A stretch of 64,000 nt of DNA from Candidatus Dormiibacterota bacterium (GTDB lineage: Bacteria; Chloroflexota; Dormibacteria; CF-121): positions 59,467 through 123,466 of the forward strand of contig DASTJZ010000075.1 of the NCBI GenBank assembly GCA_035716185.1. Reading direction: 5' to 3'. The notes beneath the pieces were generated by a model. The model saw nothing but the letters and a program-made list of their open reading frames with translations, ran no database searches and was not told where the DNA came from. Each line of letters starts with the position of its first letter. Within the stretch, counting starts at the first letter, position 1. The position numbers and the translations under genes were made by a program. Positions 1 to 64,000 of this stretch are shown here, piece after piece.

Positions 1-180
1 CTCGACCAGGCCATGCGCCACCTGACACCACGCGAGCGGCGGATCATGTACCTGCGCTTCGTCGACGAGCTGCCCCAGGCGGAGGTGGCCAAGCGGCTCG
101 GCATTTCCCAGATGCACGTCTCGCGCCTTCAGCGAGCCGCCGTCGAGCGCCTCAAGCGGGAGATGCCGGTTCCGACCTAA
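1..180 (+). CDS. RNA polymerase sigma factor, C-terminal fragment (region 4 HTH; SigB/SigF-like); 5' end lies outside the window
   Basis: Frame 1 from position 1 reads ...RERRIMYLRFVDELPQAEVAKRLGISQMHVSRLQRAAVERLKREM, stop TAA 178-180. This is the classic sigma-70 region-4 motif. Confidence 0.7.
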   Translation, partial: LDQAMRHLTPRERRIMYLRFVDELPQAEVAKRLGISQMHVSRLQRAAVERLKREMPVPT

Positions 181-185
181 GGCGA

Positions 186-206
186 AGGCGGCGGTCGACC
201 AGTCGA
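186..206. terminator. Palindrome GGTCGACcaGTCGAC between convergent genes (possible bidirectional terminator; no U-tract)
   Basis: Inverted repeat in the 27-nt gap between the sigma stop (180) and the methyltransferase stop (208). Confidence 0.25.
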
Positions 207-207
207 C

Positions 208-1461
208 TCAGGCGACCCGGTAGAGCTCCTCGGTGTAGCCGTCGCGCGTCCAGGACAGGTCGCGGGCCAACAGCCGTAAGGACGGCACCTCGGTGCAGAG
301 TTGGTGGACGATATTCTGTGGAATGCCGTTGACTCGGTTGGCACTCTCCTGCTGATAGCTGTAGAACAGGGCTCCCGATTGCCGGCCGGTCCAGCGCAGG
401 TAGGCACGGGCAACCTCAGGGAGCATCTCCGGCAGGCTGTCCTGATTGATTACGACCCGGGTTTCTCCCTTGGCCGGCGACATCGCTGGAAGGGCCTCAA
501 CGGCTGAGGTTGGTAAGACCTCGATCTGCCGCGGCGGCTCCCCAAAGAGGGACACGCGATCCGCGCCGAGTGCGCGGCAAAGGAAGTAACCCTGAATGAC
601 ATTCACCCATGCCAGATCGACGATCCTATAGCGGCGCAGTCGCTGTACGAACTGGAGCGTTATCCAGTAGCAGAGGCCACCGTAGCCGCCACCGATTTCC
701 ACCGCGCTGATTGGCGCCTCGTCTGCCAGACCGGCCAGGCGGGCTCCGCGCTTGATTCGGGCAGCGGCATAGATGTGTTCCATCGAGCGCATGGTGAGAA
801 GCCGGTCGGCCACGCGGATTCCCGACGGCGCCCCAACCTCGGGAAACGCGAGCGAGTGGCCCAGCGCTCGCTCGAGTTTGACCACGAGGTCCTCCAGTCC
901 ATTCCGCGCTGCGGCAGCAGATTCACCCTGCTCACTGGTCTCTGCCGGCACGATTCCCAGGTACTCGGCGAGGGAGACGAGCCGGTCCTCGATGGTCATG
1001 GGAACCAGACGGCGGGAAGCGACCCACTCTCGGTGTCGAAAGCCGTGCGCCATGCCTTGAATGAACCTCGAATGAAACATGCCAGTCAGCACATTGGCGA
1101 GGTGATCGGGGTCGTTTTTCTCGATTGGTTCGAGCAGCTCGCGCAGCTCCTGATTGGCGCTTGACCACATACCCGCCGTATCGGCACCGTCCGCTCTTGT
1201 CGCGCGCTCCCAGGCGGTGATCAGGCGGGTCGCAATCTCGACGTCGGCTCGGCCAGGAACCCGTGACGCTCCGAGGACATGCGGATGGCGGAAGACGGAG
1301 TAGCCGGCGCGATAGAACCACTGCTTCCGGCGCAACGACTCATAGAGCTGGCCATGCCCGGAGGCGTGCAGCAGCCGGAGGGCGCCTTTCGCGTAGGCGA
1401 GAACGGCCCAGAGTGTGATTCTTTGGGCGGCCCATCGCAATGGGCGCGGAATTGACCGCAC
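208..1461 (-). CDS. SAM-dependent methyltransferase, putative sugar O-methyltransferase family
   Basis: 417-aa minus-strand ORF with the motif-I-like VEIGGGYGGLCYW. It is the only long ORF between the sigma gene and alaS. It converges on the sigma gene. Confidence 0.5.
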   Translation of the reverse strand: MRSIPRPLRWAAQRITLWAVLAYAKGALRLLHASGHGQLYESLRRKQWFYRAGYSVFRHPHVLGASRVPGRADVEIATRLITAWERATRADGADTAGMWSSANQELRELLEPIEKNDPDHLANVLTGMFHSRFIQGMAHGFRHREWVASRRLVPMTIEDRLVSLAEYLGIVPAETSEQGESAAAARNGLEDLVVKLERALGHSLAFPEVGAPSGIRVADRLLTMRSMEHIYAAARIKRGARLAGLADEAPISAVEIGGGYGGLCYWITLQFVQRLRRYRIVDLAWVNVIQGYFLCRALGADRVSLFGEPPRQIEVLPTSAVEALPAMSPAKGETRVVINQDSLPEMLPEVARAYLRWTGRQSGALFYSYQQESANRVNGIPQNIVHQLCTEVPSLRLLARDLSWTRDGYTEELYRVA

Positions 1462-1546
1462 AATTGGATCAAACGCGTCGGACGGGGCGAGCTTTCGGAG
1501 GTAGCCGGCAGATCCCGATACAATTCAGGGCGCGCAGGGACCAAGA

Positions 1547-4099
1547 GTGAACAGCGCGGAGATCCGCCAGCGTTTTCTTAACTTCTTCAAAGAGCGGGAC
1601 CACAAGGTGTTACCAAGCTCCTCGCTGATCCCGTTCGGCGATCCTACGCTGCTGTTCACCAGCGCCGGCATGGTCCAGTTCAAGCCCTACTTCCTCGGCC
1701 AGAGCCGGCCGCCCTATCAACGGGCCACCACCAGTCAAAAAGTGTTTCGCGCCGTCGATATCGACGTGGTCGGCCACGATGGCCATCACCTCACCTTCTT
1801 CGAGATGCTCGGCAACTTTTCCTTCGGTGACTACTTCAAGGAAAAAGCGATCCCATACGCCTGGGAATTTCTTACCAAGCAGCTCCAACTCGAGGAGGGT
1901 CGTCTCTGGGCCGGCATCCATAAAGACGACGACGAAGCCTACGCGATCTGGAGAAAGACCGGAGTTCCCGACGAGCGCATCCGCCGTTTCGGCGACGAGT
2001 ACAACTTCTGGGCGGCAGGACCGACGGGGCCGTGCGGCCCGGATTCGGAAATTCACTATGACTGGGGAGCCGAGTACAGCTGCGGCCGGCTCGACTGCGG
2101 TCCCAACTGCGAGCACTGCGATCGCTTTCTGGAGATATGGAACCTCGTCTTCATGCAGTGGAATCGCGACCAGACTGGAAAACGAACGGACCTCGAGCAC
2201 AAGGGAATCGACACCGGCATGGGCCTGGAGCGGATTACCGCTGTTGTGAACGGGCTGCGAAAGGGGGTCTTCGAAACGGATCTGTTCCAGCCGCTCATCC
2301 GGCATTGGGCCGAGGAATCGAGAACGGTTTACGGCAGGAAGCCCGAGGTCGATACCTCCTTGCGAGTGCTGGCTGACCATGCCCGGGGCGCGACGATGCT
2401 GATCTCGGACGGTGTCCTGCCGGCCAACGACGGCCGGGGCTACGTCTTACGCCGGTTGATTCGGCGGGCCATGGTTCATGCTCGGCGTCTGGGTGCAAGC
2501 CTGAGTCTGTCGTCGGGGGTGCCCATCGTCGCTCGCTTACTCGGCGAGGTGTATCCGGAAGCGCGAAAGAAGGCGGACGAAACCCGGGCAATCATCCAGG
2601 CGGAGGAGGAACGTTTCGCCGTCACCTTGCGCCAGGGGACCGAGCGCCTTCAGGGGTTGCTCGACCGCGGAACCCTTGGGGCCGAAGAAGTGTTCTACCT
2701 TCATGACACGCTGGGTTTCCCGGTGGAACTCACCGCCGAGCTCGCTCAGGAGCGCGGCGTGACCGTCGACATGGCCGCCGTCGAGGCTCTCGAGCAGGGC
2801 CAGCGCGATCGAAGCCGGGTCGCAACCGGCGACTTCACGGCTCCAGTCTCGGGACGTTTCACCCGGTTCGTCGGCTATGACCGGCTGGAGGTTGACACCA
2901 CGGTCACCGACGTCTTTCCGGTCGCGGGTGGAGCTGAGCATGCCGACGTGTTTGTCACCGAAACGCCGTTCTACGCCGAGCGCGGGGGCCAGATCTTCGA
3001 CACTGGTTGGCTCAGCTGGAATGGCGAGAAAGCCGCGGTCATCGACGTCCAGGTGCAGGGCGAAGCGATCCGCCATCGGGTGGCGGTCGCGCCCGACCGC
3101 CTCAAGGCCGGCCAGCGGGTCCACCTGGCAGTCGATGCCCCCAGACGGCAGGCGGTGGCGAGACACCATTCAGCAACGCATCTGCTCCATCGCGCCCTCC
3201 GCGACGTGCTGGGCGAACAGGCAACCCAAGCGGGCTCATCGGTACAGCCGGACTACGCGACCTTCGATTTCCACTTCCCCCGTGCCCTGACGGACGTGGA
3301 ACTCGATCGAACCTCCAGCCTGTTGAACAAGAAGATCCGAGCGGATCTGGTTCGTCGCGTGGAGGAGATGCCGCTCGATCAGGCGATCGCAAGCGGGGCG
3401 GTAGCGCTGTTTGATGAGAAATATGGGGACGTGGTGCGGGTGGTCTCCTTCGGTGATTGGGCTCGTGAGCTCTGCGGGGGCACGCATGTCGAGCGCACCG
3501 GGGAGATCGGGCTGGCGTTGATCTCAGGTGACCGCAGCATTGGTTCCGGAGTGCGCCGGATCGAGCTACGCGCCGGGGCGGCGGCCGAGCGGCGAGTCCG
3601 TGAATACGAGCGCATCCTGGGCGAGCTGAGCGACGCCCTTCGAACCGGTATGACCGAGGTGCCGGCTCGAGTCGCCGGGCTGCAGGCAGAGATCAAACGC
3701 CTGGAAAAGGACGCCGCGACCCTCCGGCAAAGGCTGATCGCTGGGGGCAGCGCAACGCTCGAAGAAGCCACGGTCGACGGGGTACACCTGCTGTTGCAGC
3801 GGGTCGACGCTTCGGAGAAGGACCTGCTGGGTTTCGCGGATCACGCCCTGAGCCGGGCCAACGGCAACGGGATCGCTCTGGTTGTCGGCGGTCGCAATTT
3901 CGCCGTAAAGGTCGCCAGTCCCCTGGCCGACCGCCTTCCGGCGAGCGACCTGGTGCAGGCGTTTCGCCAGGTGGCCGGCGGAAAGGGGGGTGGTCGCGGG
4001 CCGGTCGGTCAGGGTGGTGGGATCGATCCCGATCGGGTAAGCGAGGCATTCAAGTCGCTGCAGGACTACATCAGGGCCCGGATGAAAGACCGCGCATGA
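1547..4099 (+). CDS. alaS: Alanyl-tRNA synthetase
   Basis: GTG start; MNSAEIRQRFLNFFKERDHKVLPSSSLIPFGDPTLLFTSAGMVQFKPYFLG..., 850 aa, full AlaS architecture. RBS-like AGGGACCAAGAG upstream. Confidence 0.95.
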   Translation: MNSAEIRQRFLNFFKERDHKVLPSSSLIPFGDPTLLFTSAGMVQFKPYFLGQSRPPYQRATTSQKVFRAVDIDVVGHDGHHLTFFEMLGNFSFGDYFKEKAIPYAWEFLTKQLQLEEGRLWAGIHKDDDEAYAIWRKTGVPDERIRRFGDEYNFWAAGPTGPCGPDSEIHYDWGAEYSCGRLDCGPNCEHCDRFLEIWNLVFMQWNRDQTGKRTDLEHKGIDTGMGLERITAVVNGLRKGVFETDLFQPLIRHWAEESRTVYGRKPEVDTSLRVLADHARGATMLISDGVLPANDGRGYVLRRLIRRAMVHARRLGASLSLSSGVPIVARLLGEVYPEARKKADETRAIIQAEEERFAVTLRQGTERLQGLLDRGTLGAEEVFYLHDTLGFPVELTAELAQERGVTVDMAAVEALEQGQRDRSRVATGDFTAPVSGRFTRFVGYDRLEVDTTVTDVFPVAGGAEHADVFVTETPFYAERGGQIFDTGWLSWNGEKAAVIDVQVQGEAIRHRVAVAPDRLKAGQRVHLAVDAPRRQAVARHHSATHLLHRALRDVLGEQATQAGSSVQPDYATFDFHFPRALTDVELDRTSSLLNKKIRADLVRRVEEMPLDQAIASGAVALFDEKYGDVVRVVSFGDWARELCGGTHVERTGEIGLALISGDRSIGSGVRRIELRAGAAAERRVREYERILGELSDALRTGMTEVPARVAGLQAEIKRLEKDAATLRQRLIAGGSATLEEATVDGVHLLLQRVDASEKDLLGFADHALSRANGNGIALVVGGRNFAVKVASPLADRLPASDLVQAFRQVAGGKGGGRGPVGQGGGIDPDRVSEAFKSLQDYIRARMKDRA

Positions 4100-5367
4100 T
4101 CAAGATCAAAGACCGGATCAAGCGCCTCCGCCGTGGCGCTGATTATGAAAATTACTACACCGCTCTGGACATCGGCACCGAGTACATCAAGGCGCTGGTG
4201 GTCAAACGTGAAGGCCGGAACGGGGTAGTCCTGGGGGCCTCGCGGCAGCGGCAGGAATTCATGGATATGGAGAGCGGCGTCCCATCCAACATCCAGGGGA
4301 TTATCGACAGCTGCGATCGAGCGATGTCCGAGGCCGAAGACATGTGCGACACCATCCCGGGACAGGCCGTGATCGGGATTGCCGGCGAACAGGTCAAGGG
4401 CTTCAGCACGTCCGTCACGGTGCCGCGTGCCGACCCGACGCTGAAGATCAACGAAACCGAGCTAATCCACATCCTCCAGCTGGTGCAGAAACGCGCCCTG
4501 CGCGAGGCCCAGCACGCCATGAGCCTGGAGCTTGGCGTTCCGGACGTCGATGTGAAGCTGATCAACTCAGCGATCACCCGCGTCCGGATCGATGGCTACG
4601 TCGTCAATAATCCGCTCGATTTCCAGGGCAAGCAAATGGTGATCACCGTCTTCAACACTTTTGCCCCGCTGACCCATGTCGGGGCGCTCCAGACGATCGC
4701 GTCGGAGCTTGACCTGGAATTGGTGGCCACGGTGGCCGAACCGTACGCAATGGCGCGCTGCGCCGCCACCGACGAGGTCTACGACTTCGGCGGCGTCTTC
4801 GTCGACATCGGCGGCGGCACCACCGACATCGCGCTGATCCGGAATGGCGGCATCGAGGGGACCCGCATGTTTCCCATCGGCGGCCGGGTCTTTACCAAGA
4901 AACTGGCTTCTCGGTTCGGCATCTCCTTCGCTGATGCCGAGGCCGTCAAGCTTCGCCATTCGCGTGGTGAGCTGCCGCCAGAGCACGCGGAGAAAGTCCA
5001 TGCCGTACTGGCCCGTGACGCGGAGGTCCTGGTGGAAGGCGTGGTAATTACCTTGCAGGAGATGTCAAAGGGCGACCGGTTGCCGACGGGGATCTACCTG
5101 GCCGGTGGCGGCAGCGCGCTCCCCGAGGTCAAGGAGCAGCTCAAGGCTTTCCCCTGGGCTGAAAAGCTGCCCTTTGCCCGAACGCCTACCGTCAACCCGT
5201 TGCGACCGGTTGATATCCGAGGGATCTACGATTCGACCGGCCTGCTGCTCGACCAGCAGGACATCACGCCCATGGGCCTGGCCTTCCACGCGATTCAACA
5301 ACAGTCCGAGGATCAGGCGCCGCTTTTCGGGCTGATGCGGAAGGTGCTCAAGGCCATGAAAATCTGA
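4096..5367 (+). CDS. FtsA-like actin-fold (ASKHA) ATPase with a 1C-like insert and a C-terminal amphipathic helix
   Basis: ATGA overlap with the alaS stop. Phosphate-1 ALDIGTEYIKALV, phosphate-2 VFVDIGGGTTDIALI, adenosine motif IYLAGGGSALPEV. C-terminus LFGLMRKVLKAMKI is amphipathic. 423 aa, FtsA-like rather than PilM (~350 aa). Confidence 0.75.
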   Translation: MIKIKDRIKRLRRGADYENYYTALDIGTEYIKALVVKREGRNGVVLGASRQRQEFMDMESGVPSNIQGIIDSCDRAMSEAEDMCDTIPGQAVIGIAGEQVKGFSTSVTVPRADPTLKINETELIHILQLVQKRALREAQHAMSLELGVPDVDVKLINSAITRVRIDGYVVNNPLDFQGKQMVITVFNTFAPLTHVGALQTIASELDLELVATVAEPYAMARCAATDEVYDFGGVFVDIGGGTTDIALIRNGGIEGTRMFPIGGRVFTKKLASRFGISFADAEAVKLRHSRGELPPEHAEKVHAVLARDAEVLVEGVVITLQEMSKGDRLPTGIYLAGGGSALPEVKEQLKAFPWAEKLPFARTPTVNPLRPVDIRGIYDSTGLLLDQQDITPMGLAFHAIQQQSEDQAPLFGLMRKVLKAMKI

Positions 5368-5430
5368 TCGCGCGGGAAGCCCGGGCGACCCATGACATTC
5401 GGGGGCAAGAAAACCTGACACCGTAACATC

Positions 5431-5459
5431 TCGACAATCAGTGACGTTTCGGGTATGAA
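5431..5459 (+). promoter_or_regulatory. Candidate sigma-A promoter (TCGACA-17 nt-TATGAA) in a locally AT-richer gap upstream of the 5481 gene
   Basis: -35 at 5431-5436, -10 at 5454-5459. The 113-nt gap after the FtsA-like gene is the lowest-GC stretch nearby. Confidence 0.3.
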
Positions 5460-5480
5460 AAGCGTCGACGTGTTAAAACT

Positions 5481-7082
5481 GTGAAGACCCTGGCCAAGCT
5501 GCTCTACGTCGAAGCTGACGAGGAGATCACCGACCTGGTCGACCGTCTCCGTGATCTCAGTCTCGAGGACGAGGTCACCTTCGTGGTCCCGGAGCGGGCC
5601 CGCGCCCTGCAAAGCGCCATGAGCTTCCGGTTGCTCAAGCGCTACGCGGACAGCTACGGCAAGCGGGTGAACCTGGTCAGCGGCGATCCGCGGCTCCAGG
5701 CGATGGCATTGGACGGCGGATTCACGGCCTACCCGAGCATGGAGGCCTACGACCGCGGAACCCAGGTCCATCAGCCGGAACCGGTGGATTCCGTCGCGGC
5801 CACGTCGGCCGCCAAGCCCGTCATGGCCCAGATGGCTTCGCCGGTGAGCACCCCAACGCGTGGCGTGGCAACCCTGGACCGGCCAGGTCAGGCGCCGCTG
5901 ACGTCGGCACCGCCGAGGAGAGCAACGACTGCGCCGAAGCCGGCGTCATCCGCGCCTTCGTTTCGGAGTTACCGGCCGTACTTGATTGCTGCGGGGATCC
6001 TGGTCGTTCTCGGACTTCTCGCCGGGGTCCTTTATCTGCCCAGCGCCAGCGCGACGTTGCTGGTATCCGGCACCCCGATCAAGGAAGACATTACCCTGCG
6101 TGGCGCGGTCGGCAACCCGAACTCGGGCGACCAATTTGCCACCAAGACCATCAGTGAAAGCGAGTCACAGACACTGCCAGGCGTACCGACCGGCCAGAAG
6201 CAAATCGCCGCCGTTCCCGCTAGCGGGACGGTCACGTTCTCCTTGAATTGCTTCCTTTGCACTGAAACGATCCCGAAGGGATGGACGGTCGAGACCGCCG
6301 ATGGCTCGAGGAAGTACGCGACCCAGAGGTCAGTCACGCTGATCGGACCGAGTAGCGCGGCAAGCGTCCCTATCATCGCCACGACCGGTGGCGGTGCCGG
6401 CAATGTTGACAAAAACACGATCGTCAAAATTGACGGCAACACAGATGACAACCTGGGCGTAACCAACCCCGACCCGACAGCGGGGGGCGTCGATGCCCGG
6501 ACCGCCACGATCATTCAGCAATCGGACATCGACGCCATCCGGGACGCTTATGCCAAAGACGCGGTTCCACGGGTCCAGGACCAGATGAACAGCAAGGCTC
6601 AGGGACTCAAGCTGGTCGTCGTTGGCGGTGCGCCGCAGGTGGCGGTGACGACCGATAAGAAGGTGGGCGATGAGGTCGGTGGGTTCAGTGTCACGCTAAA
6701 GGTGACCGGTGACGGGATTGCCTTCGACGACAAAACCGTAAAGGCGCTGCTTAGGTCGGCAATGGAACGGAAGATCCCGCAAGGCAACCAGCTCACGAAC
6801 AATGTAAATCTCAGCTACGAACCGATCGATGCTGCGGCTGACGGTCATGTCACGCTGAACGGCCACGCCTCCGGGTTCTACATTCCGATCTTCCTCGACA
6901 GCAAACTTCGCTCCTACCTGAGAGGGATGAGCCCAGGCAAGGCGCACGCCCTTCTCCAATCGCAGCCGAACGTGGTTGACGCGCGCATCACCCAGACGCC
7001 GTTCGGGCTTCCCTGGTTGCCGCTCTTCACATCGCACATCAATCTGAAGGTTCAGGAGGTCGACAGCCCCTCGAGCTCGTGA
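5481..7082 (+). CDS. Uncharacterised bitopic membrane protein: ~95-aa cytoplasmic N-domain, Pro/Ala/Ser/Thr-rich linker, one TM helix, ~340-aa extracytoplasmic domain
   Basis: GTG start. TM YRPYLIAAGILVVLGLLAGVLYL at ~aa 165-190. Low-complexity linker ...ATSAAKPVMAQMASPVSTPTRGVATLDRPGQAPLTSAPPRRATTAPKPASSAPSF. No family recognised by eye. Confidence 0.6.
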   Translation: MKTLAKLLYVEADEEITDLVDRLRDLSLEDEVTFVVPERARALQSAMSFRLLKRYADSYGKRVNLVSGDPRLQAMALDGGFTAYPSMEAYDRGTQVHQPEPVDSVAATSAAKPVMAQMASPVSTPTRGVATLDRPGQAPLTSAPPRRATTAPKPASSAPSFRSYRPYLIAAGILVVLGLLAGVLYLPSASATLLVSGTPIKEDITLRGAVGNPNSGDQFATKTISESESQTLPGVPTGQKQIAAVPASGTVTFSLNCFLCTETIPKGWTVETADGSRKYATQRSVTLIGPSSAASVPIIATTGGGAGNVDKNTIVKIDGNTDDNLGVTNPDPTAGGVDARTATIIQQSDIDAIRDAYAKDAVPRVQDQMNSKAQGLKLVVVGGAPQVAVTTDKKVGDEVGGFSVTLKVTGDGIAFDDKTVKALLRSAMERKIPQGNQLTNNVNLSYEPIDAAADGHVTLNGHASGFYIPIFLDSKLRSYLRGMSPGKAHALLQSQPNVVDARITQTPFGLPWLPLFTSHINLKVQEVDSPSSS

Positions 7083-7507
7083 GAGTGCTGGCGATCGACC
7101 CGGGCAGCGTCCGTATCGGACTGGCGCTCAGCGATCCCTCCGGCACCATCGCCCAGCCGCTGAGCGTGTTGCGCAGACGGTCAACTACTGAGGACCTGCA
7201 GGCACTGACCGAACTGGTTCGGCAGCACGATGTCGAGCAGATCGTCGTCGGGCTCCCGCGCATGATGGACGGCCGGCTCGAAGCCGCTGCTCATGAGGCG
7301 CAGGCCTTCGGCGAGCAGGTCGGGCGGGCCACCGGGCGGCCTGTAGCATACTGGGACGAACGGCTGACGACGGTTGCCGCCGAGCGTTACCTGATTGAAC
7401 AGGGGAAACGGCGCCGCAAACGCCGCCAAGAAGTAGATCGGATGGCCGCCGCGTTAATGTTGCAGGGATACCTCGACTTCCAGCGCAGGCGCCACCCAGG
7501 AGGCTGA
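7079..7507 (+). CDS. ruvX: Holliday-junction resolvase-like RuvX/YqgF (pre-16S rRNA nuclease)
   Basis: MRVLAIDPGSVRIGLALSDPSGTIAQPL...; GTGA overlap with the upstream stop. Confidence 0.9.
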   Translation: MRVLAIDPGSVRIGLALSDPSGTIAQPLSVLRRRSTTEDLQALTELVRQHDVEQIVVGLPRMMDGRLEAAAHEAQAFGEQVGRATGRPVAYWDERLTTVAAERYLIEQGKRRRKRRQEVDRMAAALMLQGYLDFQRRRHPGG

Positions 7508-7792
7508 ATGCCAGAGATCCCCGAGCCAAACGGCGAGATTCAGACGATCGAGCTGGTCAATGAAAAAACCGGCGAAGAGGAAAGCTACGTGGTCCATGAC
7601 GTCGTCGAAATCGAAGGGGAAACGTACTACGTGCTGCAGGCCGAGGCCGACGAGGACCAGGTCCTCATCCTGCGCCGCGAAGGCGAATCCCTGGTCACCC
7701 TCGATGACGAGGAGCACGACCGGGTGGTGGAGCAACTCGAGGAATTCGAGGAGGACGACGACCTCGGCGAAGACGGCGGAGCGGAGGACTAG
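7508..7792 (+). CDS. DUF1292 (YrzB-like) acidic protein
   Basis: TGAATG junction, GGAGG SD. MPEIPEPNGEIQTIELVNEKTGEEESYVVHDVVEIEGETYYVLQAE... with an acidic tail. Sits at the conserved position between ruvX and mltG, as in Firmicutes. Confidence 0.8.
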   Translation: MPEIPEPNGEIQTIELVNEKTGEEESYVVHDVVEIEGETYYVLQAEADEDQVLILRREGESLVTLDDEEHDRVVEQLEEFEEDDDLGEDGGAED

Positions 7793-7813
7793 CTGACCAC
7801 TCCCGCCAGACGG

Positions 7814-8872
7814 ATGACTGAGGCGCCGGCGCCCCGGAAGCGGAGCCGCGCGCTCGGCTGCGCGCAATGGCTCGCGGTCATCCTCTTTCTGCTGCCGGCC
7901 GCCCTAGGGATCCCGGGTGTTCTGGCCTACAACTGGGTCGACCACCAACTCCATCAGCCGGCCAATCCCTCCAATTCCAAGGTCCGCTTTGTGGTGCCGC
8001 CCGGGGCAACCTTTCACGAGGTCGCCGATACGCTGCACCGGGCCGGCCTGATTGACTCCGTCACGGTTTTCGATCTCTACGCCCGCTACAAGCACCTCGA
8101 CCGGAATGTCCAGGCAGGGGCCTATGAACTGAGCCGCAACCTGACTATGGTCCAGATCCTCGATGCTCTACAGACCGCCATTCCGGAGGAGATTTTCGTC
8201 ACCGTTCCAGAGGGCTACACGATCAAGAAAACGGCAGCCCTCCTCGATAAGGGTGGCGTGATCAAGGGGAGTGACTATGTCGCTGCCGCCGTCGCCGGAC
8301 AGTTCAATTACGACTTCCTGAAAGACCTCCCGGCAGCCACCTCCCTGGAAGGGTTTCTCTTCCCCGATACCTATCTGGTCCCGCGCACCGGGACAGCGAA
8401 GCAATTGATCACGCTCCAGCTGGACAACTTCAACCGCCATTGGACGGACACCCGAAAGTCACAAGCCGCCCAGCGGCGGCTGAACGCCCTCCAGATCGTG
8501 ACGATTGCCTCGATGATCGAGCGGGAGGCTCGCTTCGATGATGACCGGCCGCTGGTAGCCAGCGTTATCTATAACCGGCTCCAGGACGGCTGGACGCTCG
8601 ACATCGATGCCACCGTCCTCTACGCCAAGGGCGTCTGGCAGTCTTCCGTGACCCTCGACGACCGCAAGATCAATTCGCCCTACAACACCTATTTACATAC
8701 CGGACTTCCGCCTGGACCGATTGCGAACCCTGGCATCAAGGCGATCGATGCCGCGCTCCAGCCCGCGCAAACGGGCTACTTCTTCTACCTCTCAGATCCT
8801 CAGGGACACAATCACTACGCCAAGACCAAAGAGGAGTTCGACCGCCTCCTCAAGCAGTACGGCCTCCAGTAG
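7814..8872 (+). CDS. mltG: Endolytic murein transglycosylase MltG (YceG family)
   Basis: N-terminal TM, then the YceG-like domain (...YNRLQDGWTLDIDATVLYA...NTYLHTGLPPGPIANPG). Confidence 0.9.
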   Translation: MTEAPAPRKRSRALGCAQWLAVILFLLPAALGIPGVLAYNWVDHQLHQPANPSNSKVRFVVPPGATFHEVADTLHRAGLIDSVTVFDLYARYKHLDRNVQAGAYELSRNLTMVQILDALQTAIPEEIFVTVPEGYTIKKTAALLDKGGVIKGSDYVAAAVAGQFNYDFLKDLPAATSLEGFLFPDTYLVPRTGTAKQLITLQLDNFNRHWTDTRKSQAAQRRLNALQIVTIASMIEREARFDDDRPLVASVIYNRLQDGWTLDIDATVLYAKGVWQSSVTLDDRKINSPYNTYLHTGLPPGPIANPGIKAIDAALQPAQTGYFFYLSDPQGHNHYAKTKEEFDRLLKQYGLQ

Positions 8873-8909
8873 CCCCTTCGGCCCGTCCCGCGCAGCTGAG
8901 GGTGGGCGG

Positions 8910-9731
8910 CTGCTCCTGCTCGGCGATGAGCCCGGGATCGAGCTGGCGGCGCAGCTCTATCAGGCCGGCTTGGCTGCGGCGGGCGTCGCGGCAACCTGCG
9001 AAATCCGCAGGCTGGCGGCTAACGACCTGGCCGCCGCCGTACAGAGCATGCGAGCAGATCCAACCGTTCTCGGGGCGGCGGTGACCATGCCGCACACGGT
9101 TCCGGTGGCTCGGCTGCTCGACGGCCTCGGTCCCGAGGCGCAGACCATCAAGGCGGTCAATACCGTCAGCCATCGATCGGGGGCACTGATCGGCTGGAAC
9201 ACCGATCGGCCCGCCTTTACCCTGGCCCTGGAGGAGGCCGGCTACTCGCCGAAGGGGCGATCGGCGTTGGTGCTGGGCGCCGGTGGAGCGGCCCGGGCCT
9301 GCGCGGATGCGCTGCGAGAATCCGCCGTAAAGATCTGGATTGCGAGCCAGGATCTCGACCAGGCGCGCGCCCTCTGCCGCGATCTGCAGATCGGCGACGG
9401 TGGGCCAGCCCCGATCGGCTCGCTGGCGCTGGTGAGCAAGAAGGTCGACCTCGTCGTGAATGCCACACCGGTCGGCAGCGACGGAGCGACCGTGATTTTC
9501 CCGGTTGACTGGATTGCGCCCAGCCAGTTTGTCTTCGACCTTATCTATTACCCGCCGGTGACCCCCCTGGTCCAGGGTGCCCGGGCCCGAGGCGCCCGCG
9601 CCATCAACGGTGTGAGCATGCTGCTCTTTGCCGGCCTCAATGCCATCGAACTCTGGACGGGGCAGCCGGCCGTCGAAGGCGCCATGCGAGCCGCGCTGGA
9701 GCGGGCCGTACTTGGCCGGATGACCTCGTGA
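8910..9731 (+). CDS. aroE: Shikimate 5-dehydrogenase (start uncertain; no ATG/GTG/TTG between the mltG stop and the conserved N-terminus)
   Basis: ...RLLLLGDEPGIELAAQLYQAGLAAAG... NTDRPAFTLALEEAG... LVLGAGGAARACADAL. The first in-frame candidate after the mltG stop is CTG 8910, preceded by GAGGGTGGG. Confidence 0.8.
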   Translation: MLLLGDEPGIELAAQLYQAGLAAAGVAATCEIRRLAANDLAAAVQSMRADPTVLGAAVTMPHTVPVARLLDGLGPEAQTIKAVNTVSHRSGALIGWNTDRPAFTLALEEAGYSPKGRSALVLGAGGAARACADALRESAVKIWIASQDLDQARALCRDLQIGDGGPAPIGSLALVSKKVDLVVNATPVGSDGATVIFPVDWIAPSQFVFDLIYYPPVTPLVQGARARGARAINGVSMLLFAGLNAIELWTGQPAVEGAMRAALERAVLGRMTS

Positions 9732-10399
9732 ACCAGCTCGTCTTCGCGCTCGGCTGGGGCTTGCTTGGCGGGGTCGTGGGGGTCGGCCTGAATTACCTCT
9801 CCCGATGGCTGGCTCGCGTCGAGCAGATCGAGTTCGCGCAATCGCTGCCCGAAACGCTCTTGATGCCGGCCGTTGGAGCTGCGCTCTTCTTTCTGTTCGC
9901 CTGGCAGCTCGGGATGCAACGGCTGCTCCTCATCGACTCGGTGTACGTGGCGATCCTGGTCCAGGTCCTGGCCTTCGACCTGAAAACTCGCTACATCCTC
10001 GACCTGGTGATGTTTCCGAGCTGGGTGATCGCGCTGGCACTGGCATTCGTCACGCCCTGGACGCCTTATCTGTCCTGGCCGGGACCAGACTGGCGCACCG
10101 CCGTGCTCGCCGGCCTGATCGCGGGCGGCGTCTTCCTTCTCCTCTACCTGGGTGGACAGTGGCTGTTTGGCGCCGAGGCCTTTGGGTTCGGGGATGTGAA
10201 GCTGGCGGTGTTCATCGGGCTGGTCAGCGGGCTCACCGGCCTCCGAATGGTGCATGCCCTGCTCTATGGCGTGTTCCTGGGCGGTTTTGTGGCGATAATT
10301 CTGCTCATCACGCGCATCCGGAAGCTCAAAGAGGCGGTTCCCTACGGGCCGTTCCTGGTGATCGGGACGCTGATCATCCTCTACACGCAGGCGCCGTGA
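9728..10399 (+). CDS. Type IV prepilin peptidase family (A24) membrane aspartyl protease, no N-terminal methyltransferase domain
   Basis: GTGA overlap with aroE. Polytopic, with AFDLKTRYILD and FGFGDVKLAVFIGLVSGL (GxGDxK) catalytic-Asp motifs. Confidence 0.75.
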   Translation: MNQLVFALGWGLLGGVVGVGLNYLSRWLARVEQIEFAQSLPETLLMPAVGAALFFLFAWQLGMQRLLLIDSVYVAILVQVLAFDLKTRYILDLVMFPSWVIALALAFVTPWTPYLSWPGPDWRTAVLAGLIAGGVFLLLYLGGQWLFGAEAFGFGDVKLAVFIGLVSGLTGLRMVHALLYGVFLGGFVAIILLITRIRKLKEAVPYGPFLVIGTLIILYTQAP

Positions 10400-10878
10400 A
10401 CCCCCACGAGCTCCTGCCGGGCGAGAGGATCCTGGTCAGCTCTTCGCGCCACTGGGTCGTCCTGGTAAAGCCATTCGTTGCAACCCTGCTGGCGCTGGCG
10501 GTCTGTATCGTCGTCGTGATCCTGCTGCCGATCACGACCGAGCTGCGGCTGCTCCTGATGCTCGGGGCGCTGGTGGTCAGCCTGGCGGTCCTCAACCTTA
10601 ATTACTGGGGCTGGCGGGCCCATGAGTACGTCCTTACCGACCAGCGGGTGATCCTGAACGAGGGCATCCTCTCCAGGTTCTCCCGCTCGATTGCCATCGA
10701 CCGCATCCAGGATCTCACCACCTTCCAGGGCGTCTGGGGACGGGCCTGGGGCTTCGGCGACATCGAGCTCGAATCGGCCGGGAGGGAAAGTGGGGAGGTC
10801 TTGAGCACGGTGCCGCGTCCCCAGCAGCTTCGCAACGCGATCTTTGCGCAGATCGAGGCTCGTCGCCGGGCCGGCTAA
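10396..10878 (+). CDS. Bacterial PH-domain (bPH_2, YdbS/YdbT-like) membrane protein
   Basis: GTG 10396 overlaps the upstream stop. Two TM helices, then ...YVLTDQRVILNEGILSRFSRSIAIDRIQDLTTFQGVWGRAWGFGDIELESAG. The longer ORF-track version (9805..) is an antisense-type extension. Confidence 0.75.
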   Translation: MNPHELLPGERILVSSSRHWVVLVKPFVATLLALAVCIVVVILLPITTELRLLLMLGALVVSLAVLNLNYWGWRAHEYVLTDQRVILNEGILSRFSRSIAIDRIQDLTTFQGVWGRAWGFGDIELESAGRESGEVLSTVPRPQQLRNAIFAQIEARRRAG

Positions 10879-10906
10879 AGACCCACGGTACAATCCGTTC
10901 CCGGAC

Positions 10907-11467
10907 ATGGTTAACCCGCACGATTTCCGCAATGGCATGACCATCGAATGGGAAGGGGATCTCTGGATCGTGGTCGAGTTCCAGCAGGGTCAGAACGCCC
11001 GCGGCGATACCTTCTTTCGGACCAAGCTCAAGAACGTGAAGTCTGGGGCCATCATCGACCAGAAGTTCCGTGACAAGGACCGGTTCGCCCGCGCTCGGAT
11101 CGAGAAGGTCCCCATGCAGTACCTTTACAGCGACGGCGACCGTCATTTCTTCATGGACCTGCAGAACTACGACCAGATGCCGCTGAACGACGACCAGCTC
11201 GGCGACACGCTGAAGTACCTGAAAGAAAACACGTCGATCGACGTGCTCATGTACGACGGCCAGCCTCTCGGCGTGGAGCTGCCGACCACGGTGGATTTGA
11301 GGGTCACGCAAACGGCTCCCGGGTTTCGTGGCGATACCGCGGCCGGCGGCGGAAAACCCGCCACTACCGAAACCGGGCTCACCCTCAATGTGCCCTTTTT
11401 CGTCAACCAGGGCGACGTCGTGCGGGTCGACACCCGTAGCGGCGCCTACGTGGAGCGCGTAACGTGA
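10907..11467 (+). CDS. efp: Elongation factor P
   Basis: ATG 10907 MVNPHDFRNGMTIEWEGDLWIVVEFQQGQNARGDTFFRTKLKNVKSGAIIDQKFRD... Confidence 0.95.
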   Translation: MVNPHDFRNGMTIEWEGDLWIVVEFQQGQNARGDTFFRTKLKNVKSGAIIDQKFRDKDRFARARIEKVPMQYLYSDGDRHFFMDLQNYDQMPLNDDQLGDTLKYLKENTSIDVLMYDGQPLGVELPTTVDLRVTQTAPGFRGDTAAGGGKPATTETGLTLNVPFFVNQGDVVRVDTRSGAYVERVT

Positions 11468-11814
11468 GCGACCGGCCTCTGGGGTCGGTGAAGGTCGCTA
11501 ACGAGGTGATCGCCCACATCGCCTCGCTCACCGCCGCCCAGGTGCAGGGCATCGTGGGAATGTACCCGGCGCGCTCTCGCGACGGCCATCGGGTATTGCC
11601 GGTTAGCACCTCGTACAAGGGCGTCCGGGTCGATATGGGGCATGACGCGCTGAACATCGAGCTGTTTGTCATCGTCGACCATTCGGCCCACGTTCCGACC
11701 GTGGCGGCGGAGGTCCAGCGGCAGGTAGCGGATGCGATCGACAAGATGCTTGGGCTCGAGGTGCGCCAGGTCAATGTTTTCGTCGGCGATGTGAGGTTTC
11801 CCGAGGATTCCTAG
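11464..11814 (+). CDS. Asp23/Gls24-family alkaline shock protein
   Basis: GTGA overlap with efp. ...VANEVIAHIASLTAAQVQGIVGM... Confidence 0.8.
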   Translation: MSDRPLGSVKVANEVIAHIASLTAAQVQGIVGMYPARSRDGHRVLPVSTSYKGVRVDMGHDALNIELFVIVDHSAHVPTVAAEVQRQVADAIDKMLGLEVRQVNVFVGDVRFPEDS

Positions 11815-11821
11815 AGCACGG

Positions 11822-12271
11822 ATGGGTCGGCGCCATCTGGCCCGCGAGCTCGCGCTTAAAGTCCTGTTCGAGCTCGAGAGCGAGGGGCGCGAGGATCTGG
11901 ATCGCGCGCTCGAATACCAGGCCGCCGAGGCCAACGCCGACGCCGAAACCATCGATTTCGCCCGAACGCTGATTCGCGGCGTGCTCGAGCACCGGCAGGA
12001 GATCGACGCCCGACTGGCCGAGGCATCCAGCAACTGGGACCTGGATCAGATGGCCAAGGTCGAGCGCACGCTCCTGCGCATCGCGACCTTTGAGCTTTCG
12101 TACCTGACCAGCGTGCCGCTGAAGGCGGCCATCAATGAGTCGATCGAGCTGGCAAAGACCTTCGGCGGGCCGGACTCGGGTAAGTTCGTCAACGGCATCC
12201 TGGGCCGGATCGCCGCCGACCTGCAAAACCGCCCGCCGGCCGCCGATCCGGCCACGGCGAAGGAAGCCTGA
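11822..12271 (+). CDS. nusB: Transcription antitermination factor NusB
   Basis: MGRRHLARELALKVLFELESEG... Confidence 0.9.
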   Translation: MGRRHLARELALKVLFELESEGREDLDRALEYQAAEANADAETIDFARTLIRGVLEHRQEIDARLAEASSNWDLDQMAKVERTLLRIATFELSYLTSVPLKAAINESIELAKTFGGPDSGKFVNGILGRIAADLQNRPPAADPATAKEA

Positions 12272-12273
12272 GT

Positions 12274-12492
12274 TTGGACGAGGACCTGGCGCAGATGGAC
12301 TACGAAACCGCGCTGGCTGAGCTGGAGCGCACGGTGCAGCAGCTTGGACGTGAGCAAGAAGACCTGGCGGAGTCGGTGCGCGCCTTCGAGCGCGGCTTGG
12401 CGCTGGCGCGACGCTGCACCAGGCTGCTGGACGACGCCGAGAAACGGCTTAACGCGCTGGCTCCCGCCGCCGAACGGCCGGCCAGCCCATGA
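12274..12492 (+). CDS. xseB: Exodeoxyribonuclease VII small subunit
   Basis: ...DYETALAELERTVQQLGREQEDLAESVRAFERGLALARRCTRLLDDAEKRL. No xseA is adjacent. Confidence 0.8.
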   Translation: MDEDLAQMDYETALAELERTVQQLGREQEDLAESVRAFERGLALARRCTRLLDDAEKRLNALAPAAERPASP

Positions 12493-12926
12493 CCCTGCTC
12501 CAGAACCCCTACTTCGTCGTTCCCCTGATCGCCTGGGCAATCGCCCAGACGAGCAAGGTGATCATCGACTCCGTGCTGCTCCATCGACTGAGCGTGCGCC
12601 GCCTGGCCACGGCCGGCGGCATGCCCAGCTCGCATAGCGCCCTGGTGGTCTCGTTGACCACCATCATCGGGCGGCTACAGGGGGTTCAGTCGCCGCTGTT
12701 TGCGCTGGCGCTGATCTTCAGTACGGTGGTGATGTACGACGCGACCGGCGTCCGGCGGGCGGCCGGTCAGCAGGCGATGATCCTCAACCATTTGCTCGAT
12801 GACGTCTTCATCGCGCACCGAGGCATCCATCAGGAGCGGCTACGGGAACTCCTGGGCCATACCCCGATCGAGGTGATCGCGGGCGCCATTCTTGGGATTG
12901 TCATCGGCATCGGGCTTTGGCGATGA
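12489..12926 (+). CDS. Divergent PAP2 / YuiD-like (DUF212) membrane protein
   Basis: ATGA overlap with xseB. ...[18 protein letters not shown]...[14 protein letters not shown]...[14 protein letters not shown]... Confidence 0.75.
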
Positions 12927-13660
12927 TGGTCGCCGAACGCCGCCGGTTGGACCAGGCTCTGGTCGAACGCGGCCTGGCGGGCTCTCGCGAGCGGGCGCAG
13001 ACCTTGATCCAGGCGGGCCTCGTTACCGTCGGCGGCACCACCGCTAACCGACCCGACCAGCTGGTCGCCGCCGACCAGGCGATTGCGGTCGCTGGCACCG
13101 ACGGGTACGTGAGCCGCGGCGGCGACAAACTGGCGGCGGCCCTCGAGAGCTTTGCCATCGACGTCGCCAGTCGATCCTGCGTCGACGTCGGGGCGTCGAC
13201 TGGCGGCTTCACGGATGTGCTGCTCCGCCGCGGCGCGAGCCGGGTGATCGCGGTCGACGTCGGGTACGGGCAGCTGGCGTGGAAGCTTCGCCAGGATCCC
13301 AGGGTCATCGTGCTGGAGCGCCAGAACATCCGGCATCTGCAGGCGCTGCCGGCAGCGGCCGACCTGGCGGTCATCGATGTTTCCTTCATCTCGCTCCGGT
13401 TGGTCCTTCCTCAGGTGCGCATCCTGCTCGCACCGCCGGGCGACGTCATTGCGCTGGTCAAGCCCCAGTTCGAAGTCGGAAAGGGTGAGGTTGGCAAGGG
13501 CGGCGTGGTTCGGGATCCGGCCCAACACGAGCGTGTCCTCAGCGAGCTCAACAGTTACGTACGCAACGTTGGCTACGAGCCGATCGGGCAAATTCCGTCG
13601 CCTGTCCTGGGGGCGAAAGGCAACCGCGAGTTCTTCATGTATCTGAAGCCGAATGGCTGA
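12917..13660 (+). CDS. tlyA: TlyA-family rRNA 2'-O-methyltransferase (hemolysin A-like; S4 + FtsJ domains)
   Basis: ...[56 protein letters not shown]... Confidence 0.9.
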
Positions 13661-14519
13661 GCCTGCTCCGCGGTTGGGCTCACGCGTCGGGATCGTCTGC
13701 CACCCGCAGATCAATCTCGGTGGCCCACCGGTCACCGAGGCGCGCCGCCGTCTCGAACAGCATGGCTATGAGGTCTGGACGTACTGCTCCAATCCGAACG
13801 AGCGCCCCGGCGCGCTTACGCCGAAGCTCGACGGGACTCGTCTGATCGTCAGCATCGGCGGCGACGGCACCATGTTGTGGACGGCCGAGCAAGCCGCGAT
13901 TGGCCGGATTCCGGTGCTGGGCGTCAACGCCGGCCGGCTTGGATTCCTGACCCAGGTCCAGCTCGGCGATGAAGGCAAGGCGCTCGATCGCTGGGCGGCG
14001 GGAGACTTCAAGCTGCAACGCCGGACCCTGCTCGACGTCCGCGTCGGCGAGCGGCTGTTTCATGCCCTCAACGATGCCGTCGTGCACAAAGGTGTCGAGA
14101 TCAACCTGATCCGGCTCGAGGTCACGGTCGACGGCGTATCTGCCGGGCAGTTCGACGCGGACGGCGTCATCGTCTCCACGCCCACGGGATCGACCGGCTA
14201 CGCCCTGTCGCTGGGCGGACCGATCCTGCACCCGGAGGTGCGGGCGCTCGTCTTCATGCCCTTGAACCCACACAGCCTCTTCAATCGACCGATCGTGCTG
14301 CCGGAAAACTCGCATATCATGGTCAGGCTCCCCGCCGCGGCAGCCATTCTCACCTGCGATGGGCAGCAGAATGCCGCGCTTCAGCCCGGCGCCGAGGTCC
14401 AGGTCGCGGCTGGTCTGGAAGTGTCGCTGGTGCAATTCGACGGCGGGCCCAATTTCTTCACGCTGCTGCGCCGGAAACTTCGCTGGGGGATGCCGCTGGT
14501 TGATGGCGACGCCGAATGA
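13653..14519 (+). CDS. nadK: NAD+ kinase
   Basis: GGDGTML motif (...[15 protein letters not shown]...NAGRLGFL...). Confidence 0.9.
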
Positions 14520-15016
14520 CGGGCGCCCTCCACCGGGTCGGGCAGTTCTGGCGGCATGCCTCGGCCCGGGTCGGCGTGGAGGAGGCGGCCAATGCCGATC
14601 GGATCCTGGGACCCGCACTGGCGCCGCTGTTCCATGGATTGCCGATCAATGACCAGCGCCACGGCCTCGACGTACTCGAAACCATTACCCGCCTCGATGA
14701 CCATCCAGACCGGCTCCTCCTCCAGGCCGCGCTGCTCCATGACGTGGGGAAGGCCGGCGCCCGATTCTCGGTCGTCGATCGCAGCCTCACCGTTTTCCTT
14801 CGGGCGGTCTCGCCGCGCTTGCTTGACCTGGTCCTTCGTGCCCGCCCTGGGATGGCTCGCCGCTACCGGCTCTATGCCGACCATGCCCGGATCGGCGCCG
14901 AGCGGGTACAAGCGGCCGGGGCGAGCCAGCTGGGGGCGATCATCGCCGAGCACCACGACCCCGAACCGGCATCCGAGGTGACCCGTCACCTGCAGCGCGC
15001 GGATCGGCGAAATTGA
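14516..15016 (+). CDS. HD-domain metal-dependent phosphohydrolase
   Basis: ...INDQRHGLDVLETITRL...LLHDVGK... Confidence 0.65.
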   Translation: MTGALHRVGQFWRHASARVGVEEAANADRILGPALAPLFHGLPINDQRHGLDVLETITRLDDHPDRLLLQAALLHDVGKAGARFSVVDRSLTVFLRAVSPRLLDLVLRARPGMARRYRLYADHARIGAERVQAAGASQLGAIIAEHHDPEPASEVTRHLQRADRRN

Positions 15017-15730
15017 GCGTCAGGCCCGGCGCCGAGATCGAGCGCGATCCCGTCTATCTCGTTCGCACGCCGGCGTTCGATGGACCGATCGAATTGCTAC
15101 TCAGCCTGGTGCAACGCGCCGAGGTCGACCTGAAAGTGATTTCCCTGGCTGGATTGACCGACGACTTTCTGCAGGCCATCGAGCAGGACCGACCGGCGCT
15201 GGATCGGATGGCTGCCTTCCTCGTGATCGCCGCCCGCCTGGTGCAGCTGAAGGCTGCGGCGTTGATGCCGGAGTCGGGCATGCGGGAGGAGGAAGACCTG
15301 CAGGCCTGGGAGGATGCCATCAAAGGACGGCTCGAGGAGTACAAGCGCTTCAAAGAGCTCGCCGAGTCGCTCATGCGGCGACACGCGAGCGGCCGCTTTA
15401 CCTTTGCGGGCTTGCTCGAGCCGGAGGTCATTCCGCTGGCTCGCGTCCAGGTGAGCCTCGACGCGCTGGCGGCAGCCTTCCAGCAGGTGCTCGATCGCTT
15501 GCCGCCACCCGAACAGGTGACCGTCGAGCTCGAAGAGGTGTCGCTTGCCGACAAACTGAGTGAACTGCGGACGATGCTGCGACATCAGCCATCGGTCAAC
15601 TTCAGCGCAATCTTTCGTCATGCCCGCTCCCGGATCGAGGCGGTCGTTACGTTTCTGGCCTTGCTCGAGCTGATTAGAATCGGTGAGGCTCGGGTCACGC
15701 AGCCCTCGACATTCGGGGAGATCACGGTGC

Positions 15731-15738
<8 letters not shown>
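15013..15738 (+). CDS. scpA: Segregation and condensation protein A
   Basis: TTGA overlap start. ...FDGPIELLLSLVQRAEVDLKVISLAGLTDDFLQAIE... Confidence 0.85.
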
Positions 15739-16251
<513 letters not shown>

Positions 16252-16273
<22 letters not shown>

Positions 16274-16959
16274 CTCAGGCGGGCGTTGCTGCCCGCCGCA
16301 AAGCCGACCAGCTGGTCGCCTCCGGCAAGGTGCTCGTCAATGGCCGTGCTGCCATCCCGGGGCAACAGGTGACGCCGGGCGTCGACCAGGTGACGGTCGA
16401 CGGGCGGCCGATCGAGCCAGTCAGCGAGCGGACCTATCTGATGCTGAACAAGCCGGTCGGCGTGCTCAGCAGCGTGGGTGATCCGCGTGGCCGGCCGACC
16501 ATCACGGACCAGCTTGGTGCCGGCCGGCGGGTCTTTCCGGTGGGCCGCCTAGATCTCGACAGCCGCGGACTGGTGTTGCTCACCGACGACGGCGAACTCG
16601 CGATGCGGCTGATGCATCCGCGCTACGGCGTAGAGAAGGAATATATCGTCCTGGTGTCGGGACGACCCAATTCGCAAGCATTTCAGCGCCTCGCCGGCGG
16701 CATGACGATAGGAAGCGAGTCGTTCCAGCCCGCTGATATCCGGATCATCGACCAAGGTCCGAATGAGACGCGGCTCGCGATGGTGCTCCGCGAGGGCCGC
16801 AAGCGCGAGGTCCGCCGGTTGTGGCAGGCCCTCGGCCACCAGGTGATCGACCTGCAACGCGTTCGCATCGATGGGCTCCGGCTGGGTTCCCTCGAGGAAG
16901 GAGGGGTTCGGCCACTGACGGCGGAAGAAGTGGCCAGCCTGAAAGCCGCGGTATCCTGA
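16252..16959 (+). CDS. rluB: S4-domain pseudouridine synthase (RluB/RsuA family); probable ATC start
   Basis: The S4 motif (M)RLNHFLAQAGVAARRKADQLVASGKVLVNGRAA starts at ATC 16252. The first canonical start (GTG 16330) lies inside the S4 domain. PSU core ...RLDLDSRGLVLLTDDGEL... Confidence 0.8.
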
Positions 16960-16971
16960 GCCGCGACAGCG

Positions 16972-17637
16972 ATGATCATCGCCATCGATGGCCCGGCGGG
17001 TTCGGGTAAGACCACCATCGGCCGGATGGTGGCGGAGGCGCTCGGCTTCGGGCTGGTCGATACCGGGCTCTTTTATCGGGCCGTAACGGTCGAAGCCCGC
17101 CGCCGAGGCATCGACCCCGACGACGTCCCCACGCTCACCCAGATGGTCGGCAGCATCCGCATCGATGTCAACACGTCGCCGGTGCGGGGGACCCGACCCC
17201 TGCTCTCGATCGACGGGCACGACATTGGTGGCGAAGCGCACGATCCGGCGATCGCGGCTGACCTCTCGCGGATCTCGCAGGTTCCGGAGGTCCGTCGAAT
17301 GCTGGTCGACGCGCAACGCCGCTCGGCGCGGGGAAATGCCGTCGTCCTTGGGCGCGATATCGGCACGGTAATTTTCCCTGACGCCGAGCTGAAGTTTTTC
17401 TTCACCGCGCCCTCGGCGGAGCGGGTCGCGCGCCGCCGGCGGGAGCTCGAGGAAACGTCCGGCGGGATCACGACCGACGCCCTCCTGGAACAAGAAGTTG
17501 AAGCCCGCGATCGGGCCGATGAACAGCGCAAAATTGCGCCGTTGCGGCCGGCAACCGATGCTATACTGATCGCGACTGAGGGCAAGTCGGTCCGTCAGGT
17601 CTTCGAAGAGGTGATGGCCCGGTTGCCGAAGCACTGA
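16972..17637 (+). CDS. cmk: Cytidylate kinase
   Basis: MIIAIDGPAGSGKTTIGRMVAEALGFGLVDTGLFYR... Confidence 0.95.
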   Translation: MIIAIDGPAGSGKTTIGRMVAEALGFGLVDTGLFYRAVTVEARRRGIDPDDVPTLTQMVGSIRIDVNTSPVRGTRPLLSIDGHDIGGEAHDPAIAADLSRISQVPEVRRMLVDAQRRSARGNAVVLGRDIGTVIFPDAELKFFFTAPSAERVARRRRELEETSGGITTDALLEQEVEARDRADEQRKIAPLRPATDAILIATEGKSVRQVFEEVMARLPKH

Positions 17638-17642
17638 TCGCT

Positions 17643-18302
17643 TTGAGCTATTCCTTCCTCACGCGTCTTGCACGGCTCTTAACCCGCGTCATCCTCGGCC
17701 CAAAATTCCACCTCCAAGGCCGGGACCACGTTCCCCCTTCGGGCCCGTTGCTCATCGTGTCCAACCATGTTGGGGCGATTGATCCGGTGATCATTGGCGG
17801 CTGGACGCCGCGACCGGTCTGGTTCATGGCCAAAGCCGAGCTGTTCGAGGGTGGCTTCGCCTGGTTGATGCGCGGCTATCAAGCGTTTCCCGTGATTCGC
17901 CACTCAGCGGATCGAGCCGCGTTGCGGCGAGCCTTCGATCTTCTCAAGCGAGGCTCGGCGGTCGTCCTCTTTCCTGAGGGACATCGCTCGGAAGACGCCA
18001 GCCTGCTTCGGGCCGAGCCCGGCGCCGGCTTCATCGCTCGACGCTCCGGCGCGCCCCTGCTTCCAATTGCGATCGTCGGCAGCCAGCACGTTCTGGGCCG
18101 CCACCAGCGGGTTCCGCGGCGCGCGGAGGTGGCGATGACGTTTGGCGAACTGTTCCAGCTTCCAGAGCGAAACCGCGATGGTAGCCCGATGGACCATCAA
18201 CAGAGTGCCGACTACCTGATGGCGAAGATCGCCCAGCTCTTGCCGTTGGAAAATCAAGGGGCGTATAGCGGCGCGAATGCGCCAAGGATGGCGCAGGCAT
18301 GA
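17643..18302 (+). CDS. plsC: 1-acyl-sn-glycerol-3-phosphate acyltransferase
   Basis: HxxxxD motif (VSNHVGAIDPVII) and FPEG motif. Confidence 0.85.
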   Translation: MSYSFLTRLARLLTRVILGPKFHLQGRDHVPPSGPLLIVSNHVGAIDPVIIGGWTPRPVWFMAKAELFEGGFAWLMRGYQAFPVIRHSADRAALRRAFDLLKRGSAVVLFPEGHRSEDASLLRAEPGAGFIARRSGAPLLPIAIVGSQHVLGRHQRVPRRAEVAMTFGELFQLPERNRDGSPMDHQQSADYLMAKIAQLLPLENQGAYSGANAPRMAQA

Positions 18303-19621
18303 AAAAGATTTACGTGCTCGACACGAACGTTCTGCTCCACGATCCGAATGCCATCTTCTCGTTCGAAGACAACGAGATCGTCATCCCGCTCGCGGTGATC
18401 GAGGAGGTCGACGGGCAGAAACGGCGGCAGGACGAAGTCGGCCGCCACGGTCGCCTGGTGGCGCACTTTCTCGATGAGCTCCGCGCCCAGGGAAAGCTGT
18501 CGGAAGGGGTCGGCCTGCGCTCCGGCGGCATGCTGAAGGTGCAGCTCAAACACGAAGAGTCGCGGCTGTTGCCCCAGGATCTCGATCCCAAAAAAGCCGA
18601 CAACCAGGTGATCGCGCTGACCCTTCAGTTGAAGTCAGAGAGCAACGGGACGCCGGTCATCCTGGTGAGCAAGGACATCAACGTCCGGGTCAAGGCGGAC
18701 GCCCTGAACCTGCAAGCCCAGGATTACGAGACCGACAAGATGGTCGTCAAGGAGGGCGATCTCTACGACGGGATGTCCACGCTGAACGTGCCGCTGGAGG
18801 ACATCGAAAATTTCAGCAAGACCAATCTCTACCAGCCGTCGAACGGTCGTCTCTACTGCAACCAGTTCGTTCACTTCAAATCGCTCAACGGGACGAAGTC
18901 CAGCGCGCTTGGTCGCTTCGACGCATCCACCGGCCAGGTCGTGGCTCTGGCACCGATCAAGAAAGAGATCTGGGGAATCCAGCCCAAGAACCTCGGGCAG
19001 CGCTTCGCCTTCGACATCCTGCTCGATGACCGGGTGCCGCTGGTCACCATGACCGGCCAGGCGGGAACAGGGAAAACCCTGCTCGCGCTGGCTGCCGGTC
19101 TGAGCAAGGTGCTGGACCAGCATCGTTACCGCCGACTGCTGGTAACCCGACCGGTCATCCCCATGGGCAAGGATGTCGGCTACCTCCCGGGCGACAAAGA
19201 CGAAAAGCTGCGCCCCTGGATGCAGCCGATCTATGACAACCTCGAGTACCTGATGGGCTGCATTTACAAGGAGCAGATGGCCGCCGACATGATCCGGCAC
19301 ATCCAGGACAAGGGGATCTTCGAGGCCGAGGCGCTCACCTATATCCGCGGCCGGAGCATCCCGCAGCAGTTCATCATCGTGGACGAGGCCCAGAACCTCA
19401 CGCCCCACGAGGTCAAGACGATCGTCTCCCGAGCCGGCGAGGGGACCAAGATCGTCCTGACTGGCGACCCCAACCAGATCGACCATCCCTATCTCGACTT
19501 CCGCAGCAACGGCCTCTGCTACGCGATTGAGAAGTTCAAGAACAATCCCCTGGCCGGGCATGTCACGTTGACGAAAGGACAACGATCGGAGCTTGCCGAG
19601 TTAGCCGCTAAGCTCCTTTAA
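18299..19621 (+). CDS. PhoH2-type protein: N-terminal PIN domain + PhoH-like ATPase (YlaK-like)
   Basis: [38 protein letters not shown] (PIN) ...[19 protein letters not shown] (P-loop). Confidence 0.9.
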   Translation: [440 protein letters not shown]

Positions 19622-19836
19622 TGCTGCCGGCCGCTTTGCTCCAGGGGACCTCTTCTGAGGTCGTTAACTCGCAAGCGACCTATTACGGCGGAGCAACGTT
19701 CTGGTTCTCGCTGACCCTACTCAACGCTGGGCTAGCCCAACTCCATGGCCGCAGCGGCCTGGCCTGGTTTCTTGTCTCGCTTTTTCTCGGGCCAATCGCG
19801 ACTCTTATCCTCGTTCTGCAGTACAAAAAGGCTTGA
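19621..19836 (+). CDS. Small (71-aa) two-TM membrane protein, translationally coupled (TAATG) to PhoH2
   Basis: MLPAALLQGTSSEVVNSQATYYGGATFWFSLTLLNAGLAQLHGRSGLAWFLVSLFLGPIATLILVLQYKKA. It exactly fills the gap between PhoH2 and dinG. Confidence 0.45.
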   Translation: MLPAALLQGTSSEVVNSQATYYGGATFWFSLTLLNAGLAQLHGRSGLAWFLVSLFLGPIATLILVLQYKKA

Positions 19837-22577
19837 TGGATCGTACCTTCGTCGCGCTCGACCTGGAGACTACCGGGCTGGCTCCCCGGATCGATCGTAT
19901 GATCGAGGTGGGCGCCGTTCGCTTCCGCGGCGACGAGGTCCTTGCCACCTTCCAGTCACTGGTTCGCCCCGAGGTCGGGATTCCGAGAGCCGTCCAGGAA
20001 CTGACGGGTATTCGCGACGCCGACGTGGCCGCCGCCCCGCAGCCCGAAGAGGTCCTCACCCAGCTGATCGATTTCGTGGGCGAAAGCGCCGTCGTGGCGC
20101 ATAGCGGCAACTTCGATCTCTCCTTCCTCGTCGATGGTGAGGCGGAGCCGCGCTACGAGCTGTTCGACACCCTGGATCTCGCTCGCATCATGCTCCCGAT
20201 GGCGCCGAGCCACAGCCTGCCGCACCTCTCGCGGCAGTTGGGGCTGACGCACCCGCACCCGCATCGGGCCCTCTCCGATGCGGATGCGGCCCGACAGCTC
20301 TTTCGCCATCTACGGCAGGTTGCCCGCGGTTTTCCGAGCGAGCTGATCGACCGGATGCTCGAGGTGAGCGCTGAGTGGCCGCACCCGCTACGCCACTTTC
20401 TCGAAGAGGCTCACGCCGCCGGTCGCGACGCCGTCGAGACCGCGTCGCGCGCTGCGCCTCAACCCGTCGACGTCAAAGGCTCGAGCAAGCCGTCGACGGA
20501 CCCGCAGGCGATCCGCGCCCTGCTCGGCCCAGACGGTCCGATGGCGGCCCGACTCGACGACTACGAGCTTCGCGAATCGCAGCTGCAGATGACGCTCGCG
20601 ATTGCGCAGCTCTATTCGCGCGGCGGCCGGCTACTGGTCGAGGCCGGACCGGGAACGGGCAAGTCGCTGGCCTACCTGGTGCCTGCCGTCCACCATGCGG
20701 TCGCCAGCGGCGAGCGGGTGGTGGTGGCGACCAACACCATCACCCTCCAGGAGCAACTCTTCTGGAAAGACATCCCCTTCTTGCGGAGCTGGCTCCCCTT
20801 TGACTTCAAGGCGTCGCTGCTGAAGGGGCGGGCGAATTACGTCAGCCTGCGGCGCTGGAATCGCTATCTCAATGCACCCAGCCGGCGGGCAGACGGCGGG
20901 TGGTTTCACGACGAGCTGAAGTTCAAGCTGCGCATGCTGGTCTGGTTGGCGCAGACCCGCCACGGCGATCGGTCGGAGATCAAGCTCAACGGCCTGGATG
21001 AGCTCTTCTGGTTGCGGGCGGCGTCGACTCCCGATGACTGCCTCGCCGCGCACTGCGACAACTTCAAAACCCAGCGGTGCTTCTACTGGAACGGTCGCCG
21101 CGCCGCCCAGGACGCCGACGTGATCGTGACCAATCACGCCCTCCTGCTCACCGATGCGCTCGCCGGCGGGACAGTCCTGCCCGCGCATGAGCACCTGATC
21201 GTCGATGAAGCCCACCAGCTGGAGGAGACGGCCGTCGAGGCGTTGACGCTGCGGGTGGGGGAGACGGAGTTGCTGGAGAGCATCGACGGCATCCTCACCT
21301 GGTTTCGGGCGGCGATGGGCCAGCCTGGCGAGCCAGTCAAGAAAGCCGCGGCCGATTTCCGGGCCGCCGTCAGCGAGTTCTTCCATGAGGCGCGCAAGAT
21401 CATCGGCGAGCGCCAGCCCCTAGTTCCGCTCCGGGCATCGCGGGATGAACCGGTCGTGCTCGACGAGACGAACCGAAAGTCACCCGATGTCGTTGGTCTG
21501 GCAGCGCAAGCGAGCGCGCTCGGTGATGGGAGCGCCGCCTTCCTCCGTGCGCTGGACGATGCCGGCTCCCAATTGCCCCTCGAGAGCAATCCGTACGCGG
21601 AGCGCGAGTTCGATCTCTTCGTCGCCCAACTGAAGAGCCGCATCGACCTCGTGATGCAGGCGCTCCTCCAGCCGCGTGCCGACCGCCTGTACTGGCTGGG
21701 TTCGGAACGCCGCTCCGGCCGGCCCGTTCTCCACGCCGCCCCAACCGCCGCCGGTCGCGAACTGCAGGCCCGGGCGTTCACCGACAAAGAAACCGTCGTC
21801 TTCACCTCAGCCACGTTGGCGGTGGCCGACTCCTTTACCTACTTCAAGCGCGGTGTCGGGCTCGAGGCGCTCAGCGCCCACGAGATGGTGCTCGCGTCGC
21901 CCTTCGACTATCTCTCGCAGGCCTTGCTCTGCTTGCCGACCGACCTCCGCCAGCTCGATGATCCGGCCTTCGTCGACCAGGTGGCCACGGTCGTGGGTGA
22001 AATCGGCGAGGCGATCGATGGGCGAACGCTCGTGCTCTTCACCTCGCATCAGCAATTGCGCGACGTCGCCGAGCGTTTGCGGATTCGAACCGCGCACAGT
22101 CAGCTGGCCGTCCTTGCGCAGAACCTCGATGGAACGCGTCGCCAGCTGCTGGCCGAGTTCCAGGACAATCCGCGGAGCATCCTGCTGGGAAGCAGCAGCT
22201 TCTGGGAAGGGATCGATGTCCCCGGCGATGCCCTGTCCTGCGTCATCATCGTCCGGCTGCCCTTTAAGGTTCCGACCGATCCACTGCAGCTGGCCCGCAG
22301 CGCCACCCTGGCCGATCCATTCGGACAGCTCGCGCTCCCGGAGGCCGTGCTGCGCCTCAAACAGGGTTTCGGCCGGTTGATCCGGCGCCAGAGCGACCGG
22401 GGCGCCGTCCTGCTGATGGATCACCGAATCGCTAACCGGACCTATGGCGGCGCGTTCCTGGATGCCCTGCCGCGAGCGGCGGTGCATGTCGGGGAAAGCG
22501 CGGAGATGGCGCCGACCATCGCCAGGTGGTTGCGGCGTCCGGGCAGCGTGGAATTGCGCCAGGCGGTGGAAGCGTGA
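19836..22577 (+). CDS. dinG: DinG-family ATP-dependent helicase with an N-terminal DnaQ-like 3'-5' exonuclease domain
   Basis: MDRTFVALDLETTGLAPRIDRMIEVGAVRF (exonuclease motif I) ...GPGTGKSLAYLVPA... DEAHQLEE...; ~914 aa. This fusion is typical of Firmicutes DinG. Confidence 0.9.
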   Translation: MDRTFVALDLETTGLAPRIDRMIEVGAVRFRGDEVLATFQSLVRPEVGIPRAVQELTGIRDADVAAAPQPEEVLTQLIDFVGESAVVAHSGNFDLSFLVDGEAEPRYELFDTLDLARIMLPMAPSHSLPHLSRQLGLTHPHPHRALSDADAARQLFRHLRQVARGFPSELIDRMLEVSAEWPHPLRHFLEEAHAAGRDAVETASRAAPQPVDVKGSSKPSTDPQAIRALLGPDGPMAARLDDYELRESQLQMTLAIAQLYSRGGRLLVEAGPGTGKSLAYLVPAVHHAVASGERVVVATNTITLQEQLFWKDIPFLRSWLPFDFKASLLKGRANYVSLRRWNRYLNAPSRRADGGWFHDELKFKLRMLVWLAQTRHGDRSEIKLNGLDELFWLRAASTPDDCLAAHCDNFKTQRCFYWNGRRAAQDADVIVTNHALLLTDALAGGTVLPAHEHLIVDEAHQLEETAVEALTLRVGETELLESIDGILTWFRAAMGQPGEPVKKAAADFRAAVSEFFHEARKIIGERQPLVPLRASRDEPVVLDETNRKSPDVVGLAAQASALGDGSAAFLRALDDAGSQLPLESNPYAEREFDLFVAQLKSRIDLVMQALLQPRADRLYWLGSERRSGRPVLHAAPTAAGRELQARAFTDKETVVFTSATLAVADSFTYFKRGVGLEALSAHEMVLASPFDYLSQALLCLPTDLRQLDDPAFVDQVATVVGEIGEAIDGRTLVLFTSHQQLRDVAERLRIRTAHSQLAVLAQNLDGTRRQLLAEFQDNPRSILLGSSSFWEGIDVPGDALSCVIIVRLPFKVPTDPLQLARSATLADPFGQLALPEAVLRLKQGFGRLIRRQSDRGAVLLMDHRIANRTYGGAFLDALPRAAVHVGESAEMAPTIARWLRRPGSVELRQAVEA

Positions 22578-23446
22578 GCCAGGATGGCCGGCTGACGGTC
22601 GCCCTGGCACAGGTCGATGCCGCCCTCGGCGATCGCGACAAGAATCTCGAGCGGCATCGCGGCTGGATCCAACGGGCCCGCAACTCGGGGGCGCAGCTCG
22701 TCGTCTTCCCCGAGCTCAGCCTGACTGGCTACTTTCTCAAGGATCTCGTCGCGGAGACGGCGGTCTCGATCGAGAGTCCGACCGTCAAGCAACTGAGCGA
22801 GCTCTCGCGGGACATCGATATCGTCGTCGGCCTGGTGATCGAAGAACCGGATCATCGCTACTTCAACGCCAGTCTCTATTTCAGTGCCGGCGAGCTGGTT
22901 CACCTGCATCGCAAGGTCTATCTGCCGACCTACGGGATGTTTGACGACACGCGTTACTTCGCGACCGGCAATCGTTTTCGCAGCTTCAAGACCTCGTTCG
23001 GGCGGGCCGGCATGCTCATCTGCGAGGACATCTGGCATCTGTCGAGCGCCTATGTCCTGAGCCTCGAGGGTGTCGACATGATCATCTGTCCGTCGGCCAG
23101 CCCGGGACGCGGCATCAGCACGGATGAACGATTGGGCACGGCGGAGTCGTATGAAATCTTGTGCCGAACCTATGCCCAGTTTCTGACTTCCTTCTTCCTG
23201 TATTGCAATCGGGTCGGCTATGAGGATGGCGCCAATTTCTGGGGTGGCTCGATGGTGATCGGCCCCAATGGCGACATCATCGCCCGCGAGACCGATGCCG
23301 ATGAAGCGCTGGTCGTGGCCAGGGTCGACCTTGGTGATGTTCGGCGAGACCGGCTGGCGAACCCGCTGCTGCGCGACGAAAAGCTCGAACTCACCGTCAA
23401 CGAACTGCGCCGAGTGCTGCATGAGCGCACCCGCAAGCCTTTCTGA
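22574..23446 (+). CDS. Carbon-nitrogen hydrolase (nitrilase superfamily); probable glutaminase partner of the downstream NadE
   Basis: GTG 22574 (GTGA overlap with dinG). ...[22 protein letters not shown]...[14 protein letters not shown]...MLICEDIWH... Confidence 0.8.
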
Positions 23447-24275
23447 GCCGGTCTTTCCGCCGCTCGCGATCAACGCGGAGCTGGTCAAGGGCATCCTGGT
23501 CGGCTTCATTCGCAATGAAGTGCGCAAGGTGGGATTCGAGCGGGTCATCCTCAACCTGAGCGGCGGGGTGGACTCCAGCCTGGTTGCGGTGCTGGCCACC
23601 GAGGCACTCGGCGCTCAAAACGTCATGGCGCTCATTCTGCCCTACAAGACGAGCGACCCGAAGAGCCGCACCGATGCCCTTCAGATGGTGGCGCAGCTGG
23701 GCCTTCATCACCTGGAGGTTGATATCACGCCGCAGATCGACGCCTACTTCGCGCGGTTTCCGGAGGCGAACCAGGTCCGGCGCGGCAACAAGATGGCCCG
23801 CGAGAGGATGACGATCGCCTATGACCAATCCCTGGCCTGGCGAGCGCTCGTCATTGGAACCAGCAACAAGACGGAGCTCCTGCTCGGCTACGGCACGATC
23901 TACGGCGATACCGCCAGCGCGATCAATCCGGTCGGCGACCTCTACAAGACGCAGGTCTGGCAGCTCGCCGATGCCGTGGGGGTGCCGACGGCGATCGTGC
24001 AAAAGGCGCCGTCGGCTGACCTGTGGGCGGGACAGTCCGATGAGACGGAGCTCGGCTTCCAGTACCGCAAGGTCGATCAGTTCCTGTACTACCTGGTCGA
24101 CCGCCGCTACTCGGTGGAAGAGCTCAAGCGGCTCGGTTTCGAGCCCGCCTTCATCGAGGACATCATCCGCCGGGTGCGGGACAACCAGTACAAACGCCGC
24201 TTGCCCCTGATCGCCAAGCTATCGTCGCGGACCATCGATCGGGAGTTTCGCTACCCGCGCGACTGGGGCCACTGA
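23418..24275 (+). CDS. nadE: NH3/Gln-dependent NAD+ synthetase, ATP-pyrophosphatase domain
   Basis: ATG 23418, 29-nt overlap with the CN-hydrolase gene. ...[20 protein letters not shown]... (SGGxDS PP-loop). Confidence 0.9.
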
Positions 24276-24287
24276 GCCCGCCCCGCG

Positions 24288-24974
24288 ATGGGGACGCTCT
24301 ACCTGGTGGCGACGCCGATCGGCAACCTGGACGATATGACCCTCCGGGCGCTGCACATCCTGGAATCGGTGCCGCTGATTGCGGCGGAGGATACCCGGCA
24401 TACCCTCAAGCTGCTGACCCATTTCGGTTTGCACCGGCCGCTGATCAGCCTGCATGCCCACAACGAGTCCCGCCAGCTCCAGACCATCCTTAGCCGGCTG
24501 CAGCAGCACGACATCGCGCTCGTCTCCGACGCGGGCACGCCGGCGTTGTCGGATCCAGGTGTGCGATTGGTCAGCGCCGCGGTGGCCGCCGGCTATCCAG
24601 TGGTCCCCGTCCCCGGGCCGTCGGCGGTCCTGGCCGCGCTGGTCAGCTCGGGGCTGCCGACCAACCAGTTCACCTTTCTCGGCTTTCTTCCCCGCAAGCG
24701 GGGCGAGCTGGAACGGGCGCTGCGCGACGCCGGAGAGGCGAAACGGACATTTGTTTTCTTCGAGTCTCCGCATCGCATTGCAAAGACGTTGGCTATAATG
24801 GCCTCCGTCCTCGGCCCCCGCTCGCTGGTGGTGGCGCGGGAGATCACCAAGGTCCACGAAGAGTTCATCCGTGGAACGCCGGCGACCCTCCTGGAGCACT
24901 TCGACAAGGCTCCACCCCGCGGCGAGCTGACGGTCGTGGTTGCCGGCAGCGATTGGAAGGTTGCACATGAATAA
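24288..24974 (+). CDS. rsmI: 16S rRNA (cytidine1402-2'-O)-methyltransferase
   Basis: MGTLYLVATPIGNLDDMTLRALHILESVPLIAAEDTRHT... Confidence 0.9.
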   Translation: MGTLYLVATPIGNLDDMTLRALHILESVPLIAAEDTRHTLKLLTHFGLHRPLISLHAHNESRQLQTILSRLQQHDIALVSDAGTPALSDPGVRLVSAAVAAGYPVVPVPGPSAVLAALVSSGLPTNQFTFLGFLPRKRGELERALRDAGEAKRTFVFFESPHRIAKTLAIMASVLGPRSLVVAREITKVHEEFIRGTPATLLEHFDKAPPRGELTVVVAGSDWKVAHE

Positions 24975-26508
24975 GTTCTACGTCACCACCGCGATCGTCT
25001 ATCCGAACGCCGCGCCGCACCTTGGCTTCGTCTACGAGCTGGTGGGCGCGGACGCGCTGGCGCGTTACCACCGCCTGGCTGGCGACGAAACCTTCTTCCT
25101 GACCGGCACGGACGAGCACTCCCAGAACGTCCGGCGCAAGGCCGAAGAGGAGGGCGTCCCGACCGAGGTCTTCACTGCCCGCATGGCGCAGCTGTACCGC
25201 GATGTCGAAGCGAAATTCAGCATCAGTTACGACCGCTTCATCCGGACGGAGGACCCCGATCACTACCAGGGCGTCCAGGCGTTCATCAGCAAAATCCAGG
25301 CGCGCGGCGACATCTATAAGGGCGCCTACGAAGGCTGGTACTGCGTCTCCTGTGAAGCCTTCAAAACGGAGAGCGAGCTCAAAGACGGCTACTGCCTGAT
25401 CCACCCCAATTTGAAAGCGCAGTGGCTGACCGAGGAAAACTACTTCTTCGCTCTCTCGAAGTACCAGAAGCGGCTGCAGCAGCTGATCGACAAGCATCCC
25501 GATTTCATCCAGCCCGAGACTCGCCGCCACGAGGTACTGGGCTGGCTCAAAGAGGGGCTGCGGGATTTCAGCATCTCGAGGTCCACGATCAAGTGGGGGA
25601 TTCCCTTCCCGGGCGACGAGAAGCATGTCGTCTACGTCTGGGGCGATGCGCTGGCCAACTACATCACCGGCGTCGGCTATGGGACCGACGAGGCGATGTT
25701 CAAGCGCTGGTGGCCGGCCGACCTGCATGTCATCGGCAAGGACATCACGCGCTTCCACTGCCTCTACTGGCCCGCGATGCTGATGTCGGCCGGGCTTGCG
25801 GTCCCGGAGCGCGTCTACGCCCACGGTTTCCTCACAATTCGCGGCGAGCGGATGAGTAAGAGCGCGGGCAACTACATCGACCCGTTAGAGGCCGCTGACC
25901 GCTTCGGAGCGGATGCGGTGCGCTATCTGCTGCTGCGCGAGCTGCCCTTCGACCGTGACGGCGACGTCAGCTGGGAGACGCTGGTCGATCGCTACAATGC
26001 CGACCTGGCCAACGACCTGGGGAATTTCGTCTACCGGACTCTGTCGATGCTCCAGCGATACTTCGATGGCAAGGTGCCGGCGCCAGACGGCGACGTCACG
26101 CCGCTGGACATGAAGCTGCAGACCGCCTTCGAGACCGCTGTCCGTGGCATGGACCGGCATGTCAGGGCCCTCGACTTCACGGCGGCCCTGACCCAGGTCT
26201 GGGAGGCGATCAATCGCGGCAACAAGTACATCGAGGAGAGCGCCCCCTGGGTGCTGGCCAAACAGTCAGACCAGCGAAAGCGCCTGCAGACCGTCATGTA
26301 CAACCTGGTCGAGGCGATCCGGCTGACGACGTATCTGATCGCGCCGTTTCTGCCGGAAACCGCCGCGCGGATCGCCAGCCAGGTGAAGATCGATTTGAAA
26401 GCGCCGTGGGCGACGGCGCGGGAGTGGGGAAAGCTGGCGCCGCGCACGCAGACGGCCCTGGGCGAGGTACTGTTCCCTCGCATCGAGAAGCCGGAGCCGG
26501 TCGCCTGA
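24967..26508 (+). CDS. metG: Methionyl-tRNA synthetase (short form)
   Basis: MNKFYVTTAIVYPNAAPHLGFVYE...; KMSKS motif (GERMSKSAGNYI). Confidence 0.95.
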   Translation: MNKFYVTTAIVYPNAAPHLGFVYELVGADALARYHRLAGDETFFLTGTDEHSQNVRRKAEEEGVPTEVFTARMAQLYRDVEAKFSISYDRFIRTEDPDHYQGVQAFISKIQARGDIYKGAYEGWYCVSCEAFKTESELKDGYCLIHPNLKAQWLTEENYFFALSKYQKRLQQLIDKHPDFIQPETRRHEVLGWLKEGLRDFSISRSTIKWGIPFPGDEKHVVYVWGDALANYITGVGYGTDEAMFKRWWPADLHVIGKDITRFHCLYWPAMLMSAGLAVPERVYAHGFLTIRGERMSKSAGNYIDPLEAADRFGADAVRYLLLRELPFDRDGDVSWETLVDRYNADLANDLGNFVYRTLSMLQRYFDGKVPAPDGDVTPLDMKLQTAFETAVRGMDRHVRALDFTAALTQVWEAINRGNKYIEESAPWVLAKQSDQRKRLQTVMYNLVEAIRLTTYLIAPFLPETAARIASQVKIDLKAPWATAREWGKLAPRTQTALGEVLFPRIEKPEPVA

Positions 26509-27284
26509 TCGATTCGCACGCGCATCTCCTGCACCTGCGCGAGCCGCTGACGGCGGAGCAGGCGCTCGAAGAGGCGCGAGCGGTGGGGGTCGAAACTGTG
26601 ATCAATATCGGCGACGACGCTTCGGATAATCGGCCGGGCATCGAGTTGACCGAGCGCATCACCGGGTTGCGGACGACGATCGGCCGACATCCGCACTCGG
26701 CGGACGAACCGATCACCGCAGCAGAGCGCCGCGAGCTCCGCCGCCTGGCCGCCCATCCCCACGTAGTCGCGCTGGGGGAGATCGGACTCGACTACCACAT
26801 CACGGAATACCACAGGGTGCCGGCTAAGGCGCAGGCGCAGGTCTTTCGCGAGATGCTGGGCCTGGCGCAGGAGGTGGCCAAGCCGGTTGTCCTCCACACC
26901 CGCGACGCCTTCCCTGATTTGCTTGCCATCCTGGATGAATTCCCAGGGCTGCCAGGCGTGTTTCATTGCTTCAGCGGAAATTCCGCGTTCGCCGCTGAGG
27001 CGTTGGCACGTGGCTACTACATCTCATTTGCGGGGACGGTCACCTACCCGACGGCCCATGGCGTGATTGGGGCGGCCAGTATCATCCCGCTCGACCACAT
27101 GCTGGTCGAAACCGATGCGCCGTTCCTCCCGCCGCAGAGCCGGCGTGGCCAGCCGAATGCGCCGCGATACATCGTCGAGACCGTCGAGCGGATCGCCGGG
27201 CTGCGCCAAACAACGGCTGCTGCGATTGGCGGCGCAACCAGCCACAATGCCATCGAGCTCTTTCGGTTGAACCACGCCGGCTAA
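26505..27284 (+). CDS. tatD: TatD-family metal-dependent DNase/hydrolase (start uncertain: CTG 26505 or ATC 26508, overlapping the metG TGA)
   Basis: (L)IDSHAHLLHL...; the junction reads gccTGATCgat. The nearest canonical in-frame start is ~100 nt inside metG. Confidence 0.8.
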   Translation: MIDSHAHLLHLREPLTAEQALEEARAVGVETVINIGDDASDNRPGIELTERITGLRTTIGRHPHSADEPITAAERRELRRLAAHPHVVALGEIGLDYHITEYHRVPAKAQAQVFREMLGLAQEVAKPVVLHTRDAFPDLLAILDEFPGLPGVFHCFSGNSAFAAEALARGYYISFAGTVTYPTAHGVIGAASIIPLDHMLVETDAPFLPPQSRRGQPNAPRYIVETVERIAGLRQTTAAAIGGATSHNAIELFRLNHAG

Positions 27285-27315
27285 ACGACGATCGCTCGAT
27301 CTCGCTGACCCCGCA

Positions 27316-28128
27316 ATCCTGCGGGGCGTCGCCCGTCGCTTCGGGGTTCGGTTTCAGCGCCGCTGGGGACAGAACTTCATCGCCGATCGTAACCAGCTGA
27401 ACCGGATTGTCGAAGCGTTGGAGTTGACGCCGGGAGACAGCGTCGTAGAGGTCGGCCCGGGATTGGGCACCCTGACCGTAGAACTCGCCAGCCGGGTACG
27501 CGCGGTGGTGGGCATCGAGATCGATCCAGCCAGCGTCAGGGCGTTGGCGCTGACTCTTCGCGATCGGACCAATGTGCGGATCATCGAGGGCGACGTGCTG
27601 CGCACCGACGTGGAGGACCTCCTGCCGCCGCCGTACCGGGTCGCCGGCAATATCCCATACAACCTGACCGGCGCCCTCCTGACCCACCTGCTCGAGCGGC
27701 CTCACCCCCCGGCACGTATCGACCTGCTCGTCCAACAGGAAGTCGCTGATCGCATCGTGGCCCCGCCCGGTGGTTGGAGCCTTGCCACGCTCGGTGTTCG
27801 TGTCTACGGGCGGCCGGAGCGTGTGCTGCGAGTCCCACGCACGGCGTTTGTGCCGCAGCCGCAGGTCGACTCGGCATTGGTGCGCATCGTGCCCGAGGCC
27901 GAGCCAGCTCTGCCGCGAGAGGTCTTGCCAAGTTTCTTCAAGTTCGTCACACCGTTTTTCCAGGCTCGTCGCAAGCAGCTGCCCTTCGTGCTGGCACGAA
28001 GCCTGGGTGTCGATGGGGCGGAGGCTCGTCGCCGTCTCGCCGTTATAGGCATCGATCCGAGGCGTCGCGCCGAGACGCTGACGCTCGAGGAGTGGAGGCG
28101 ATTTTTCGAACGTGAGCACAGGAATTGA
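27316..28128 (+). CDS. rsmA: 16S rRNA (adenine1518/1519-N6)-dimethyltransferase RsmA/KsgA (start uncertain: ATC 27316 or CTG 27319)
   Basis: The conserved ...RFQRRWGQNFIADRNQLNRIVEALELTPGDSVVEVGPGLGTLT lies upstream of the first canonical start (TTG 27418). No ATG/GTG/TTG between the tatD stop and this motif. Confidence 0.8.
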   Translation: MLRGVARRFGVRFQRRWGQNFIADRNQLNRIVEALELTPGDSVVEVGPGLGTLTVELASRVRAVVGIEIDPASVRALALTLRDRTNVRIIEGDVLRTDVEDLLPPPYRVAGNIPYNLTGALLTHLLERPHPPARIDLLVQQEVADRIVAPPGGWSLATLGVRVYGRPERVLRVPRTAFVPQPQVDSALVRIVPEAEPALPREVLPSFFKFVTPFFQARRKQLPFVLARSLGVDGAEARRRLAVIGIDPRRRAETLTLEEWRRFFEREHRN

Positions 28129-29498
28129 CGACTAGCTACGATTTAGGCGCCGTGAAGGACCCTGGGGAAGAGCTGGGAGTCGCGGGCGACCCGCGCGAAA
28201 TCATCCTCCCTCGGCCACCCGGGTTTCGCACCGTCCTCGCCAACCAGGACTTCCGCCGCTTGTGGTCGGCGCAGATCGCCTCCCAGCTGGCAGACAAGTT
28301 TTTGATGTTTGCGCTTCTGATCCTGACCTACAGCATCAGCCGCTCGAGCACCCACGGTGCTGCCCTCTTCCTCGCCTATACCTTCCCATCAGTCTTCCTC
28401 AGCCCGCTTGCCGGGGTCTATGCCGACCGGCACGACAAGAAACGGCTGATGTTCCTGACCAATGCCATCCGGGGCGGGCTCATCCTGCTGATCCCGATCA
28501 GCCAAGTCGTGCCCTATTTTGCTCACGTCACCTGGCATTTGCTGGTGATCACGTTCCTCTTTGCCGCCGTCGGCCAACTGTTCGCGCCGGCCGAGGCGGC
28601 CTCGATTCCGTTCATCGTCGGCTCAGAGGAACTGATGACGGCGACCTCGATGTTCACCAGCACGGTGATCGTGACCCTGCTGGTCGCGGTGCCGCTGTCC
28701 ACGATTGCGGTGCGCATCCTGGGCGAGAACTCGCCCTACTGGATCGCGGCATTCCTATTCCTCTTCGCGGCCTGGCTGATCTACTTGATCAAGACCGACC
28801 TGCATGCCCGCACGCACCAGATGGGCGAGCGAGATTCGGATATCCTCTATGAACTGCGTGAGGGCTTCGCCTACATCGCGGCCCGTCCCCTGGTGCGCTT
28901 CGCCGTCGTCCAGCTGAGCCTGACGATCGCCGTGATCTTCTCGGTTTTTGTTCTGGCTCCCGGTTACATGAGCAAGGTGCTTCACCTGCAGGTCACGGAC
29001 GTCTACCTGTTCCTGGCACCCGCGGTGATCGGCATGCTCGGTGCGGCGTTCTACCTTGGGCAGTACGGCCGCCACTATCGCCGCAGCCGGCTTCTGATCC
29101 TGGCCTTGATTTCGTCGGGACTCACCCTGGTCCTGATCGCGGTGGTGCCTTACCTGCTCGAGCAGCTCTCTGCCACCTGGCTGCTCGTCTGGTTCCCGGT
29201 GGTCTTTGGCTTCATCGGTGGGGTTGAATTCGGTGCCCTCTTCATCCCCGCCTTCACCGTGCTCCAGGAAACCACCGAGGCCGAGCTCCGCGGACGGATC
29301 TTCGGCACGATGTTCACAGTGGTCAACACGGCGATCGCGATCCCCATCCTGGTCGCGGGCGGGCTGGCCGACCTCTTTGGCGTCACCCGCGTGATCTTCG
29401 GAATGGGCTTACTCCTCGTCCTCAGTGGCGCGATCTCAGCCTTCGCCGGCCGACGTAGCCCCCTGGTACCCCCGAATCCCGCGAAAACGCCGCTATAA
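28125..29498 (+). CDS. MFS transporter
   Basis: TTGA overlap start; 457 aa, ~12 predicted TM helices. Confidence 0.8.
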   Translation: MTTSYDLGAVKDPGEELGVAGDPREIILPRPPGFRTVLANQDFRRLWSAQIASQLADKFLMFALLILTYSISRSSTHGAALFLAYTFPSVFLSPLAGVYADRHDKKRLMFLTNAIRGGLILLIPISQVVPYFAHVTWHLLVITFLFAAVGQLFAPAEAASIPFIVGSEELMTATSMFTSTVIVTLLVAVPLSTIAVRILGENSPYWIAAFLFLFAAWLIYLIKTDLHARTHQMGERDSDILYELREGFAYIAARPLVRFAVVQLSLTIAVIFSVFVLAPGYMSKVLHLQVTDVYLFLAPAVIGMLGAAFYLGQYGRHYRRSRLLILALISSGLTLVLIAVVPYLLEQLSATWLLVWFPVVFGFIGGVEFGALFIPAFTVLQETTEAELRGRIFGTMFTVVNTAIAIPILVAGGLADLFGVTRVIFGMGLLLVLSGAISAFAGRRSPLVPPNPAKTPL

Positions 29499-29499
29499 T
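29494..29499 (+). promoter_or_regulatory. TATAAT -10 box 13 nt upstream of tRNA-Val, overlapping the MFS stop codon
   Basis: acgccgcTATAATcccgtccgaacacGGGCGCA. The upstream -35 is poor. Confidence 0.3.
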
Positions 29500-29512
29500 C
29501 CCGTCCGAACAC

Positions 29513-29589
29513 GGGCGCATAGCTCAGTTGGTACGAGCGCTTCCATGACAAGGAAGAGGTCACAGGTTCGACTCCTGTTGCGCCCACCA
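29513..29589 (+). tRNA. tRNA-Val (anticodon GAC), encoded CCA end
   Basis: GGGCGCA/TGCGCCC acceptor stem, D arm GCTCAGTTGGTAGAGC, anticodon stem CTTCC/GGAAG with loop AUGACAA, T arm GGTTCGACTCC. Followed by hairpin GCTGGCtaacacGCCAGC (29590-29607). Confidence 0.9.
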
Positions 29590-29734
29590 GCTGGCTAACA
29601 CGCCAGCCCCCGCAGGATTCACCGTTATATCGGCGATGGCCACGAAGGTTCGCCGCTGGTTGGCGCAATTGCTCGACTACGTCCTGCTGCACGGTTTCTG
29701 GAACTAAGCCTCGATAACCGCTACCGTCTACAGC

Positions 29735-30685
29735 ATGGTGGTTGAGTCGGAGGTCCTCTCTCTGGCCGATTTTCGGGCCGCGGCCGGGCGGATTCGACCT
29801 CACATCTTTGCCACTCCGACCCTCTCGGGCGAGGCCGTCGGCGGGCCCGGCGTCTGGCTCAAAGCGGAAAACTTGCAACGCACCGGTTCGTTCAAGGTCC
29901 GCGGGGCGGTCAACGCGGTTCTCCAACTGAGTCCTGAGCAGCGGCGTCGAGGCGTGATCACGTTGTCCGCCGGCAATCACGGGATGGCACTTGCCTGGGC
30001 TGCGGCGACCATCGGAGCCTCCTGTGTGGTCGTCATCCGAGATGACGCGCCGCCGGCGAAGCTGCAGGCGATCCGGGGCTATGGTGCCGAGGTCATCCTG
30101 GTGCCCATCGCAGAGTGGCAGCAACGTCTCGAGGAAGAACAGCAGCGGCGCAACCTCACTCTGGTCCATCCCTTCGACGACCCGGCTGTGGTAGCAGGGC
30201 AGGGGACGGTCGGCCTGGAGGTTCTCGAAGCGGTTCCGGACATCCGGACCATGGTTGTGCCCGTCGGCGGAGGCGGGCTGATCGCCGGCATCAGCCTGGC
30301 GCTGAAACAGCAACGTAAAGAGATCCGCCTGATCGGCGTCGAGCCGGAGGGGGCGCCGGTCGTCAGCGAAGGCCTTGCCGCTGGCCGGCCAGTCGTCCCC
30401 TCGCGACTCGACACGGTGGCAGAGGCCCTGGCGCCGCCCTATACGCGGCCCTTCACCCTCGGCATCATCCAGCGTTATGTCGATGAGATGCGACTCATCT
30501 CTGATGCGGCGATCATCGAGGCACTGAAGGTCGTGGCCCTCAAGAGCAAGCTCGTGCTGGAGCCAGGGGGCGCGGCCGCTGTCGCTGCCCTTCTTGCTGA
30601 CACCACGCTCCCGCGGCCGGCCGTGGCGCTTCTCAGCGGCGCGAACGTCGACGGCCAGAAATTGGGCGGTTGGCTCGCGACATAA
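29735..30685 (+). CDS. PLP-dependent threonine/serine dehydratase (no C-terminal ACT domain)
   Basis: ...WLKAENLQRTGSFKVRGAVNAV... (PLP Lys motif), ...GGGGLIAGI... Confidence 0.85.
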   Translation: MVVESEVLSLADFRAAAGRIRPHIFATPTLSGEAVGGPGVWLKAENLQRTGSFKVRGAVNAVLQLSPEQRRRGVITLSAGNHGMALAWAAATIGASCVVVIRDDAPPAKLQAIRGYGAEVILVPIAEWQQRLEEEQQRRNLTLVHPFDDPAVVAGQGTVGLEVLEAVPDIRTMVVPVGGGGLIAGISLALKQQRKEIRLIGVEPEGAPVVSEGLAAGRPVVPSRLDTVAEALAPPYTRPFTLGIIQRYVDEMRLISDAAIIEALKVVALKSKLVLEPGGAAAVAALLADTTLPRPAVALLSGANVDGQKLGGWLAT

Positions 30686-30689
30686 AAGA

Positions 30690-30715
30690 GATCCCCGGGT
30701 GGCGACCCGGGGATT
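30690..30715 (+). terminator. Hairpin aTCCCCGGGtggcgaCCCGGGGAt after the dehydratase gene (weak U-tract)
   Basis: 9-bp stem, 6-nt loop, 5 nt after the stop; only 'tt' follows. Confidence 0.35.
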
Positions 30716-30746
30716 GAGCGAAGGGCGATTCCACAAGCGTTAACGC

Positions 30747-31235
30747 GTGAAGGGCGCGCCGCTTACGGCTATGGTGCATGCCATAATGCGGTCGTCGATG
30801 GCTATGGCTCCCAACGGCGACGGTGGCGCTCCCGGCGTCCTGGTCTTTGAGAACGATCCCAAACAAGCGATCGCCTATCGCGACCTCTTTATCGATGGCG
30901 GCTACCGGGCGCGGACGGCGCTGCCCAGCGAGGACGTGCAACGGCTCTGCGAACGGATCCAGCCGGCGGCCGTGCTCATCGACATGGCGATCTGGGAAGC
31001 GGATACCGCGTATGTGTTTGGTGTCCTCAACAATGCGGTCGGCTTTCCCCGGCCGGTCATCCTCGCCCTCACCTCGCTGCCCCATCAGGTGCGTCGGGCG
31101 AAGAAGTTCGGCGCCGATGCCACCTGGGTTCGCGGCGTCGATGATGCCGCGGCGTTGCCGCAGCTTGTCGCTGACCTGCTCGAGCAGCGACGAGAGGGCA
31201 AGCTGAAACCAAAATCGCCGGCGACGCCGCTCTAA
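30747..31235 (+). CDS. Stand-alone receiver-like (CheY-fold) protein with an atypical acidic pocket; start uncertain
   Basis: VLVFENDP... AVLIDMAIWEAD ... ILALTS ... RRAKKFG: a REC-like β1/β3/β4/β5 pattern with N replacing the first pocket Asp. Confidence 0.45.
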   Translation: MKGAPLTAMVHAIMRSSMAMAPNGDGGAPGVLVFENDPKQAIAYRDLFIDGGYRARTALPSEDVQRLCERIQPAAVLIDMAIWEADTAYVFGVLNNAVGFPRPVILALTSLPHQVRRAKKFGADATWVRGVDDAAALPQLVADLLEQRREGKLKPKSPATPL

Positions 31236-31311
31236 GCGGTCATCCGTCGCTCGTTTTTTCCCCCGCTTATCCCCTTGAGGGTGGACCAGTGTGCATAAGC
31301 ACGCTCAATGC

Positions 31312-31339
31312 TTGACACGCTCGAAGCGGCGCGGATAAT
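31312..31339 (+). promoter_or_regulatory. Near-consensus sigma-A promoter TTGACA-16 nt-GATAAT upstream of the small zinc-ribbon gene
   Basis: gcTTGACAcgctcgaagcggcgcgGATAATcag, about 45 nt upstream of ATG 31384. Confidence 0.5.
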
Positions 31340-31383
31340 CAGTAGCGCGTCAGGGGAGACCGGTTTCGGCACGGACCGCAGTA

Positions 31384-31698
31384 ATGATGGAGGGAACAGA
31401 AGTGGAGGTCGCTCACGGTTTCAAACAAACCGCTCCGCTTAAGGTCTGCGCTCGTCCGGGTTGTGATGCCTTCGTCAAGAAGGCGACCGCCAAGTACTGC
31501 AGCATTCGATGCTGTGCGCTCGACCCCGGCCGGCAGGAGCGTCTGCGGCGGCAGGCCCGCCGAGCGCCAATCGTTCCCCTAGCGCATCAGCTCTCGTTGA
31601 TGTTCCAGGTGCATCCCGATATCGAGGCCTCGCTCGACGGGCGAACGTTCGGCCGGGAGGACATCCCGGCCGGTTTGCAACGCCTGCGCGCCGTTTAG
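31384..31698 (+). CDS. Small zinc-ribbon protein (CxxC...CxxCC), hypothetical
   Basis: MMEGTEVEVAHGFKQTAPLKVCARPGCDAFVKKATAKYCSIRCCALDPGRQERLRRQARRA... Confidence 0.45.
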   Translation: MMEGTEVEVAHGFKQTAPLKVCARPGCDAFVKKATAKYCSIRCCALDPGRQERLRRQARRAPIVPLAHQLSLMFQVHPDIEASLDGRTFGREDIPAGLQRLRAV

Positions 31699-31750
31699 GC
31701 GCAGTCCAAAAGCCTTCGTATAATCGGCTGACCCTTTCGGGGGGACATCT

Positions 31751-33493
31751 ATGAGCGTTGACCTCGAAACCCTGCGCCATTCGACGGCGCACGTAATGGC
31801 GGCCGCCGTCCTCGACCTGTTCCCCGGGACAGTCATCGGAATCGGACCGGCGACCGACGAGGGTTTCTACTACGACTTCGGCTTCCAGGAGCGCCTCCTG
31901 CCCGAACAGCTGCCAAAGATCGAGGAGCGAATGCGCGAGATCGCCAAGGCGGCGCCGCCCTTTGTCAGGGAAGAGCTGCCCCGAGCCGAGGCGATCGCCC
32001 TGTTCGAGCGCCTGCACCAGCCGCTCAAGGTGGAGTTGATCCATGACAAAGTGACCGACGAGACGGCACGGCTCTACAAGACGGGCGACTTCGTCGACCT
32101 CTGTCTGGGCCCCCACGTCGCGGACGCTGGAAAGCTCGGCGCCTTCAGGCTCCTGAGCATCGCCGGTGCCTACTGGAAGGGAAGCGAGAAGAATCAACAG
32201 CTGACCCGCATCTACGGAACGGCGTTTGCGACCCAGAAGGAGCTCGAGGAGCACCTCAAGCTGCTCGAAGAGGCGGCCAAGCGGGACCATCGCAAGCTGG
32301 GAAAAGACCTCGACCTGTTCGTCATCGATGAGGTGATCGGTCGTGGCCTGCCGATGCTCACCCCCAAAGGCGCCACCATCCGACGCCAGATGGAGGAGTT
32401 CATCCTTCGGCTGGAGCGCCGCCAGGGCTACGAACATGTGAAGACCCCGGACATCGCTCGACTCGAGCTGTACAAAATCAGCGGGCATTGGGAGCGGTAC
32501 CACGAGTCAATGTACGCGCCCTCCCTGACCGAAGACGAGCAATGGCAGTTGCGTCCGATGAACTGCCCGCACCACATCCGGGTCTTTCAGCGCAAGGCAT
32601 ACAGCTTCCGCGATCTTCCGGTTCGCCTCGCCGAACTGGGGACGGTGTACCGCTACGAAAAGTCCGGCGAGGTTTCCGGGTTGATCCGGGTTCGTGCCTT
32701 CACGATCAACGATGCTCACATCTTCTGCCGTCCCGATCAGCTCACTGAGGAGTTCGAACGCGTCATCCAGCTGATCCTTCAGGTGTACCGAGCCTTCGAT
32801 ATCCGGGATTTCTACTTTCGCCTCTCATTACGCGACGACACCAGTAACAAGTGGATGGGCGATCCGGCCGTGTGGGATCGCGCGCAGGAGGCCGGCCGGC
32901 AAGCGCTTCGTGACTCCGGCCATCCATTCGTCGAGGCACCTGGCGAAGCCGCTTTCTACGGGCCGAAGCTCGACGTCCAGATCAAGGATGCCATCGGTCG
33001 CGAGTTCAGCCTGTCGACCAACCAGATCGACTTCCTCTTGCCTGAGCGCTTTGGCCTCGAATACGTCACCTCCGATCAAAAGACGGAACGGCCGGTGATG
33101 CTCCACCGTGCGCCAATCGGGTCGATGGAGCGGTTCATGGCCTACCTGATCGAGCACTACGGCGGTGCGTTCCCGGTCTGGCTGGCGCCGGTGCAACTGG
33201 CCTTCATTCCGATCGCCGACCGTCACGTGGAGGCGGTCGGCAAACTGGCCGATCGCTTCCGCCAGCGCGACCTGCGGGTCGAGGTCGACGCCCGAAGCGA
33301 GCGGATGCAGGCCAAGATCCGGGATGCCCAGATTCAAAAGGTTCCTTACATGGCGGTGGTTGGGGACAAGGAGCTGGAGAGCGGCACCCTCAACATCAGG
33401 CGCCGGGAGGGCGGCGATCAGGAGGCGATTTCGGTCGGTGAGTTCTTGCGGCGTCTCGAGGAAGAAGCGCGCCTGCCGCTTGACCTCACTTAG
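31751..33493 (+). CDS. thrS: Threonyl-tRNA synthetase lacking the N-terminal TGS domain
   Basis: Starts directly in the N2/editing domain (MSVDLETLRHSTAHVMAAAVLDLFPGTVIGIGPATDEGFYYDF). Class II motifs and anticodon-binding domain present; 580 aa. -10 TATAAT at 31719-24 and G-rich RBS upstream. Confidence 0.9.
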   Translation: MSVDLETLRHSTAHVMAAAVLDLFPGTVIGIGPATDEGFYYDFGFQERLLPEQLPKIEERMREIAKAAPPFVREELPRAEAIALFERLHQPLKVELIHDKVTDETARLYKTGDFVDLCLGPHVADAGKLGAFRLLSIAGAYWKGSEKNQQLTRIYGTAFATQKELEEHLKLLEEAAKRDHRKLGKDLDLFVIDEVIGRGLPMLTPKGATIRRQMEEFILRLERRQGYEHVKTPDIARLELYKISGHWERYHESMYAPSLTEDEQWQLRPMNCPHHIRVFQRKAYSFRDLPVRLAELGTVYRYEKSGEVSGLIRVRAFTINDAHIFCRPDQLTEEFERVIQLILQVYRAFDIRDFYFRLSLRDDTSNKWMGDPAVWDRAQEAGRQALRDSGHPFVEAPGEAAFYGPKLDVQIKDAIGREFSLSTNQIDFLLPERFGLEYVTSDQKTERPVMLHRAPIGSMERFMAYLIEHYGGAFPVWLAPVQLAFIPIADRHVEAVGKLADRFRQRDLRVEVDARSERMQAKIRDAQIQKVPYMAVVGDKELESGTLNIRRREGGDQEAISVGEFLRRLEEEARLPLDLT

Positions 33494-34295
33494 ACGGAAG
33501 TGCTAGGTCGGCCATGACACCGAAGTGGTCGCTCGCCCAAACACCGTGCACCGGTTCGGCGAACACGCGCTGACAGCCGGCGATCTCGAGCGTGGTTCCC
33601 CGATGCGCGCCGCAGCTGACCAGGATGTAGTCGATGCGCCGGAACGGCCAGTCGGGCACCACCACGAGCGGGTTGTCGGGGGTATAGGTGTGGCCGGGAT
33701 CGCCAGGGTTCCGGCTCTCCCATGCATCGCGATAGCACACGCTCATGCCGCTCAACGAATGGCGCCCCGTCCAGAAGCGGATGCTGGTCGCCGTCGGGTC
33801 GGCATCCATGTCGTCGGCGACCACGACGTGCCCCGGGTGTCCGGCTAACGCCGCTTCGATGGCTCGTGCGGTGGCAACCGCCTGCAGCTCGCGTTCGTAT
33901 TCGAAGTCCAGCTGCCAACTCGGGAGATGGTTCACGAAGAGGACGTCGCCGACCGGCGTCCTGACATGAGCCATCAGCGCAGTGCACGGGAAGTCCGCCG
34001 TGCGCGGCGTGACATGGAGGTCGACCTCGCGGACGTTGATCAGCGGCCACCGGCTGGCTGTCGACACGCCGTGAAAGCCCTTCTCGCTCGCCGCCACCAG
34101 GCCAAGAGACTGATGGGCGATGTGGTAGTCGGCGCCGAGCACCTCGGCGACCTGGTCGTAACCGGGTCGCACGATGGTCTCCTGAAAGGCGACCAGGTCA
34201 GGCTGAAGCTGGCGAAGGCCATCGACGAGCACGGAGCGCCGTTTCGGCCAGAGCCCGCCGAGTCCCCACAGGTTGAGGGTGAGCACGCGCATCAT
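33486..34295 (-). CDS. Endonuclease/exonuclease/phosphatase (EEP) family protein
   Basis: MMRVLTLNLWGLGGLWPKRRSVLVDGLRQLQPDLVAFQE... Converges on thrS with an 8-nt 3' overlap. Confidence 0.8.
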   Translation of the reverse strand: MMRVLTLNLWGLGGLWPKRRSVLVDGLRQLQPDLVAFQETIVRPGYDQVAEVLGADYHIAHQSLGLVAASEKGFHGVSTASRWPLINVREVDLHVTPRTADFPCTALMAHVRTPVGDVLFVNHLPSWQLDFEYERELQAVATARAIEAALAGHPGHVVVADDMDADPTATSIRFWTGRHSLSGMSVCYRDAWESRNPGDPGHTYTPDNPLVVVPDWPFRRIDYILVSCGAHRGTTLEIAGCQRVFAEPVHGVWASDHFGVMADLALPSK

Positions 34296-34336
34296 GCTTA
34301 GCTTGCCGGAGGCGCCATCGGCTCGGCTGGTCGAGT

Positions 34337-34363
34337 TTGTCAGCGCAAATCACGTGGTATACT
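34337..34363 (+). promoter_or_regulatory. Candidate promoter of the infC-rpmI-rplT operon: TTGTCA ... TGgTATACT (extended -10)
   Basis: tTTGTCAgcgcaaatcacgTGgTATACTcc; spacer 15-16 nt, TGn extended -10. Confidence 0.45.
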
Positions 34364-34433
34364 CCCGCGTGCCAAGCGAGGCTGTCCCAGGCTTCCACCT
34401 CCAGGCCGGCGCCGAAGAGGTCAAAGGGACGAA

Positions 34434-34462
34434 GATAGCCTCGGGGCTATCTTTTTTGTTTT
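34434..34462 (+). terminator. Intrinsic terminator/attenuator in the infC leader (L20-leader-type attenuation)
   Basis: GATAGCCtcggGGCTATC followed by TTTTTTGTTTT, immediately upstream of SD AAGGAGG (34465-71). Confidence 0.7.
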
Positions 34463-34500
34463 CGAAGGAGGCTTGATCCACGGCATTTAGGGAACTTCGG

Positions 34501-35070
34501 ATTAACGATCAGATTCGCGCTTCGGAAGTCCGCGTTATCGACGATCGCAACGAGCAGCTAGGGGTCATGGCGACCGACCGGGCGAAGGCGCTGGCGGTCG
34601 AGCGTGAGATGGACCTGGTTGAGGTGGCCCCTCAGGCGCAGCCGCCGGTGGCGCGGATCATGGACTATGGCAAGTTCAAGTTTGAGAGCCTGAAGAAAGA
34701 CAAAGATGGACGCCGCAAACACAACGTCATCAAGGTCAAAGAGATGAAGCTTCGTCCAAAAATCGGCGAGCACGATTTCCAGACGAAGTTCCATGCCGTC
34801 AAGTCGTTCCTCGAAGAGGGCGACAAGGTGAAGCTGACCATCATGTTCCGCGGGCGCGAGATGGTCCACCAGGACATCGGCAAGAACCTGCTCGATCGCA
34901 TGGCGCGCGAGCTCAAGACCATCAGCACAGTAGAGCGCCTGCCCCTGCTGGAAGGAAAGAACATGATCATGATCCTGGCGCCGGCACAAGCGCCGGGCCA
35001 GCCTCCGCCTCCTGCCCCGACGCCGCCGCAGGCTCGACCCGAGCGCGTGAAGGGGGCGACCCATGCCTAA
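34501..35070 (+). CDS. infC: Translation initiation factor IF-3, probable non-AUG (ATT) start, with a Pro/Ala-rich C-terminal tail
   Basis: In-frame ...INDQIRASEVRVIDDRNEQLGVMATD... lies upstream of the annotated ATG 34567. An in-frame stop at 34474-76 leaves ATT 34501 as the likely start (the known IF3 autoregulatory AUU). C-term ...APGQPPPPAPTPPQARPERVKGATHA. Confidence 0.8.
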   Translation: MNDQIRASEVRVIDDRNEQLGVMATDRAKALAVEREMDLVEVAPQAQPPVARIMDYGKFKFESLKKDKDGRRKHNVIKVKEMKLRPKIGEHDFQTKFHAVKSFLEEGDKVKLTIMFRGREMVHQDIGKNLLDRMARELKTISTVERLPLLEGKNMIMILAPAQAPGQPPPPAPTPPQARPERVKGATHA

Positions 35071-35272
35071 GCTCCGCACCCATCGCGCGACGGCGAAGCG
35101 GTTTCGAGCCACCAAGACAGGAAAGATCGTCCGTCCACACGCCCAGAAGAGCCACCTGCTGGGGCATAAGAGCCCCCGTCGCAAACGGCAGTACAGTAAG
35201 CTGCTCGTCCTGACGGGCAAGGACGCCAAGCGCATCAAACGGGTGGCTCCCTACCTGAAGGAGAAGGAGTGA
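35063..35272 (+). CDS. rpmI: 50S ribosomal protein L35
   Basis: MPKLRTHRATAKRFRATKTGKIVRPHAQKSHLLGHKSPRRKRQ... Confidence 0.95.
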   Translation: MPKLRTHRATAKRFRATKTGKIVRPHAQKSHLLGHKSPRRKRQYSKLLVLTGKDAKRIKRVAPYLKEKE

Positions 35273-35273
35273 C

Positions 35274-35627
35274 ATGCCTCGCGTAAAACGGAGCGTGCCA
35301 TCACGCCGCCGCCACAAGAAGATTCTCAAGCTGGCCAAGGGCTTCCGGATGACGCACCGGACGCTGTTTCGGCCGGCCAACGAGGCCGTCCTGCACGCCT
35401 TGGAGTATGCCTATCGCGACCGGCGCATCCGCAAGCGGGACATGCGCAAACTGTGGATTGCGCGCATCAACGCCGCGTCCCGCAGTCAGGGCATGCCCTA
35501 CAACCTGTTCATGCACGGCCTCAAGCTGGCCGGGGTCAACATCAACCGCAAGATGCTGGCCGATCTGGCGGTTCGGGACGCCGAGTCGTTCAACGAGCTC
35601 ATCGCGGTCGCCCGCGGCAAGGGGTAA
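35274..35627 (+). CDS. rplT: 50S ribosomal protein L20
   Basis: MPRVKRSVPSRRRHKKILKLAKGFRMTHRTLFRPANEAVLHALEYAYRDRRIRKRDMRKLWIARINAA... Confidence 0.95.
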   Translation: MPRVKRSVPSRRRHKKILKLAKGFRMTHRTLFRPANEAVLHALEYAYRDRRIRKRDMRKLWIARINAASRSQGMPYNLFMHGLKLAGVNINRKMLADLAVRDAESFNELIAVARGKG

Positions 35628-35774
35628 GATTTCGGTCAACGTGCGTGTCGACTCGCGCTTCATGTTTATCGGGCCGGCCCGGGCCGGCTGCCGCTGAACT
35701 AGCGCCCGTCAGCGCCGCCTCCCGACCGCCGGCCTGCTCCATGGAACAGTGAACCAGGCGCGCTTGGAGGTGTG

Positions 35775-36803
35775 ATGAGCGTAAACACGGTCGACCTGGA
35801 TGCGATCGCGGCGGAGGCGCGCCGCCGGATCAGTGCCGCGGCCGACGAACCGGCCCTGGAGCAGGTCAGGGTGGAGGTGCTGGGGAAGAAGGGGCAATTG
35901 ACTACGGCTCTCCGTGGCCTGGGGAGCCTGCCGGCCGACCAGCGGGCGGCAACGGGAGCCAAGGCGAACACCCTCAAGGCGGAGATCGAGGCGTTGCTCC
36001 GAGATCGGGCGAAGGCGCTTCAAGCGTCGCGGTTGGAGAACCTGGCCGACACCGAGTGGGCCGACGTCACGGTCGTCCCGACACCGATTCGCCGGGGCCA
36101 TCTGCATCCCCTGACGCTGATCCTGAGGGAAGTGAAAGCGATCTTTTCCCACCTGGGCTACGAAGTTGCGCTCGGCCCACAGGTTGAGGACGACTTCCAC
36201 AACTTCGAGGCGCTCAATATCGGGGAGGAACACCCGGCCCGGGACACGATGGACAGCTTCTACCTCGAAAACAGCAGGCTGCTGCTGCGGACGCACACCT
36301 CGCCCGTGCAGATCCGCTACATGCAGTCGCACAAGCCGCCCATCCGGATCATCGCCCCGGGCGCCGTATACCGGCGCGACGCGACGGATCCTTCCCACGG
36401 CTCGCAGTTCCATCAAGTCGAAGGCCTGGTCGTCGACCACGACATCCGGCTGTCGGACCTGAAGGGCACCATCGAGTATTTCGCCCGTTCACTGTTTGGC
36501 GCGGACCGCCGCATCCGGATCAGCGGCGACCATTTTCCATTCACCGAGCCCAGCATCGGCGCCGCCGTGTCCTGCGGTCTCTGCGGCGGCGCTGGTTGTC
36601 GCAGCTGCAAAGGCGGCTGGCTGGAGATCCTTGGCGCAGGGATGGTGCACCCGCAAGTCCTGCGGAATGGTGGGATTGACCCCGCGCACTACTCAGGGTT
36701 CGCTTTCGGCGCCGGTCTCGACCGGTTGGCGATGCTGAAGTACAACGTCAATGATCTGCGCCTGTTCCTCGATAACGACGTGCGCTTTCTCAGGCAGTTC
36801 TGA
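35775..36803 (+). CDS. pheS: Phenylalanyl-tRNA synthetase alpha subunit
   Basis: ATG 35775, 7 nt after GGAGG. Class II motifs (...FPFTEPS..., ...GAGMVHPQVL...). Confidence 0.95.
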   Translation: MSVNTVDLDAIAAEARRRISAAADEPALEQVRVEVLGKKGQLTTALRGLGSLPADQRAATGAKANTLKAEIEALLRDRAKALQASRLENLADTEWADVTVVPTPIRRGHLHPLTLILREVKAIFSHLGYEVALGPQVEDDFHNFEALNIGEEHPARDTMDSFYLENSRLLLRTHTSPVQIRYMQSHKPPIRIIAPGAVYRRDATDPSHGSQFHQVEGLVVDHDIRLSDLKGTIEYFARSLFGADRRIRISGDHFPFTEPSIGAAVSCGLCGGAGCRSCKGGWLEILGAGMVHPQVLRNGGIDPAHYSGFAFGAGLDRLAMLKYNVNDLRLFLDNDVRFLRQF

Positions 36804-39166
36804 TGCGGATCTCCCTCAGTTGGCTCAGGGACTTCGTGGACATTCCTGCTGACGTGGAGCCGCTCGCCGCCCGGCTTACCCTCGCTGGCAACGAGGTCGA
36901 GCGGATCCACGAGCAGGACGTTGACTTCGACGGCGTGGTTGTCGCCCGAGTGACGGCCCTCCGCGCGCACCCCAACGCCGACAAACTGCAGTTGGCCACG
37001 GTGACGACCGGACGGGATTCGATCGAACTGGTCACTGGGGCGACCAATCTCAACGTCGGCGATCTCGTGCCCCTGGCACCTGAGGGCGCCCGGCTAGGAA
37101 CCCGGACGATCGGTAGCCAGGTGTTCCGCGGTGTGCGCTCACAGGGCATGCTCTGCTCCGAGATCGAGCTTGGCCTCGGGGACGATGCCGCCGGGATCAT
37201 GATCCTGGATCCCGGGGCCACACCGGGCCAGGATCTCCGCGAGCTCTTTCCCCGCGACACGATTCTCGAACTGGAGATCAAGTCCAATCGCCCGGACTTG
37301 CTCTGCCATCTCGGGATTGCCCGCGAGGTGAGTGCCATCTTTGCGCTGCCGTTGCGCCAGCCCAAACTCGCCGAGACACGCTCCCATCCAGCGTCCGCCC
37401 TGGTCCGCATCGACGACCCGGATGGCTGCCGCCGCTTTGTCGCGCGGTTGATCACCGGAGTCAAGGTCGCTCCCTCGCCAGCCTGGATGCAGGCGCGGTT
37501 GCGAGCTGCCGGCGTCCGGCCGATCAGCAATGTGGTCGACATCACGAACTACGTGATGCTCGAGCTGGGGCAGCCGATGCATGCCTACGATTCCCGGAAG
37601 CTGGCCGGCGGTAGGCTTGTGGCGCGTCGGGCGCGCACGGGGGAGCAGGTGCACAGTCTCGACGGGAAGACCCGGTCGCTCGAGGCGAGCGCCATGGTCG
37701 TGGCCGACACTGAGCGGCCTCAGGGCCTGGCCGGCATCATCGGCGGCGAAGACAGCGCCGTCACGACCGCTACCTCCGACGTGCTGCTCGAAGCCGCGAC
37801 CTGGGAGCCGCGATCGATTCGTCGGACGGCGCGAGCCTTTGGCTTACGCACTGAAGCCTCGCAACGCTTCGAAAAGGGGCTTAGCCCCGCCCTGCCTCCT
37901 GCTGCCATCGACCGCGCCACCCGGCTGATCATCGAGCTTGCCGGCGGGGCGGCCACTGGCACGGCCGACGTCTACCCGGACCGGCTCAAACCGGTCACCA
38001 TCGACCTCACGACGGAACGAATCGGTCGACTGCTGGGACTGACGGTCAAGGCGGCCGACGCGGAATCGATCCTCGAGCGCTTGGCGTTCCGGGTGGATCG
38101 ATCGGACAGCCGGTTGCTGGTGCATCCGCCAGAGTTCCGGCTCGACTGTTCGATCCCGGAGGACGTGGTCGAGGAGGTTGGCCGGATCTACGGCTACGAC
38201 CGGGTGCCGAGCACGCTGCCCGGGGAGCGTACACCAGTACGTGAGCTGTTCGATCGCCGCGACGCGGATGAGCTCGCTCGTGAAGTACTGGTCGGTCGGG
38301 AGACCGACGAGGCGGTGACGAACAGTCTGGTGAGTGCGGCGGCGAGCCAGGAGCTCCGACTTCCGATGTCGCCCTCGACACTTGTGCGGATCGCGAACCC
38401 AATGGCGGAGAATCGCGGCGCGCTTCGTGCCAGCCTTCTCCCGGGATTGCTCGAGGCGCTGGCCTTCAACGCCCGCCAGGACCAGCTTGGCGCGCGCCTG
38501 TTCGAAATTGGTTCCGTGTTCTGGCAAGGCAAACCGGGTGAGCTGGATGAACCGCAGATGCTGGCGGTAGCGGTGCATGTTCCAGCCGGGGGCGCTCCAG
38601 CCGCCCTAGCCGAGCTGCGCAACTTGCAGGCGACACTGGCCACGCTTCGCGACCGGCTGGCGATCGGATCGACCGTGTTTCGCCAGGCGCAAGCTCCGGG
38701 CTTCCATCCGGGTCGTACAGCCGAGATCATCGAGCAGGGCCAAGCGGTTGGCGTAGTAGGCGAAGTCCATCCGGCGACGCTCAGCCGGCTCGACCTGCCT
38801 GGCCGGGCGGTGGCTGCTGAGGTCCTCTTCGATCGCCTGACGGCCGGTGGCCAGCGGACGCCCCAGGCAGGGCTGCTACCTCGATTCCCGGGGGTCCGAC
38901 GGGACCTTACGGTCCTGATTCGGGGCAAGATCGCCGGTAACGATCTCGTGCAAGTAATCCGGCAGCTCGGCGGTTACACGTTGCGGGAGGTCTCCATGCT
39001 TAGCGAATACGAAGGCCCGCAATTGGGGGCCGGTGCCCGCAGCCTGTCCTTCCGCCTTTTTTACCAGGCGGATGATCGAACCCTGACCAACGACGAGGTT
39101 TCGGCGTCGCAGCAGCGGATCGTCGATGGCCTCAACGCGCGTTTCGGGGCAGAGGTTCGGTCCTGA
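36803..39166 (+). CDS. pheT: Phenylalanyl-tRNA synthetase beta subunit
   Basis: TGATG junction. MRISLSWLRDFVDIPADVEPLAARLTLAGNEVERIHE...; 787 aa. Confidence 0.95.
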   Translation: MRISLSWLRDFVDIPADVEPLAARLTLAGNEVERIHEQDVDFDGVVVARVTALRAHPNADKLQLATVTTGRDSIELVTGATNLNVGDLVPLAPEGARLGTRTIGSQVFRGVRSQGMLCSEIELGLGDDAAGIMILDPGATPGQDLRELFPRDTILELEIKSNRPDLLCHLGIAREVSAIFALPLRQPKLAETRSHPASALVRIDDPDGCRRFVARLITGVKVAPSPAWMQARLRAAGVRPISNVVDITNYVMLELGQPMHAYDSRKLAGGRLVARRARTGEQVHSLDGKTRSLEASAMVVADTERPQGLAGIIGGEDSAVTTATSDVLLEAATWEPRSIRRTARAFGLRTEASQRFEKGLSPALPPAAIDRATRLIIELAGGAATGTADVYPDRLKPVTIDLTTERIGRLLGLTVKAADAESILERLAFRVDRSDSRLLVHPPEFRLDCSIPEDVVEEVGRIYGYDRVPSTLPGERTPVRELFDRRDADELAREVLVGRETDEAVTNSLVSAAASQELRLPMSPSTLVRIANPMAENRGALRASLLPGLLEALAFNARQDQLGARLFEIGSVFWQGKPGELDEPQMLAVAVHVPAGGAPAALAELRNLQATLATLRDRLAIGSTVFRQAQAPGFHPGRTAEIIEQGQAVGVVGEVHPATLSRLDLPGRAVAAEVLFDRLTAGGQRTPQAGLLPRFPGVRRDLTVLIRGKIAGNDLVQVIRQLGGYTLREVSMLSEYEGPQLGAGARSLSFRLFYQADDRTLTNDEVSASQQRIVDGLNARFGAEVRS

Positions 39167-39726
39167 TGGACTTCCTGGACCTGATCATCGTCGTCGCCCT
39201 GACAGGCAACCTGCTCCTCGGTTGGGCGTTCGGGCTGGTTCGCCGGATCGTCGCGTTTGTCGGCCTCTTCGCCGGCGTGGGAGCGGCTACCTTGACCAGC
39301 GCGAATACCTCGACCTACATCGCGAACACGTTTGGCATTACCTCGGCGATCTGGTCGCACCTGATCACCTACACGGTGATCGTGACCTTCGCTGTCGTTC
39401 TTTTTGAGGTCCTCGGCGCCGTCTACCAGCGCTACCTCGACATGCTGATCGCGCCCGCTTTTGACCGCCTCACCGGGACGCTGGCCGGCGCGGTCGTGGG
39501 GGCGTTCGAAATCACGGTGGTCTTGATCGTCGGCGTTGGCGCGGTCAACACCAAGCTGCCGAGCGGGTACGCAACGCCTCCGGCATTTCTCACGATCCAG
39601 GACTGGTTCACGAATTCGCTGCTGGCGCCGCATTTCTACGGCCTGGAGCCACTGACCCGAGCCGTGTTCTCGCTCGTGCTGCCCAGCAGCATCAGCAGTT
39701 ACTTCACGCAACTGTTGGTTCGCTAG
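39166..39726 (+). CDS. cvpA: CvpA-family membrane protein
   Basis: MDFLDLIIVVALTGNLLLGWAFGLVRRIVAFVGLFAGVG... Confidence 0.75.
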   Translation: MDFLDLIIVVALTGNLLLGWAFGLVRRIVAFVGLFAGVGAATLTSANTSTYIANTFGITSAIWSHLITYTVIVTFAVVLFEVLGAVYQRYLDMLIAPAFDRLTGTLAGAVVGAFEITVVLIVGVGAVNTKLPSGYATPPAFLTIQDWFTNSLLAPHFYGLEPLTRAVFSLVLPSSISSYFTQLLVR

Positions 39727-39776
39727 ACCGGGCAGGTGCGATGGACGCGGCCTAAGACCGACACAATAGGCTTGGT

Positions 39777-40400
39777 TTGCCGAGCAATAACCTTACGGCG
39801 CCGCGGTTGTCGCGATCGTTCTTTGCGCGCAAACCCGTCACCCTGGCGCGTGATCTGCTCGGGCGGATTCTCTTCTACCGCACCCCGCAAGGGCTGATTG
39901 CCGGCCGAATCGTGGAGACCGAGGCCTACACCGGGGAGGCCGATGCGGCATCGCACGCCTTCCGCGGTCGTACCGCCCGGAACGCCGTCATGTTCGGCCC
40001 GGCCGGGCACGCTTACGTCTATTTCAGCTACGGCGTGCACTACTGCCTCAATGTGGTCGCTGACCAGCCCGGCAAGGCCGGCGCGGTGCTACTGCGTGCC
40101 CTCGAGCCGCGGTCGGGGATCGCGATCATCCGAGCCCGGGGTGACCAGGGACCCGAACACCGCCTGTTGAGTGGCCCCGGAAAGATCGGGCGCGCCTTCG
40201 GGCTCACCCTCGCCGACAACGGCCGCGACCTCACGCGTGGACCGCTGGGAATCGCCGCCGGCACCCCAGTGCCCGATCGTGAGGTCGCCATATCGACGCG
40301 AATCGGGATCTCGCGCGCCGTGGATTTCCCCTACCGCTTTGCCGTGGTGGGAAGCCGCTCGGTGTCGGGTCGGGTGTCGACCGTTAGCTCGGGAGCGTGA
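39777..40400 (+). CDS. DNA-3-methyladenine glycosylase (MPG/AAG family)
   Basis: TTG start. ...FFARKPVTLARDLLGRILFYRT...IVETEAYTGEADAASHAFRGRTARNAVMFGPAGHAYVYFSYGVHYCLNVV... Confidence 0.85.
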   Translation: MPSNNLTAPRLSRSFFARKPVTLARDLLGRILFYRTPQGLIAGRIVETEAYTGEADAASHAFRGRTARNAVMFGPAGHAYVYFSYGVHYCLNVVADQPGKAGAVLLRALEPRSGIAIIRARGDQGPEHRLLSGPGKIGRAFGLTLADNGRDLTRGPLGIAAGTPVPDREVAISTRIGISRAVDFPYRFAVVGSRSVSGRVSTVSSGA

Positions 40401-42885
40401 TGGTGATGGTCTGTGCCGCGGCCGCGTTGGCCGGGTTGTAGTCGTAGGCCTGGACGATCAGCTTGTGGGTGCTCCCGGGATGACCCTTGATGACAAAGGT
40501 GTATGGCGCTTGCGTCGCCTGGACTGGCTGGCTTGCGCCGTCGAGGAAAAAGTCGACCTCTTTGACCGCCTCGTCGTCTGTCGCCGTCGCGGTGACTAGC
40601 ACGCTGCCGTCGGGCTGCGGCGCCGGCGCAACGGTCAGGGTGGGCGGCGTCGTCTCGGTGAACAGCTGGCAGTTCTGCGTCGGGGGCTGCGGGCTGTTTT
40701 TGTCCTTCAGGTTGTCCGGGTAACCCGGCGGGTAGTTGACGAATGTCTTCACCGTGGTGAGGGCGGCCGGGATGTCGGGGGTGGCGAGCAGGCCGTCGGT
40801 GGTACAGACCCGCACCGAACGGTACCAATCATCGGGGCGGTTCGGCGCCTGGCCGGCGATGAACCAATCGGTGATCGTCTGGCCGGCGCAGTTGGCGGTC
40901 GCCAGCAGGCCGCTGGCGCGGCAGACCGTGACCTTCTTCAGCCCGTCAGGAACCGGGAAGTCGCGGACCGGCTTATTCGTTTCGTAGGCGTTGAAGATGT
41001 CACGGAAGATCAACCCGGCGCCCTGCACGCCCCAGACGACGTTGAGATTCGAGTTGACGTTCGACGGGCAGCCACCCGCACAGGTGTGGCCCATCCAGGC
41101 TCCGATGACCACGTCGGGGTTGTAGCCGATCAGCCAGGAGTCATGCCAGTTTTCGGTGGTGCCGGTCTTCGACGCGAACGGCCGCTTGATGTTCAGGGCG
41201 GCGCCTACCGGCCGGAGGATGTCGCTGACTTCATAGGCGACCTGGGCGGGGAGGACGCGTACCCCCGGACCCGGTTTCCATTCCTGCAACACCTTTCCCT
41301 CGCTATCGACGACCTTGAGAATCACGGTCGGATCGTGGTAGATGCCACCCGAGGCCAGCACCCCGTAGGCGTTGAAGTGCTGATAGGGGAGGACTTCGCT
41401 GGCGCCGATCGCCTGCGCCAGTCCGCGCTCGGGCGTGAGGTTGGCGTTGGTCAAGCCCATCATGCGCGCTGTCTGGAAGACTCGGTCGTAGCCGAGCTGC
41501 TTAAGCAGCATCAGCGCCGGGATGTTTCGCGATTCCTCGAGGGCTCGGCGAAGGGTGATGACGCCCTCGCTGCGATGGTCCCAGTCGACGAACGCATGCC
41601 CGTCGATCTTGCCCTGGCTATCGTCGATCAGGTTTGAGGGAGCGTAGCCGTTGGCGAAGGCGGTGGCGTAGACGTAGATCTTGAACGACGATCCCGGCTG
41701 CCGGCCCTGCCCGTCGGTGAGCACGTTGTACTGGCCGCCGATGGCCTGGTCGTAGTAGTTGGCGCTGCCCACCATGGCCAGCACCTGGCCGGTGTTGGGA
41801 TCGATGACCTCGGCTGCCCCGTTGTTGACGTTGCGCGCCCGCAGGTCGGGGCGGTTGACGTTGCTGGCCACGGCCTGCTCGGCAATCCGCTGAAGGTTGA
41901 AGTCGAGCGTCGTCGTAATCCGCAGCCCGCCGCCCGAGACAACCGCATCGCCGTACTGGTGGCTGAGCTGCTGGAGAACGTAGTCGACGAACCAGGGGGC
42001 GTTGAGATCTCGCTGGATGCTGCCGTTCTGCAGCTTGAGCGGTTCCTTGACGGCGGTGTCGTACTCCTGCTGACTGATGAAGTGGTCACGGAGCATGTCG
42101 TGGAGCACGAGCTCCTGGCGAGCCTTCGCGTTGGGCAGCGTCGTCGGGTTATACGGATCGAGCTGAGAAGGCGAATTCGGAATGGCGGCCAGCATCGCGG
42201 CCTCCGCGATGTCCAGGTTTTTGGCGGACTTGGCGAAGTAGGTCTGGGCGGCCGCCTCCGCGCCATAGGCCTCATGGCCATAGAAGATCTGGTTCAGGTA
42301 GAGCGTCAGGATATCGTTCTTCGTGTACCGGCGCTCGATCTCCATCGCCAGCACCGCCTCTCGGACCTTGCGCTCCAGAGAGGGGTCGTTACCGACGAAC
42401 ATGCGCTTGACGAGCTGTTGCGTAATAGTGCTGGCGCCTTGCTCGATGTGCTGATGGGTAATGTTGGCGAACGCGGCGCTCACGATCCGGGGGATGTCGA
42501 TGCCGTTGTGGGTGTAGAAGTAGCGGTCCTCGATCGAGATGGTGGCTTCGATCAGGTGCGGCGACATGGCCGAGAGCGGCACCACGGTGCGAACCACGCC
42601 GTCGGTGTGCTTGACGTAGAGCAGCATCCCATTACGGTCATAGATCCTGGTGGCCTGCGCCAGCTCTTTGGCATTGAGCGAGCTGGGGTCGGGCAGGTCG
42701 CGCGTATAGGTCTGATAGGTGTCCACCGCTTCCGCGCCGCCCCCCAGGCCCAGCAGGCCGATCAGGGTCAGTCCGACAACCAGGTATTTGGCGAAGCTGC
42801 CCGCCCGACGCCGGCGCTTGAGCCGGCTAATCGTAAGCACTCGGATGGCGGCGAGTCGGGCAAACCGGTGTTTGTCTGGCGACAC
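40384..42885 (-). CDS. Class A penicillin-binding protein (PBP1A-type transglycosylase + transpeptidase) with a ~200-aa C-terminal Ig-like extension
   Basis: N-terminal signal anchor RLKRRRRAGSFAKYLVVGLTLIGLLGL; GT51 motifs (EDRYFYTHNGID, TITQQLVK); TPase SxxK/SxN/KTG region. C-term ...DEAVKEVDFFLDGASQPVQATQAPYTFVIKGHPGSTHKLIVQAYDYNP.... Start set at GTG 42885. The ORF-track extension to 43479 overlaps tyrS and is spurious. Confidence 0.85.
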   Translation of the reverse strand: MSPDKHRFARLAAIRVLTISRLKRRRRAGSFAKYLVVGLTLIGLLGLGGGAEAVDTYQTYTRDLPDPSSLNAKELAQATRIYDRNGMLLYVKHTDGVVRTVVPLSAMSPHLIEATISIEDRYFYTHNGIDIPRIVSAAFANITHQHIEQGASTITQQLVKRMFVGNDPSLERKVREAVLAMEIERRYTKNDILTLYLNQIFYGHEAYGAEAAAQTYFAKSAKNLDIAEAAMLAAIPNSPSQLDPYNPTTLPNAKARQELVLHDMLRDHFISQQEYDTAVKEPLKLQNGSIQRDLNAPWFVDYVLQQLSHQYGDAVVSGGGLRITTTLDFNLQRIAEQAVASNVNRPDLRARNVNNGAAEVIDPNTGQVLAMVGSANYYDQAIGGQYNVLTDGQGRQPGSSFKIYVYATAFANGYAPSNLIDDSQGKIDGHAFVDWDHRSEGVITLRRALEESRNIPALMLLKQLGYDRVFQTARMMGLTNANLTPERGLAQAIGASEVLPYQHFNAYGVLASGGIYHDPTVILKVVDSEGKVLQEWKPGPGVRVLPAQVAYEVSDILRPVGAALNIKRPFASKTGTTENWHDSWLIGYNPDVVIGAWMGHTCAGGCPSNVNSNLNVVWGVQGAGLIFRDIFNAYETNKPVRDFPVPDGLKKVTVCRASGLLATANCAGQTITDWFIAGQAPNRPDDWYRSVRVCTTDGLLATPDIPAALTTVKTFVNYPPGYPDNLKDKNSPQPPTQNCQLFTETTPPTLTVAPAPQPDGSVLVTATATDDEAVKEVDFFLDGASQPVQATQAPYTFVIKGHPGSTHKLIVQAYDYNPANAAAAQTITITLPS

Positions 42886-42921
42886 CGCGTCTATAACGGT
42901 TGAGTTCGGTAAAAAGCACAG

Positions 42922-44163
42922 TTGATCGAGCGAAGCGCCGATATACTCGCGTCTAGAACGCGTGACGGAATGATGAAAAGACAACAAAACCCTGATGACG
43001 AGGCCTGGCAGGCCGTCACCAGCGGCGCGGTTGACATCGTCGACCGCGAACACCTCCGCCAGCGCATCGTCCGCGGAGATCGGTTGCGCGTCAAGCTCGG
43101 GCTCGATCCGACCCGGCCCGACATCCACCTCGGTCACACGGTCCAGCTGCGCACGCTTCGCCGTTATCAGGAGCATGGCCACCAGGTTGTCCTGATCATT
43201 GGCGACTGGACCGCCCGCATCGGAGACCCCTCGGGTCAGAACGTGACCCGGCCGCAGCTGACACACGAGGAGGTCGATGCGGCGGCCAAAACCTATCTCG
43301 ATCAAGCCTGGAAGATCCTCGAGGAGAGCGCGACCGAGGTCCGCTTTCAGTCGGAATGGTTCGACCGCATGCGGCTCGATGACGTGGTTGGCCTGATGAG
43401 CAAGTACACGGTCGCGCGCATGCTGGCTCGTGAAGATTTCGCAAAGCGCGTCAAGGAAGGCCGCCCCGTCAGCCTGCACGAACTGCTCTATCCGTTGCTG
43501 CAGGCCTATGACTCCGTCGCCATCAAGTCGGATCTCGAACTGGGCGGCACCGATCAGACCTTCAACCTGCTGGTCGGACGTGACCTGCAGGAGGCATTCG
43601 GCCAGCCGCCGCAGGACATTCAGACCATGCCGCTGCTCGAGGGTCTGGACGGTGTCCAGAAGATGAGCAAGAGCCTCGACAACTACATCGGAATCGACGA
43701 GTCGCCGGACGTCATGTATCGCAAGGCGATGGCAGTGCCGGACAATCTCATTCTTCGCTACCTCGAACTGGCAACGGACGCGACCCCGGCCGAGATCGCC
43801 GCTGAACGGCGTGCCCTACAGGATGGCGCAAATCCGCGCGACGTCAAGCAGCGACTGGCGGAGCGCATCGTCCAGCAGTTCCACCGCAATGTGGCGTCGG
43901 ACGCCTATCGAGGATCGGGAGGTCGCATTCTGGCGGCCGAACCCGAGGCGGTGACGATTCGTGCTGGCGAGCGCACCGGTGCAGAACTGTTTCTCGAATC
44001 CGGCCTGGTCAGCAGTAAGGGTGAAGCGCGCCGCCTCGCCGTCCAGAAGGGGCTCAGCATCAACGATCGCATCGTTGAATCAATCGACGCGGCCGTCAAT
44101 CCGCAGGATGGTTGGCTGTTACGCCGCGGCAATCATCGCCTGGTGCGGCTGAAGGTGAGCTAA
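42922..44163 (+). CDS. tyrS: Tyrosyl-tRNA synthetase (true start may be ATG ~42970)
   Basis: HIGH motif (PTRPDIHLGH), KMSKS motif (KMSKSLDNYI), C-terminal S4-like domain. Confidence 0.9.
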   Translation: MIERSADILASRTRDGMMKRQQNPDDEAWQAVTSGAVDIVDREHLRQRIVRGDRLRVKLGLDPTRPDIHLGHTVQLRTLRRYQEHGHQVVLIIGDWTARIGDPSGQNVTRPQLTHEEVDAAAKTYLDQAWKILEESATEVRFQSEWFDRMRLDDVVGLMSKYTVARMLAREDFAKRVKEGRPVSLHELLYPLLQAYDSVAIKSDLELGGTDQTFNLLVGRDLQEAFGQPPQDIQTMPLLEGLDGVQKMSKSLDNYIGIDESPDVMYRKAMAVPDNLILRYLELATDATPAEIAAERRALQDGANPRDVKQRLAERIVQQFHRNVASDAYRGSGGRILAAEPEAVTIRAGERTGAELFLESGLVSSKGEARRLAVQKGLSINDRIVESIDAAVNPQDGWLLRRGNHRLVRLKVS

Positions 44164-44181
44164 ACTTCCGACGGGGAGAAG

Positions 44182-44937
44182 ATGTCCGGACACTCTAAAT
44201 GGTCTTCGATCAAGCACAAGAAGGCCCTCACCGACGCGAAGAAAGGTCAGCAATTCACCAAGGTGGCGCGCGAAATTGCCATCGCCGCTCGCGAGGGCGG
44301 CGGGAACGCGGAGGGCAATTACCGCCTGCGACTGGCGATTGAGAAGGCCCGCGATGTCAATATGCCGCAGGACAACATCAAGCGCGCCATCCAGCGGGGC
44401 ACGGGTGAGCTCGGCGGCGCGCAGATGGAGCAGCTTCGCTTCGAAGGTTACGGGCCACACGGTGTCGCCGTCCTGGTCGAGACGGTTACCGACAACCGCA
44501 ACCGGACGAGCAGTGATATTCGCAACCTGTTCACCCGCTCAGGCGGAAATCTCGGCACCACGGGGAGCGTCGGCTGGATGTTCTCGCGGCAGGGCGAGAT
44601 CGTCGTCGATGCCAACGGCCGGGATCCCGATGAGATTGGTCTCGAGGCGATCGAGGTAGGAGCGAGCGATGCCCAGGTCGATGGCAAGACGGTCGAGATC
44701 GTTACTGATCCGGCGAAGCTCGAAGCCGTGCAGGACGCGTTGAAAAAGAAGGGCTACAAGATCGATTCAGCTGAAGTGACGATGAACGCCTCACAGCTGG
44801 TTTCTCTGAACGAGGCGACCGCTCCGCCGGTGCTCAAGCTGCTCGATGCGCTCGAGGAACTCGATGATGTGCAGTCGGTGTACTCGAATATCGATGTGCC
44901 GGCCGACGTGATGGAGCGCCTCAGCGAGCGTGTCTAG
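44182..44937 (+). CDS. yebC: YebC/PmpR-family transcriptional regulator
   Basis: MSGHSKWSSIKHKKALTDAKKGQQFTKVAREIAIAAREGGGNAEGNYRLRLAIEKARDVNMPQDNIKRAIQRG... Confidence 0.9.
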   Translation: MSGHSKWSSIKHKKALTDAKKGQQFTKVAREIAIAAREGGGNAEGNYRLRLAIEKARDVNMPQDNIKRAIQRGTGELGGAQMEQLRFEGYGPHGVAVLVETVTDNRNRTSSDIRNLFTRSGGNLGTTGSVGWMFSRQGEIVVDANGRDPDEIGLEAIEVGASDAQVDGKTVEIVTDPAKLEAVQDALKKKGYKIDSAEVTMNASQLVSLNEATAPPVLKLLDALEELDDVQSVYSNIDVPADVMERLSERV

Positions 44938-45457
44938 CGACGGCCTGCTGGTCCTCGGTGTTGACCCGGGGCTGGCCGATACCGGCTATGGCGCCGTACG
45001 GCGGGCCAACGGCCGGCTGTCGCTGATCACCTCGGGCACGCTGAAGACCCCGGCCAATCTGTCCGAACCCAAGCGGCTGCGCGTGCTGGCCGACCAGATG
45101 CGAGCGCTGCTGGCGGAGCTGCACCCGCAGGCCGCCGCCTTCGAAGAGCTGTTTTTCAGCAAGAACGTTCGCACCGCGATGGCGGTCGGCCAGGCGCGCG
45201 GCGTCGCCCTGCTGGCAGCCGTCGAGGCCGGTGCCGAGGTCCACGAATACACACCCAACCAGGTCAAGATGTCGCTGACCGGATACGGTGGGGCCACCAA
45301 GGGCCAGATGCTGAAGATGGTGCAGTCGCTGCTCGCGACCCGCGAGTTGCCGCGCTCCGACGATGCCATCGACGCGCTCGCCATCGCCATCTGCCACCAT
45401 CACAGTGGCCGGCTGCGGACGATCATCAGCCGCCCTCCCGTAGGCGTTCGGGCTTGA
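44930..45457 (+). CDS. ruvC: Holliday junction resolvase RuvC
   Basis: ...LLVLGVDPGLADTGYGAV... ...ADAIDALAIAICH... Confidence 0.9.
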   Translation: MSSDGLLVLGVDPGLADTGYGAVRRANGRLSLITSGTLKTPANLSEPKRLRVLADQMRALLAELHPQAAAFEELFFSKNVRTAMAVGQARGVALLAAVEAGAEVHEYTPNQVKMSLTGYGGATKGQMLKMVQSLLATRELPRSDDAIDALAIAICHHHSGRLRTIISRPPVGVRA

Positions 45458-46056
45458 TTGGATCCCTCGAGGGCATCCTGGCCCAGCGAGGAGGCGAGAC
45501 GGTGCTCGTCGACGTGCATGGGGTCGGCTACCTGGTCACGGTCGGCGCTCGCGCCCTGGCGGAACTTCCCAGCGTGGGGGAGCGTCTCCGGCTCTATACC
45601 TATACCTACGTGCGCGAAGACGCCCTCGGACTCTTCGGCTTTCGAAGCCCTGACGAGCTCACCTTCTTCAAGCTCTTGCTGTCCGTCAAAGGCATCGGGC
45701 CCAAGGCCGGGCTGGCAATTCTGAGCCGAGCCGAGATCGGGGTCCTGAAGCGCGCCATTCTCAAAGAGGATGCGGCTCTGCTCGCTACCGTACCGGGCAT
45801 CGGCCCCAAGACGGCGGCCCGCATCGTCCTCGAGCTCAAAGGCAAGCTGAAGGACGAGATGTTCGGCGAGGAGGCCCGAGCTCCGGCAGCCGCCGGCTCC
45901 GACACCGTGGCGCAGGCGCTGCAGGTGCTGACCGGACTTGGCTATACCCCGGCTGAGGCCAAAGACGCGCTACGAAAAGCGAGCGCCGGGAACGGTGGTA
46001 GCCATACCCTGGAGCAGCTGGTGACGGTAGCACTCAAAGGACTGGATCGCTCATGA
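45454..46056 (+). CDS. ruvA: Holliday junction branch-migration protein RuvA
   Basis: TTGA overlap. [28 protein letters not shown]...; HhH motifs (...[12 protein letters not shown]..., ...[13 protein letters not shown]...). Confidence 0.9.
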
Positions 46057-47072
46057 CTGATCGCATCGTCACCGCCGACGAGCGCACCGAAGACCAGGAG
46101 TTCGATCGAAGCCTGCGGCCGCGTCAGCTGACCGAGTTCATTGGGCAGGAAGCGGTCAAGGCCAATCTCGAGATCCTGATCACCGCTGCACGTGGGAGGA
46201 ATGAGCCAATCGAGCACATTCTGATCGCGGGGCCGCCCGGGCTCGGCAAGACGACACTCGCCAACATCATCGCGAATGAGATGGGCGTCAACATCCGGAC
46301 GACCTCCGGTCCGGCGATCGAGCATCAGGGCGCCCTGGCCTCGATCCTGACCAACCTCGAGGATCGCGACATCTTCTTTGTCGACGAGATTCATCGGCTG
46401 GCCCGTCCGGTCGAAGAATCCCTCTATCCGGCGATGGAAGACTTCAAATTCGACTTCGTCAGCGGCAAGGGAGCCGGGGCTCAGCCGCTGCGGCTGCAGC
46501 TGCCGCGTTTTACGGTGATCGGCGCAACCACCCGCCAGGGCATGCTCTCAGCGCCTCTCCGCGACCGGTTTGGGGCCGTCTACGCCCTCTACTTCTATCC
46601 AGCGGGCGATCTGTTGGCCATCGTCAAGCGATCCGCGCAACTGCTCCGAGTGGAGATCGACGAGCCGGGCGCGCGGATGATTGCCAGCCGGTCGCGGGGT
46701 ACGCCTCGAGTTGCCAACCGGCTGCTGCGGCGGGTCCGCGACTATGCCCAGGTGCGGGCAGAGGGCCGGGTCGATGAGCGGATTGCGCTCGAGGCACTAG
46801 CTATGCTCGAAGTCGATGAGCTCGGTCTCGACCTGATCGATCGCCGGATCCTCCGCACGATCGTAGAGAAATACGACGGCGGGCCGGTAGGGCTCGACAC
46901 GATCGCGGTGTCGGTCTCGGAGGACCCGGAAACGGTCGAAGACGTCTATGAGCCGTTCCTGATGCAGCTCGGCTTCCTGGCCAGAACACCGCGGGGTCGA
47001 GTGGCGACCAAGCTTGCCTACGAGCATCTGGGCCTGGTCAAGGCGAGTAGCGAACAGCCGCGACTGTTTTAG
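46053..47072 (+). CDS. ruvB: Holliday junction helicase RuvB
   Basis: ...[23 protein letters not shown]... [18 protein letters not shown]... Confidence 0.95.
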
Positions 47073-47092
47073 CTTCCGGCCGCCGGCTCCAG

Positions 47093-48188
47093 CTGGGCAT
47101 CGTCGGATTCACGTTCCTGGCCGCGGGGTTGTCGCTTTATCTGTTCAGCGCGGCCCTGCCGCTCTACCTCTATCGCGATCGGGGCTACTCGCTGGGGTCT
47201 GTGGGTGTCCTGGTAGGCCTGGCATCGGTCGTCCAGGTCGTTGCCACGCTGGCAGTCGGTCCATTCGTCGACCGGCGCGGCGCGCGTCTGGCCATTCGCC
47301 TGGGCTCCGGCTGTTACGTATTGGCGGCGGTGCTATTTCTGACGTCCGTTTGGCTTCCGGCGATTGCCCTGGCTCGCGTCCTCCAAGGGGTGGGCGTTGC
47401 GTTGGTTATTCCAGCGGTGTTCAGCATCGTGCCGATGCTGGTCTCGAAAGGCTTCCAGGGCGCCGCGCTAGGGGCGGTTGGCGCGTTCAACAATGTCTCG
47501 CTGGCGGCAGGACCGCCTCTCGGACTTTTGCTTCTGGGCCTGAGTCCAACCATCCTGTTTCTCACGGCGCTGACCGCGGCCGGCCTGGCGATCACGGTCA
47601 GTTTGTTCCTGAACGTCGGTCGTGCAACGTCGACGCCAGGCCAGCTGTTGAAGTACCGAGGCGCCTGGACTCCGCTCTACCTCATTACCTTCTTATGCGT
47701 GGTCTACTGGGGTGTGGTCACGGCGTTCCTGCCGATCGAGGTGCCGCGGAGCCAAATTCCCAACGTCGGTTGGTTCTTCGTGGCCGATGCCGTCGCCGTC
47801 CTGGTCGCGCGCATTCCCGCGGGGTTCCTCGCCGACCGTTTTGGGTCCCGCTGGCTGCTCGTCATCGGGGCGCTGGTCACCGGCCTTGGCATCGCCCTTC
47901 TCCTGGCGCCCGCATCGTTCACCAGCCTGTTACTGGCCGGTACGACGACCGGCGTCAGCGCCGCCCTGGTGTTACCACCGATCCTGCTCGAGCTCACCAA
48001 GCGCAGCGACGAGACGGACCGTGGGACGGCGATGGCTCTCCAGAACACGAGTTTTGCGGCGGCGGTCGGCGTCGGCAGCCTCGGTGCCGCCGGCCTGGTT
48101 CAGCACCTGGGCTTCAACGCCACTCTCGTGATGAGTCTCGCTTCCTGCCTCGCCGCGATTCCCATCGCGCTGGGTTTCCTTAGGCCTG

Positions 48189-48202
<14 letters not shown>
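47093..48202 (+). CDS. MFS transporter (start uncertain: CTG 47093 / ATC 47099; first canonical TTG 47129 lies inside TM1)
   Basis: The frame is open from directly after the ruvB stop: ...LQLGIVGFTFLAAGLSLYLFSAALPLYLY.... Multiple TM helices. Confidence 0.65.
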
Positions 48203-50377
<2,175 letters not shown>

Positions 50378-50421
50378 AAAGTTAAGGGTTTCTCACAGGG
50401 GCTTGCCTATACTTTCCCCGA

Positions 50422-51831
50422 ATGCGCGCCGACCGTCGTCTTCTTCTGCTGATTGGCGTCGTTGCCGTCCTGGCCCTTTTCGTCGATGGGTTCGCCTACG
50501 TCTACCGGCTGGCGACGAACCAATCGCTGACCGGTCCGTTACGGGGCGTCCCCACGCTATCGATCGGGCCGCTCGGCATCGACATGCAGATCTTTGTGCA
50601 CAGAGGCCTTGACCTCCAGGGTGGCACCCATCTCGAACTCCAGATCTCAAACGTCCGGTCTGGGAGAACGCTTTCTGACGCGCGCGACATCGCGGTCAAC
50701 ATCATCGAGCGCCGCGTCAATAGCAGCGGCTATGCCGAGTCGGTCGTCCGCGGCGAAGGCCAGGACCGGATCATCGTCGAGCTGCCCGGAGTCAACCTGG
50801 AACAGGCCAAGCAAATTCTCGGCACCACCTCCTATCTGCGGATCTTCGAGTGGGTGCCCGGCACCGCCACCGCCCAGGAAATCCAGAGCCTCGGTCTCAG
50901 TCCCACCGACGCCAACACCCATCAGGGATACAAGCCTCAGTGGACCGGTATCGACGGCAGCATGATCACCAACGCGACGCGGTCGACCGACCCCAATACC
51001 AACCTGCCGGATGTCCAGATGTCATTCGACTCGCGGGGCAGCGACCTGTTCTGCAAGGTCACCCGCGACCGCTTCAGCCATACCGCCGATTCGCCCGAGA
51101 ACAAGATTGCGATCTTCATCGATCAAAACCTGATCGAGGACGCCAACGTGCAGAACGAAATCTGCGGCGGCACCGGCATCATTACTGGCGGCTTCACCGC
51201 AGCCAGCGCCAATCAGCTGGCCATCCAGTTGAACTCCGGAGCGCTGCCTGGCACGATATCGATCGCCTCCGCCAGTGAGGTGGGCGCGACACTGGGTGCC
51301 ACGACGGTGAAGCTGAGCCTGCTGGCCGGCGCCTTCGGTCTCGCGATCGTGATCCTGTTCATGCTTCTCTACTACCGGCTGCCCGGCGTCGTGGCTAGCC
51401 TTGCCCTGCTGCTCTACGCGGCGATCACGCTGGCCATCTTCAAGCTCTTCGGCGTCACCCTGACGCTGGCCGGCCTGGCCGGATTCATCCTCTCGGTCGG
51501 AATGGCGGTGGACGCCAATGTCCTGATCTTCGAGCGCGTCAAGGAAGAGCTGCGGGCGGGCCGAACGCTGGGGGCGGCGATGGAGGCCGGGGTTCATCGA
51601 GCCTGGCCGGCCATCCGCGATTCGAACATTTCGACGTTCATCACCTGCGGGGTGCTCTACCTATTCGGCGCGCCGCTGATCAAGGGCTTTGCCATCACGC
51701 TGGCGATCGGCGTAGCGGTGAGTATGTTCTCCGCTATCGTGACCACCCAGCAATTCCTGCAGATCCTGGCCGGCCTACGGCCGGCGCGCCGCCTGGCCTT
51801 CTACGGCGTCGAGGCGCCCAAGGCAGCATGA
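50422..51831 (+). CDS. secD: Protein translocase subunit SecD
   Basis: MRADRRLLLLIGVVAVLA... ...GLDLQGGTHLELQ...; no yajC between tgt and secD. Confidence 0.9.
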   Translation: MRADRRLLLLIGVVAVLALFVDGFAYVYRLATNQSLTGPLRGVPTLSIGPLGIDMQIFVHRGLDLQGGTHLELQISNVRSGRTLSDARDIAVNIIERRVNSSGYAESVVRGEGQDRIIVELPGVNLEQAKQILGTTSYLRIFEWVPGTATAQEIQSLGLSPTDANTHQGYKPQWTGIDGSMITNATRSTDPNTNLPDVQMSFDSRGSDLFCKVTRDRFSHTADSPENKIAIFIDQNLIEDANVQNEICGGTGIITGGFTAASANQLAIQLNSGALPGTISIASASEVGATLGATTVKLSLLAGAFGLAIVILFMLLYYRLPGVVASLALLLYAAITLAIFKLFGVTLTLAGLAGFILSVGMAVDANVLIFERVKEELRAGRTLGAAMEAGVHRAWPAIRDSNISTFITCGVLYLFGAPLIKGFAITLAIGVAVSMFSAIVTTQQFLQILAGLRPARRLAFYGVEAPKAA

Positions 51832-51847
51832 GCGGGAGAAGTCGCTG

Positions 51848-52717
51848 ATGGATATCGTCGGCCGCCGCAACTGGTACTTCTTGCTGTCCCTGGCCATCAT
51901 CCTGCCCGGGATCATCTCCATGCTGTTCGTCGGGTTCCGCCTGGGCATCGATTTCCAGGGTGGCGATCAGTACAACTTGAGCTTCACACGTCCGGTGCAG
52001 GCCTCGGACGTGCAGAAGGAGATGGACACGTTCAACGTCGAAGCCACTGCGCAGCAGGCCGGATCCAACGGCGTGATCGTCACGACGAAGCCCCTTGCGC
52101 CCAAGCAGGAGACCACCATCCGCGCCGACCTTGCCGCGAAGTTTCCAGTCGATGCCGGCCGTTCGAGCTACGCGCAAGTCGGTCCCACGATTGCCAAGGA
52201 GCTGGTGCTGGGCGCCGGCGGCTTGATCGCCATCGCCTCGACACTGATCGTCTTCTACCTGAGCATCCGCTTCAATTACAAGTTCGCCATCTGCGCCATC
52301 CTGGCCCTTCTCCACGACGTCTTCGTTCTCACCGGCGTCTACTCGATCCTTGGGAAGGTCTTGAATTCTCCGCTGGGGGAAATCAACACCCTGTTCGTCA
52401 CGGCGGCGCTGACCGTGATCGGCTTCTCGGTGCATGACACGATCGTCATCTTCGACCGAATCCGCGAAAATTTGCGCCAGGCCAGCCGGCTGAGTTTCGA
52501 GCAGAACGTCAACCTCAGCATTGTGCAGTCGCTAGCGCGGTCGCTGAACACCTCCATGACCGTCGTGTTCGTGCTCGTCGCCCTGTTCTTGATCTCGCCG
52601 CAGAGCATCAAGGGCTTCACGCTGGCGCTGCTGATCGGGATCATCAGCGGAACATACTCATCGATCTTTAACGCGAGTCCGTTGCTCGTCGTTTGGCGGC
52701 GACTGGACCCCCGATAA
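51848..52717 (+). CDS. secF: Protein translocase subunit SecF
   Basis: ...GIDFQGG... with the C-terminal TM bundle (...HDTIVIFDRIREN...). Confidence 0.9.
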   Translation: MDIVGRRNWYFLLSLAIILPGIISMLFVGFRLGIDFQGGDQYNLSFTRPVQASDVQKEMDTFNVEATAQQAGSNGVIVTTKPLAPKQETTIRADLAAKFPVDAGRSSYAQVGPTIAKELVLGAGGLIAIASTLIVFYLSIRFNYKFAICAILALLHDVFVLTGVYSILGKVLNSPLGEINTLFVTAALTVIGFSVHDTIVIFDRIRENLRQASRLSFEQNVNLSIVQSLARSLNTSMTVVFVLVALFLISPQSIKGFTLALLIGIISGTYSSIFNASPLLVVWRRLDPR

Positions 52718-52758
52718 CGGCCTATACTCAGCTCAAGTGAATAGCCAGCTTGACGAGC

Positions 52759-52782
52759 GAGGCCTTCGGCCTTTTTTCTTTT
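52759..52782 (+). terminator. Intrinsic terminator after secF (AGGCCttcGGCCT + U-tract)
   Basis: cgAGGCCttcGGCCTTTTTTCTTTT; 5-bp GC stem, ~9-nt T-tract, in the 69-nt gap before rimP. Confidence 0.5.
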
Positions 52783-52786
52783 AAGG

Positions 52787-53272
52787 ATGTCCGCGCCGAC
52801 GGCGAGTCAGCTCAGCCGCATTCGGGAGCTCTTTCAGCCCACCCTCAACTTCCTCGGCTACGAGCTGTACGAGCTCGACCTCACCGGAGCCGGCGGCCAC
52901 ACCACGTTGCGCGTCCGCATCGACCGGCCGGAGGGCGTAACCCTCGATGATTGCGAGCGCGTCAGCAAATCGCTGAGTGCGCTGCTCGATCAAGCGGATC
53001 CACTGCCCAATCGATACGACCTCGAAATCTCTTCGCCCGGCGCCGAGCGGCCGCTGCGAAATCTCGACGAGTACCGACGCTTCATTGGCAAGCGCGCCAA
53101 CGTTCGCTACCGAGTCGGCGAAAGCGAACAGGTTGCCGAGGGGCGGCTGACCGCGGTCTCGGACCAGATGATCGAACTTCAGCTCGGCGAGGGTAAACAC
53201 CTCAAAGTGGTATCCATCCCGTTCTCCGACGTCCTGGCCGCCCGCCTGGCCATCGACTTGTCGCGCCACTGA
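52787..53272 (+). CDS. rimP: Ribosome maturation factor RimP
   Basis: ...LFQPTLNFLGYELYELDLTGAGGHTTLRVRIDRPEGVTLDDCERVSKSLSALLD... Confidence 0.9.
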   Translation: MSAPTASQLSRIRELFQPTLNFLGYELYELDLTGAGGHTTLRVRIDRPEGVTLDDCERVSKSLSALLDQADPLPNRYDLEISSPGAERPLRNLDEYRRFIGKRANVRYRVGESEQVAEGRLTAVSDQMIELQLGEGKHLKVVSIPFSDVLAARLAIDLSRH

Positions 53273-54411
53273 TGCTCAAGTCGGATTTTCTGAAGGCGCT
53301 CGACCAGGTCCAGGAGGAGAAGGGGATCTCCAAGCAATCGCTGCTGACCCTGATGGAAACCGCGCTGGCCACCGCCTACCGCCGCGCCTTCAACCCGCCG
53401 GAGAGCATTCGCGTACATGTCGATCCGGATACCGCCCAGATCGCCATCTTCGGCCGGCGGCGCGTGGTCGAGACGGTGCAGGACCCGGCCACCGAAATCA
53501 CCCTGGATGAGGCGCGGCAGCTAGGCCAGGCCTCGATGGGTGATCTCGTTGACGTGCCGCTGCCGACCGAGGATTTCGCCCGGCTGGCGGCGCAGATCAG
53601 CAAGCAGGTCGTCTTCCAGCGGCTGCGCGATGCCGAAAAGGACCAGGTCCTCAAGGACGTGCTCGAGCACAAGGGCGAGATGGTCAGCGGGATCGTCGAA
53701 CGCATCGTCGAACGGCCGGATGGCCACACTATCTACCTCGAGCTGGGCAAGGCCGAAGGTGTGCTGCCGCCGGAGGAACAGATTCCCGACGAGACGATTC
53801 GCGTTGGCCAGCATCTCAAGGTCCTGCTGCTCGAGGAGCGCAAACGGGCCCGCGGTGCCCAGGTCGTCGTCTCCCGGGCGCACAAAGCGCTGGTCCGGCG
53901 CCTTCTCGAGTTCGAGATTCCGGAGCTGCAATCGGGGGCGGTGGTGATCCGGGCCCTGGCGCGCGAACCCGGTGTACGCACCAAGGTGGCGGTGTCGGCG
54001 AAGCAGGATGGCATCGATCCGGTGGGCGCCTGCGTCGGCCCGCGCGGCGTCCGCATCCGCAGCGTCGTCGGTGAGCTGGGCGCGGAGCGAGTGGACATCA
54101 TCCCCTGGGCGGATGATCCCGGCCAGCTGGTGGCCAATGCACTCAGCCCGGCGCAGGTCCTCAGCGTCGACATCGATCGCGAGTCGCGGACCGCGACCGC
54201 GCACGTTCCCGAAAACCAGCTCTCACTGGCGATCGGCAAAGACGGGCAAAACGCCCGGCTTGCTGCCAAGCTGACCGGCTGGCGGATCGACATCAAGCCA
54301 ACGGTTGAGGAGAGCCCTCACCCCAAGCCTCCCCCGGAGGGGGACGGAGCAGTGGTGGCCGCTTCCGACGGGGCGGAGGGAATGAAGGAGGAGTCAGGCG
54401 GCGCCCACTGA
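53272..54411 (+). CDS. nusA: Transcription termination/antitermination factor NusA (short form) with a Pro/Gly-rich C-terminal tail
   Basis: TGATG junction. N-domain, S1 and KH domains (...GACVGPRGVRIRSVVGELG..., ...LAIGKDGQNARLAAKLTGWRIDI...). Tail ...ESPHPKPPPEGDGAVVAASDGAEGMKEESGGAH. Confidence 0.9.
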   Translation: MLKSDFLKALDQVQEEKGISKQSLLTLMETALATAYRRAFNPPESIRVHVDPDTAQIAIFGRRRVVETVQDPATEITLDEARQLGQASMGDLVDVPLPTEDFARLAAQISKQVVFQRLRDAEKDQVLKDVLEHKGEMVSGIVERIVERPDGHTIYLELGKAEGVLPPEEQIPDETIRVGQHLKVLLLEERKRARGAQVVVSRAHKALVRRLLEFEIPELQSGAVVIRALAREPGVRTKVAVSAKQDGIDPVGACVGPRGVRIRSVVGELGAERVDIIPWADDPGQLVANALSPAQVLSVDIDRESRTATAHVPENQLSLAIGKDGQNARLAAKLTGWRIDIKPTVEESPHPKPPPEGDGAVVAASDGAEGMKEESGGAH

Positions 54412-54415
54412 CCCG

Positions 54416-54652
54416 CTGCGCACCTGCGTGGGGTGCCGGCAGGCCAAGCCGCGCACCCAACTGCACCGCCTGGGAATCGCGGACGGGACGATTGCCGTCA
54501 ACCCTCGCCGGCTGTCTGGACGCAGCGCCTATCTCTGTCGCGATGAGCGCTGCTGGGCGAATGCCGAGAAGCGGCGGGCGGTCGACCGCGCGCTGCAGGT
54601 GCATCTGACGGCGCAAGATTGGACAAGGCTTCGTCAGGGAATACTCAGCTGA
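54416..54652 (+). CDS. ylxR: YlxR/RnpM-family (DUF448) RNA-binding protein; probable CTG start
   Basis: (L)RTCVGCRQAKPRTQLHRLGIADGTIAVNPRRLSGRSAYLCRDERCWANAEKRRAVDRALQV. The conserved RTCVGCR lies upstream of the first canonical start (GTG 54428); CTG at 54416. Confidence 0.75.
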   Translation: MRTCVGCRQAKPRTQLHRLGIADGTIAVNPRRLSGRSAYLCRDERCWANAEKRRAVDRALQVHLTAQDWTRLRQGILS

Positions 54653-54710
54653 GGGTTCGGCGGCATTTTCGCCGCCACGCTATCATTGCCAGTTGAATTC
54701 CGGAGGTTAG

Positions 54711-56718
54711 ATCAGCCATAGCAACAACGACTCGCGGTATTAAGGTTCAGCAGCTCGCCCGTGACCTCGGCGTCGAGGCCCGGGATATCCTCGATTTCCT
54801 GCGCCCGCAGCGGCATGCACCACGCCACGCCATGGCGGTGCTAACGCCGGAGCAGGAGGCGTCCGTGCGCACCCAATTCGCGCCGGCAGCCGGCCAACCG
54901 GCGGAGACCAGGCGTGGTGCCACGGAAGGCAAGGTGGAGCTGCCACCCTCACTCTCCGTCAAGGAGCTGGCTGAGTACCTGGACGTCAAGACCGTCGACA
55001 TCATCAAAGAACTGATGAAGAACGGCGTGATGGCCAACATCAACCAGCAGATCGACTTCGATACCGCCTACCTGGTCGCGGGCAGCTTTGGCGTCCAGGC
55101 GAGCCCGATGTCGATGGATTCCGCGATCGCCGAAGAGGTCGGTGAAGGCGAAGCCACCCAGGTCAAGATGACCACCCGGTCCGAGCTCTTCAGCACCGAT
55201 GGCGAGTCCGCCGAGAATCTGAAGCCACGCCCCCCGGTGGTGACCGTCATGGGCCACGTCGACCATGGCAAGACGTCGCTGCTCGATGCCATTCGGCAGA
55301 CGAAAGTTGCCGCCGGTGAAGCGGGCGGGATCACGCAGAGTATCGGCGCCTACGAAGTCGAAGAGCGGGGTCGTCGCATCGTCTTCCTCGACACCCCCGG
55401 CCATGAGGCGTTCACCGCCATGCGTGCCCGCGGCGCGCAGGTGACCGACGTCGCGGTCCTGGTGGTGGCCGCCGATGACGGCGTCATGCCGCAAACCATC
55501 GAGGCGATTTCGCACGCGAAGGCGGCGCAGGTTCCGATCGTGGTCGCGATCAACAAGATCGACAAGGAGGGCGCCAATCCGGATCGCGTCAAGCAGGGCT
55601 TGAGCGAGCAAGGACTGGTCCCCGAAGAGTGGGGCGGACAGACGGTCATGGTGCCGGTGTCTGCCAAGCAGAAGACCGGGCTCTCCGACTTGCTGGAGAT
55701 GATCCTGCTGGTCGCCGACCTCCAGGATCTCAAGGCCAACCCCAACAAGCTGGCTGCCGGCACGATCATCGACGCGCACCTGGAGAAGGGACGCGGACCG
55801 GTAGCGACCGTGCTCGTCCAGAGCGGCACCCTGCGGATCGGCGACAACCTCGTGGTGGGTCACATCTTCGGTAAGGTGCGGGCCCTGCTGGACGATCGCG
55901 GACGCAAGATGCGGGACGCCGGCCCTGCCACGCCGGCGGTAGTCACCGGGCTTCCGGATGTTCCGACCGCGGGCGATATCTTCCAGGTCGTTTCCAGCGA
56001 GAAGGTCGCCAGGACCATTGCCGGCCAGCGAGCCGAGCAGCATCGAGTCGCCACCCTGGCCCAGACCCGCCGGGTAACCCTCGCCGACCTTTCGGCTGCG
56101 GTGGGGAAGGGCACCGTCAAGGACCTGAACCTGGTCCTGAAGGCGGACAGCAATGGCTCGGTCGAGGCGCTCAAGGGATCGCTGCTGAAGATCCAGGACC
56201 CGCAGGTCCAGATCAAGGTCGTCTTCGAAGGCGTCGGTCCCGTGACCGAGTCGGACATTCTGCTGGCCGCCGTCTCGAACGCGCTTGTGATTGCCTTCAA
56301 CGTCAAAACCGACACGCTGGCCCAGAAAGCCGCCGAGCGAGAGAAGGTCGACATCCGCAGTTACGACGTCGTCTACAACGTCACCAACGACATCGAGCGC
56401 GCCATCAAGGGGCTCTACGAACCGACCTTTGTCCAGGTCTGGGAAGGCCGTGCTGAAGTACTGCAGCCGATCAAGATCCCGAAGGTTGGTGTGATCGCCG
56501 GCTCGCGGGTGCAGGACGGCAAGATCACCGTCAACTCGACGGCGAAAGTCCTGCGTGACAACAAGCCGCTGCACGAAGGCCAGATCGTCGCCCTGAAGCG
56601 CTTCAAAGACGATGTCCGGGAAGTCACCGTCGGCCTCGAGTGCGGTATCCGCGTCGAGGGCTACCAGGACTTCCAGCCCGGCGACATCATCGAGTCGTAC
56701 CAGGTCAAGCAGGCCTAA
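54711..56718 (+). CDS. infB: Translation initiation factor IF-2; the N-terminal IF2_N domain is interrupted by an apparent +1 frameshift at the C4 run 54778-54781. The continuous ORF begins at ATG 54832.
   Basis: Frame 0 from ATC 54711 (5 nt after GGAGG) reads [23 protein letters not shown]. Frame +1 continues [12 protein letters not shown]...MAVLTPEQ... [41 protein letters not shown] (second IF2_N), then G domain ...[20 protein letters not shown]...DTPGHEAF...; ends 56718. Confidence 0.85.
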
Positions 56719-56721
56719 GCC

Positions 56722-57630
56722 CTGAGCCGACCGCTCCAAGTCGGTTTCCAGCTCCCTGAGGTCGAGCGGAAGGTCCGCTGGCCAGAGCTCGCCGCCATGG
56801 CGCGTTTGGGCGAAGACATGGGCTTCGACTCGATCTGGGTCGGTGACCATCTGCTGTATCGCGACGATGAGTACGGCGCGCGCGGACCCTGGGAAGCGTG
56901 GACCCAGCTCGCCGGTATCGCGGCTGTTACCCGCCGAATCGCGCTTGGGCCGCTGGTTGCCAGCACGAGTTTCCATAATCCGCCGATGCTCGCCAAGCTG
57001 GCCGGCACCGTCGACGAGATCAGCGGCGGCCGGCTGATCCTCGGCCTGGGAGCCGGCTGGAATGAGGTCGAGTACACCGCCTTCGGCTTTCCCTTCGACC
57101 GGCGCATTTCGCGCTTCGCCGAGGCGTTTACGATCATCCGATCCCTGATTCGTGAGGGCCGGGTGGACTTCCAGGGCGAGTTCTACAGGGCGCGTGACTG
57201 TGAGCTGGTGCCCCGTGCTCGGTCGAACATGCCGTTTCTTATTGGCTCAACCGGAAAGCGGATGCTCGAAATCGCCGTCCCGTACGTCGACGCCTGGAAT
57301 GCCTGGTATCGACAGACCGGCAACCAGCCTGAAGGCGTGGACCCGCTGCGTGAAACGGTGGATGCCGCGTGCCGCGCCGCCGGTCGAAATCCCCGCGAGG
57401 TCGAGCGGACGGTCGCGGTGCTGATCGAGATGCCCGGCTCGCCCGGTCGGAAGGACATCTACGAATCCGGCCAGGAGGTCAAACCGCTGAGAGGCAACGC
57501 GGAGCAGATTGCCGAGGAACTCCGTAAATATGCAGGCCACGGCGTCGGCCACGTCCAGTTGATCGTCGATCCGATCAATGAGAAATCGCTGGAAGCGCTG
57601 GCGCCTGTCCTCGAGATCCTGGATCGTTAG
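56722..57630 (+). CDS. Luciferase-like monooxygenase (LLM) family flavin/F420-dependent oxidoreductase; probable CTG start
   Basis: The frame is open from the codon after the infB TAA: (L)SRPLQVGFQLPEVERKVRWPELAAMARLGEDMGFDSIWVGDHL.... No ATG/GTG/TTG precedes the conserved N-terminal strand. Confidence 0.7.
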   Translation: MSRPLQVGFQLPEVERKVRWPELAAMARLGEDMGFDSIWVGDHLLYRDDEYGARGPWEAWTQLAGIAAVTRRIALGPLVASTSFHNPPMLAKLAGTVDEISGGRLILGLGAGWNEVEYTAFGFPFDRRISRFAEAFTIIRSLIREGRVDFQGEFYRARDCELVPRARSNMPFLIGSTGKRMLEIAVPYVDAWNAWYRQTGNQPEGVDPLRETVDAACRAAGRNPREVERTVAVLIEMPGSPGRKDIYESGQEVKPLRGNAEQIAEELRKYAGHGVGHVQLIVDPINEKSLEALAPVLEILDR

Positions 57631-57653
57631 ACGAGCCCAAATACAATTGAGCC

Positions 57654-58019
57654 ATGGGCAGTCACAGAGTCGAACGTGTCGCCGCACAGCTGCGCCAGGA
57701 GATCAGCGAGATCATCATTCGCGACCTGAAAGACCCACGTATCGGGATGGCAACCATCACGGAAGTCAAGCTCAGTCCGGATTTGCGCAATGCCACGGTC
57801 AAAGTCAGCGTCGTCGGGGAGGCCGAAGGCCGACAGGCCGCGATCGACGGTCTGGAGCACGCCAAAGGCTTCATCCGTCGGGAGCTGGGTTCGCGCCTCT
57901 CGAACCTGCGCTTTGCCCCGGATTTGCATTTCCAGCTCGACGAGGGCGTGGCGTACAGCGTCCGGGTCAGCCAGCTTCTTCGAGAGGTCCAGCAAGGGGA
58001 GTCCAACGCCAGTCGCTGA
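57654..58019 (+). CDS. rbfA: Ribosome-binding factor A
   Basis: MGSHRVERVAAQLRQEISEIIIRDLKDPRIGMATITEVKLSPDLRNATVKVSV... Confidence 0.9.
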   Translation: MGSHRVERVAAQLRQEISEIIIRDLKDPRIGMATITEVKLSPDLRNATVKVSVVGEAEGRQAAIDGLEHAKGFIRRELGSRLSNLRFAPDLHFQLDEGVAYSVRVSQLLREVQQGESNASR

Positions 58020-58041
58020 GCTAGCTCCGCCACGCCCAGAG

Positions 58042-59025
58042 GTGGCAGAGGTGGCGCCGAAGATCTGGGAGATCATCGAAAAATCCAGCGTCCTGACAGC
58101 CGTCACCCATAAGGACGCCGACGGCGATACCCTGGGCTCGGCCCTCGCGCTCTCGCATGCGCTCGAACCGCTCGGGAAGTCCGTGCCGGTGCTGTCGTCT
58201 CCGCCGGTACCGGGCGCGTGGTGGTTCTTACCGGGCATCGAGCGCGTCGACCGTCAACCGGCGCCGGCTCAGGCGCCGGTTTTCATCTTCGACGCCAGCG
58301 ACCCGCCTCGAGCTGGGCTCTACGAGCGGGTGGTGACCAATGCCACGGTCGTGATCAACATCGACCATCACGTGAGCAACACGAGCTTCGGCACCATCAA
58401 CCTGGTACTCGTCGATGCCGCCTCGACGGGTGAGCTGGTCTATGACCTGTTCAAGGCCTGGCGGATCGAGATCTCACCCGCGGCGGCCTCCTGCCTCTAC
58501 ACCACCATCCTGTCCGACACGGGCGGATTCCGGCACGACAACACGTCGGCGCGCGCACTGCAGGCGGCAGCAGAGCTGGTGCGGCTGGGTGCTGACCCGG
58601 TGATGATGGCGCGCGGGCTGTTCAAGAGCCGCCCGGCGTCGACACTGCGGATGCAGGGCCGCATCCTGGAGGGCCTGCACTTCGAGTTCAGTGATCGGTT
58701 GGTCTGGGGATCGATTACCCAGGAGGCCTTGCGCGACAGCGGCGCGACCACCGACCAGGCCGACAGCGCCATCGACCAGCTCAACACGGTGCGCGGGCAG
58801 GAGCTGGCCATTCTTTTCAAGGAGGCCGGGCCTCGGCTGACAAAGGTCAGCATCCGCAGCCGCGACCAGATCGATGCGGCGGAGCTGGCCGCAAGATTCG
58901 GTGGGGGTGGCCACCGTCGTGCCGCCGGCATCGAGTTGGCGATGCCGCTTCAAGAGGCAGAGGCGAAGGTGCTGGCCGAAGTGCGCGCCCGGTTGAACGA
59001 CCTCGCGTGGCATCCGGCATCCTGA
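58042..59025 (+). CDS. nrnA: DHH/DHHA1 phosphoesterase NrnA (oligoribonuclease/pAp phosphatase)
   Basis: ...IWEIIEKSSVLTAVTHKDADGDTLGSALAL... DHH motif (INIDHHVSN); GGGH (DHHA1). Confidence 0.85.
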   Translation: MAEVAPKIWEIIEKSSVLTAVTHKDADGDTLGSALALSHALEPLGKSVPVLSSPPVPGAWWFLPGIERVDRQPAPAQAPVFIFDASDPPRAGLYERVVTNATVVINIDHHVSNTSFGTINLVLVDAASTGELVYDLFKAWRIEISPAAASCLYTTILSDTGGFRHDNTSARALQAAAELVRLGADPVMMARGLFKSRPASTLRMQGRILEGLHFEFSDRLVWGSITQEALRDSGATTDQADSAIDQLNTVRGQELAILFKEAGPRLTKVSIRSRDQIDAAELAARFGGGGHRRAAGIELAMPLQEAEAKVLAEVRARLNDLAWHPAS

Positions 59026-59882
59026 ACGTCAACAAACCAGCCGGACCCACGTCCTTTGCCGTGGTCCGCACCGTCCGCCGCCTTCCAGGCATCAGCAAAG
59101 TGGGCCACGGCGGAACCCTCGATCCGGCCGCCGAGGGCGTCTTGCCCATCCTGGTCAATGCCGCCACCCGACTAGCCGATTTCATCCACGAGTGGCCCAA
59201 GACCTATCTCGCAACCGTGACGTTCGGGGCGGTGTCCGACACGGGCGATTCGCAAGGCACCATCACGCCATCGGGTGACCCGAGCGGCATCACCCAGGCG
59301 CGCATCGAGGATCTCCTTCCGTCGTTCACCGGCCGGATCGAGCAGGTGCCGCCGCTGTATTCCGCGCTCAAGCAGGGTGGCGAGCCGCTCTACCGGAAGG
59401 CGCGCCGGGGCGAAACCGTTGAACGACCGGCGCGGAAGGTCGACATCGAGCTGATCCGGCTGACCGATTACGAGCCGGCCTCGGCATCGGCTCGCCTGGA
59501 GGTTCGATCGGGCCGGGGTATGTATGTCCGCAGCCTGGCCCTGGACCTGGGAACCGCGCTCGGCTGTGGTGCCTATCTTTCGGCGTTGACGCGCCTGGCG
59601 GTCGGCCCGCTGACGGTCGACACGGCGATTCCACCGGCAGGCCTGGAGGCGATGGGGAAGGACTGGGTATCCAGGCTGCTGCCGCTGGACCTGCCCTTAC
59701 ACGAGTGGCCGGCCCTAACGCTCGACCGCGACGGCATCGATGCCGTTCGCCACGGCCGCCGAGTCCCGGTGCCGGGATTGGCACGCGGACGCTACCGAAT
59801 GCTCGACGCCGACGGCCAGCTGGTCGCCTGGGGCGATGCCGATGGCGGCAACCTCCAACCGCGTGCCGTCTTCGACCCATGA
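59007..59882 (+). CDS. truB: tRNA pseudouridine(55) synthase
   Basis: GILNVNKPAGPTSFAVVRTVRRL...GHGGTLDPAAEGVLPI... Confidence 0.9.
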   Translation: MASGILNVNKPAGPTSFAVVRTVRRLPGISKVGHGGTLDPAAEGVLPILVNAATRLADFIHEWPKTYLATVTFGAVSDTGDSQGTITPSGDPSGITQARIEDLLPSFTGRIEQVPPLYSALKQGGEPLYRKARRGETVERPARKVDIELIRLTDYEPASASARLEVRSGRGMYVRSLALDLGTALGCGAYLSALTRLAVGPLTVDTAIPPAGLEAMGKDWVSRLLPLDLPLHEWPALTLDRDGIDAVRHGRRVPVPGLARGRYRMLDADGQLVAWGDADGGNLQPRAVFDP

Positions 59883-60808
59883 CGGCGGTCAGCTTCGGAT
59901 TTCCGGCGGCCCGCTTGATCGGACCGGCGTATCTGACGATCGGGACCTTCGACGGGGTGCACAAAGGCCATCAGGCGCTGCTGAAGCCCTTGATCGCGGG
60001 AGCGCGCCAGGCTGGCGCCGCCAGCGTGCTGGTCACCTTCGAACCGCATCCTCGGTGCGTGCTGGATCCGAATCATTGTCCGGCCAGCCTGACGACGCTC
60101 GACGAGAAGGCCTGGCTCCTCAGCCAGGCTGGCCTGGATTACGTGATCGTCATCCCCTTCACAGCCCAGGTCGCCGCCCTGAGCCCGGTGGTGTTCATCC
60201 AGCGCATCAGCCGCGGCATGCAGCTGCAGCACGTGATCACGGGCGAGGACTTCCGTTTCGGTCAGGGCCGGCGGGGGGACCCTGCCCTCCTTCGCCGTCT
60301 GGGCCAGCGCCAGGGTTTCACTGTCGAGGTCATCCCCAAGCTGACGCGTGCACGCGAACCGGTGAGCAGCTCGCGGATCCGACGACTGGTCCTGCTCGGG
60401 CAGATGCGCGCCGCTGCCCAGCTCCTCAGCCGCGACTACCTGTTTCGATCCGTCGTCGAGCATGGGGCCAAACGCGGTCGCGAGCTCGGCTTTCCGACCG
60501 CCAACCTCCGGATCGCCCCGAACAAGCTCGTCCCGGCAAGCGGCGTGTACGCCGCCTGGGTCGAGCTGAATGGTGATCGCAAGATGGGAGCGCTAAGCGT
60601 CGGCTATCGGCCCACCTTCGGCGCCCATGACCTCACGGTTGAAGTCTTCATCCTGGATTTCAGTGGTGACCTCTATGACCAGACCCTCGCCGTATGGTTT
60701 GTTCAGCGGCTGCGCGGCGAGAAGCGGTTTGCCACCGTTCCGGCATTGCAGCAGCAGATGACGCGCGATGTGGAGAACGCGAAACGGATCCTGACCGGCG
60801 CCCACTGA
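59879..60808 (+). CDS. ribF: Bifunctional riboflavin kinase / FMN adenylyltransferase
   Basis: ATGA overlap with truB. ...LTIGTFDGVHKGHQALL... ...GFPTANL... Confidence 0.9.
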   Translation: MTAVSFGFPAARLIGPAYLTIGTFDGVHKGHQALLKPLIAGARQAGAASVLVTFEPHPRCVLDPNHCPASLTTLDEKAWLLSQAGLDYVIVIPFTAQVAALSPVVFIQRISRGMQLQHVITGEDFRFGQGRRGDPALLRRLGQRQGFTVEVIPKLTRAREPVSSSRIRRLVLLGQMRAAAQLLSRDYLFRSVVEHGAKRGRELGFPTANLRIAPNKLVPASGVYAAWVELNGDRKMGALSVGYRPTFGAHDLTVEVFILDFSGDLYDQTLAVWFVQRLRGEKRFATVPALQQQMTRDVENAKRILTGAH

Positions 60809-61740
60809 TCATCGTCAACCCGGTGGCCGGAGGAGGACGAGCCCGCCCGTTCTGGGAGCGCTGCGCTGAGCAATGCCGCATGGCCAACATCGAGGTCGAA
60901 GTCTTCGAGACCCGACGCCGCGGTGACGCCGCGGCGCGAGCCGCCGAGGCCGGCGACCGCCTGGTCATTTCCGTCGGCGGGGACGGCACCGCGCACGAGG
61001 TCGTCAATGGGTTGCTCTCGAATCAACCCCCTCCCCGTCCCTCCCCACAAGGGGGAGGGAGAGACCGTCCACGCTTTGGGGCGCTGCTCCGCGGCGGCAC
61101 CGCCGGCGACCTGGCGCGGAGCGTGCCCAGTCCACGCCGGCCAGAGGATGTCCCGGCCTGGCTGGCGACCAACCGCTGGCGACCGATTGATGCGGGCCGG
61201 CTCGAAACCTCCGCCGGTGCGAGCTTTTTCATCAATGCGGCCGACGCAGGCATCGGCGCCGATGTGGTTCGCCGTGCCGCCCGTGGACCCGCCTGGGCCG
61301 GGGGCACCGCCAACTTTCTCGCCGGCGCGGTGATCAGCCTCATCACCCATCAAAACGATGCTGTCACCATGCGGCTCGACGGTGGACCGGCGGCGGGCCG
61401 TCGGGTGCGCACGATTGCCGTGTCGAACGGAGTCTATCTCGGAGGCGGCATGCGCATCGCCCCGAGCGCGCGAATGGACGACGGTCTGCTTGATGTGGTG
61501 ACGATCGCGGACATCGGGCGACTGAAGGGCATCGTCAGCCTGCCGCTACTGTATCGGGGAACGCACGGCCGGCTACGCGAGGTCGAATTCGCCCAGGCCC
61601 GTCGGGTTGAGATCGACGCCGACCACCCGGTGGGTGTCGAGGCCGACGGCGAACTGGTCGGCACCACGCCGGCGGTATTCGAAATCGTGCCTGGGGCGCT
61701 CCAGGTTATCGATTGGCAACCGTCGGGTATACTCTCGTAG
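60805..61740 (+). CDS. Diacylglycerol-kinase catalytic-domain protein (YegS/BmrU-like lipid kinase); probable CTG/ATC start at a TGATC junction
   Basis: (L)IIVNPVAGGGRARPF...LVISVGGDGTAHEVVNGL...; contains the in-frame insert ...SNQPPPRPSPQGGGRDRPRF... encoded by the C-box/G-box hairpin. Confidence 0.75.
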   Translation: MIIVNPVAGGGRARPFWERCAEQCRMANIEVEVFETRRRGDAAARAAEAGDRLVISVGGDGTAHEVVNGLLSNQPPPRPSPQGGGRDRPRFGALLRGGTAGDLARSVPSPRRPEDVPAWLATNRWRPIDAGRLETSAGASFFINAADAGIGADVVRRAARGPAWAGGTANFLAGAVISLITHQNDAVTMRLDGGPAAGRRVRTIAVSNGVYLGGGMRIAPSARMDDGLLDVVTIADIGRLKGIVSLPLLYRGTHGRLREVEFAQARRVEIDADHPVGVEADGELVGTTPAVFEIVPGALQVIDWQPSGILS

Positions 61741-61833
61741 GCTTACCGGGCAAGTTCGACTAGCCAACGGCTCGCCGGGCAAGCGACTAGCAAGGAGGTA
61801 TACCGACTGGCATCAGCGATCAAAGCGGGCGTG

Positions 61834-62070
61834 ATGGAGACCAACCGCCTGCACGAGAAGGACACCGGGTCACCGGAGGTCCAGATAGCGATCTTCAGCG
61901 AGCGCATCAATCACCTCACCGACCATCTGAAGACGCACGCCCACGACCATAACTCACGGCGCGGGTTGTTGCAGCTGGTTGGAAAGCGGCGCCGCCTGTT
62001 GAACTACCTGCAGCGAAAGGACATCGAGCGCTATCGGGCAGTCATTGCCAAGCTCGGGCTCCGGAGGTGA
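61834..62070 (+). CDS. rpsO: 30S ribosomal protein S15
   Basis: [78 protein letters not shown]. Confidence 0.95.
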
Positions 62071-62095
62071 TGGCCTAGAGCCAAGCCACTCGCCC

Positions 62096-62181
62096 GGCGG
62101 GACGCGCCGGCAGGGTTAGAGATTGGTGCGCGGAGAAAGGGTTCCTTTTCTTCGGACCCCAACCCCTAACCCGCCTTCGAC
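62096..62181 (+). promoter_or_regulatory. Structured rpsO-pnp intergenic leader (nested stem-loops; candidate RNase III/PNPase autoregulatory hairpin)
   Basis: CCGGCGggaCGCGCCGG at 62096-62113. Then GGGTTAG (62114-20) pairs with CTAACCC (62175-81), enclosing GGGTTCCttttcttcGGACCCC. Confidence 0.4.
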
Positions 62182-62249
62182 GGGAACCGCCTGGGCCGAC
62201 TGCCAACTATCGAAACAGCCGCGCATGAACGCGGCCCAGGAGGAAATAC

Positions 62250-64000
62250 GTGAATAACATCCAGGCGGGCAATCCCGCCACACAAACCAAGCTCGAACTC
62301 GGCGGCCGAGAGCTGACCGCTGATGCCGGCCATGTCGCCCAGCAAGCATCGGGCGCAGTGACCATCCGGAGCGGCGACACCATGCTGCTCGTGACGGCGA
62401 CCATGGCCGCGTCCCCACGTGAGGGGATCGACTTCTTTCCGCTGACCGCGGATTATGAAGAAAAGCTCTACGCCGCCGGCAAGATCCCGGGCGGCTTTAT
62501 TCGCCGCGAAGGACGGCCGAGTGAGCAGGCGATTCTCACTAGCCGCCTCATGGACCGGCCGATCCGCCCGCTGTTCCCCAAGGACTTTCGCAATGACGTC
62601 CAGGTGATCGCGACCGTGCTCTCCGTCGACCAGGAGTCGGACCCGGCCGTACTGGCCATCAACGGCGCCTCGCTGGCGCTGACCATCTCGCCGATCCCCT
62701 TCCAGGGACCGATCGGTGCGGTGCGGATGGGCTTGCTGGACGGCCAGCTGGTCGTCAATCCGTCCGTCAGCCGGATGGAGGAGAGCGGCCTCGACCTGGT
62801 GGTCGCGGGCACGCGCGAGGCCATCATCATGGTCGAAGCCGGCGCCAAGGAGATCCCCGAGGAGCAGATCGTCGAAGCCCTGCGGGTGGCGCACCGCGAG
62901 ATCGTGCGCCTCTGCGAGTGGCAGGAGGAGTTCGCTCGGGTCGTCGGCAAGCAGAAAGTCGAGGTGCCCGAGAGCCCCAAGGACCCGGAAGTCGACCAGG
63001 CCGTCGATCAGTTTTTGGCGGAACGGCTCGACCAGGCGCTCTTCAATCCCAACAAGGCGTTGCGGGAGTCGGCGCTGGACGACTTGAAGAAGGAAACGGT
63101 TGCCGCCCTCGGTCCGCAGTTTGCCGACCGGCTGCCCTACCTCTCGAAGAGTTTCGAATCGAAGGTAAAGGCACGCGTCCGTAGCAAGATCCTCGATGAG
63201 GGTCTCCGCCCGGATGGCCGCAAGACCACGGAGATCCGGTCGATCAGCTGTGAGGTCGGCCTCCTACCGAGAACCCACGGCTCGGCGCTCTTCACTCGCG
63301 GGCAGACGCAGGCGCTGAGCATTGTCACCCTCGGTTCGATCGGCGACAAGCAGAAGCTCGATGGCCTCGGCCTCGAGGAGTTCAAACGCTTCATGCACCA
63401 TTACAACTTCCCGCCCTTCAGTGTTGGCGAGGCGCGGCCGCTGCGGTCGCCCGGCCGGCGGGAGATCGGTCACGGGGCGCTCGCCGAGCGTGCGCTGTTG
63501 CCCGTGGTGCCGACGGAGGAGGAGTTCCCGTACACCATCCGGGTCGTCACCGAGATCCTTTCATCGAACGGCTCTACCTCGATGGCGAGCGTGTGCGGAT
63601 CCAGCATGGCGATGATGGACGCCGGCGTGCCGACCAAGGGACAGGTCGCCGGCATTGCCATGGGGCTGATCACCGCCGAGGGAGGCCGGGTGGCGGTCCT
63701 GAGTGATATCCAGGGCATCGAAGATGCCCTAGGCGACATGGACTTCAAGGTGGCCGGCACCCGAACGGGCGTGACCGCGATGCAGATGGATATGAAGATC
63801 AAGGGCATCAGCATCGACACGATGGCTGGCGCCATCCAGCAAGCCAAAGAGGGTCGCTTCTTCATCATGGACAAGATGGATGCGACGATCAGCCAGCCGC
63901 GCACCGCGATGTCGCAGTACGCGCCGCGGATGATCACCATCCAGATCCATCCCGACAAGATCCGAGAAGTGATCGGTCCCGGCGGCAAGATGATCCGCAA
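62250..64000 (+). CDS. pnp: Polynucleotide phosphorylase (3' end beyond the window)
   Basis: GTG 62250 after AGGAGG. ...FPLTADYEEKLYAAGKIPGGFIRREGRPSEQAILTSRLMDRPIRPLFP... (RNase PH domain 1 ...second PH domain); runs off the end without a stop. Confidence 0.9.
   Translation, partial: MNNIQAGNPATQTKLELGGRELTADAGHVAQQASGAVTIRSGDTMLLVTATMAASPREGIDFFPLTADYEEKLYAAGKIPGGFIRREGRPSEQAILTSRLMDRPIRPLFPKDFRNDVQVIATVLSVDQESDPAVLAINGASLALTISPIPFQGPIGAVRMGLLDGQLVVNPSVSRMEESGLDLVVAGTREAIIMVEAGAKEIPEEQIVEALRVAHREIVRLCEWQEEFARVVGKQKVEVPESPKDPEVDQAVDQFLAERLDQALFNPNKALRESALDDLKKETVAALGPQFADRLPYLSKSFESKVKARVRSKILDEGLRPDGRKTTEIRSISCEVGLLPRTHGSALFTRGQTQALSIVTLGSIGDKQKLDGLGLEEFKRFMHHYNFPPFSVGEARPLRSPGRREIGHGALAERALLPVVPTEEEFPYTIRVVTEILSSNGSTSMASVCGSSMAMMDAGVPTKGQVAGIAMGLITAEGGRVAVLSDIQGIEDALGDMDFKVAGTRTGVTAMQMDMKIKGISIDTMAGAIQQAKEGRFFIMDKMDATISQPRTAMSQYAPRMITIQIHPDKIREVIGPGGKMIR

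Follow-up and report, generated by a model that had tools for sequence, protein, structure and literature searches.

Probable non-AUG/GUG/UUG translation starts at about one in seven genes of a 64-kb Dormibacterota region

Gene starts in the region

The source organism, Candidatus Dormibacteraeota (Dormiibacterota, AD3), is a soil bacterium of an uncultured phylum, and its genome is metagenome-assembled. The window, the whole 64-kb stretch of that genome analysed here, holds about 65 genes, and the 5' ends under study are collected in Table 1. Starts other than AUG, GUG or UUG, namely CUG, AUC/AUA or apparently ACG, are found at roughly one seventh of these genes, all counts referring to this one region and its syntenic counterparts in relatives. 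Seven genes (rluB, rsmA, infC, ylxR, infB, rpsO and the gene of an LLM oxidoreductase) have no usable canonical start; aroE (CTG 8910 or 8916), tatD (CTG 26505) and a YegS-like kinase gene (CTG 60805) are probably non-canonical as well. A first-pass annotation of the window had claimed an unusually large share of such starts, and these tallies uphold it.

In each of the seven, the N-terminus typical of the family precedes the first canonical codon in frame, and in five (rsmA, infC, ylxR, infB and LLM) the window has no ATG, GTG or TTG from the in-frame upstream stop to that N-terminus. Position 1 of the family profile falls on or just past the proposed codon in rluB, tatD, ylxR, infC and rpsO. 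As a control, 20 other genes of the window were compared with NCBIfam; profile position 1 coincided with the canonical start in 14, while the remaining six had no match. A second control consisted of loci of about 50% identity from other phyla, obtained from a contig scan with an IF2 query; in these unrelated bacteria, all 24 rpsO genes and all 33 ylxR genes had canonical starts. The non-canonical share thus exceeds chance.

Table 1. Positions of the gene starts discussed in the text, in coordinates of the window.
Feature	Positions	Strand	Details
aroE-like start	8898-8918	+	purine-rich SD-like GAGGGTGGG 8898-8906; CTG 8910 and CTG 8916 in a Leu tract
rluB start codon ATC	16252-16254	+	19 nt upstream of scpB stop 16271-16273
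tatD start	26493-26507	+	GGAG 26493-26496, 8-nt spacer, CTG 26505 overlapping metG stop TGA 26506-26508
rsmA (ksgA) 5' end	27274-27318	+	frame opens 27271; candidate ACG 27274, 8 nt before tatD stop TAA 27282-27284; ATC 27316
infC start region	34464-34503	+	SD GAAGGAG 34464-34470, in-frame TGA 34474-34476, ACG 34480, ATT 34501
MFS transporter 5' end	47093-47131	+	candidate starts CTG 47093, ATC 47099, canonical TTG 47129
ylxR (rnpM) start CTG	54416-54418	+	begins 5 nt after nusA stop TGA 54409-54411
infB start	54702-54720	+	SD GGAGG 54702-54706, 11-nt spacer, ATA 54718
LLM (F420-type luciferase-like) oxidoreductase start CTG	56722-56724	+	4 nt after infB stop TAA 56716-56718, same frame
YegS-like lipid kinase start CTG	60805-60807	+	overlaps ribF stop TGA 60806-60808 (CTGA)
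rpsO (S15) start	61792-61809	+	SD AAGGAGGT 61792-61799, 7-nt spacer, CTG 61807

Starts behind SD sequences and at gene junctions

The infB start codon is ATC or ATA in all five clades compared, with a GGAG-type SD 5-11 nt before it. In the window a sharp boundary lies at ATA 54718, and in the 38 codons from there up to ATG 54832 the differences among the five clades are almost confined to third positions; in relative L084 an in-frame TAA precedes the non-canonical codon by two codons. Pfam IF2_N is blind to the extreme N-terminus of IF2, so ATA 54718 rests on comparative evidence and not on a domain match. ATC 54711, the codon originally proposed for infB, lies in another frame, where it opens an ORF of only ten codons.

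For infC, ATT 34501 had been named, but it lies 30 nt from the SD, as against 9 nt for ACG 34480. The very column of the ACG holds ATA or ATC in distant relatives, 9 nt after GAGG; from ACG to ATT the residues AF(R/K)ELR are kept, the clades differing there by synonymous changes; and position 1 of TIGR00168 is the residue following the ACG. On this comparison, infC most likely starts at ACG 34480 rather than at ATT 34501. Neither AUA nor ACG had been foreseen in the codon set, the latter being very probable.

A third gene of this kind, rpsO, was missing from the first-pass list. Its CTG is kept together with an AAGGAGG SD in four clades (five loci), and position 1 of TIGR00952 is the residue following it. 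The GTG and ATG at 61831 and 61834 of the window are unconserved in relatives, and in L084 the CTG is preceded, four codons before it, by an in-frame TAA.

In aroE, no canonical start occurs between the mltG stop (8870-8872) and TTG 8970, and both NCBIfam and Pfam homology begin upstream of TTG 8970. Relatives L172 and L173/L174 have TTG at the column of 8916, from which their genes are called, and L172 has TTG at the 8910 column as well. In L171, the closest relative at 93% identity, there are four CTG codons and the called protein is truncated to 239 aa, while other relatives have a GTG or ATG start 12 codons upstream. The proposed CTG 8910, with GAGGGTGGG upstream, holds up, with CTG 8916 as an alternative.

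The remaining starts lie at junctions. Those of tatD, the kinase gene, ylxR, LLM, rsmA and rluB overlap the upstream stop codon or lie within 20 nt of it, mostly without an SD; these six sites bear out the suggestion that operon-internal junctions are prominent.

In tatD, position 1 of TIGR00010 falls on CTG 26505, and every one of 17 sequences has the CTG-ATC. Among nine informative sequences of a distant clade, the homologous N-terminal position, or one adjoining it, holds ATH in six, TTG in two and GTG in one. The kinase start is aligned with position 3 of DAGK_cat, and the kinase gene overlaps the ribF stop in every clade, as CTGA in L084 and L088 and as TAACG in L081; in L081 and L083, in-frame stops exclude an upstream canonical start. 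Both CTG codons, in CTGA overlaps with the upstream stop, were judged real. The earlier assertion that only CTG, ATC or ATT is available back to the upstream stop is nevertheless false for aroE, tatD and the kinase, since canonical in-frame codons lie upstream: TTG 8721 and ATG 8748 for aroE, GTG 26406 and GTG 26424 for tatD (the latter inside metG) and ATG 60694 for the kinase. Thus, tatD or aroE may yet start at an in-frame canonical codon inside the preceding gene, and the kinase of the window has its own ATG 60694 available, a codon without counterpart in relatives.

Position 1 of the RsuA profile and position 1 of the S4 domain both fall on the ATC of rluB, which is invariant in four clades, and codons 16282-16308 vary at third positions only. 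The first canonical option is GTG 16330, an unconserved codon that sits 26 codons into the S4 domain. In rsmA, codons 27286-27315 vary mainly at third positions among 20 distinct relatives. This coding-type conservation runs ten codons upstream of ATC 27316, which is therefore not the start, contrary to the original assignment. Between 27271 and 27316, ATG, GTG, TTG, CTG and ATH are all absent and ACG 27274 is the sole near-cognate codon, which makes it the candidate start by elimination, its conservation being largely forced by the overlapping tatD frame. The first canonical codon, TTG 27418, comes after the GQNF motif, and in the distant clade rsmA starts with GTG, TTG or ATG just before the IDPAD motif.

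The ylxR CTG is the sole near-cognate codon in a frame that opens at 54386, and Pfam YlxR begins with the residue right after it; a start at GTG 54428 would remove RTC of the RTCVGCR motif. The codon is unconserved, L083 having CTT and close relatives using an upstream ATG; canonical starts lie 8-22 codons upstream in L175, L081, L084 and L088. At the column where L175, the closest relative, has ATG, L083 has ACG and the window has AGT, so the ylxR start of the window may reflect a recent loss, and in this genome the gene may be in decay or only poorly expressed. The LLM frame opens at 56719, directly past the infB stop, and in NCBIfam, Pfam and PDB alignments the N-terminus falls among the first nine or so codons past that stop, while the first ATG, 56797, would delete strand beta-1. 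A close homologue, P0400, begins MTKREHRPLKVGFQLP. The CTG codons proposed for ylxR and LLM are supported on these grounds. Overall, the codons named at the outset stood for rluB, LLM, ylxR, tatD, the kinase and aroE, whereas infB, infC and rsmA have better candidates elsewhere.

Most of the non-canonical starts are common to relatives, in keeping with the suggestion of a lineage property: infB has AUA or AUC in its five clades, rpsO retains CUG in four, and tatD is invariant in its 17 sequences. Start codons also switch at homologous columns, between TTG and CTG in aroE and scpA, between ATH and ACG in infC, between ATG and ACG in ylxR, and among GTG, TTG and ATH in tatD.

Database annotation and alternative explanations

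Automated annotation, as had been anticipated, mis-sets several of these starts, truncating some proteins and extending others. In the NCBI annotation of the source genome, RluB is 209 aa from GTG 16330, YlxR 74 aa from GTG 54428 and S15 78 aa from ATG 61834, although an 87-aa CTG form of S15 is called in other genomes of the group; TatD is 286 aa from GTG 26424 and the kinase (DAGK) 348 aa from ATG 60694. Only IF-3 (ATT 34501) and LLM (CTG 56722) are given non-canonical starts. In the protein database, an internal codon is taken as the start of every one of the 120 best RluB homologues, and ylxR goes uncalled in several relatives.

It could be argued that the gene callers, and with them the NCBI entries for RluB, YlxR and S15, are right, and that the true N-termini lie at the downstream canonical codons, the upstream similarity being spurious or due to non-coding conservation. 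The MFS transporter lends itself to this view. Its Pfam MFS_1 match starts seven codons upstream of TTG 47129, and this TTG is close to the ATG of the sole relative, L081, which lies five codons upstream of the TTG column; an ATC in L081 is aligned with 47099. Elsewhere, family profiles align with the upstream stretches from their first position, these stretches show third-position-only variation, GTG 16330 and ATG 61834 are unconserved in relatives, and downstream starts would cost RluB half of its S4 domain, RsmA its GQNF motif, YlxR its first Cys and the LLM barrel its strand beta-1. The orthologue comparison thus goes against this explanation, which the first-pass annotation had raised against itself, and we regard it as very improbable.

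Just as improbable is the absence of any initiation of their own, with the proteins made as fusions by readthrough (IF2-LLM) or programmed frameshifting (TatD-RsmA, NusA-YlxR, RibF-kinase). Such fusions would fit the position of LLM in the infB frame right past its TAA, the onset of rsmA coding constraint one to two codons from the tatD stop and the lack of an SD at several junctions. Alignments inspected by eye contain no slippery motif at the junctions, however, and a given gene pair differs in frame and spacing from one relative to another. Ordinary ATG, GTG or TTG codons occur at or near the homologous position in relatives (rsmA in the distant clade, ylxR in L175, LLM in P0400), and fusions cannot account for infB, infC, rpsO and aroE, which have spacers and SD sequences.

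Slightly less probable again is C-to-U RNA editing (ACG to AUG, CUG to UUG, as in plant organelles), or an extra initiator tRNA or altered decoding. Most of the unusual codons, ACG and CTG, are one C-for-T change from a canonical codon, but the AUC/AUA starts of infB and rluB are beyond C-to-U repair, and neither an editing factor nor an unusual tRNA was seen within the 64 kb, from which the initiator tRNA is also absent. We know of no description of C-to-U editing of start codons in bacterial mRNA.

The least probable explanation is that sequencing or assembly errors, or pseudogenisation, destroyed the start codons of a metagenome-assembled genome, as the ylxR AGT opposite the ATG of L175 might suggest: the ORFs are undamaged and purifying selection acts on them, with ylxR the one possible exception, and sequencing error is largely ruled out because independent assemblies, made from different samples by different pipelines, carry the same codons (infB in 5 clades, tatD in 17 sequences, rluB in 120 protein clusters).

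Near-cognate initiation and its meaning

We therefore favor, with a probability of about three in four, a reading from comparative sequence data in which these are real Dormibacterota genes whose translation would begin at CUG, AUC/AUA and probably ACG, codons that the initiator tRNA would read. Near-cognate initiation, led by an SD or coupled to an upstream stop codon as in the CTGA overlaps, would be the most likely mechanism. At infB, infC, rpsO and aroE, which follow an intergenic spacer, a strong SD 3-11 nt upstream would position the 30S subunit on the weak codon. At tatD, the kinase gene, ylxR, LLM, rsmA and rluB, a terminating ribosome would restart at a nearby near-cognate codon. The window has about 14 ATGA, GTGA or TTGA overlaps, of which arrangement CTGA may be a fourth variant. 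As in termination-reinitiation at ATGA or TAATG, the tatD and kinase starts overlap the upstream stop as NTGA, with TAACG in one relative, but here the restart codon would be CUG, ACG or AUC and not AUG, GUG or UUG, and the coupling is read from gene layout. What the sequences show is the missing canonical starts, the conservation, the codon-position pattern and the geometry of SD and stop; we infer initiation with fMet-tRNA at these codons, restart coupling and a relaxed or re-tuned start discrimination, for example through IF3. Inspection of IF3 by eye for fidelity-relevant changes found MFRGRE here in place of RFRGRE. Rfam and tRNA scans of the 64-kb window detected neither a leader RNA nor an initiator tRNA.

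Several known systems bear on this reading. The rare start of infC serves autoregulation, being AUU in E. coli and proposed to be AUA in Deinococcus-Thermus (PMC2830850). Similarly, infC of the window and of all relatives examined lacks a canonical start and has a good SD upstream; the ATA/ATC of distant relatives resembles the known cases, whereas the ACG of the window's clade differs, and repression by IF3 would be an analogy. In Deinococcus deserti, dnaA starts at ATC, rpsL and Deide_03051 at CTG and infC at ATA (Baudet et al., PMC2830850), and AUC, CUG and AUA starts in Deinococcus are proven by N-terminal proteomics (PMC2830850). The two cases share conserved housekeeping genes, including a ribosomal protein gene, ATC and CTG starts across the lineage, and mis-annotation. 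In contrast, the Deinococcus count is four genes per whole genome with proteomic proof, while here comparative evidence points to 7-11 genes in 64 kb, with infB, rpsO and probable ACG starts included.

In E. coli, near-cognate codons initiate at 0.01-3% of the AUG level and almost never serve as a natural start (Hecht et al., 10.1101/063800), with AUH and CUG at about 1-2% and ACG at 0.1-1% (10.1101/063800). The codons able to initiate there with methionine are the same set (AUA, AUC, AUU, CUG, ACG). Such weakness in E. coli fits oddly with highly expressed genes like rpsO and infB. Starts in well-annotated genomes are essentially all ATG (81.8%), GTG (13.8%) or TTG (4.35%) (10.1101/063800), and the rate of change to CUG or AUU in other prokaryotes is about 1e-5 to 1e-4 for each start codon (PMC5622118), compared with several such switches within a handful of genes here. 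Judged from these alignments, the non-canonical state is old and maintained, with GTG/TTG/ATG and CTG/ATH/ACG exchanging among relatives while the N-terminal protein is under purifying selection. A literature search combining the stems Dormibacter and Dormiibacter with start or initiation codon found nothing.

An enrichment of translation genes among those affected was considered and dropped because the whole window is rich in such genes. With IF2, IF3 and S15 among the affected genes, synthesis of core initiation components would depend on initiation fidelity and hence on IF3 activity. It is possible, and we suggest it tentatively, that Dormibacterota have re-tuned start selection to the point where CUG, AUC/AUA and even ACG serve as routine start codons for at least 10% of genes genome-wide. 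In that case both the gene calls and the reference proteomes of the phylum would carry systematic errors at 5' ends. ACG lies, to our knowledge, outside the usual list of bacterial start codons, and a natural ACG start in bacteria, if true, would be new. If the rate holds across the phylum (10-15%), standard gene calling clips conserved N-termini or drops genes in this group, and mis-set 5' ends distort protein families, structure predictions and metaproteomic searches. Non-canonical starts are elsewhere regarded as rare curiosities; at such a rate, a widespread soil phylum would offer a natural system for relaxed or regulatory initiation fidelity.

Comparative setting

The window has a G+C content of 63-66%, and nearly all its genes are on the + strand, arranged as tight operons. 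Metagenome assemblies under the labels Candidatus Dormibacteraeota or "Chloroflexi bacterium" supply homologues of its NusA, RluB and AroE at 70-100% identity; the present NCBI phylum name is Candidatus Dormiibacterota. For each site, the frame was taken from the upstream stop, all canonical (ATG, GTG, TTG) and near-cognate (CTG, ATC, ATA, ATT, ACG) codons were listed, and stop-to-stop translations were aligned to NCBIfam, Pfam and PDB sequences. Codons were threaded onto protein alignments with homologous loci of relatives, and variation was scored per codon position, site by site. These loci span nusA (L081, L083-L088, L175), the aroE to rluB region (L089, L090, L171-L174), and the rsmA region in close relatives (L091-L113; 72-81% identity) and in a distant clade (most of L114-L170; 42-47% identity). 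All conclusions draw on comparative sequence from one syntenic region.

Predicted start codons and neighbouring features (window positions)
Feature	Predicted start	First-pass start	Other coordinates
infB	ATA 54718	ATC 54711	ORF opens 54697; first canonical ATG 54832
infC	ACG 34480 (best candidate)	ATT 34501	SD 34464-34470
rpsO	CTG 61807		first canonical GTG 61831, ATG 61834
rluB	ATC 16252	ATC 16252	GTG 16330
rsmA	ACG 27274 (candidate)	ATC 27316	frame opens 27271; first canonical TTG 27418
ylxR	CTG 54416	CTG 54416
LLM oxidoreductase	CTG 56722	CTG 56722	region 56719-57630
tatD	CTG 26505 (CTG-ATC; probable)		GTG 26424 (NCBI choice)
YegS-like kinase	CTG 60805 (probable)		ATG 60694 (NCBI choice)
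aroE	CTG 8916 or 8910 (probable)		TTG 8721, ATG 8748; AroE-like N-terminal motif region 8922-8960
xseB	CTG 12268 or following TTG		12268-12276
scpA	TTG		TTGA overlap 15013-15016
PBP1A-type ORF	near 42,880 (probable)		40384-43815, - strand
tyrS ORF			42913-44163, + strand
ylxR-infB hairpin and 19-nt motif			54659-54699
infC-upstream hairpin			34434-34457, + strand
tRNA-Ala(GGC) call			19848-19938

Starts of infB, infC and rpsO

The ATC first proposed as the infB start falls in another frame, where it opens an ORF of 10 codons. In the IF2 frame, the column of the ATA is occupied by ATC or ATA in all five clades, each time with a GGAG-type Shine-Dalgarno sequence (SD) 5-11 nt 5' of it, and in one relative (L084) an in-frame TAA stands two codons before it. 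Variation 5' of the ATA affects all three codon positions, and across the 38 codons from there to the first canonical codon it is almost confined to the third. Codon conservation, the SD and this downstream third-position pattern together argue for AUA as the IF2 start in the window genome, with AUC in its place in most relatives. Between ylxR and infB lies a GC hairpin (GGCGGC-ATTTTC-GCCGCC), for which relatives carry a different, still complementary, stem; it is followed, directly 5' of the infB SD and AUA, by a conserved 19-nt motif, TATCATTGCCAGTTGAATT, found in four of the five clades. This element may serve infB as a leader or in its regulation.

That infC lacks a canonical start, as proposed, was borne out; the ATT chosen for it, also the NCBI start, is not the best candidate, lying 30 nt from the SD (GAAGGAG), which is 9 nt from an in-frame ACG. 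The distant clade carries ATA or ATC exactly at this ACG codon, 9 nt after GAGG. Residues from ACG to ATT are conserved (AFRELR versus xFKELR) with synonymous codon differences, a TGA lies two codons 5' of the ACG, and position 1 of TIGR00168 is the residue after it, making ACG the best candidate on comparative grounds. About 6 nt before the SD, a hairpin with a T-run (GATAGCC-TCGG-GGCTATC-TTTTTT) is conserved within the window clade and has no Rfam match at the gathering threshold. Because the preceding gene is on the opposite strand, the hairpin resembles an attenuator or leader more than it does the terminator of that gene.

A further case, rpsO, had been overlooked. Its S15 profile starts at the residue after the CTG, the first canonical codons lie 8-9 codons inside, and the CTG, with AAGGAGG 7-10 nt before it, is conserved in four clades (five loci); L084 has a TAA four codons 5' of it. 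The internal ATG is not conserved among relatives. NCBI lists the 87-aa CTG form of S15 in several relatives and a 78-aa form in the window genome. In a control set, all 24 unrelated bacteria have a canonical codon at the expected rpsO position.

Starts at operon junctions and other sites

Both the RsuA model and the S4 domain align from position 1 with the proposed rluB ATC, a codon invariant in four clades. Past the scpB stop, codons 16282-16308 vary at third positions only, and the internal GTG is not conserved. In the database, the gene calls for all of the best 120 RluB homologues begin at an internal Val or Met, or further in. The upstream scpA begins with TTG, overlapping the preceding stop, versus CTG in L172, whose scpA call is truncated and whose homologous position is approximate.

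For rsmA, the first canonical codon comes past the GQNF motif. The ATC proposed as its start does not hold, since codons 27286-27315, 5' of it, show mainly third-position variation across 20 distinct relatives and are therefore translated. The sole near-cognate codon in 27271-27286 is an ACG 8 nt ahead of the tatD stop, a candidate start assigned by elimination and held constant in part by the overlapping tatD frame. In the distant clade, an ordinary GTG, TTG or ATG stands directly before the homologous IDPAD motif.

The ylxR CTG is the sole candidate, with the YlxR domain beginning at the next residue, but is not conserved as a start: the ATG, TTG or GTG used by close relatives lies 8-22 codons further 5', and one column reads ACG in L083, ATG in L175 and AGT in the window. 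The proposed CTG of the F420-type luciferase-like (LLM) oxidoreductase gene, also the NCBI start, agrees with alignments to profiles and PDB sequences, and a close homologue supports it by having an ordinary Met only a few residues before this point. This gene lies between infB and rbfA in the window genome only; relatives have a homoserine dehydrogenase gene there, or none.

The starts of tatD and of the YegS-like kinase gene each overlap the upstream stop as CTGA. All 17 tatD sequences compared share CTG-ATC, which coincides with position 1 of TIGR00010; nine informative distant-clade sequences have ATH (ATA, ATC or ATT; six), GTG (one) or TTG (two) at or adjoining the homologous position. 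An in-frame GTG inside metG is a possible alternative. In the kinase gene, CTGA recurs in L084 and L088 and TAACG replaces it in L081, in-frame stops in L081 and L083 exclude an upstream start, and the ATG chosen by NCBI has no counterpart in relatives.

For aroE, the proposed absence of upstream canonical codons was mistaken: a TTG and an ATG exist, inside mltG. The CTG 8916 column is TTG in L172 and L173/L174, and the 8910 column is TTG in L172; L171, the most similar relative, offers only CTG at these places, and its gene is called truncated. The window and all these relatives have a purine-rich SD-like stretch. The product lacks the usual N-terminal substrate motif (EPGIELAAQLY at the HSxSP region) and scores 163 bits versus 252, under every NCBIfam shikimate dehydrogenase cut-off; judged by these features, it may be other than a standard shikimate dehydrogenase.

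The MFS transporter gene may start at a near-cognate codon (CTG 47093 or ATC 47099) or at the canonical TTG 47129. The xseB CTG overlaps the nusB stop as CTGA, with a canonical TTG two codons on; either could be the start, and the 72-aa product of two relatives is consistent with TTG. A PBP1A-type ORF of 1,143 open codons overlaps the tyrS ORF, and probably starts further in, since relatives' PBPs have about 800-840 aa. A 91-nt tRNA-Ala(GGC) called by ARAGORN inside the 5' end of a dinG-like gene is probably a false positive, because an Rfam scan gave no match.

Frequency, alternatives and initiation

Near-cognate starts are firm for seven and possible for up to 11 of about 65 window genes (11-17%). 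Among 20 others compared with NCBIfam, profile position 1 falls at the canonical start in 14, with no match for six; lengths of further genes match calls in relatives. Switches between canonical and near-cognate starts recur among relatives: TTG/CTG (aroE, scpA), ATH/ACG (infC), ATG/ACG (ylxR) and GTG/TTG/ATH (tatD). Elsewhere in prokaryotes such switches occur at about 1e-5 to 1e-4 per start (PMC5622118). Further ACG starts are probable from alignment in L083 ylxR (about 11154-11156, aligned with ATG at 1055 of L175) and the L081 lipid kinase gene (overlapping the ribF stop as TAACG, about 16610-16615).

Fusion to the upstream gene by readthrough or frameshifting is unlikely, as inspection of the junctions shows no slippery sites, their geometry differs between relatives, and in relatives the corresponding places carry ordinary starts. 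C-to-U editing to canonical codons would leave the AUC and AUA starts unexplained. Initiation at the downstream canonical codons is excluded by the codon-position patterns and by the lack of conservation of those codons, and sequencing error by the agreement of independent assemblies.

The geometry of near-cognate starts falls into two classes. In infB, infC, rpsO and aroE, initiation would be led by an SD, and in tatD, the kinase gene, ylxR, the LLM gene, rsmA and rluB, ribosomes would restart at or beside the upstream stop. CTGA fits the same series as the approximately 14 ATGA, GTGA and TTGA overlaps in the window. In E. coli, near-cognate codons are known to initiate with methionine, though inefficiently (10.1101/063800), and near-cognate starts are proven for dnaA (ATC) and rpsL (CTG) of Deinococcus (PMC2830850). 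The 64-kb window holds no initiator tRNA, and its IF3 sequence gave no clear fidelity signal; we infer that the lineage may tolerate near-cognate starts through altered fidelity control.

Non-canonical starts as such are already known, and the NCBI pipeline assigns some in this genome; a literature search found no paper joining the phylum with start codons. What goes beyond the descriptions found is the density of these starts, their occurrence in infB and rpsO, the repeated switching and the probable use of ACG.

Follow-up and report, generated by a model that had tools for sequence, protein, structure and literature searches.

Several classes of bacterial repeat share features with the element analysed here. 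REP and BIME sequences are short GC-rich palindromic repeats found mostly at gene 3' ends, and REP/REPIN sequences carry a GTAG-type head 5' of the palindrome, form inverted doublets and have a cognate RAYT gene, whose transposase mobilises REPINs. Rickettsia palindromic elements (RPE), reportedly described by Ogata et al. in 2000, are said to be palindromic repeats that lie in frame in protein-coding genes and are translated as an extra peptide; they are about 100-150 bp long and AT-rich.

Closest in layout are the intrastrand-triplex motifs of the BoxC/PIT/TMECO class, written in E. coli as CCCTCNCCC-N3-6-GGGNGAGGG-N3-GGGNGAGGG (Holder et al., 2015; PMC4666352), a paper that cites Hoyne and Maher (2000, 2002) for motifs of this class. 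An intrastrand triplex motif (ITxF) is defined there by a pyrimidine block, a complementary purine block and a third block that gives in-register G*G, A*A or T*A triads, with stems of 6-15 nt, loops of 1-6 nt and at most one mismatch (PMC4666352). CD and NMR establish that TMECO adopts in vitro an intrastrand triplex of class II (purine motif); a stable triplex was not detected in vivo, and the motif is linked to local genome instability (PMC4666352). It occurs 3610 times in 262 proteobacterial genomes, with related G/C-rich motifs in cyanobacteria, Thermus and others, and in E. coli it is always intergenic, without strand bias, and often arranged in inverted A+B pairs (PMC4666352). The class is abundant in many bacteria and has no established function: PIT elements have neither promoter nor terminator activity in E. 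coli, and the effects documented for such motifs are limited to stalling of polymerase in vitro and instability of the genome nearby (PMC4666352).

The locus described here lies in a 64,000-nucleotide stretch of DNA, the whole of which was analysed and is referred to as the window. The 3' tail of its nusA gene is probably a decayed copy of a dispersed Chloroflexota triplex-type repeat that was inserted, is translated as a passenger and persists through its structure or through a copying process. The features concerned, all in the window, are as follows.

53272 to 54411, forward strand: nusA, short form, 379 aa (Pfam NusA_N at residues 5-124, S1 at 134-198, KH_5 at 233-301).
54313 to 54348, forward strand: nusA-tail repeat copy, degenerate (nhmmer 54314-54344, E=0.004), encoding SPHPKPPPEGDG.
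54315 to 54324, forward strand: C-box of the nusA copy, the putative third-strand block, CCCTCACCCC (family consensus CCCCCACCC).
54328 to 54335, forward strand: C-arm of the nusA copy, CCTCCCCC, the hairpin 5' arm, with contiguous pairing only between 54330-54335 and 54339-54344.
54339 to 54347, forward strand: G-arm of the nusA copy, GGGGGAcGG, the 3' arm (consensus GGGGGAGGG); the C at 54345 interrupts the stem.
54370 to 54382, forward strand: G-arm remnant of a second tandem copy, GGGGCGGAGGGAA, aligning with the intact G-arm CGGGGGAGGGAG of the relative L205.
54386 to 54652, forward strand: ylxR (DUF448) reading frame just 3' of the nusA copy (Pfam match from 54419).
49216 to 49253, forward strand: intact queA-tail copy (nhmmer E=1.7e-8), with a 10-bp stem and 9 perfect triads.
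49217 to 49226, 49229 to 49239 and 49242 to 49252, forward strand: C-box, C-arm and G-arm of the queA copy.
61027 to 61061, forward strand: third copy, lying in frame within a lipid kinase gene of the YegS/BmrU type; it encodes PPPRPSPQGGGRD.

Read off the window, positions 54313-54348 are AGC CCTCACCCC AAG CCTCCCCC GGA GGGGGAcGG A, in frame in nusA, with TCCCCC (54330-54335) pairing with GGGGGA (54339-54344) across a GGA loop. A sequence-only reading of this DNA had described the segment as the second copy of a C-box/G-box element at the nusA 3' end; its sequence, its pairing and its start at 54315 all hold, and its end needs correction from 54345 to 54347, where the 33-nt string that was quoted (ccctcaccccaagcctcccccggagggggacgg) stops, 2 nt further on. 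The identity of about 80% to the queA copy that it reported is reproduced by global alignment with 49216-49253, in which 32 of 40 columns are identical (80%), or 32 of 36 when gaps are set aside, and 21 of the 5'-most 24 nt agree. A degenerate 24-mer, AGCCCYCACCCCRASCCTCCCCCG, allowed up to three mismatches, has two matches in the window and none in 100 shuffles, the pattern TCCCCC-N1-12-GGGGGA occurs twice against 0.14 expected, and in 842 kb searched with a profile built from related copies the nusA copy scores E=0.004. The likeness between the nusA and queA copies exceeds chance.

The two copies belong to a larger family. A loose regular expression and then an nhmmer profile, applied to the window and 80 related soil-metagenome loci (778 kb), found 83 and 113 copies respectively (profile E<0.01), spread over at least nine separate sites. 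The family consensus, about 38 nt long, is GCCCCCACCC-TG(A)-CCCTCCCCC-(GCAAGC / AGA / GGA / ACAA)-GGGGGAGGG-A, with which the window's nusA copy agrees at 29 of the 39 positions aligned. Identity within the blocks is 0.88-0.98, compared with 0.65 in the linker, and the loop exists in the variants GCAAGC, AGA, GGA and ACAA. The host is a clade of uncultured soil Chloroflexota, assigned by some sources to Dormibacterota or Limnocylindrales, and Pfam assigns QueA, Tgt and YlxR the identities expected. The sites are:

Site 1: right behind the stop codon of the gene that precedes queA.
Site 2: the queA tail.
Site 3: 2-7 nt past the tgt stop.
Site 4: the nusA tail.
Site 5: the 3' end of a gene encoding a product with the C-terminal peptide GHTLVL.
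Site 6: the ribF tail.
Site 7: inside the lipid kinase gene.
Sites 8 and 9: two others.

Comparison of filled with empty sites indicates how the repeat came to lie there. The queA reading frame of the window (48189-49268) ends with AGCCCCCACCCCGACCCTCCCCCGCGAGCGGGGGAGGGA, and 14 of 33 distinct loci have the element at this site; unfilled queA tails end 2-6 codons past GDCM(L/F)I, with a stop codon overlapping the tgt start as GTGA or ATGA. At the tgt 3' site, filled loci have about 44 extra nt between the stop and a conserved TTAAGAGTTTCTCATCGG...TATACT, and one locus (L040) resembles an internal-deletion derivative. In the lipid kinase, homologs mostly have 30 residues between GGDGT and GTAGD, and 7-10 added residues (PPPHPSPQGGGR, PPTPMPPRQGGGR and similar) occur there only in the window protein and five close relatives; the DNA alignment has a net insertion of 30 nt that is missing from most homologs, and the copy itself has 9 triads with one mismatch. 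By these alignments, the repeat at the filled sites is an insertion and not ancestral sequence.

The nusA tail follows the same pattern. In the window NusA, Pfam finds no C-terminal acidic repeats and no match of any kind in the tail from about residue 347, while the second KH domain (PF26594) comes from a precomputed Pfam match for NusA relatives; a short-form NusA with a tail outside the conserved domains, as proposed by the sequence-only reading, is borne out, with Pfam domains extending to residue 301. The NusA relatives come from soil metagenomes and are labelled Chloroflexi/Chloroflexota, Dormibacteraeota or Limnocylindrales depending on the source. Above approximately 85% identity, nearly all of them carry an SPHPxPPPxxGEG-type tail following LTGWRIDIKP, whereas proteins below that level lack the repeat tail and have unrelated short tails instead. 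Among these related C-termini the tail is common and is written in the same codons, and the same DNA motif appears elsewhere: in further genes, in different reading frames and in intergenic DNA, with distant NusA proteins lacking it. All of this supports the sequence-only reading of the segment as an element of the DNA. The nusA tail is, to judge from these patterns, a DNA-level insertion and not a conserved protein motif.

Codon-level comparison adds to this picture. For the 107 nusA codons that come before the tail, codon positions 1, 2 and 3 have pairwise identities of 0.95, 0.965 and 0.605, and the 4-fold sites of the same flanking codons have 0.52. Inside the three blocks, identity at third-codon positions is about 0.93, compared with 0.605 in that flanking nusA stretch, a contrast inflated upward by its restriction to profile-recognised copies (52 of 68 distinct loci). 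Recognisable nusA elements have a pairwise identity of 0.82, so that element divergence is 0.18 against 0.395 at third-codon positions across the clade, or about half as fast, and the rare T/A-ending codons CCT, CAA and GGA, which are needed by the structure, are retained across nusA elements. Within this set, limited to profile-recognisable copies, the slow evolution of the element is a hint of constraint and is hard to square with pure junk.

A selected protein feature, in which NusA would have a proline-rich linker or an interaction motif here and the DNA likeness to queA would be a by-product, could account for the presence of SPHPxPPPxxGEG in most close NusA relatives. Such a reading is extremely unlikely, given that other frames of the repeat yield PHPALPRERGRG, PTLPSPRGGG and PPPRPSPQGGG, that intergenic copies exist, that synonymous positions are conserved, rare codons included, that the tail is absent from NusA below approximately 85% identity, that its copy number ranges from 1 to 4, and that it has no Pfam domain match. 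Copies of the element are read in at least three frame combinations and some are intergenic; the element contains no stop codon in any forward frame, and it is for this reason that it is read through as a Pro/Gly-rich tail. For annotation, tails and loops of the SPHPxPPPxxGEG type would best be treated as repeat-derived and not as functional protein motifs.

In order, an intact element runs C-box (CCCCCACCC), linker of 2-3 nt, C-arm (CCCTCCCCC), variable loop and G-arm (GGGGGAGGG), the box and the two arms being its conserved blocks. The C-box mirrors the C-arm over the linker, as CCCCACCC-N2-3-CCCTCCCC, so that the lone non-C position is in register. Read on the complementary, G-rich strand, the order is pyrimidine arm, loop, purine arm, 2-3-nt linker and G-rich block (GGGTGGGGG). 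The two arms pair as a hairpin and, on that strand, GGGTGGGGG could fold back onto the purine arm in register, giving C-G*G triads and one T-A*T triad, that is, a predicted class II intrastrand triplex. From base identity, every position of the G-rich strand can pair as a G*G-C triad and the single A as T*A-T or A*A-T. In-register triads number at least 8, with at most one mismatch, in 69 of the 113 copies, and in 66 of those 69 the linker and loop lengths also lie within limits (for most, the linker is 2-3 nt). With a 3-nt linker, the queA copy reaches 9 triads and no mismatch. By these sequence-based definitions, the family and the queA and kinase copies of the window qualify as ITxF intrastrand triplex motifs, and, like that class, the family is multi-copy and dispersed (113 copies, at least nine sites), its stems being better conserved than its loops. 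As an oligonucleotide, the G-strand sequence of the element is CCCTCCCCCGCTTGCGGGGGAGGGTCAGGGTGGGGG.

The same G-rich strand could instead adopt a G-quadruplex, with which the hairpin would compete, since intact copies present four G-tracts with loops of 1-3 nt (antisense GGGGGAGGG-TCA-GGG-T-GGGGG) and Holder et al. (2015) allow quadruplex formation in principle for such sequences (PMC4666352). We consider this very unlikely to be the structure that matters: the C-arm would be unneeded, yet all three blocks are conserved, the G-tracts are interrupted in the nusA copy, and TMECO oligonucleotides gave a triplex and not a quadruplex by NMR in vitro (PMC4666352).

Taken on its layout, the repeat belongs to the BoxC/PIT/TMECO class of intrastrand-triplex motifs with the layout reverse-complemented. 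Shared with that class are the three-block arrangement on the opposite strand, the antiparallel register, blocks of about 9 nt, a loop of 3-6 nt and a linker of 2-3 nt, stems that are conserved and loops that vary, many copies per genome, and gains, losses and partial deletions between relatives. The strict E. coli TMECO definition does not describe it: the Chloroflexota blocks are CCCTCCCCC, GGGGGAGGG and GGGTGGGGG in place of the CCTCNCCC-type blocks of TMECO, copies occupy ORF tails and in one case the middle of an ORF, the C-rich strand is the sense strand, and multiple copies are tandem and direct, whereas those of TMECO are often inverted pairs. In-frame residence in coding sequence is unusual for the motif class. 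Unlike in the E. coli reports, the motif is translated inside essential genes (nusA, queA) and within a kinase gene, every sampled profile copy is sense-oriented, and copies remain recognisable across relatives whose synonymous sites have strongly diverged.

Other repeat classes were compared as well. With RPE the element shares a palindromic repeat, in-frame insertion and an extra peptide in tolerant regions, but it is about 38 nt long and almost entirely C and G, has a third block and is unrelated in sequence. With REP, BIME and REPIN it shares a short GC-rich palindrome mostly at gene 3' ends and the role of target for another repeat, here a 57-nt sequence in three copies, but the Chloroflexota alignments contain neither the GTAG head nor the inverted doublets of REP/REPIN. 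Intrinsic terminators likewise consist of a GC-rich hairpin at gene ends, and were rejected as an explanation: no T-run follows the hairpin (3' flanks gagcag, agccac, agagac, tgattg and acaatt), orthologous empty sites leave no room for a terminator, and many copies lie inside operons or ORFs.

Beyond the related loci, an exact-pattern scan with CCCCACCC-N2-3-CCCTCCCC-N3-9-GGGGAGGG matched at least 120 stretches in a species genome collection and further ones in viral contigs. Phyla among the matches listed include Bacteroidota, Cyanobacteria, all proteobacterial classes, Planctomycetota, Nitrospirota, Chloroflexota and CPR lineages, and a Gastranaerophilales genome with 31% G+C is also among them. 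When the ORFs within 3.5 kb of the motif were clustered for 120 loci of the matches listed, no family occurred at more than 11 of the 120, and Rfam, scanned at the gathering score of each family, returned only tRNA matches for the window, 18 many-phylum loci and 5 related loci. Literature searches by exact sequence gave eukaryotic matches or nothing, and a keyword search on the family names gave nothing beyond Holder et al. (2015; PMC4666352). New relative to this literature are the host clade, the block sequence and the in-frame residence in essential genes and within an ORF, as well as the uniform sense orientation in the sampled sites and the 57-nt repeat nested in three copies.

Against this background, the nusA copy of the window stands out by its condition: it is degenerate and decaying. 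It retains a contiguous Watson-Crick stem of 6 bp and an in-register triad run of 5, and falls outside the ITxF motif definition on this count (stem 6 bp, 5 triads); manual alignment of the blocks finds a single mismatch in the stem (C54345) and another in the third strand (T54318). The fold of its 51-nt segment, at -19.7 kcal/mol, is not better than shuffled (z=+0.48), while that of the queA copy reaches -23.3 kcal/mol (z=-2.7 vs shuffles). In the closest relative (L205, NusA 95% identical), the C-box and G-arm (GGGGGAGGG) are consensus and the C-arm is mutated (CCCTCCgCC), with 5 of 35 element positions and 4 of 45 flanking positions differing between the two genes. The two copies are disrupted by different substitutions and are thus decaying at different positions. 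Tandem copies, two to four in number, are found in the NusA tails of some relatives. The window copy is most likely a translated passenger.

Orientation bears on the question of function. All 113 profile copies (E<0.01) lie on the forward strand, the few reverse-strand matches being to the palindromic half only, and about 95% of the coding sequence in the related loci is also on the forward strand. That all of the approximately 9 independent insertions are sense-oriented would happen by chance with a probability of about 2^-9, which is suggestive, but the sample is small. In one related Chloroflexota locus (L196) a copy is antisense to both adjoining genes. A sense bias as a general property was rejected, since the many-phylum sample showed none among the matches listed (23 vs 28 co-directional contexts); those matches favoured convergent over divergent intergenic regions (27 vs 8). 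GC skew, being close to zero, was uninformative about replication strand as a cause of the orientation. The combination of sense orientation with sites mostly at gene junctions, unlike E. coli TMECO, leaves room for a role at the RNA level.

The main rival reading is such a role, that of an mRNA junction module, in which the hairpin masks the Shine-Dalgarno-like GGAGG of the G-arm through the anti-SD-like CCTCC of the C-arm until terminating ribosomes melt it and thereby couple translation of the next gene (tgt behind queA, ylxR behind nusA). Several positions suit this doubtful proposal: at filled queA sites, 5-14 nt separate the G-arm from the start of tgt (in the window, 14 nt from its GGAGG to the GTG at 49265), at the upstream site the queA ATG follows the G-arm by about 11 nt, and in roughly 20 relatives an ATG or TTG opening ylxR follows the last G-arm by 3-6 nt (GGGGGAGGGAGATGTTG). 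The uniform sense orientation and the conservation of the blocks above third-codon positions are also as it would predict. However, empty queA/tgt junctions function through overlapping GTGA or ATGA without the element, the post-tgt, GHTLVL-gene and kinase copies are not close to a start codon, a hairpin-only role does not explain the conservation of the C-box, and PIT elements lack promoter and terminator activity in E. coli (PMC4666352). In the window itself, 67 nt separate the nusA copy from the stop, the stem is broken and no ylxR start lies behind the copy; within the open frame, no ATG, GTG or TTG lies upstream of the start of the ylxR Pfam match (54419). The G-arm was accordingly rejected as a general ribosome-binding site of ylxR, being so placed in only about 20 of about 70 loci, the window not among them.

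A broader version, in which the repeat is selectively maintained as a sense-strand junction module combining a masked Shine-Dalgarno sequence and a stop-proximal structure between the genes of essential operons with a seed of new protein tails and surface loops and a landing pad for another small, mobile repeat, is in our view rather improbable. If true, it would give functional work its first hold on a motif that is pan-bacterial and has been elusive in its role since the 1990s.

The inserted, translated repeat remains the preferred reading, and the comparisons establish the identity of the repeat, its insertion, its in-frame translation and the variation in its copy number and integrity. It entered the nusA 3' end in an ancestor of the clade, and its tandem number has since ranged from 1 to 4. 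The peptide would have no role in NusA and would be tolerated as a by-product because the NusA tail appears to be unstructured and variable in all relatives, while the family would be kept through its nucleic-acid structure or through a copying process. In some relatives the G-arm may have been co-opted as the Shine-Dalgarno sequence of the following gene. Deletion derivatives (L040, P0153 and L202) and tandem copies in NusA tails point to instability, and duplications in tandem and partial deletions of this kind agree with the instability and the slippage during replication that are reported for TMECO (PMC4666352). Concerted evolution left no trace in loop type, which is not matched between sites on one contig (28 of 42 same-class pairs vs 27 expected, p=0.42). 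Filled, empty, decayed and duplicated sites provide a comparative data set for asking whether the motif is selfish, structural or regulatory.

Two further observations concern the surroundings of individual copies. The post-tgt copy directly precedes a conserved promoter-like sequence, and a second repeat, 57 nt long, is nested inside three independent copies of the triplex repeat.

The third copy of the C-box/G-box element in the window lies in the middle of a lipid kinase gene, where it adds the residues PPPRPSPQGGGRD in frame, with GGDGT...NGLL on one side of the insertion point and PRFGALLRGGTAGD on the other. Most homologs of the window lipid kinase lack this insertion, and, among its close relatives, P0153 and L202 look like partial deletions of the element in which the G-arm is retained. 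After tgt, the element is inserted between the tgt stop and a sequence, TTAAGAGTTTCTCATCGGGGCTCACCTATACTTTCCCTCGCATGCGC, that is strongly conserved 5' of the following gene in about 40 relatives (L006-L080, downstream of the tgt stop), has its window counterpart near 50378-50421, and looks like a promoter plus leader.

Features of the window and of related loci (coordinates without a locus handle are window positions)
61027-61061, ORF frame 60802-61740: third window copy of the element, mid-ORF and in frame in a YegS/BmrU-type lipid kinase gene
54386-54430: ylxR start region, without a canonical start codon
L004 ~10250-10330, L052 ~1480-1560 and L047 ~11040-11115: ~57-nt repeat nested in the element
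L004, L008, L010 and L052, minus strand, upstream of rimP: further occurrences of the ~57-nt repeat

The element is itself interrupted in some relatives: three different copies of it contain another repeat, GCCTCAAACGCTCGCATGGCACTAAAGCGCCGCTCGCGTGGGCCGGCGGGCCC, which is ~57 nt long. Each nested repeat occupies a different site and a different internal position of the element, with flanks of GCCCC/GCCCC or GAC/GAC, and this arrangement suggests a small mobile element that would target the C-box/G-box motif. Nesting also explains NusA tails of the type ...NARIALERGSRGPAGP..., and the ~57-nt repeat has no match in Rfam.

A large internal deletion, with the element as its endpoint, was found in nusA of the related locus L072, where (~960-1020) the gene is joined directly to the repeat from the first KH region (..VVGELGS); it may represent real instability or an assembly artefact.

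Scanning for the exact pattern CCCCACCC-N2-3-CCCTCCCC-N3-9-GGGGAGGG recovered at least 120 stretches in the genome collection (L081-L200) as well as viral contigs (L206-L285 among the matches listed), with host G+C ranging from 31% to 73% among the matches listed. These listed matches also include inverted pairs and arrays, namely three copies ~340 nt apart in L104, three at ~154 nt spacing in L124, and five within 14.8 kb in L208. For TMECO, the E. coli motif of the same three-block layout, phage association was not found (Holder et al., PMC4666352).

Another Chloroflexota genome bin (CF_136; L196, 2274-2304) has a copy flanked on both sides by minus-strand genes, and there it is the G-rich strand that is sense. 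Not every copy in the phylum thus shares the sense orientation of those around nusA.

No ATG, GTG or TTG occurs in ylxR from the in-frame stop at 54383-54385 down to the conserved RTCxGC motif at 54419, and ~25 relatives likewise lack one in this interval. The lipid kinase start region (60694-60830) contains no canonical start close to the conserved N-terminus PLIIVNP, a possible exception being ATG 60694, inside ribF and 108 nt (36 codons) 5' of PLIIVNP. Both observations suggest that this lineage has non-canonical starts or an unusual coupling.

Follow-up and report, generated by a model that had tools for sequence, protein, structure and literature searches.

To our knowledge, the BoxC/PIT motifs have been known for about 30 years with no agreed function or mode of spread. 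These motifs, for which BoxC, PIT (potential intrastrand triplex) element and TM(ECO) are equivalent names, occur in E. coli and other Proteobacteria (Hoyne/Maher 2000, 2002, via Holder et al. 2015, PMC4666352). The E. coli copies are reported to be always intergenic; the triplex was not detected by in vivo footprinting, earlier tests saw no promoter or terminator activity and no effect on the polymerase, and no link was found between the triplex motif and mobile elements (Holder et al., PMC4666352). Other described systems that bear on the present locus are the HPG1/HPG2 G-quadruplex-hairpin-duplex switch motifs of E. coli (Kaplan et al. 2016, PMC5100583), the recurrent PQS of the Methanomicrobiaceae, which are a mirror-image archaeal form (PMC8044849), and the Rickettsia palindromic elements (RPEs; Ogata et al. 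2000, 2002, summarised in PMC10969869).

We analysed a window (the whole stretch of DNA under study) of 64 kb with a GC content of 64%, derived from a member of the Chloroflexota. It contains three copies of a C-box/G-box element (two intact, one decayed), all within ORFs with Pfam support, the third of which lies in the dagK gene. Copy number and coding fraction are those of these 64 kb, by which alone the host genome is represented; the GC skew of the window carried no information on the direction of replication.

The dagK element and the enlarged kinase loop

The host gene encodes a lipid kinase: the ORF 60694..61740 matches the Pfam models DAGK_cat (2.6e-20) and YegS_C (2.4e-37), the kinase has 852 homologues (the best 82-93% identical), and the synteny truB-ribF-dagK-rpsO-pnp is conserved. 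The 5' end of the gene is uncertain because the conserved LIIVNP strand has no canonical start codon before it. The initial annotation had placed the element in frame inside a YegS-like kinase, and the translation in the frame of this ORF, SNQPPPRPSPQGGGRDRPRF / QPPPRPSPQGGGRD, together with the two domain matches, bears this out. The GC-rich element itself, CCCCCTCCCCGTCCCTCCCCACAAGGGGGAGGGAGAG, spans 61027-61063; the end at 61061 given earlier is an error, as the 37 nt of the string run to 61063. The features are as follows:

60805..61740, plus strand: YegS/BmrU-family lipid (diacylglycerol-type) kinase gene with Pfam DAGK_cat and YegS_C domains, host of the third copy
61018..61074, plus strand: codons of the enlarged loop, SNQPPPRPSPQGGGRDRPR, 19 aa as against 9 aa in element-free alleles
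61027..61036, plus strand: C-box 1, CCCCCTCCCC, found by repeat search and pattern match
61038..61046, plus strand: C-box 2, the 5' arm of the hairpin, TCCCTCCCC, 100% complementary to the G-box by repeat search
61047..61051, plus strand: hairpin loop ACAAG, the same in the window allele and the related alleles L001 and L004
61052..61060, plus strand: G-box, the 3' arm of the hairpin, GGGGAGGGA, followed by the family-typical AG
61027..61060, minus (template) strand: whole three-part motif, TCCCTCCCC-CTTGT-GGGGAGGGA-C-GGGGAGGGGG
49218..49254, plus strand: queA copy in the last queA codons (13 protein letters), with a 10-bp stem and 9/9 triads
54313..54350, plus strand: decayed nusA copy in the C-terminal tail, encoding ESPHPKPPPEGDG, with a 6-bp stem and 5/6 triads

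The perfect 9-bp stem and the duplicated C-box of the earlier description were both recovered by the repeat search: the arms at 61038-61046 and 61052-61060 are 9 nt each, 100% complementary and separated by a 5-nt spacer, and the upstream C-box (61029-36) is likewise complementary to 61052-59. Read on the minus strand, the element displays the order Y arm TCCCTCCCC, loop CTTGT, R arm GGGGAGGGA, C and RH tract GGGGAGGGGG, the last being C-box 1 in the form of a mirror-repeat third tract. This is the architecture of the triplex motif, with Y arm, loop, R arm, loop and mirror RH tract on one strand (class II) and G.GC and A(T).AT triads in register, of which eight of the nine are canonical. The GGGGAGGGGG tract is predicted to supply the reverse-Hoogsteen strand in a class II purine triplex as well as G-tracts 3-4 in a quadruplex. 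The minus-strand G-tracts GGGG-A-GGG-AC-GGGG-A-GGGGG constitute a potential three-tetrad quadruplex and, with four G3+ tracts, loops of 1-7 nt and a 5' C-rich tract (TCCCTCCCC) complementary to two of them, display the layout of a G-quadruplex-hairpin switch. ViennaRNA with DNA parameters gave -22.8 kcal/mol for the G4 on this strand versus -10.8 kcal/mol for the hairpin; the formation of a triplex or G4 by the dagK copy is a prediction.

The hairpin of the corresponding RNA has an MFE of -21 kcal/mol, with a z-score of only -1.4 to -1.8 against dinucleotide shuffles. We dropped folding energy as evidence (z-scores against shuffles from -1.1 to -2.5, not significant), since good folding is to be expected of any sequence that has C-runs and G-runs; significance therefore rests on the recurrence of the pattern. 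In this respect, CCCTCCCC-N2-12-GGGGAGGG matches twice in the 64-kb window (49229 and 61039) versus 0.00 expected from 100 shuffles, and the three-part minus-strand pattern also matches twice (61028-61059 and 49218-49252, both on the minus strand) versus 0.00 expected. Together with the decayed nusA copy, these matches uphold the view of the dagK element as the third copy of a repeat. The other two copies lie beyond the conserved domains of their hosts: the Queuosine_synth domain of queA ends at residue 339 of 359 (Pfam), and the Pfam domains of NusA stop upstream of the nusA copy. The GTG start of tgt, at 49265, follows the G-box of the queA copy at a distance of 10-13 nt. The queA and nusA copies share one reading register and, as had been noted, the dagK copy is read in another.

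By sequence comparison, the long kinase loop is a real insertion, the loop being 10-12 residues shorter in sampled homologues and solved structures. An equally long loop in homologues, which would have spoken against an insertion, was sought; in its place, the loop was found to have 9 residues in 30/30 sampled homologues (≤79% identity) and three closer alleles, versus 19 in the window. Likewise, the GGDGT-to-GTxxD spacing is 19-27 residues in 37 metagenome homologues versus 35 in the window. In the solved BmrU/DAGK structures 3T5P and 3S40, the gap at this site is 12 residues long. A metagenome scan for closer dagK alleles recovered only relatives of ≤74% identity, all without the insert. The insert had been put at 15 aa; the element amounts to about 13-14 codons and overlaps former loop codons, and the net gain is 10 codons (30 nt), which preserves the frame and adds about ten Pro/Gly residues, the exact limits of these 30 nt being ambiguous within 61018..61074. 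Its position after the GGDGT motif stands, but it does not mark the junction with the C-terminal β-sandwich: it lies inside DAGK_cat, after the helix downstream of GGDGT and before the strand that leads into GTAGD. In the AF2 model of the kinase (mean pLDDT 86.3), helix 60-72 is followed by coil 73-89 and strand 90-94; the coil of the insert has 10-residue pLDDT blocks of 68 and 64 and falls below 50 at residues 83-85, so that the loop is predicted to be disordered. From the low pLDDT and the topology, the insert would be surface-exposed.

Unstable alleles and a widespread family

We compared the DNA of nine related alleles (77-91% nucleotide identity). Close relatives differ in the state of the insert, which may be intact, decayed, shortened or absent, and the distribution of these states is at odds with the gene tree. 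In an NJ tree with several weakly supported nodes (24-67%), the insert-free alleles L130, L005 and L129 fall among insert carriers, and one gain plus three losses is as parsimonious as four independent gains. L129 retains an exact G-box (GGGGGAGGGAGA, 12 nt) with no C-boxes, L002 is missing 9 nt, and the element and its stem are decayed in L003 and L004. The 9-bp stem is intact in the window, L001 and L128; each allele was folded separately, as run-length indels shift L128 and L003 relative to the window stem. Two sequence types, one with N1=T and the loop ACAAG, the other with N1=A, CGCAAG and longer runs, each occur in two clades and are distributed against the gene tree; the L128 copy is as similar to the window queA copy (36/41 positions) as to its sister allele (33/41). 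The core of the dagK element is far more conserved than synonymous sites: its 25 nt are identical at 25/25 positions between the window and L001 and at 24/25 between the window and L004, whereas four-fold sites in the same genes are 45-57% identical (P ~1e-5 to 1e-7 for the core excess versus the four-fold rate). The same C-box 2 is kept in two reading frames (PSPQ and TLPRK); therefore, selection on the protein cannot account for the conservation of C-box 2.

A pattern with 24 fixed bases recovered at least 120 loci in the contigs of 185,579 species genomes, with Pseudomonadota, Cyanobacteria, Planctomycetota, Bacteroidota, Chloroflexota, Nitrospirota, Actinomycetota and Desulfobacterota among the matches listed. 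Positions that the pattern does not fix are biased as well: among the 138 family members listed, N1 is A 92 times, T 40 times, G 6 times and never C, NN is purine-purine in 116, and the arm is followed by the dinucleotide AG in 102. Reverse-Hoogsteen triads of the A(T).AT type demand this A/T preference at N1. We rejected a pyrimidine-motif triplex, formed on the plus strand or in the mRNA, as the rationale of the family: the N1=T of the window copy would allow it, whereas the N1=A of 92 of the 138 listed members does not fit. Family copies occur in both orientations and in unrelated genes; each frame is stop-free in 89-97% of the 138 members listed, and all six frames are in 92. Copies in frame elsewhere, with Pfam domains flanking or surrounding them, were found in MetH, PBP1, PFL, UvrA (two copies), PolA and GlnE, and among the matches listed at low-GC loci (GC ≤0.56), 6 of 29 copies are in frame in Pfam-supported genes. 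Searches with Rfam at the gathering threshold gave no match in 8 loci with 17 copies, and an all-against-all ORF comparison in 120 of the at least 120 loci revealed no shared transposase-like family. Neither the ORFs of the 120 loci nor the aligned copies yielded a mobilising enzyme, a target-site duplication or another insertion mechanism; a CCGTCC direct repeat in the window (61035 and 61065, 30 nt apart), considered as a target-site duplication, is absent in relatives.

Origin and maintenance of the insert

We consider it likely that the dagK copy represents a short, dispersed BoxC/PIT/triplex-motif-type repeat, tolerated, unstable and RPE-like, and that a YegS-type kinase acquired it as coding sequence in the ancestor of a small soil Chloroflexota clade. 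The repeat consists of a polypyrimidine-polypurine hairpin and a third, mirror-repeat tract. The kinase presumably tolerates it: the element is usually stop-free in each frame, would supply a flexible Pro/Gly-rich peptide in every frame, and would be seated at the distal end of the helix starting at GGDGT, away from the catalytic cleft. When single-stranded, the template strand may fold as a hairpin, purine-motif triplex or G-quadruplex, and such folding could promote polymerase slippage, deletion and copy-correction from other copies, which together would explain the in-frame run-length changes, the allele losses and the strong nucleotide conservation of the core. We infer no catalytic or regulatory role for the insert, which is probably neutral for the kinase; the hairpin in the mRNA and the PPP motif that it encodes would be by-products that may slow translation locally. 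Several points weigh against this reading: the loci compared yielded no insertion mechanism, relatives lack the CCGTCC direct repeat, the triplex of the E. coli element was not detected in vivo, the strong core conservation could also mean a selected function, and one gain with three losses is not more parsimonious than four gains.

In an alternative that we regard as rather doubtful, though not negligible, the loop would be a hotspot with several independent entries, or repeated overwriting, in different lineages in place of one ancestral gain followed by losses. The interleaving of carriers and non-carriers on the gene tree with its equal parsimony, the presence of each sequence type in two different clades, and the closeness of the L128 copy to the family consensus and to the window queA copy all speak for it. 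Against this, the exact 12-nt G-box that L129 retains without the rest of the element most plausibly reflects a partial deletion, and hence a real loss in at least one case; the window, L001 and L004 have in common both their register and the loop ACAAG, a part that varies elsewhere, and three independent insertions of one variant at one codon are unlikely; and the two types can interconvert via +1/-1 slippage in the C and G runs.

A further alternative, which appears unlikely, is that the element is kept for its nucleic-acid structure, either as a pause site for transcription or replication (a template-strand G4 or triplex) or because an mRNA hairpin and a polyproline stall tune mRNA stability or the local speed of translation; the peptide would then be incidental. 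Consistent with this, the core, including third codon positions and the loop ACAAG, is conserved in three clades far beyond synonymous expectation, the stem persists in the window, L001 and L128, C-box 2 survives in two frames, the G-box of the queA copy coincides with the likely ribosome-binding site of tgt, and in vitro switching between hairpin, triplex and G4 has been published for such sequences (PMC4666352, PMC5100583, PMC8044849). However, the element is lost (L130, L005, L129), shortened (L002) or stem-decayed (L003, L004) in genes that remain intact, earlier tests of the PIT elements of E. coli are reported to have found no promoter or terminator activity and no in vivo polymerase effect, with no triplex detected by in vivo footprinting (PMC4666352), the family occurs in both orientations in unrelated genes, and copy-correction by other genomic copies could equally account for the conservation. 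FtsK KOPS (GGGNAGGG), Chi-like, terminator, DGR-IMH and SD-sequestration functions were likewise rejected for the dagK copy, which has no T-run and no downstream start and belongs to a family found in both orientations and unrelated contexts. Finally, an ordinary lineage-specific expansion of a Pro/Gly linker, with the palindrome and the similarity arising by coincidence or GC-rich compositional bias, would fit a genome of 64% GC, with its C- and G-rich Pro and Gly codons, and a hairpin energy not significantly better than that of shuffled sequence, but is highly improbable given the two occurrences of the three-part pattern versus 0.00 in shuffles, the recurrence of 24 fixed bases in at least 120 loci of unrelated phyla with extra shared unforced positions, and the reading of the copies in different frames with conserved third codon positions.

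Beyond the kinase, we would suggest, tentatively and as something we rather doubt, that the GGGGAGGG-type triplex/quadruplex repeat may be pan-bacterial, spreading without a linked transposase and regularly landing in frame in essential genes (DagK, MetH, PolA, UvrA, PBP1, PFL, GlnE), with copies kept alike by conversion or re-insertion. The same 24-base core is present in housekeeping genes of unrelated phyla, and the element accounts for odd Pro/Gly-rich loops and C-terminal tails in the annotation of GC-rich genomes. The alleles form a natural series for testing whether structures of this kind give rise to slippage, deletion and gene conversion, whether selection acts on them, and how proteins absorb them.

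Comparison with described repeats

Like REP/BIME elements and MITEs, the dagK element belongs to a class of short, GC-rich, hairpin-forming dispersed repeats, and MITEs also occur occasionally in frame in genes. However, REPs are species-specific, whereas the triplex-type core is common to several phyla; moreover, the aligned copies have no GTAG/CGTC tag, TIR or target-site duplication, and no RAYT/IS-like ORF family was found in 120 of the at least 120 loci. With RPEs it shares the in-frame occurrence of a palindromic repeat in unrelated housekeeping genes, a fold-compatible peptide and presence or absence among close relatives, as seen in the polymorphic 10-codon gain within a low-pLDDT coil. 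RPEs differ in being ~100-150 bp long, AT-rich and confined to Rickettsia, with a conserved peptide, whereas the dagK element is ~37 nt long, made of C/G runs and read in several frames without a conserved peptide, within a family that crosses phyla. Hence, it works like an RPE but belongs to no RPE family.

Its resemblance to HPG1/HPG2 lies in four short-looped G-tracts with a C-rich tract complementary to two of them, which sets hairpin against quadruplex; as in the bacterial form, the C tract lies 5' of the PQS. In contrast, HPG1/HPG2 and the Methanomicrobiaceae PQS are found in flanking or intergenic positions only, and their loops are A/GA, TTA or CC, and T/GA, as opposed to A, AC and A in the present variant, whose quadruplex is predicted.

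The closest correspondence is with BoxC/PIT: both have the same three-part order on the G-rich strand, a class II purine-motif intrastrand triplex, a length of ~35-40 nt, many dispersed copies (three in the window and at least 120 loci overall), no linked mobility genes, and hypervariable loci with small deletions. The initial annotation was right to see a C-box/G-box repeat but did not recognise this kinship with BoxC/PIT/triplex motifs (PMC4666352, PMC5100583). The differences concern the arms, which are GGGGAGGG / GGGG(A/T)GGGG and not GGGNGAGGG; the host, a member of the Chloroflexota, with the variant present in at least eight phyla; and the location, as all three window copies lie in coding sequence whereas those of E. 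coli are intergenic. A triplex-architecture variant that is in frame, polymorphic and conserved in its core well beyond synonymous sites thus occurs inside a coding sequence, where BoxC/PIT had been called strictly intergenic. The published TM(ECO) pattern, CCCTCNCCC-N3-6-GGGNGAGGG-N3-GGGNGAGGG (Holder et al. 2015), has no match in the window, and the arms of the dagK element are CCCTCCCC/GGGGAGGG; judged by its sequence, it is so a variant of the described BoxC/PIT/TM(ECO)/"G-quadruplex-hairpin switch" family and not TM(ECO) itself.

A C-box/G-box element in a predicted disordered loop of a lipid kinase

Positions 61027-61063 of the window (CCCCCTCCCCGTCCCTCCCCACAAGGGGGAGGGAGAG) fall within ORF 60694..61740, which has Pfam matches to DAGK_cat and YegS_C, and encode, in its frame, the peptide SNQPPPRPSPQGGGRDRPRF. 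This gene (hereinafter dagK) belongs to the conserved block truB-ribF-dagK-rpsO-pnp, and its best named homologue comes from a Chloroflexota MAG. In a repeat search of the window, we recovered two 9-nt arms (61038-61046 and 61052-61060), complementary throughout and spaced by 5 nt, and found C-box 1 (61029-61036) to be likewise complementary to the G-box, bearing out both the 9-bp stem and the duplicated C-box of the initial annotation. As the predicted folding energy (-21 kcal/mol) is equalled by shuffled C/G-run sequence (z about -1.4 to -1.8), the case for a real feature is made by recurrence of the pattern rather than by energy: the CCCTCCCC-N2-12-GGGGAGGG hairpin has 2 matches in 64 kb versus 0.00 expected from shuffles. 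The window contains three copies, each ordered as C-box 1, a two-base spacer, C-box 2, a loop, and the G-box, all within coding sequences:

queA copy, 49218-49254: last codons of queA; 10-bp stem
nusA copy, 54313-54350: C-terminal tail of nusA; decayed
dagK copy, 61027-61063: within the kinase gene

At 49244-49268, the queA-copy G-box (GGGGGAGGGAG), which is also the 3′ arm of the 10-bp hairpin, lies 10-13 nt upstream of the tgt start GTG (49265), a spacing that makes it likely to be the ribosome-binding site of tgt. This start is overlapped by the queA stop TGA (49266-68), and the Pfam TGT match begins at residue 11. queA additionally has a lone G-rich tract, GGGTGGGGGAGGGG, at 48405-48420 without a C-box partner.

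In an alignment of 40 kinase sequences, the NGLL-to-FGALL distance is 18-19 residues in the window and five close relatives (homologues P0001-P0004 and P0034), and nine residues in 30/30 sampled homologues at ≤79% identity and in three closer alleles (P0005, P0028, P0033). The GGDGT-to-GTxxD spacing is 35 residues in the window versus 19-27 in 37 metagenome homologues, and the solved BmrU/DAGK structures (3T5P, 3S40, 4WRR) show a 12-residue gap at this site when aligned. Since these loops are all shorter, the possibility that homologues generally possess an equally long loop falls away. Structure modeling with AlphaFold2 (mean pLDDT 86.3), also proposed at the outset, predicted a helix at 60-72 (TAHEVVNGLL), a coil at 73-89 corresponding to the insert (pLDDT 68 and 64 in 10-residue blocks, <50 at 83-85), and a strand at 90-94. 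The dagK copy has thus added 30 nt, in frame, to a loop predicted to be disordered. The initial annotation is correct in its observation and main interpretation, including the in-frame insertion; its size of 15 aa reduces to a net gain of 10 codons, and its site, formerly placed between the GGDG motif and the C-terminal domain, lies inside the catalytic domain rather than at the domain junction. A direct repeat, CCGTCC (61035-61040 and 61065-61070), has its units 30 nt apart, exactly the net insertion size; as a trace of insertion it was rejected, being absent from related alleles and probably a chance occurrence.

Instability and core conservation among dagK alleles

We recovered the DNA of nine related dagK alleles and computed a neighbor-joining tree from 297 codons outside the loop. 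It groups (L003,(L130,window)) with 92% and 83% support, (L005,(L002,L001)) with 67% and 56%, and (L128,L004) with 100%, with L129 separate and L007 as outgroup. The element is present in the window, L001, L002, L003, L004, and L128, and the non-carriers L130, L005, and L129 are interleaved with these carriers. L129 retains an exact G-box (GGGGGAGGGAGA) with the C-boxes gone, a state best read as partial deletion; L002 is shorter by 9 nt; and, upon folding, the 9-bp stem is kept in the window, L001, and L128 and weakened in L003 and L004. These alleles establish instability of the element at dagK, in line with the hypervariability reported for E. coli TM loci (PMC4666352). In L130, the window's sister allele without the insert (L130:3044-3092), the nine-residue loop includes window 61032-61041 (TCCCCGTCCC) in reverse-complement form (GGGACGGGGA); instead of an empty site, this may be a leftover of the element in inverted orientation.

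The carriers display two sequence types, each found in two different clades: type 1 has N1=T and the loop ACAAG, and type 2 has N1=A, CGCAAG, and one extra C and one extra G, so that it is read in another frame (peptide PPTPTLPRKGGGR). The L128 copy is as close to the window queA copy (36/41 positions) as it is to its sister allele (33/41). The 25-nt core (C-box 2 to AGAG) is identical between the window and L001 (25/25) and nearly so with L004 (24/25), whereas four-fold degenerate sites of the same genes are just 45-57% identical (P about 1e-5 to 1e-7 versus the four-fold rate; 0.008-0.03 versus whole-gene identity). The core is therefore conserved at the nucleotide level.

The same alleles bear on the dagK start. 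Ahead of the conserved first strand LIIVNP there is no ATG, GTG, or TTG at the ribF/dagK junction (60796-60830, and its equivalents in L001-L005, L129, and L130), and the ribF stop overlaps this strand, at CTGATC in the window and at CTCATAATC or CTAATC in relatives. The gene-caller start, GTG at 60823, would cut off the strand and is not conserved (GTA in L003, GTC in L129). Together, these sequence features suggest that dagK starts at a non-canonical codon (CTG, ATC, or ATA), is translated by reinitiation after ribF, or involves a frameshift.

Distribution across bacteria

Searched with CCCCNCCCCNNCCCTCCCC-N2-12-GGGGAGGG (24 fixed bases), 185,579 species genomes yielded at least 120 loci, and the matches listed come from Pseudomonadota, Cyanobacteria, Planctomycetota, Bacteroidota, Chloroflexota, Nitrospirota, Actinomycetota, and Desulfobacterota. 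Even positions that the pattern does not specify are biased among the 138 copies in these listed matches: N1 is mostly A (92 copies), otherwise T (40) or G (6), and in no case C; both bases of NN are purines in 116, and AG directly follows the 3′ arm in 102. Their core is stop-free per frame in 89-97% of copies and in all six frames in 92/138, which explains the tolerance of frame-preserving copies. Among listed loci with GC ≤0.56, where long ORFs are reliable, 6/29 copies are in frame in Pfam-supported genes (domains on both sides or around); a seventh comes from a locus of higher GC:

Prevotella MetH: linker between pterin-binding and B12-binding domains
Desulfamplus PBP1
Bacteroidales pyruvate formate-lyase-like enzyme
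Prolixibacteraceae UvrA: two copies
Rickettsiales DNA polymerase I: linker between exonuclease domains
Planctomycetota GlnE: the seventh copy; interdomain linker; locus GC 0.63

Most of these copies (loci L044, L045, L051, L083, L024, and L035) are in interdomain linkers, and they occur in both orientations. No transposase-like neighbor was found in the 120 loci listed, nor any consistent target-site duplication among the dagK alleles compared. Individual loci show further arrangements: a full palindrome with both 20-nt arms paired (L042:718-763); tandem units with conserved flanks, spaced ~140-200 nt (Variovorax L043:7501-7841, also L098 and L033); and, in Microcoleus, longer inverted repeats that have the element at their tip (L011, L023, L034). 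In five loci from different taxa (L036, L060, L068, L078, L108) the element adjoins a homologous ORF of ~1000 aa, lying just upstream of its start in L036; this may be a conserved position. What merits follow-up is this wider pattern, with one short triplex/quadruplex repeat entering the housekeeping genes of bacteria in general.

Architecture, proposed mechanism, and relationship to known repeats

The minus strand of the dagK copy reads TCCCTCCCC-CTTGT-GGGGAGGGA-C-GGGGAGGGGG, which corresponds to the class II purine motif and gives 8 canonical triads (9/9 in the queA copy); the preference for A/T at N1 fits the requirement of A(T).AT reverse-Hoogsteen triads. On the same strand, loops of A, AC, and A separate four G-tracts, and the predicted quadruplex is more stable than the hairpin (-22.8 versus -10.8 kcal/mol, DNA parameters). 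We propose that the template strand, when single-stranded, would fold into one of these predicted structures (hairpin, triplex, or G4) and thereby promote slippage, deletion, and conversion. The allele pattern would reflect slippage in homopolymer runs with compensating frameshifts, combined with either re-insertion or correction by other copies in the genome. Alternatively, selection on nucleic-acid structure may lie behind the core conservation. The insert would be a tolerated passenger encoding a flexible Pro/Gly-rich peptide. Located at the far end of the helix that starts with GGDGT, it would lie away from the catalytic cleft, and it is probably neutral for the kinase; translation may be locally slower at the mRNA hairpin and the encoded PPP motif.

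The same architecture typifies the E. coli BoxC repeat, rediscovered as the PIT (potential intrastrand triplex) element and characterized as TM(ECO) (Holder et al., 2015; PMC4666352); the HPG1/HPG2 "G-quadruplex-hairpin-duplex switch" is a later description of it (Kaplan et al., 2016; PMC5100583), and Methanomicrobiaceae have a mirror-image form (PMC8044849). No Rfam family matches the element at the gathering threshold across eight loci with 17 copies, and the published E. coli TM pattern has no match in the window because the arms here are GGGGAGGG, not GGGNGAGGG. By architecture, the dagK element is a sequence variant of the BoxC/PIT/TM(ECO) family. Whereas the E. coli copies are reported to be always intergenic (PMC4666352; PMC5100583), those in the window are all coding. 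In residing in frame within genes it behaves like the Rickettsia palindromic elements (PMC10969869), but belongs to none of their families. Thus, the repeat family, itself functionally unexplained, is known; the sequence variant, the host phylum, and the previously unreported in-frame coding position are new.
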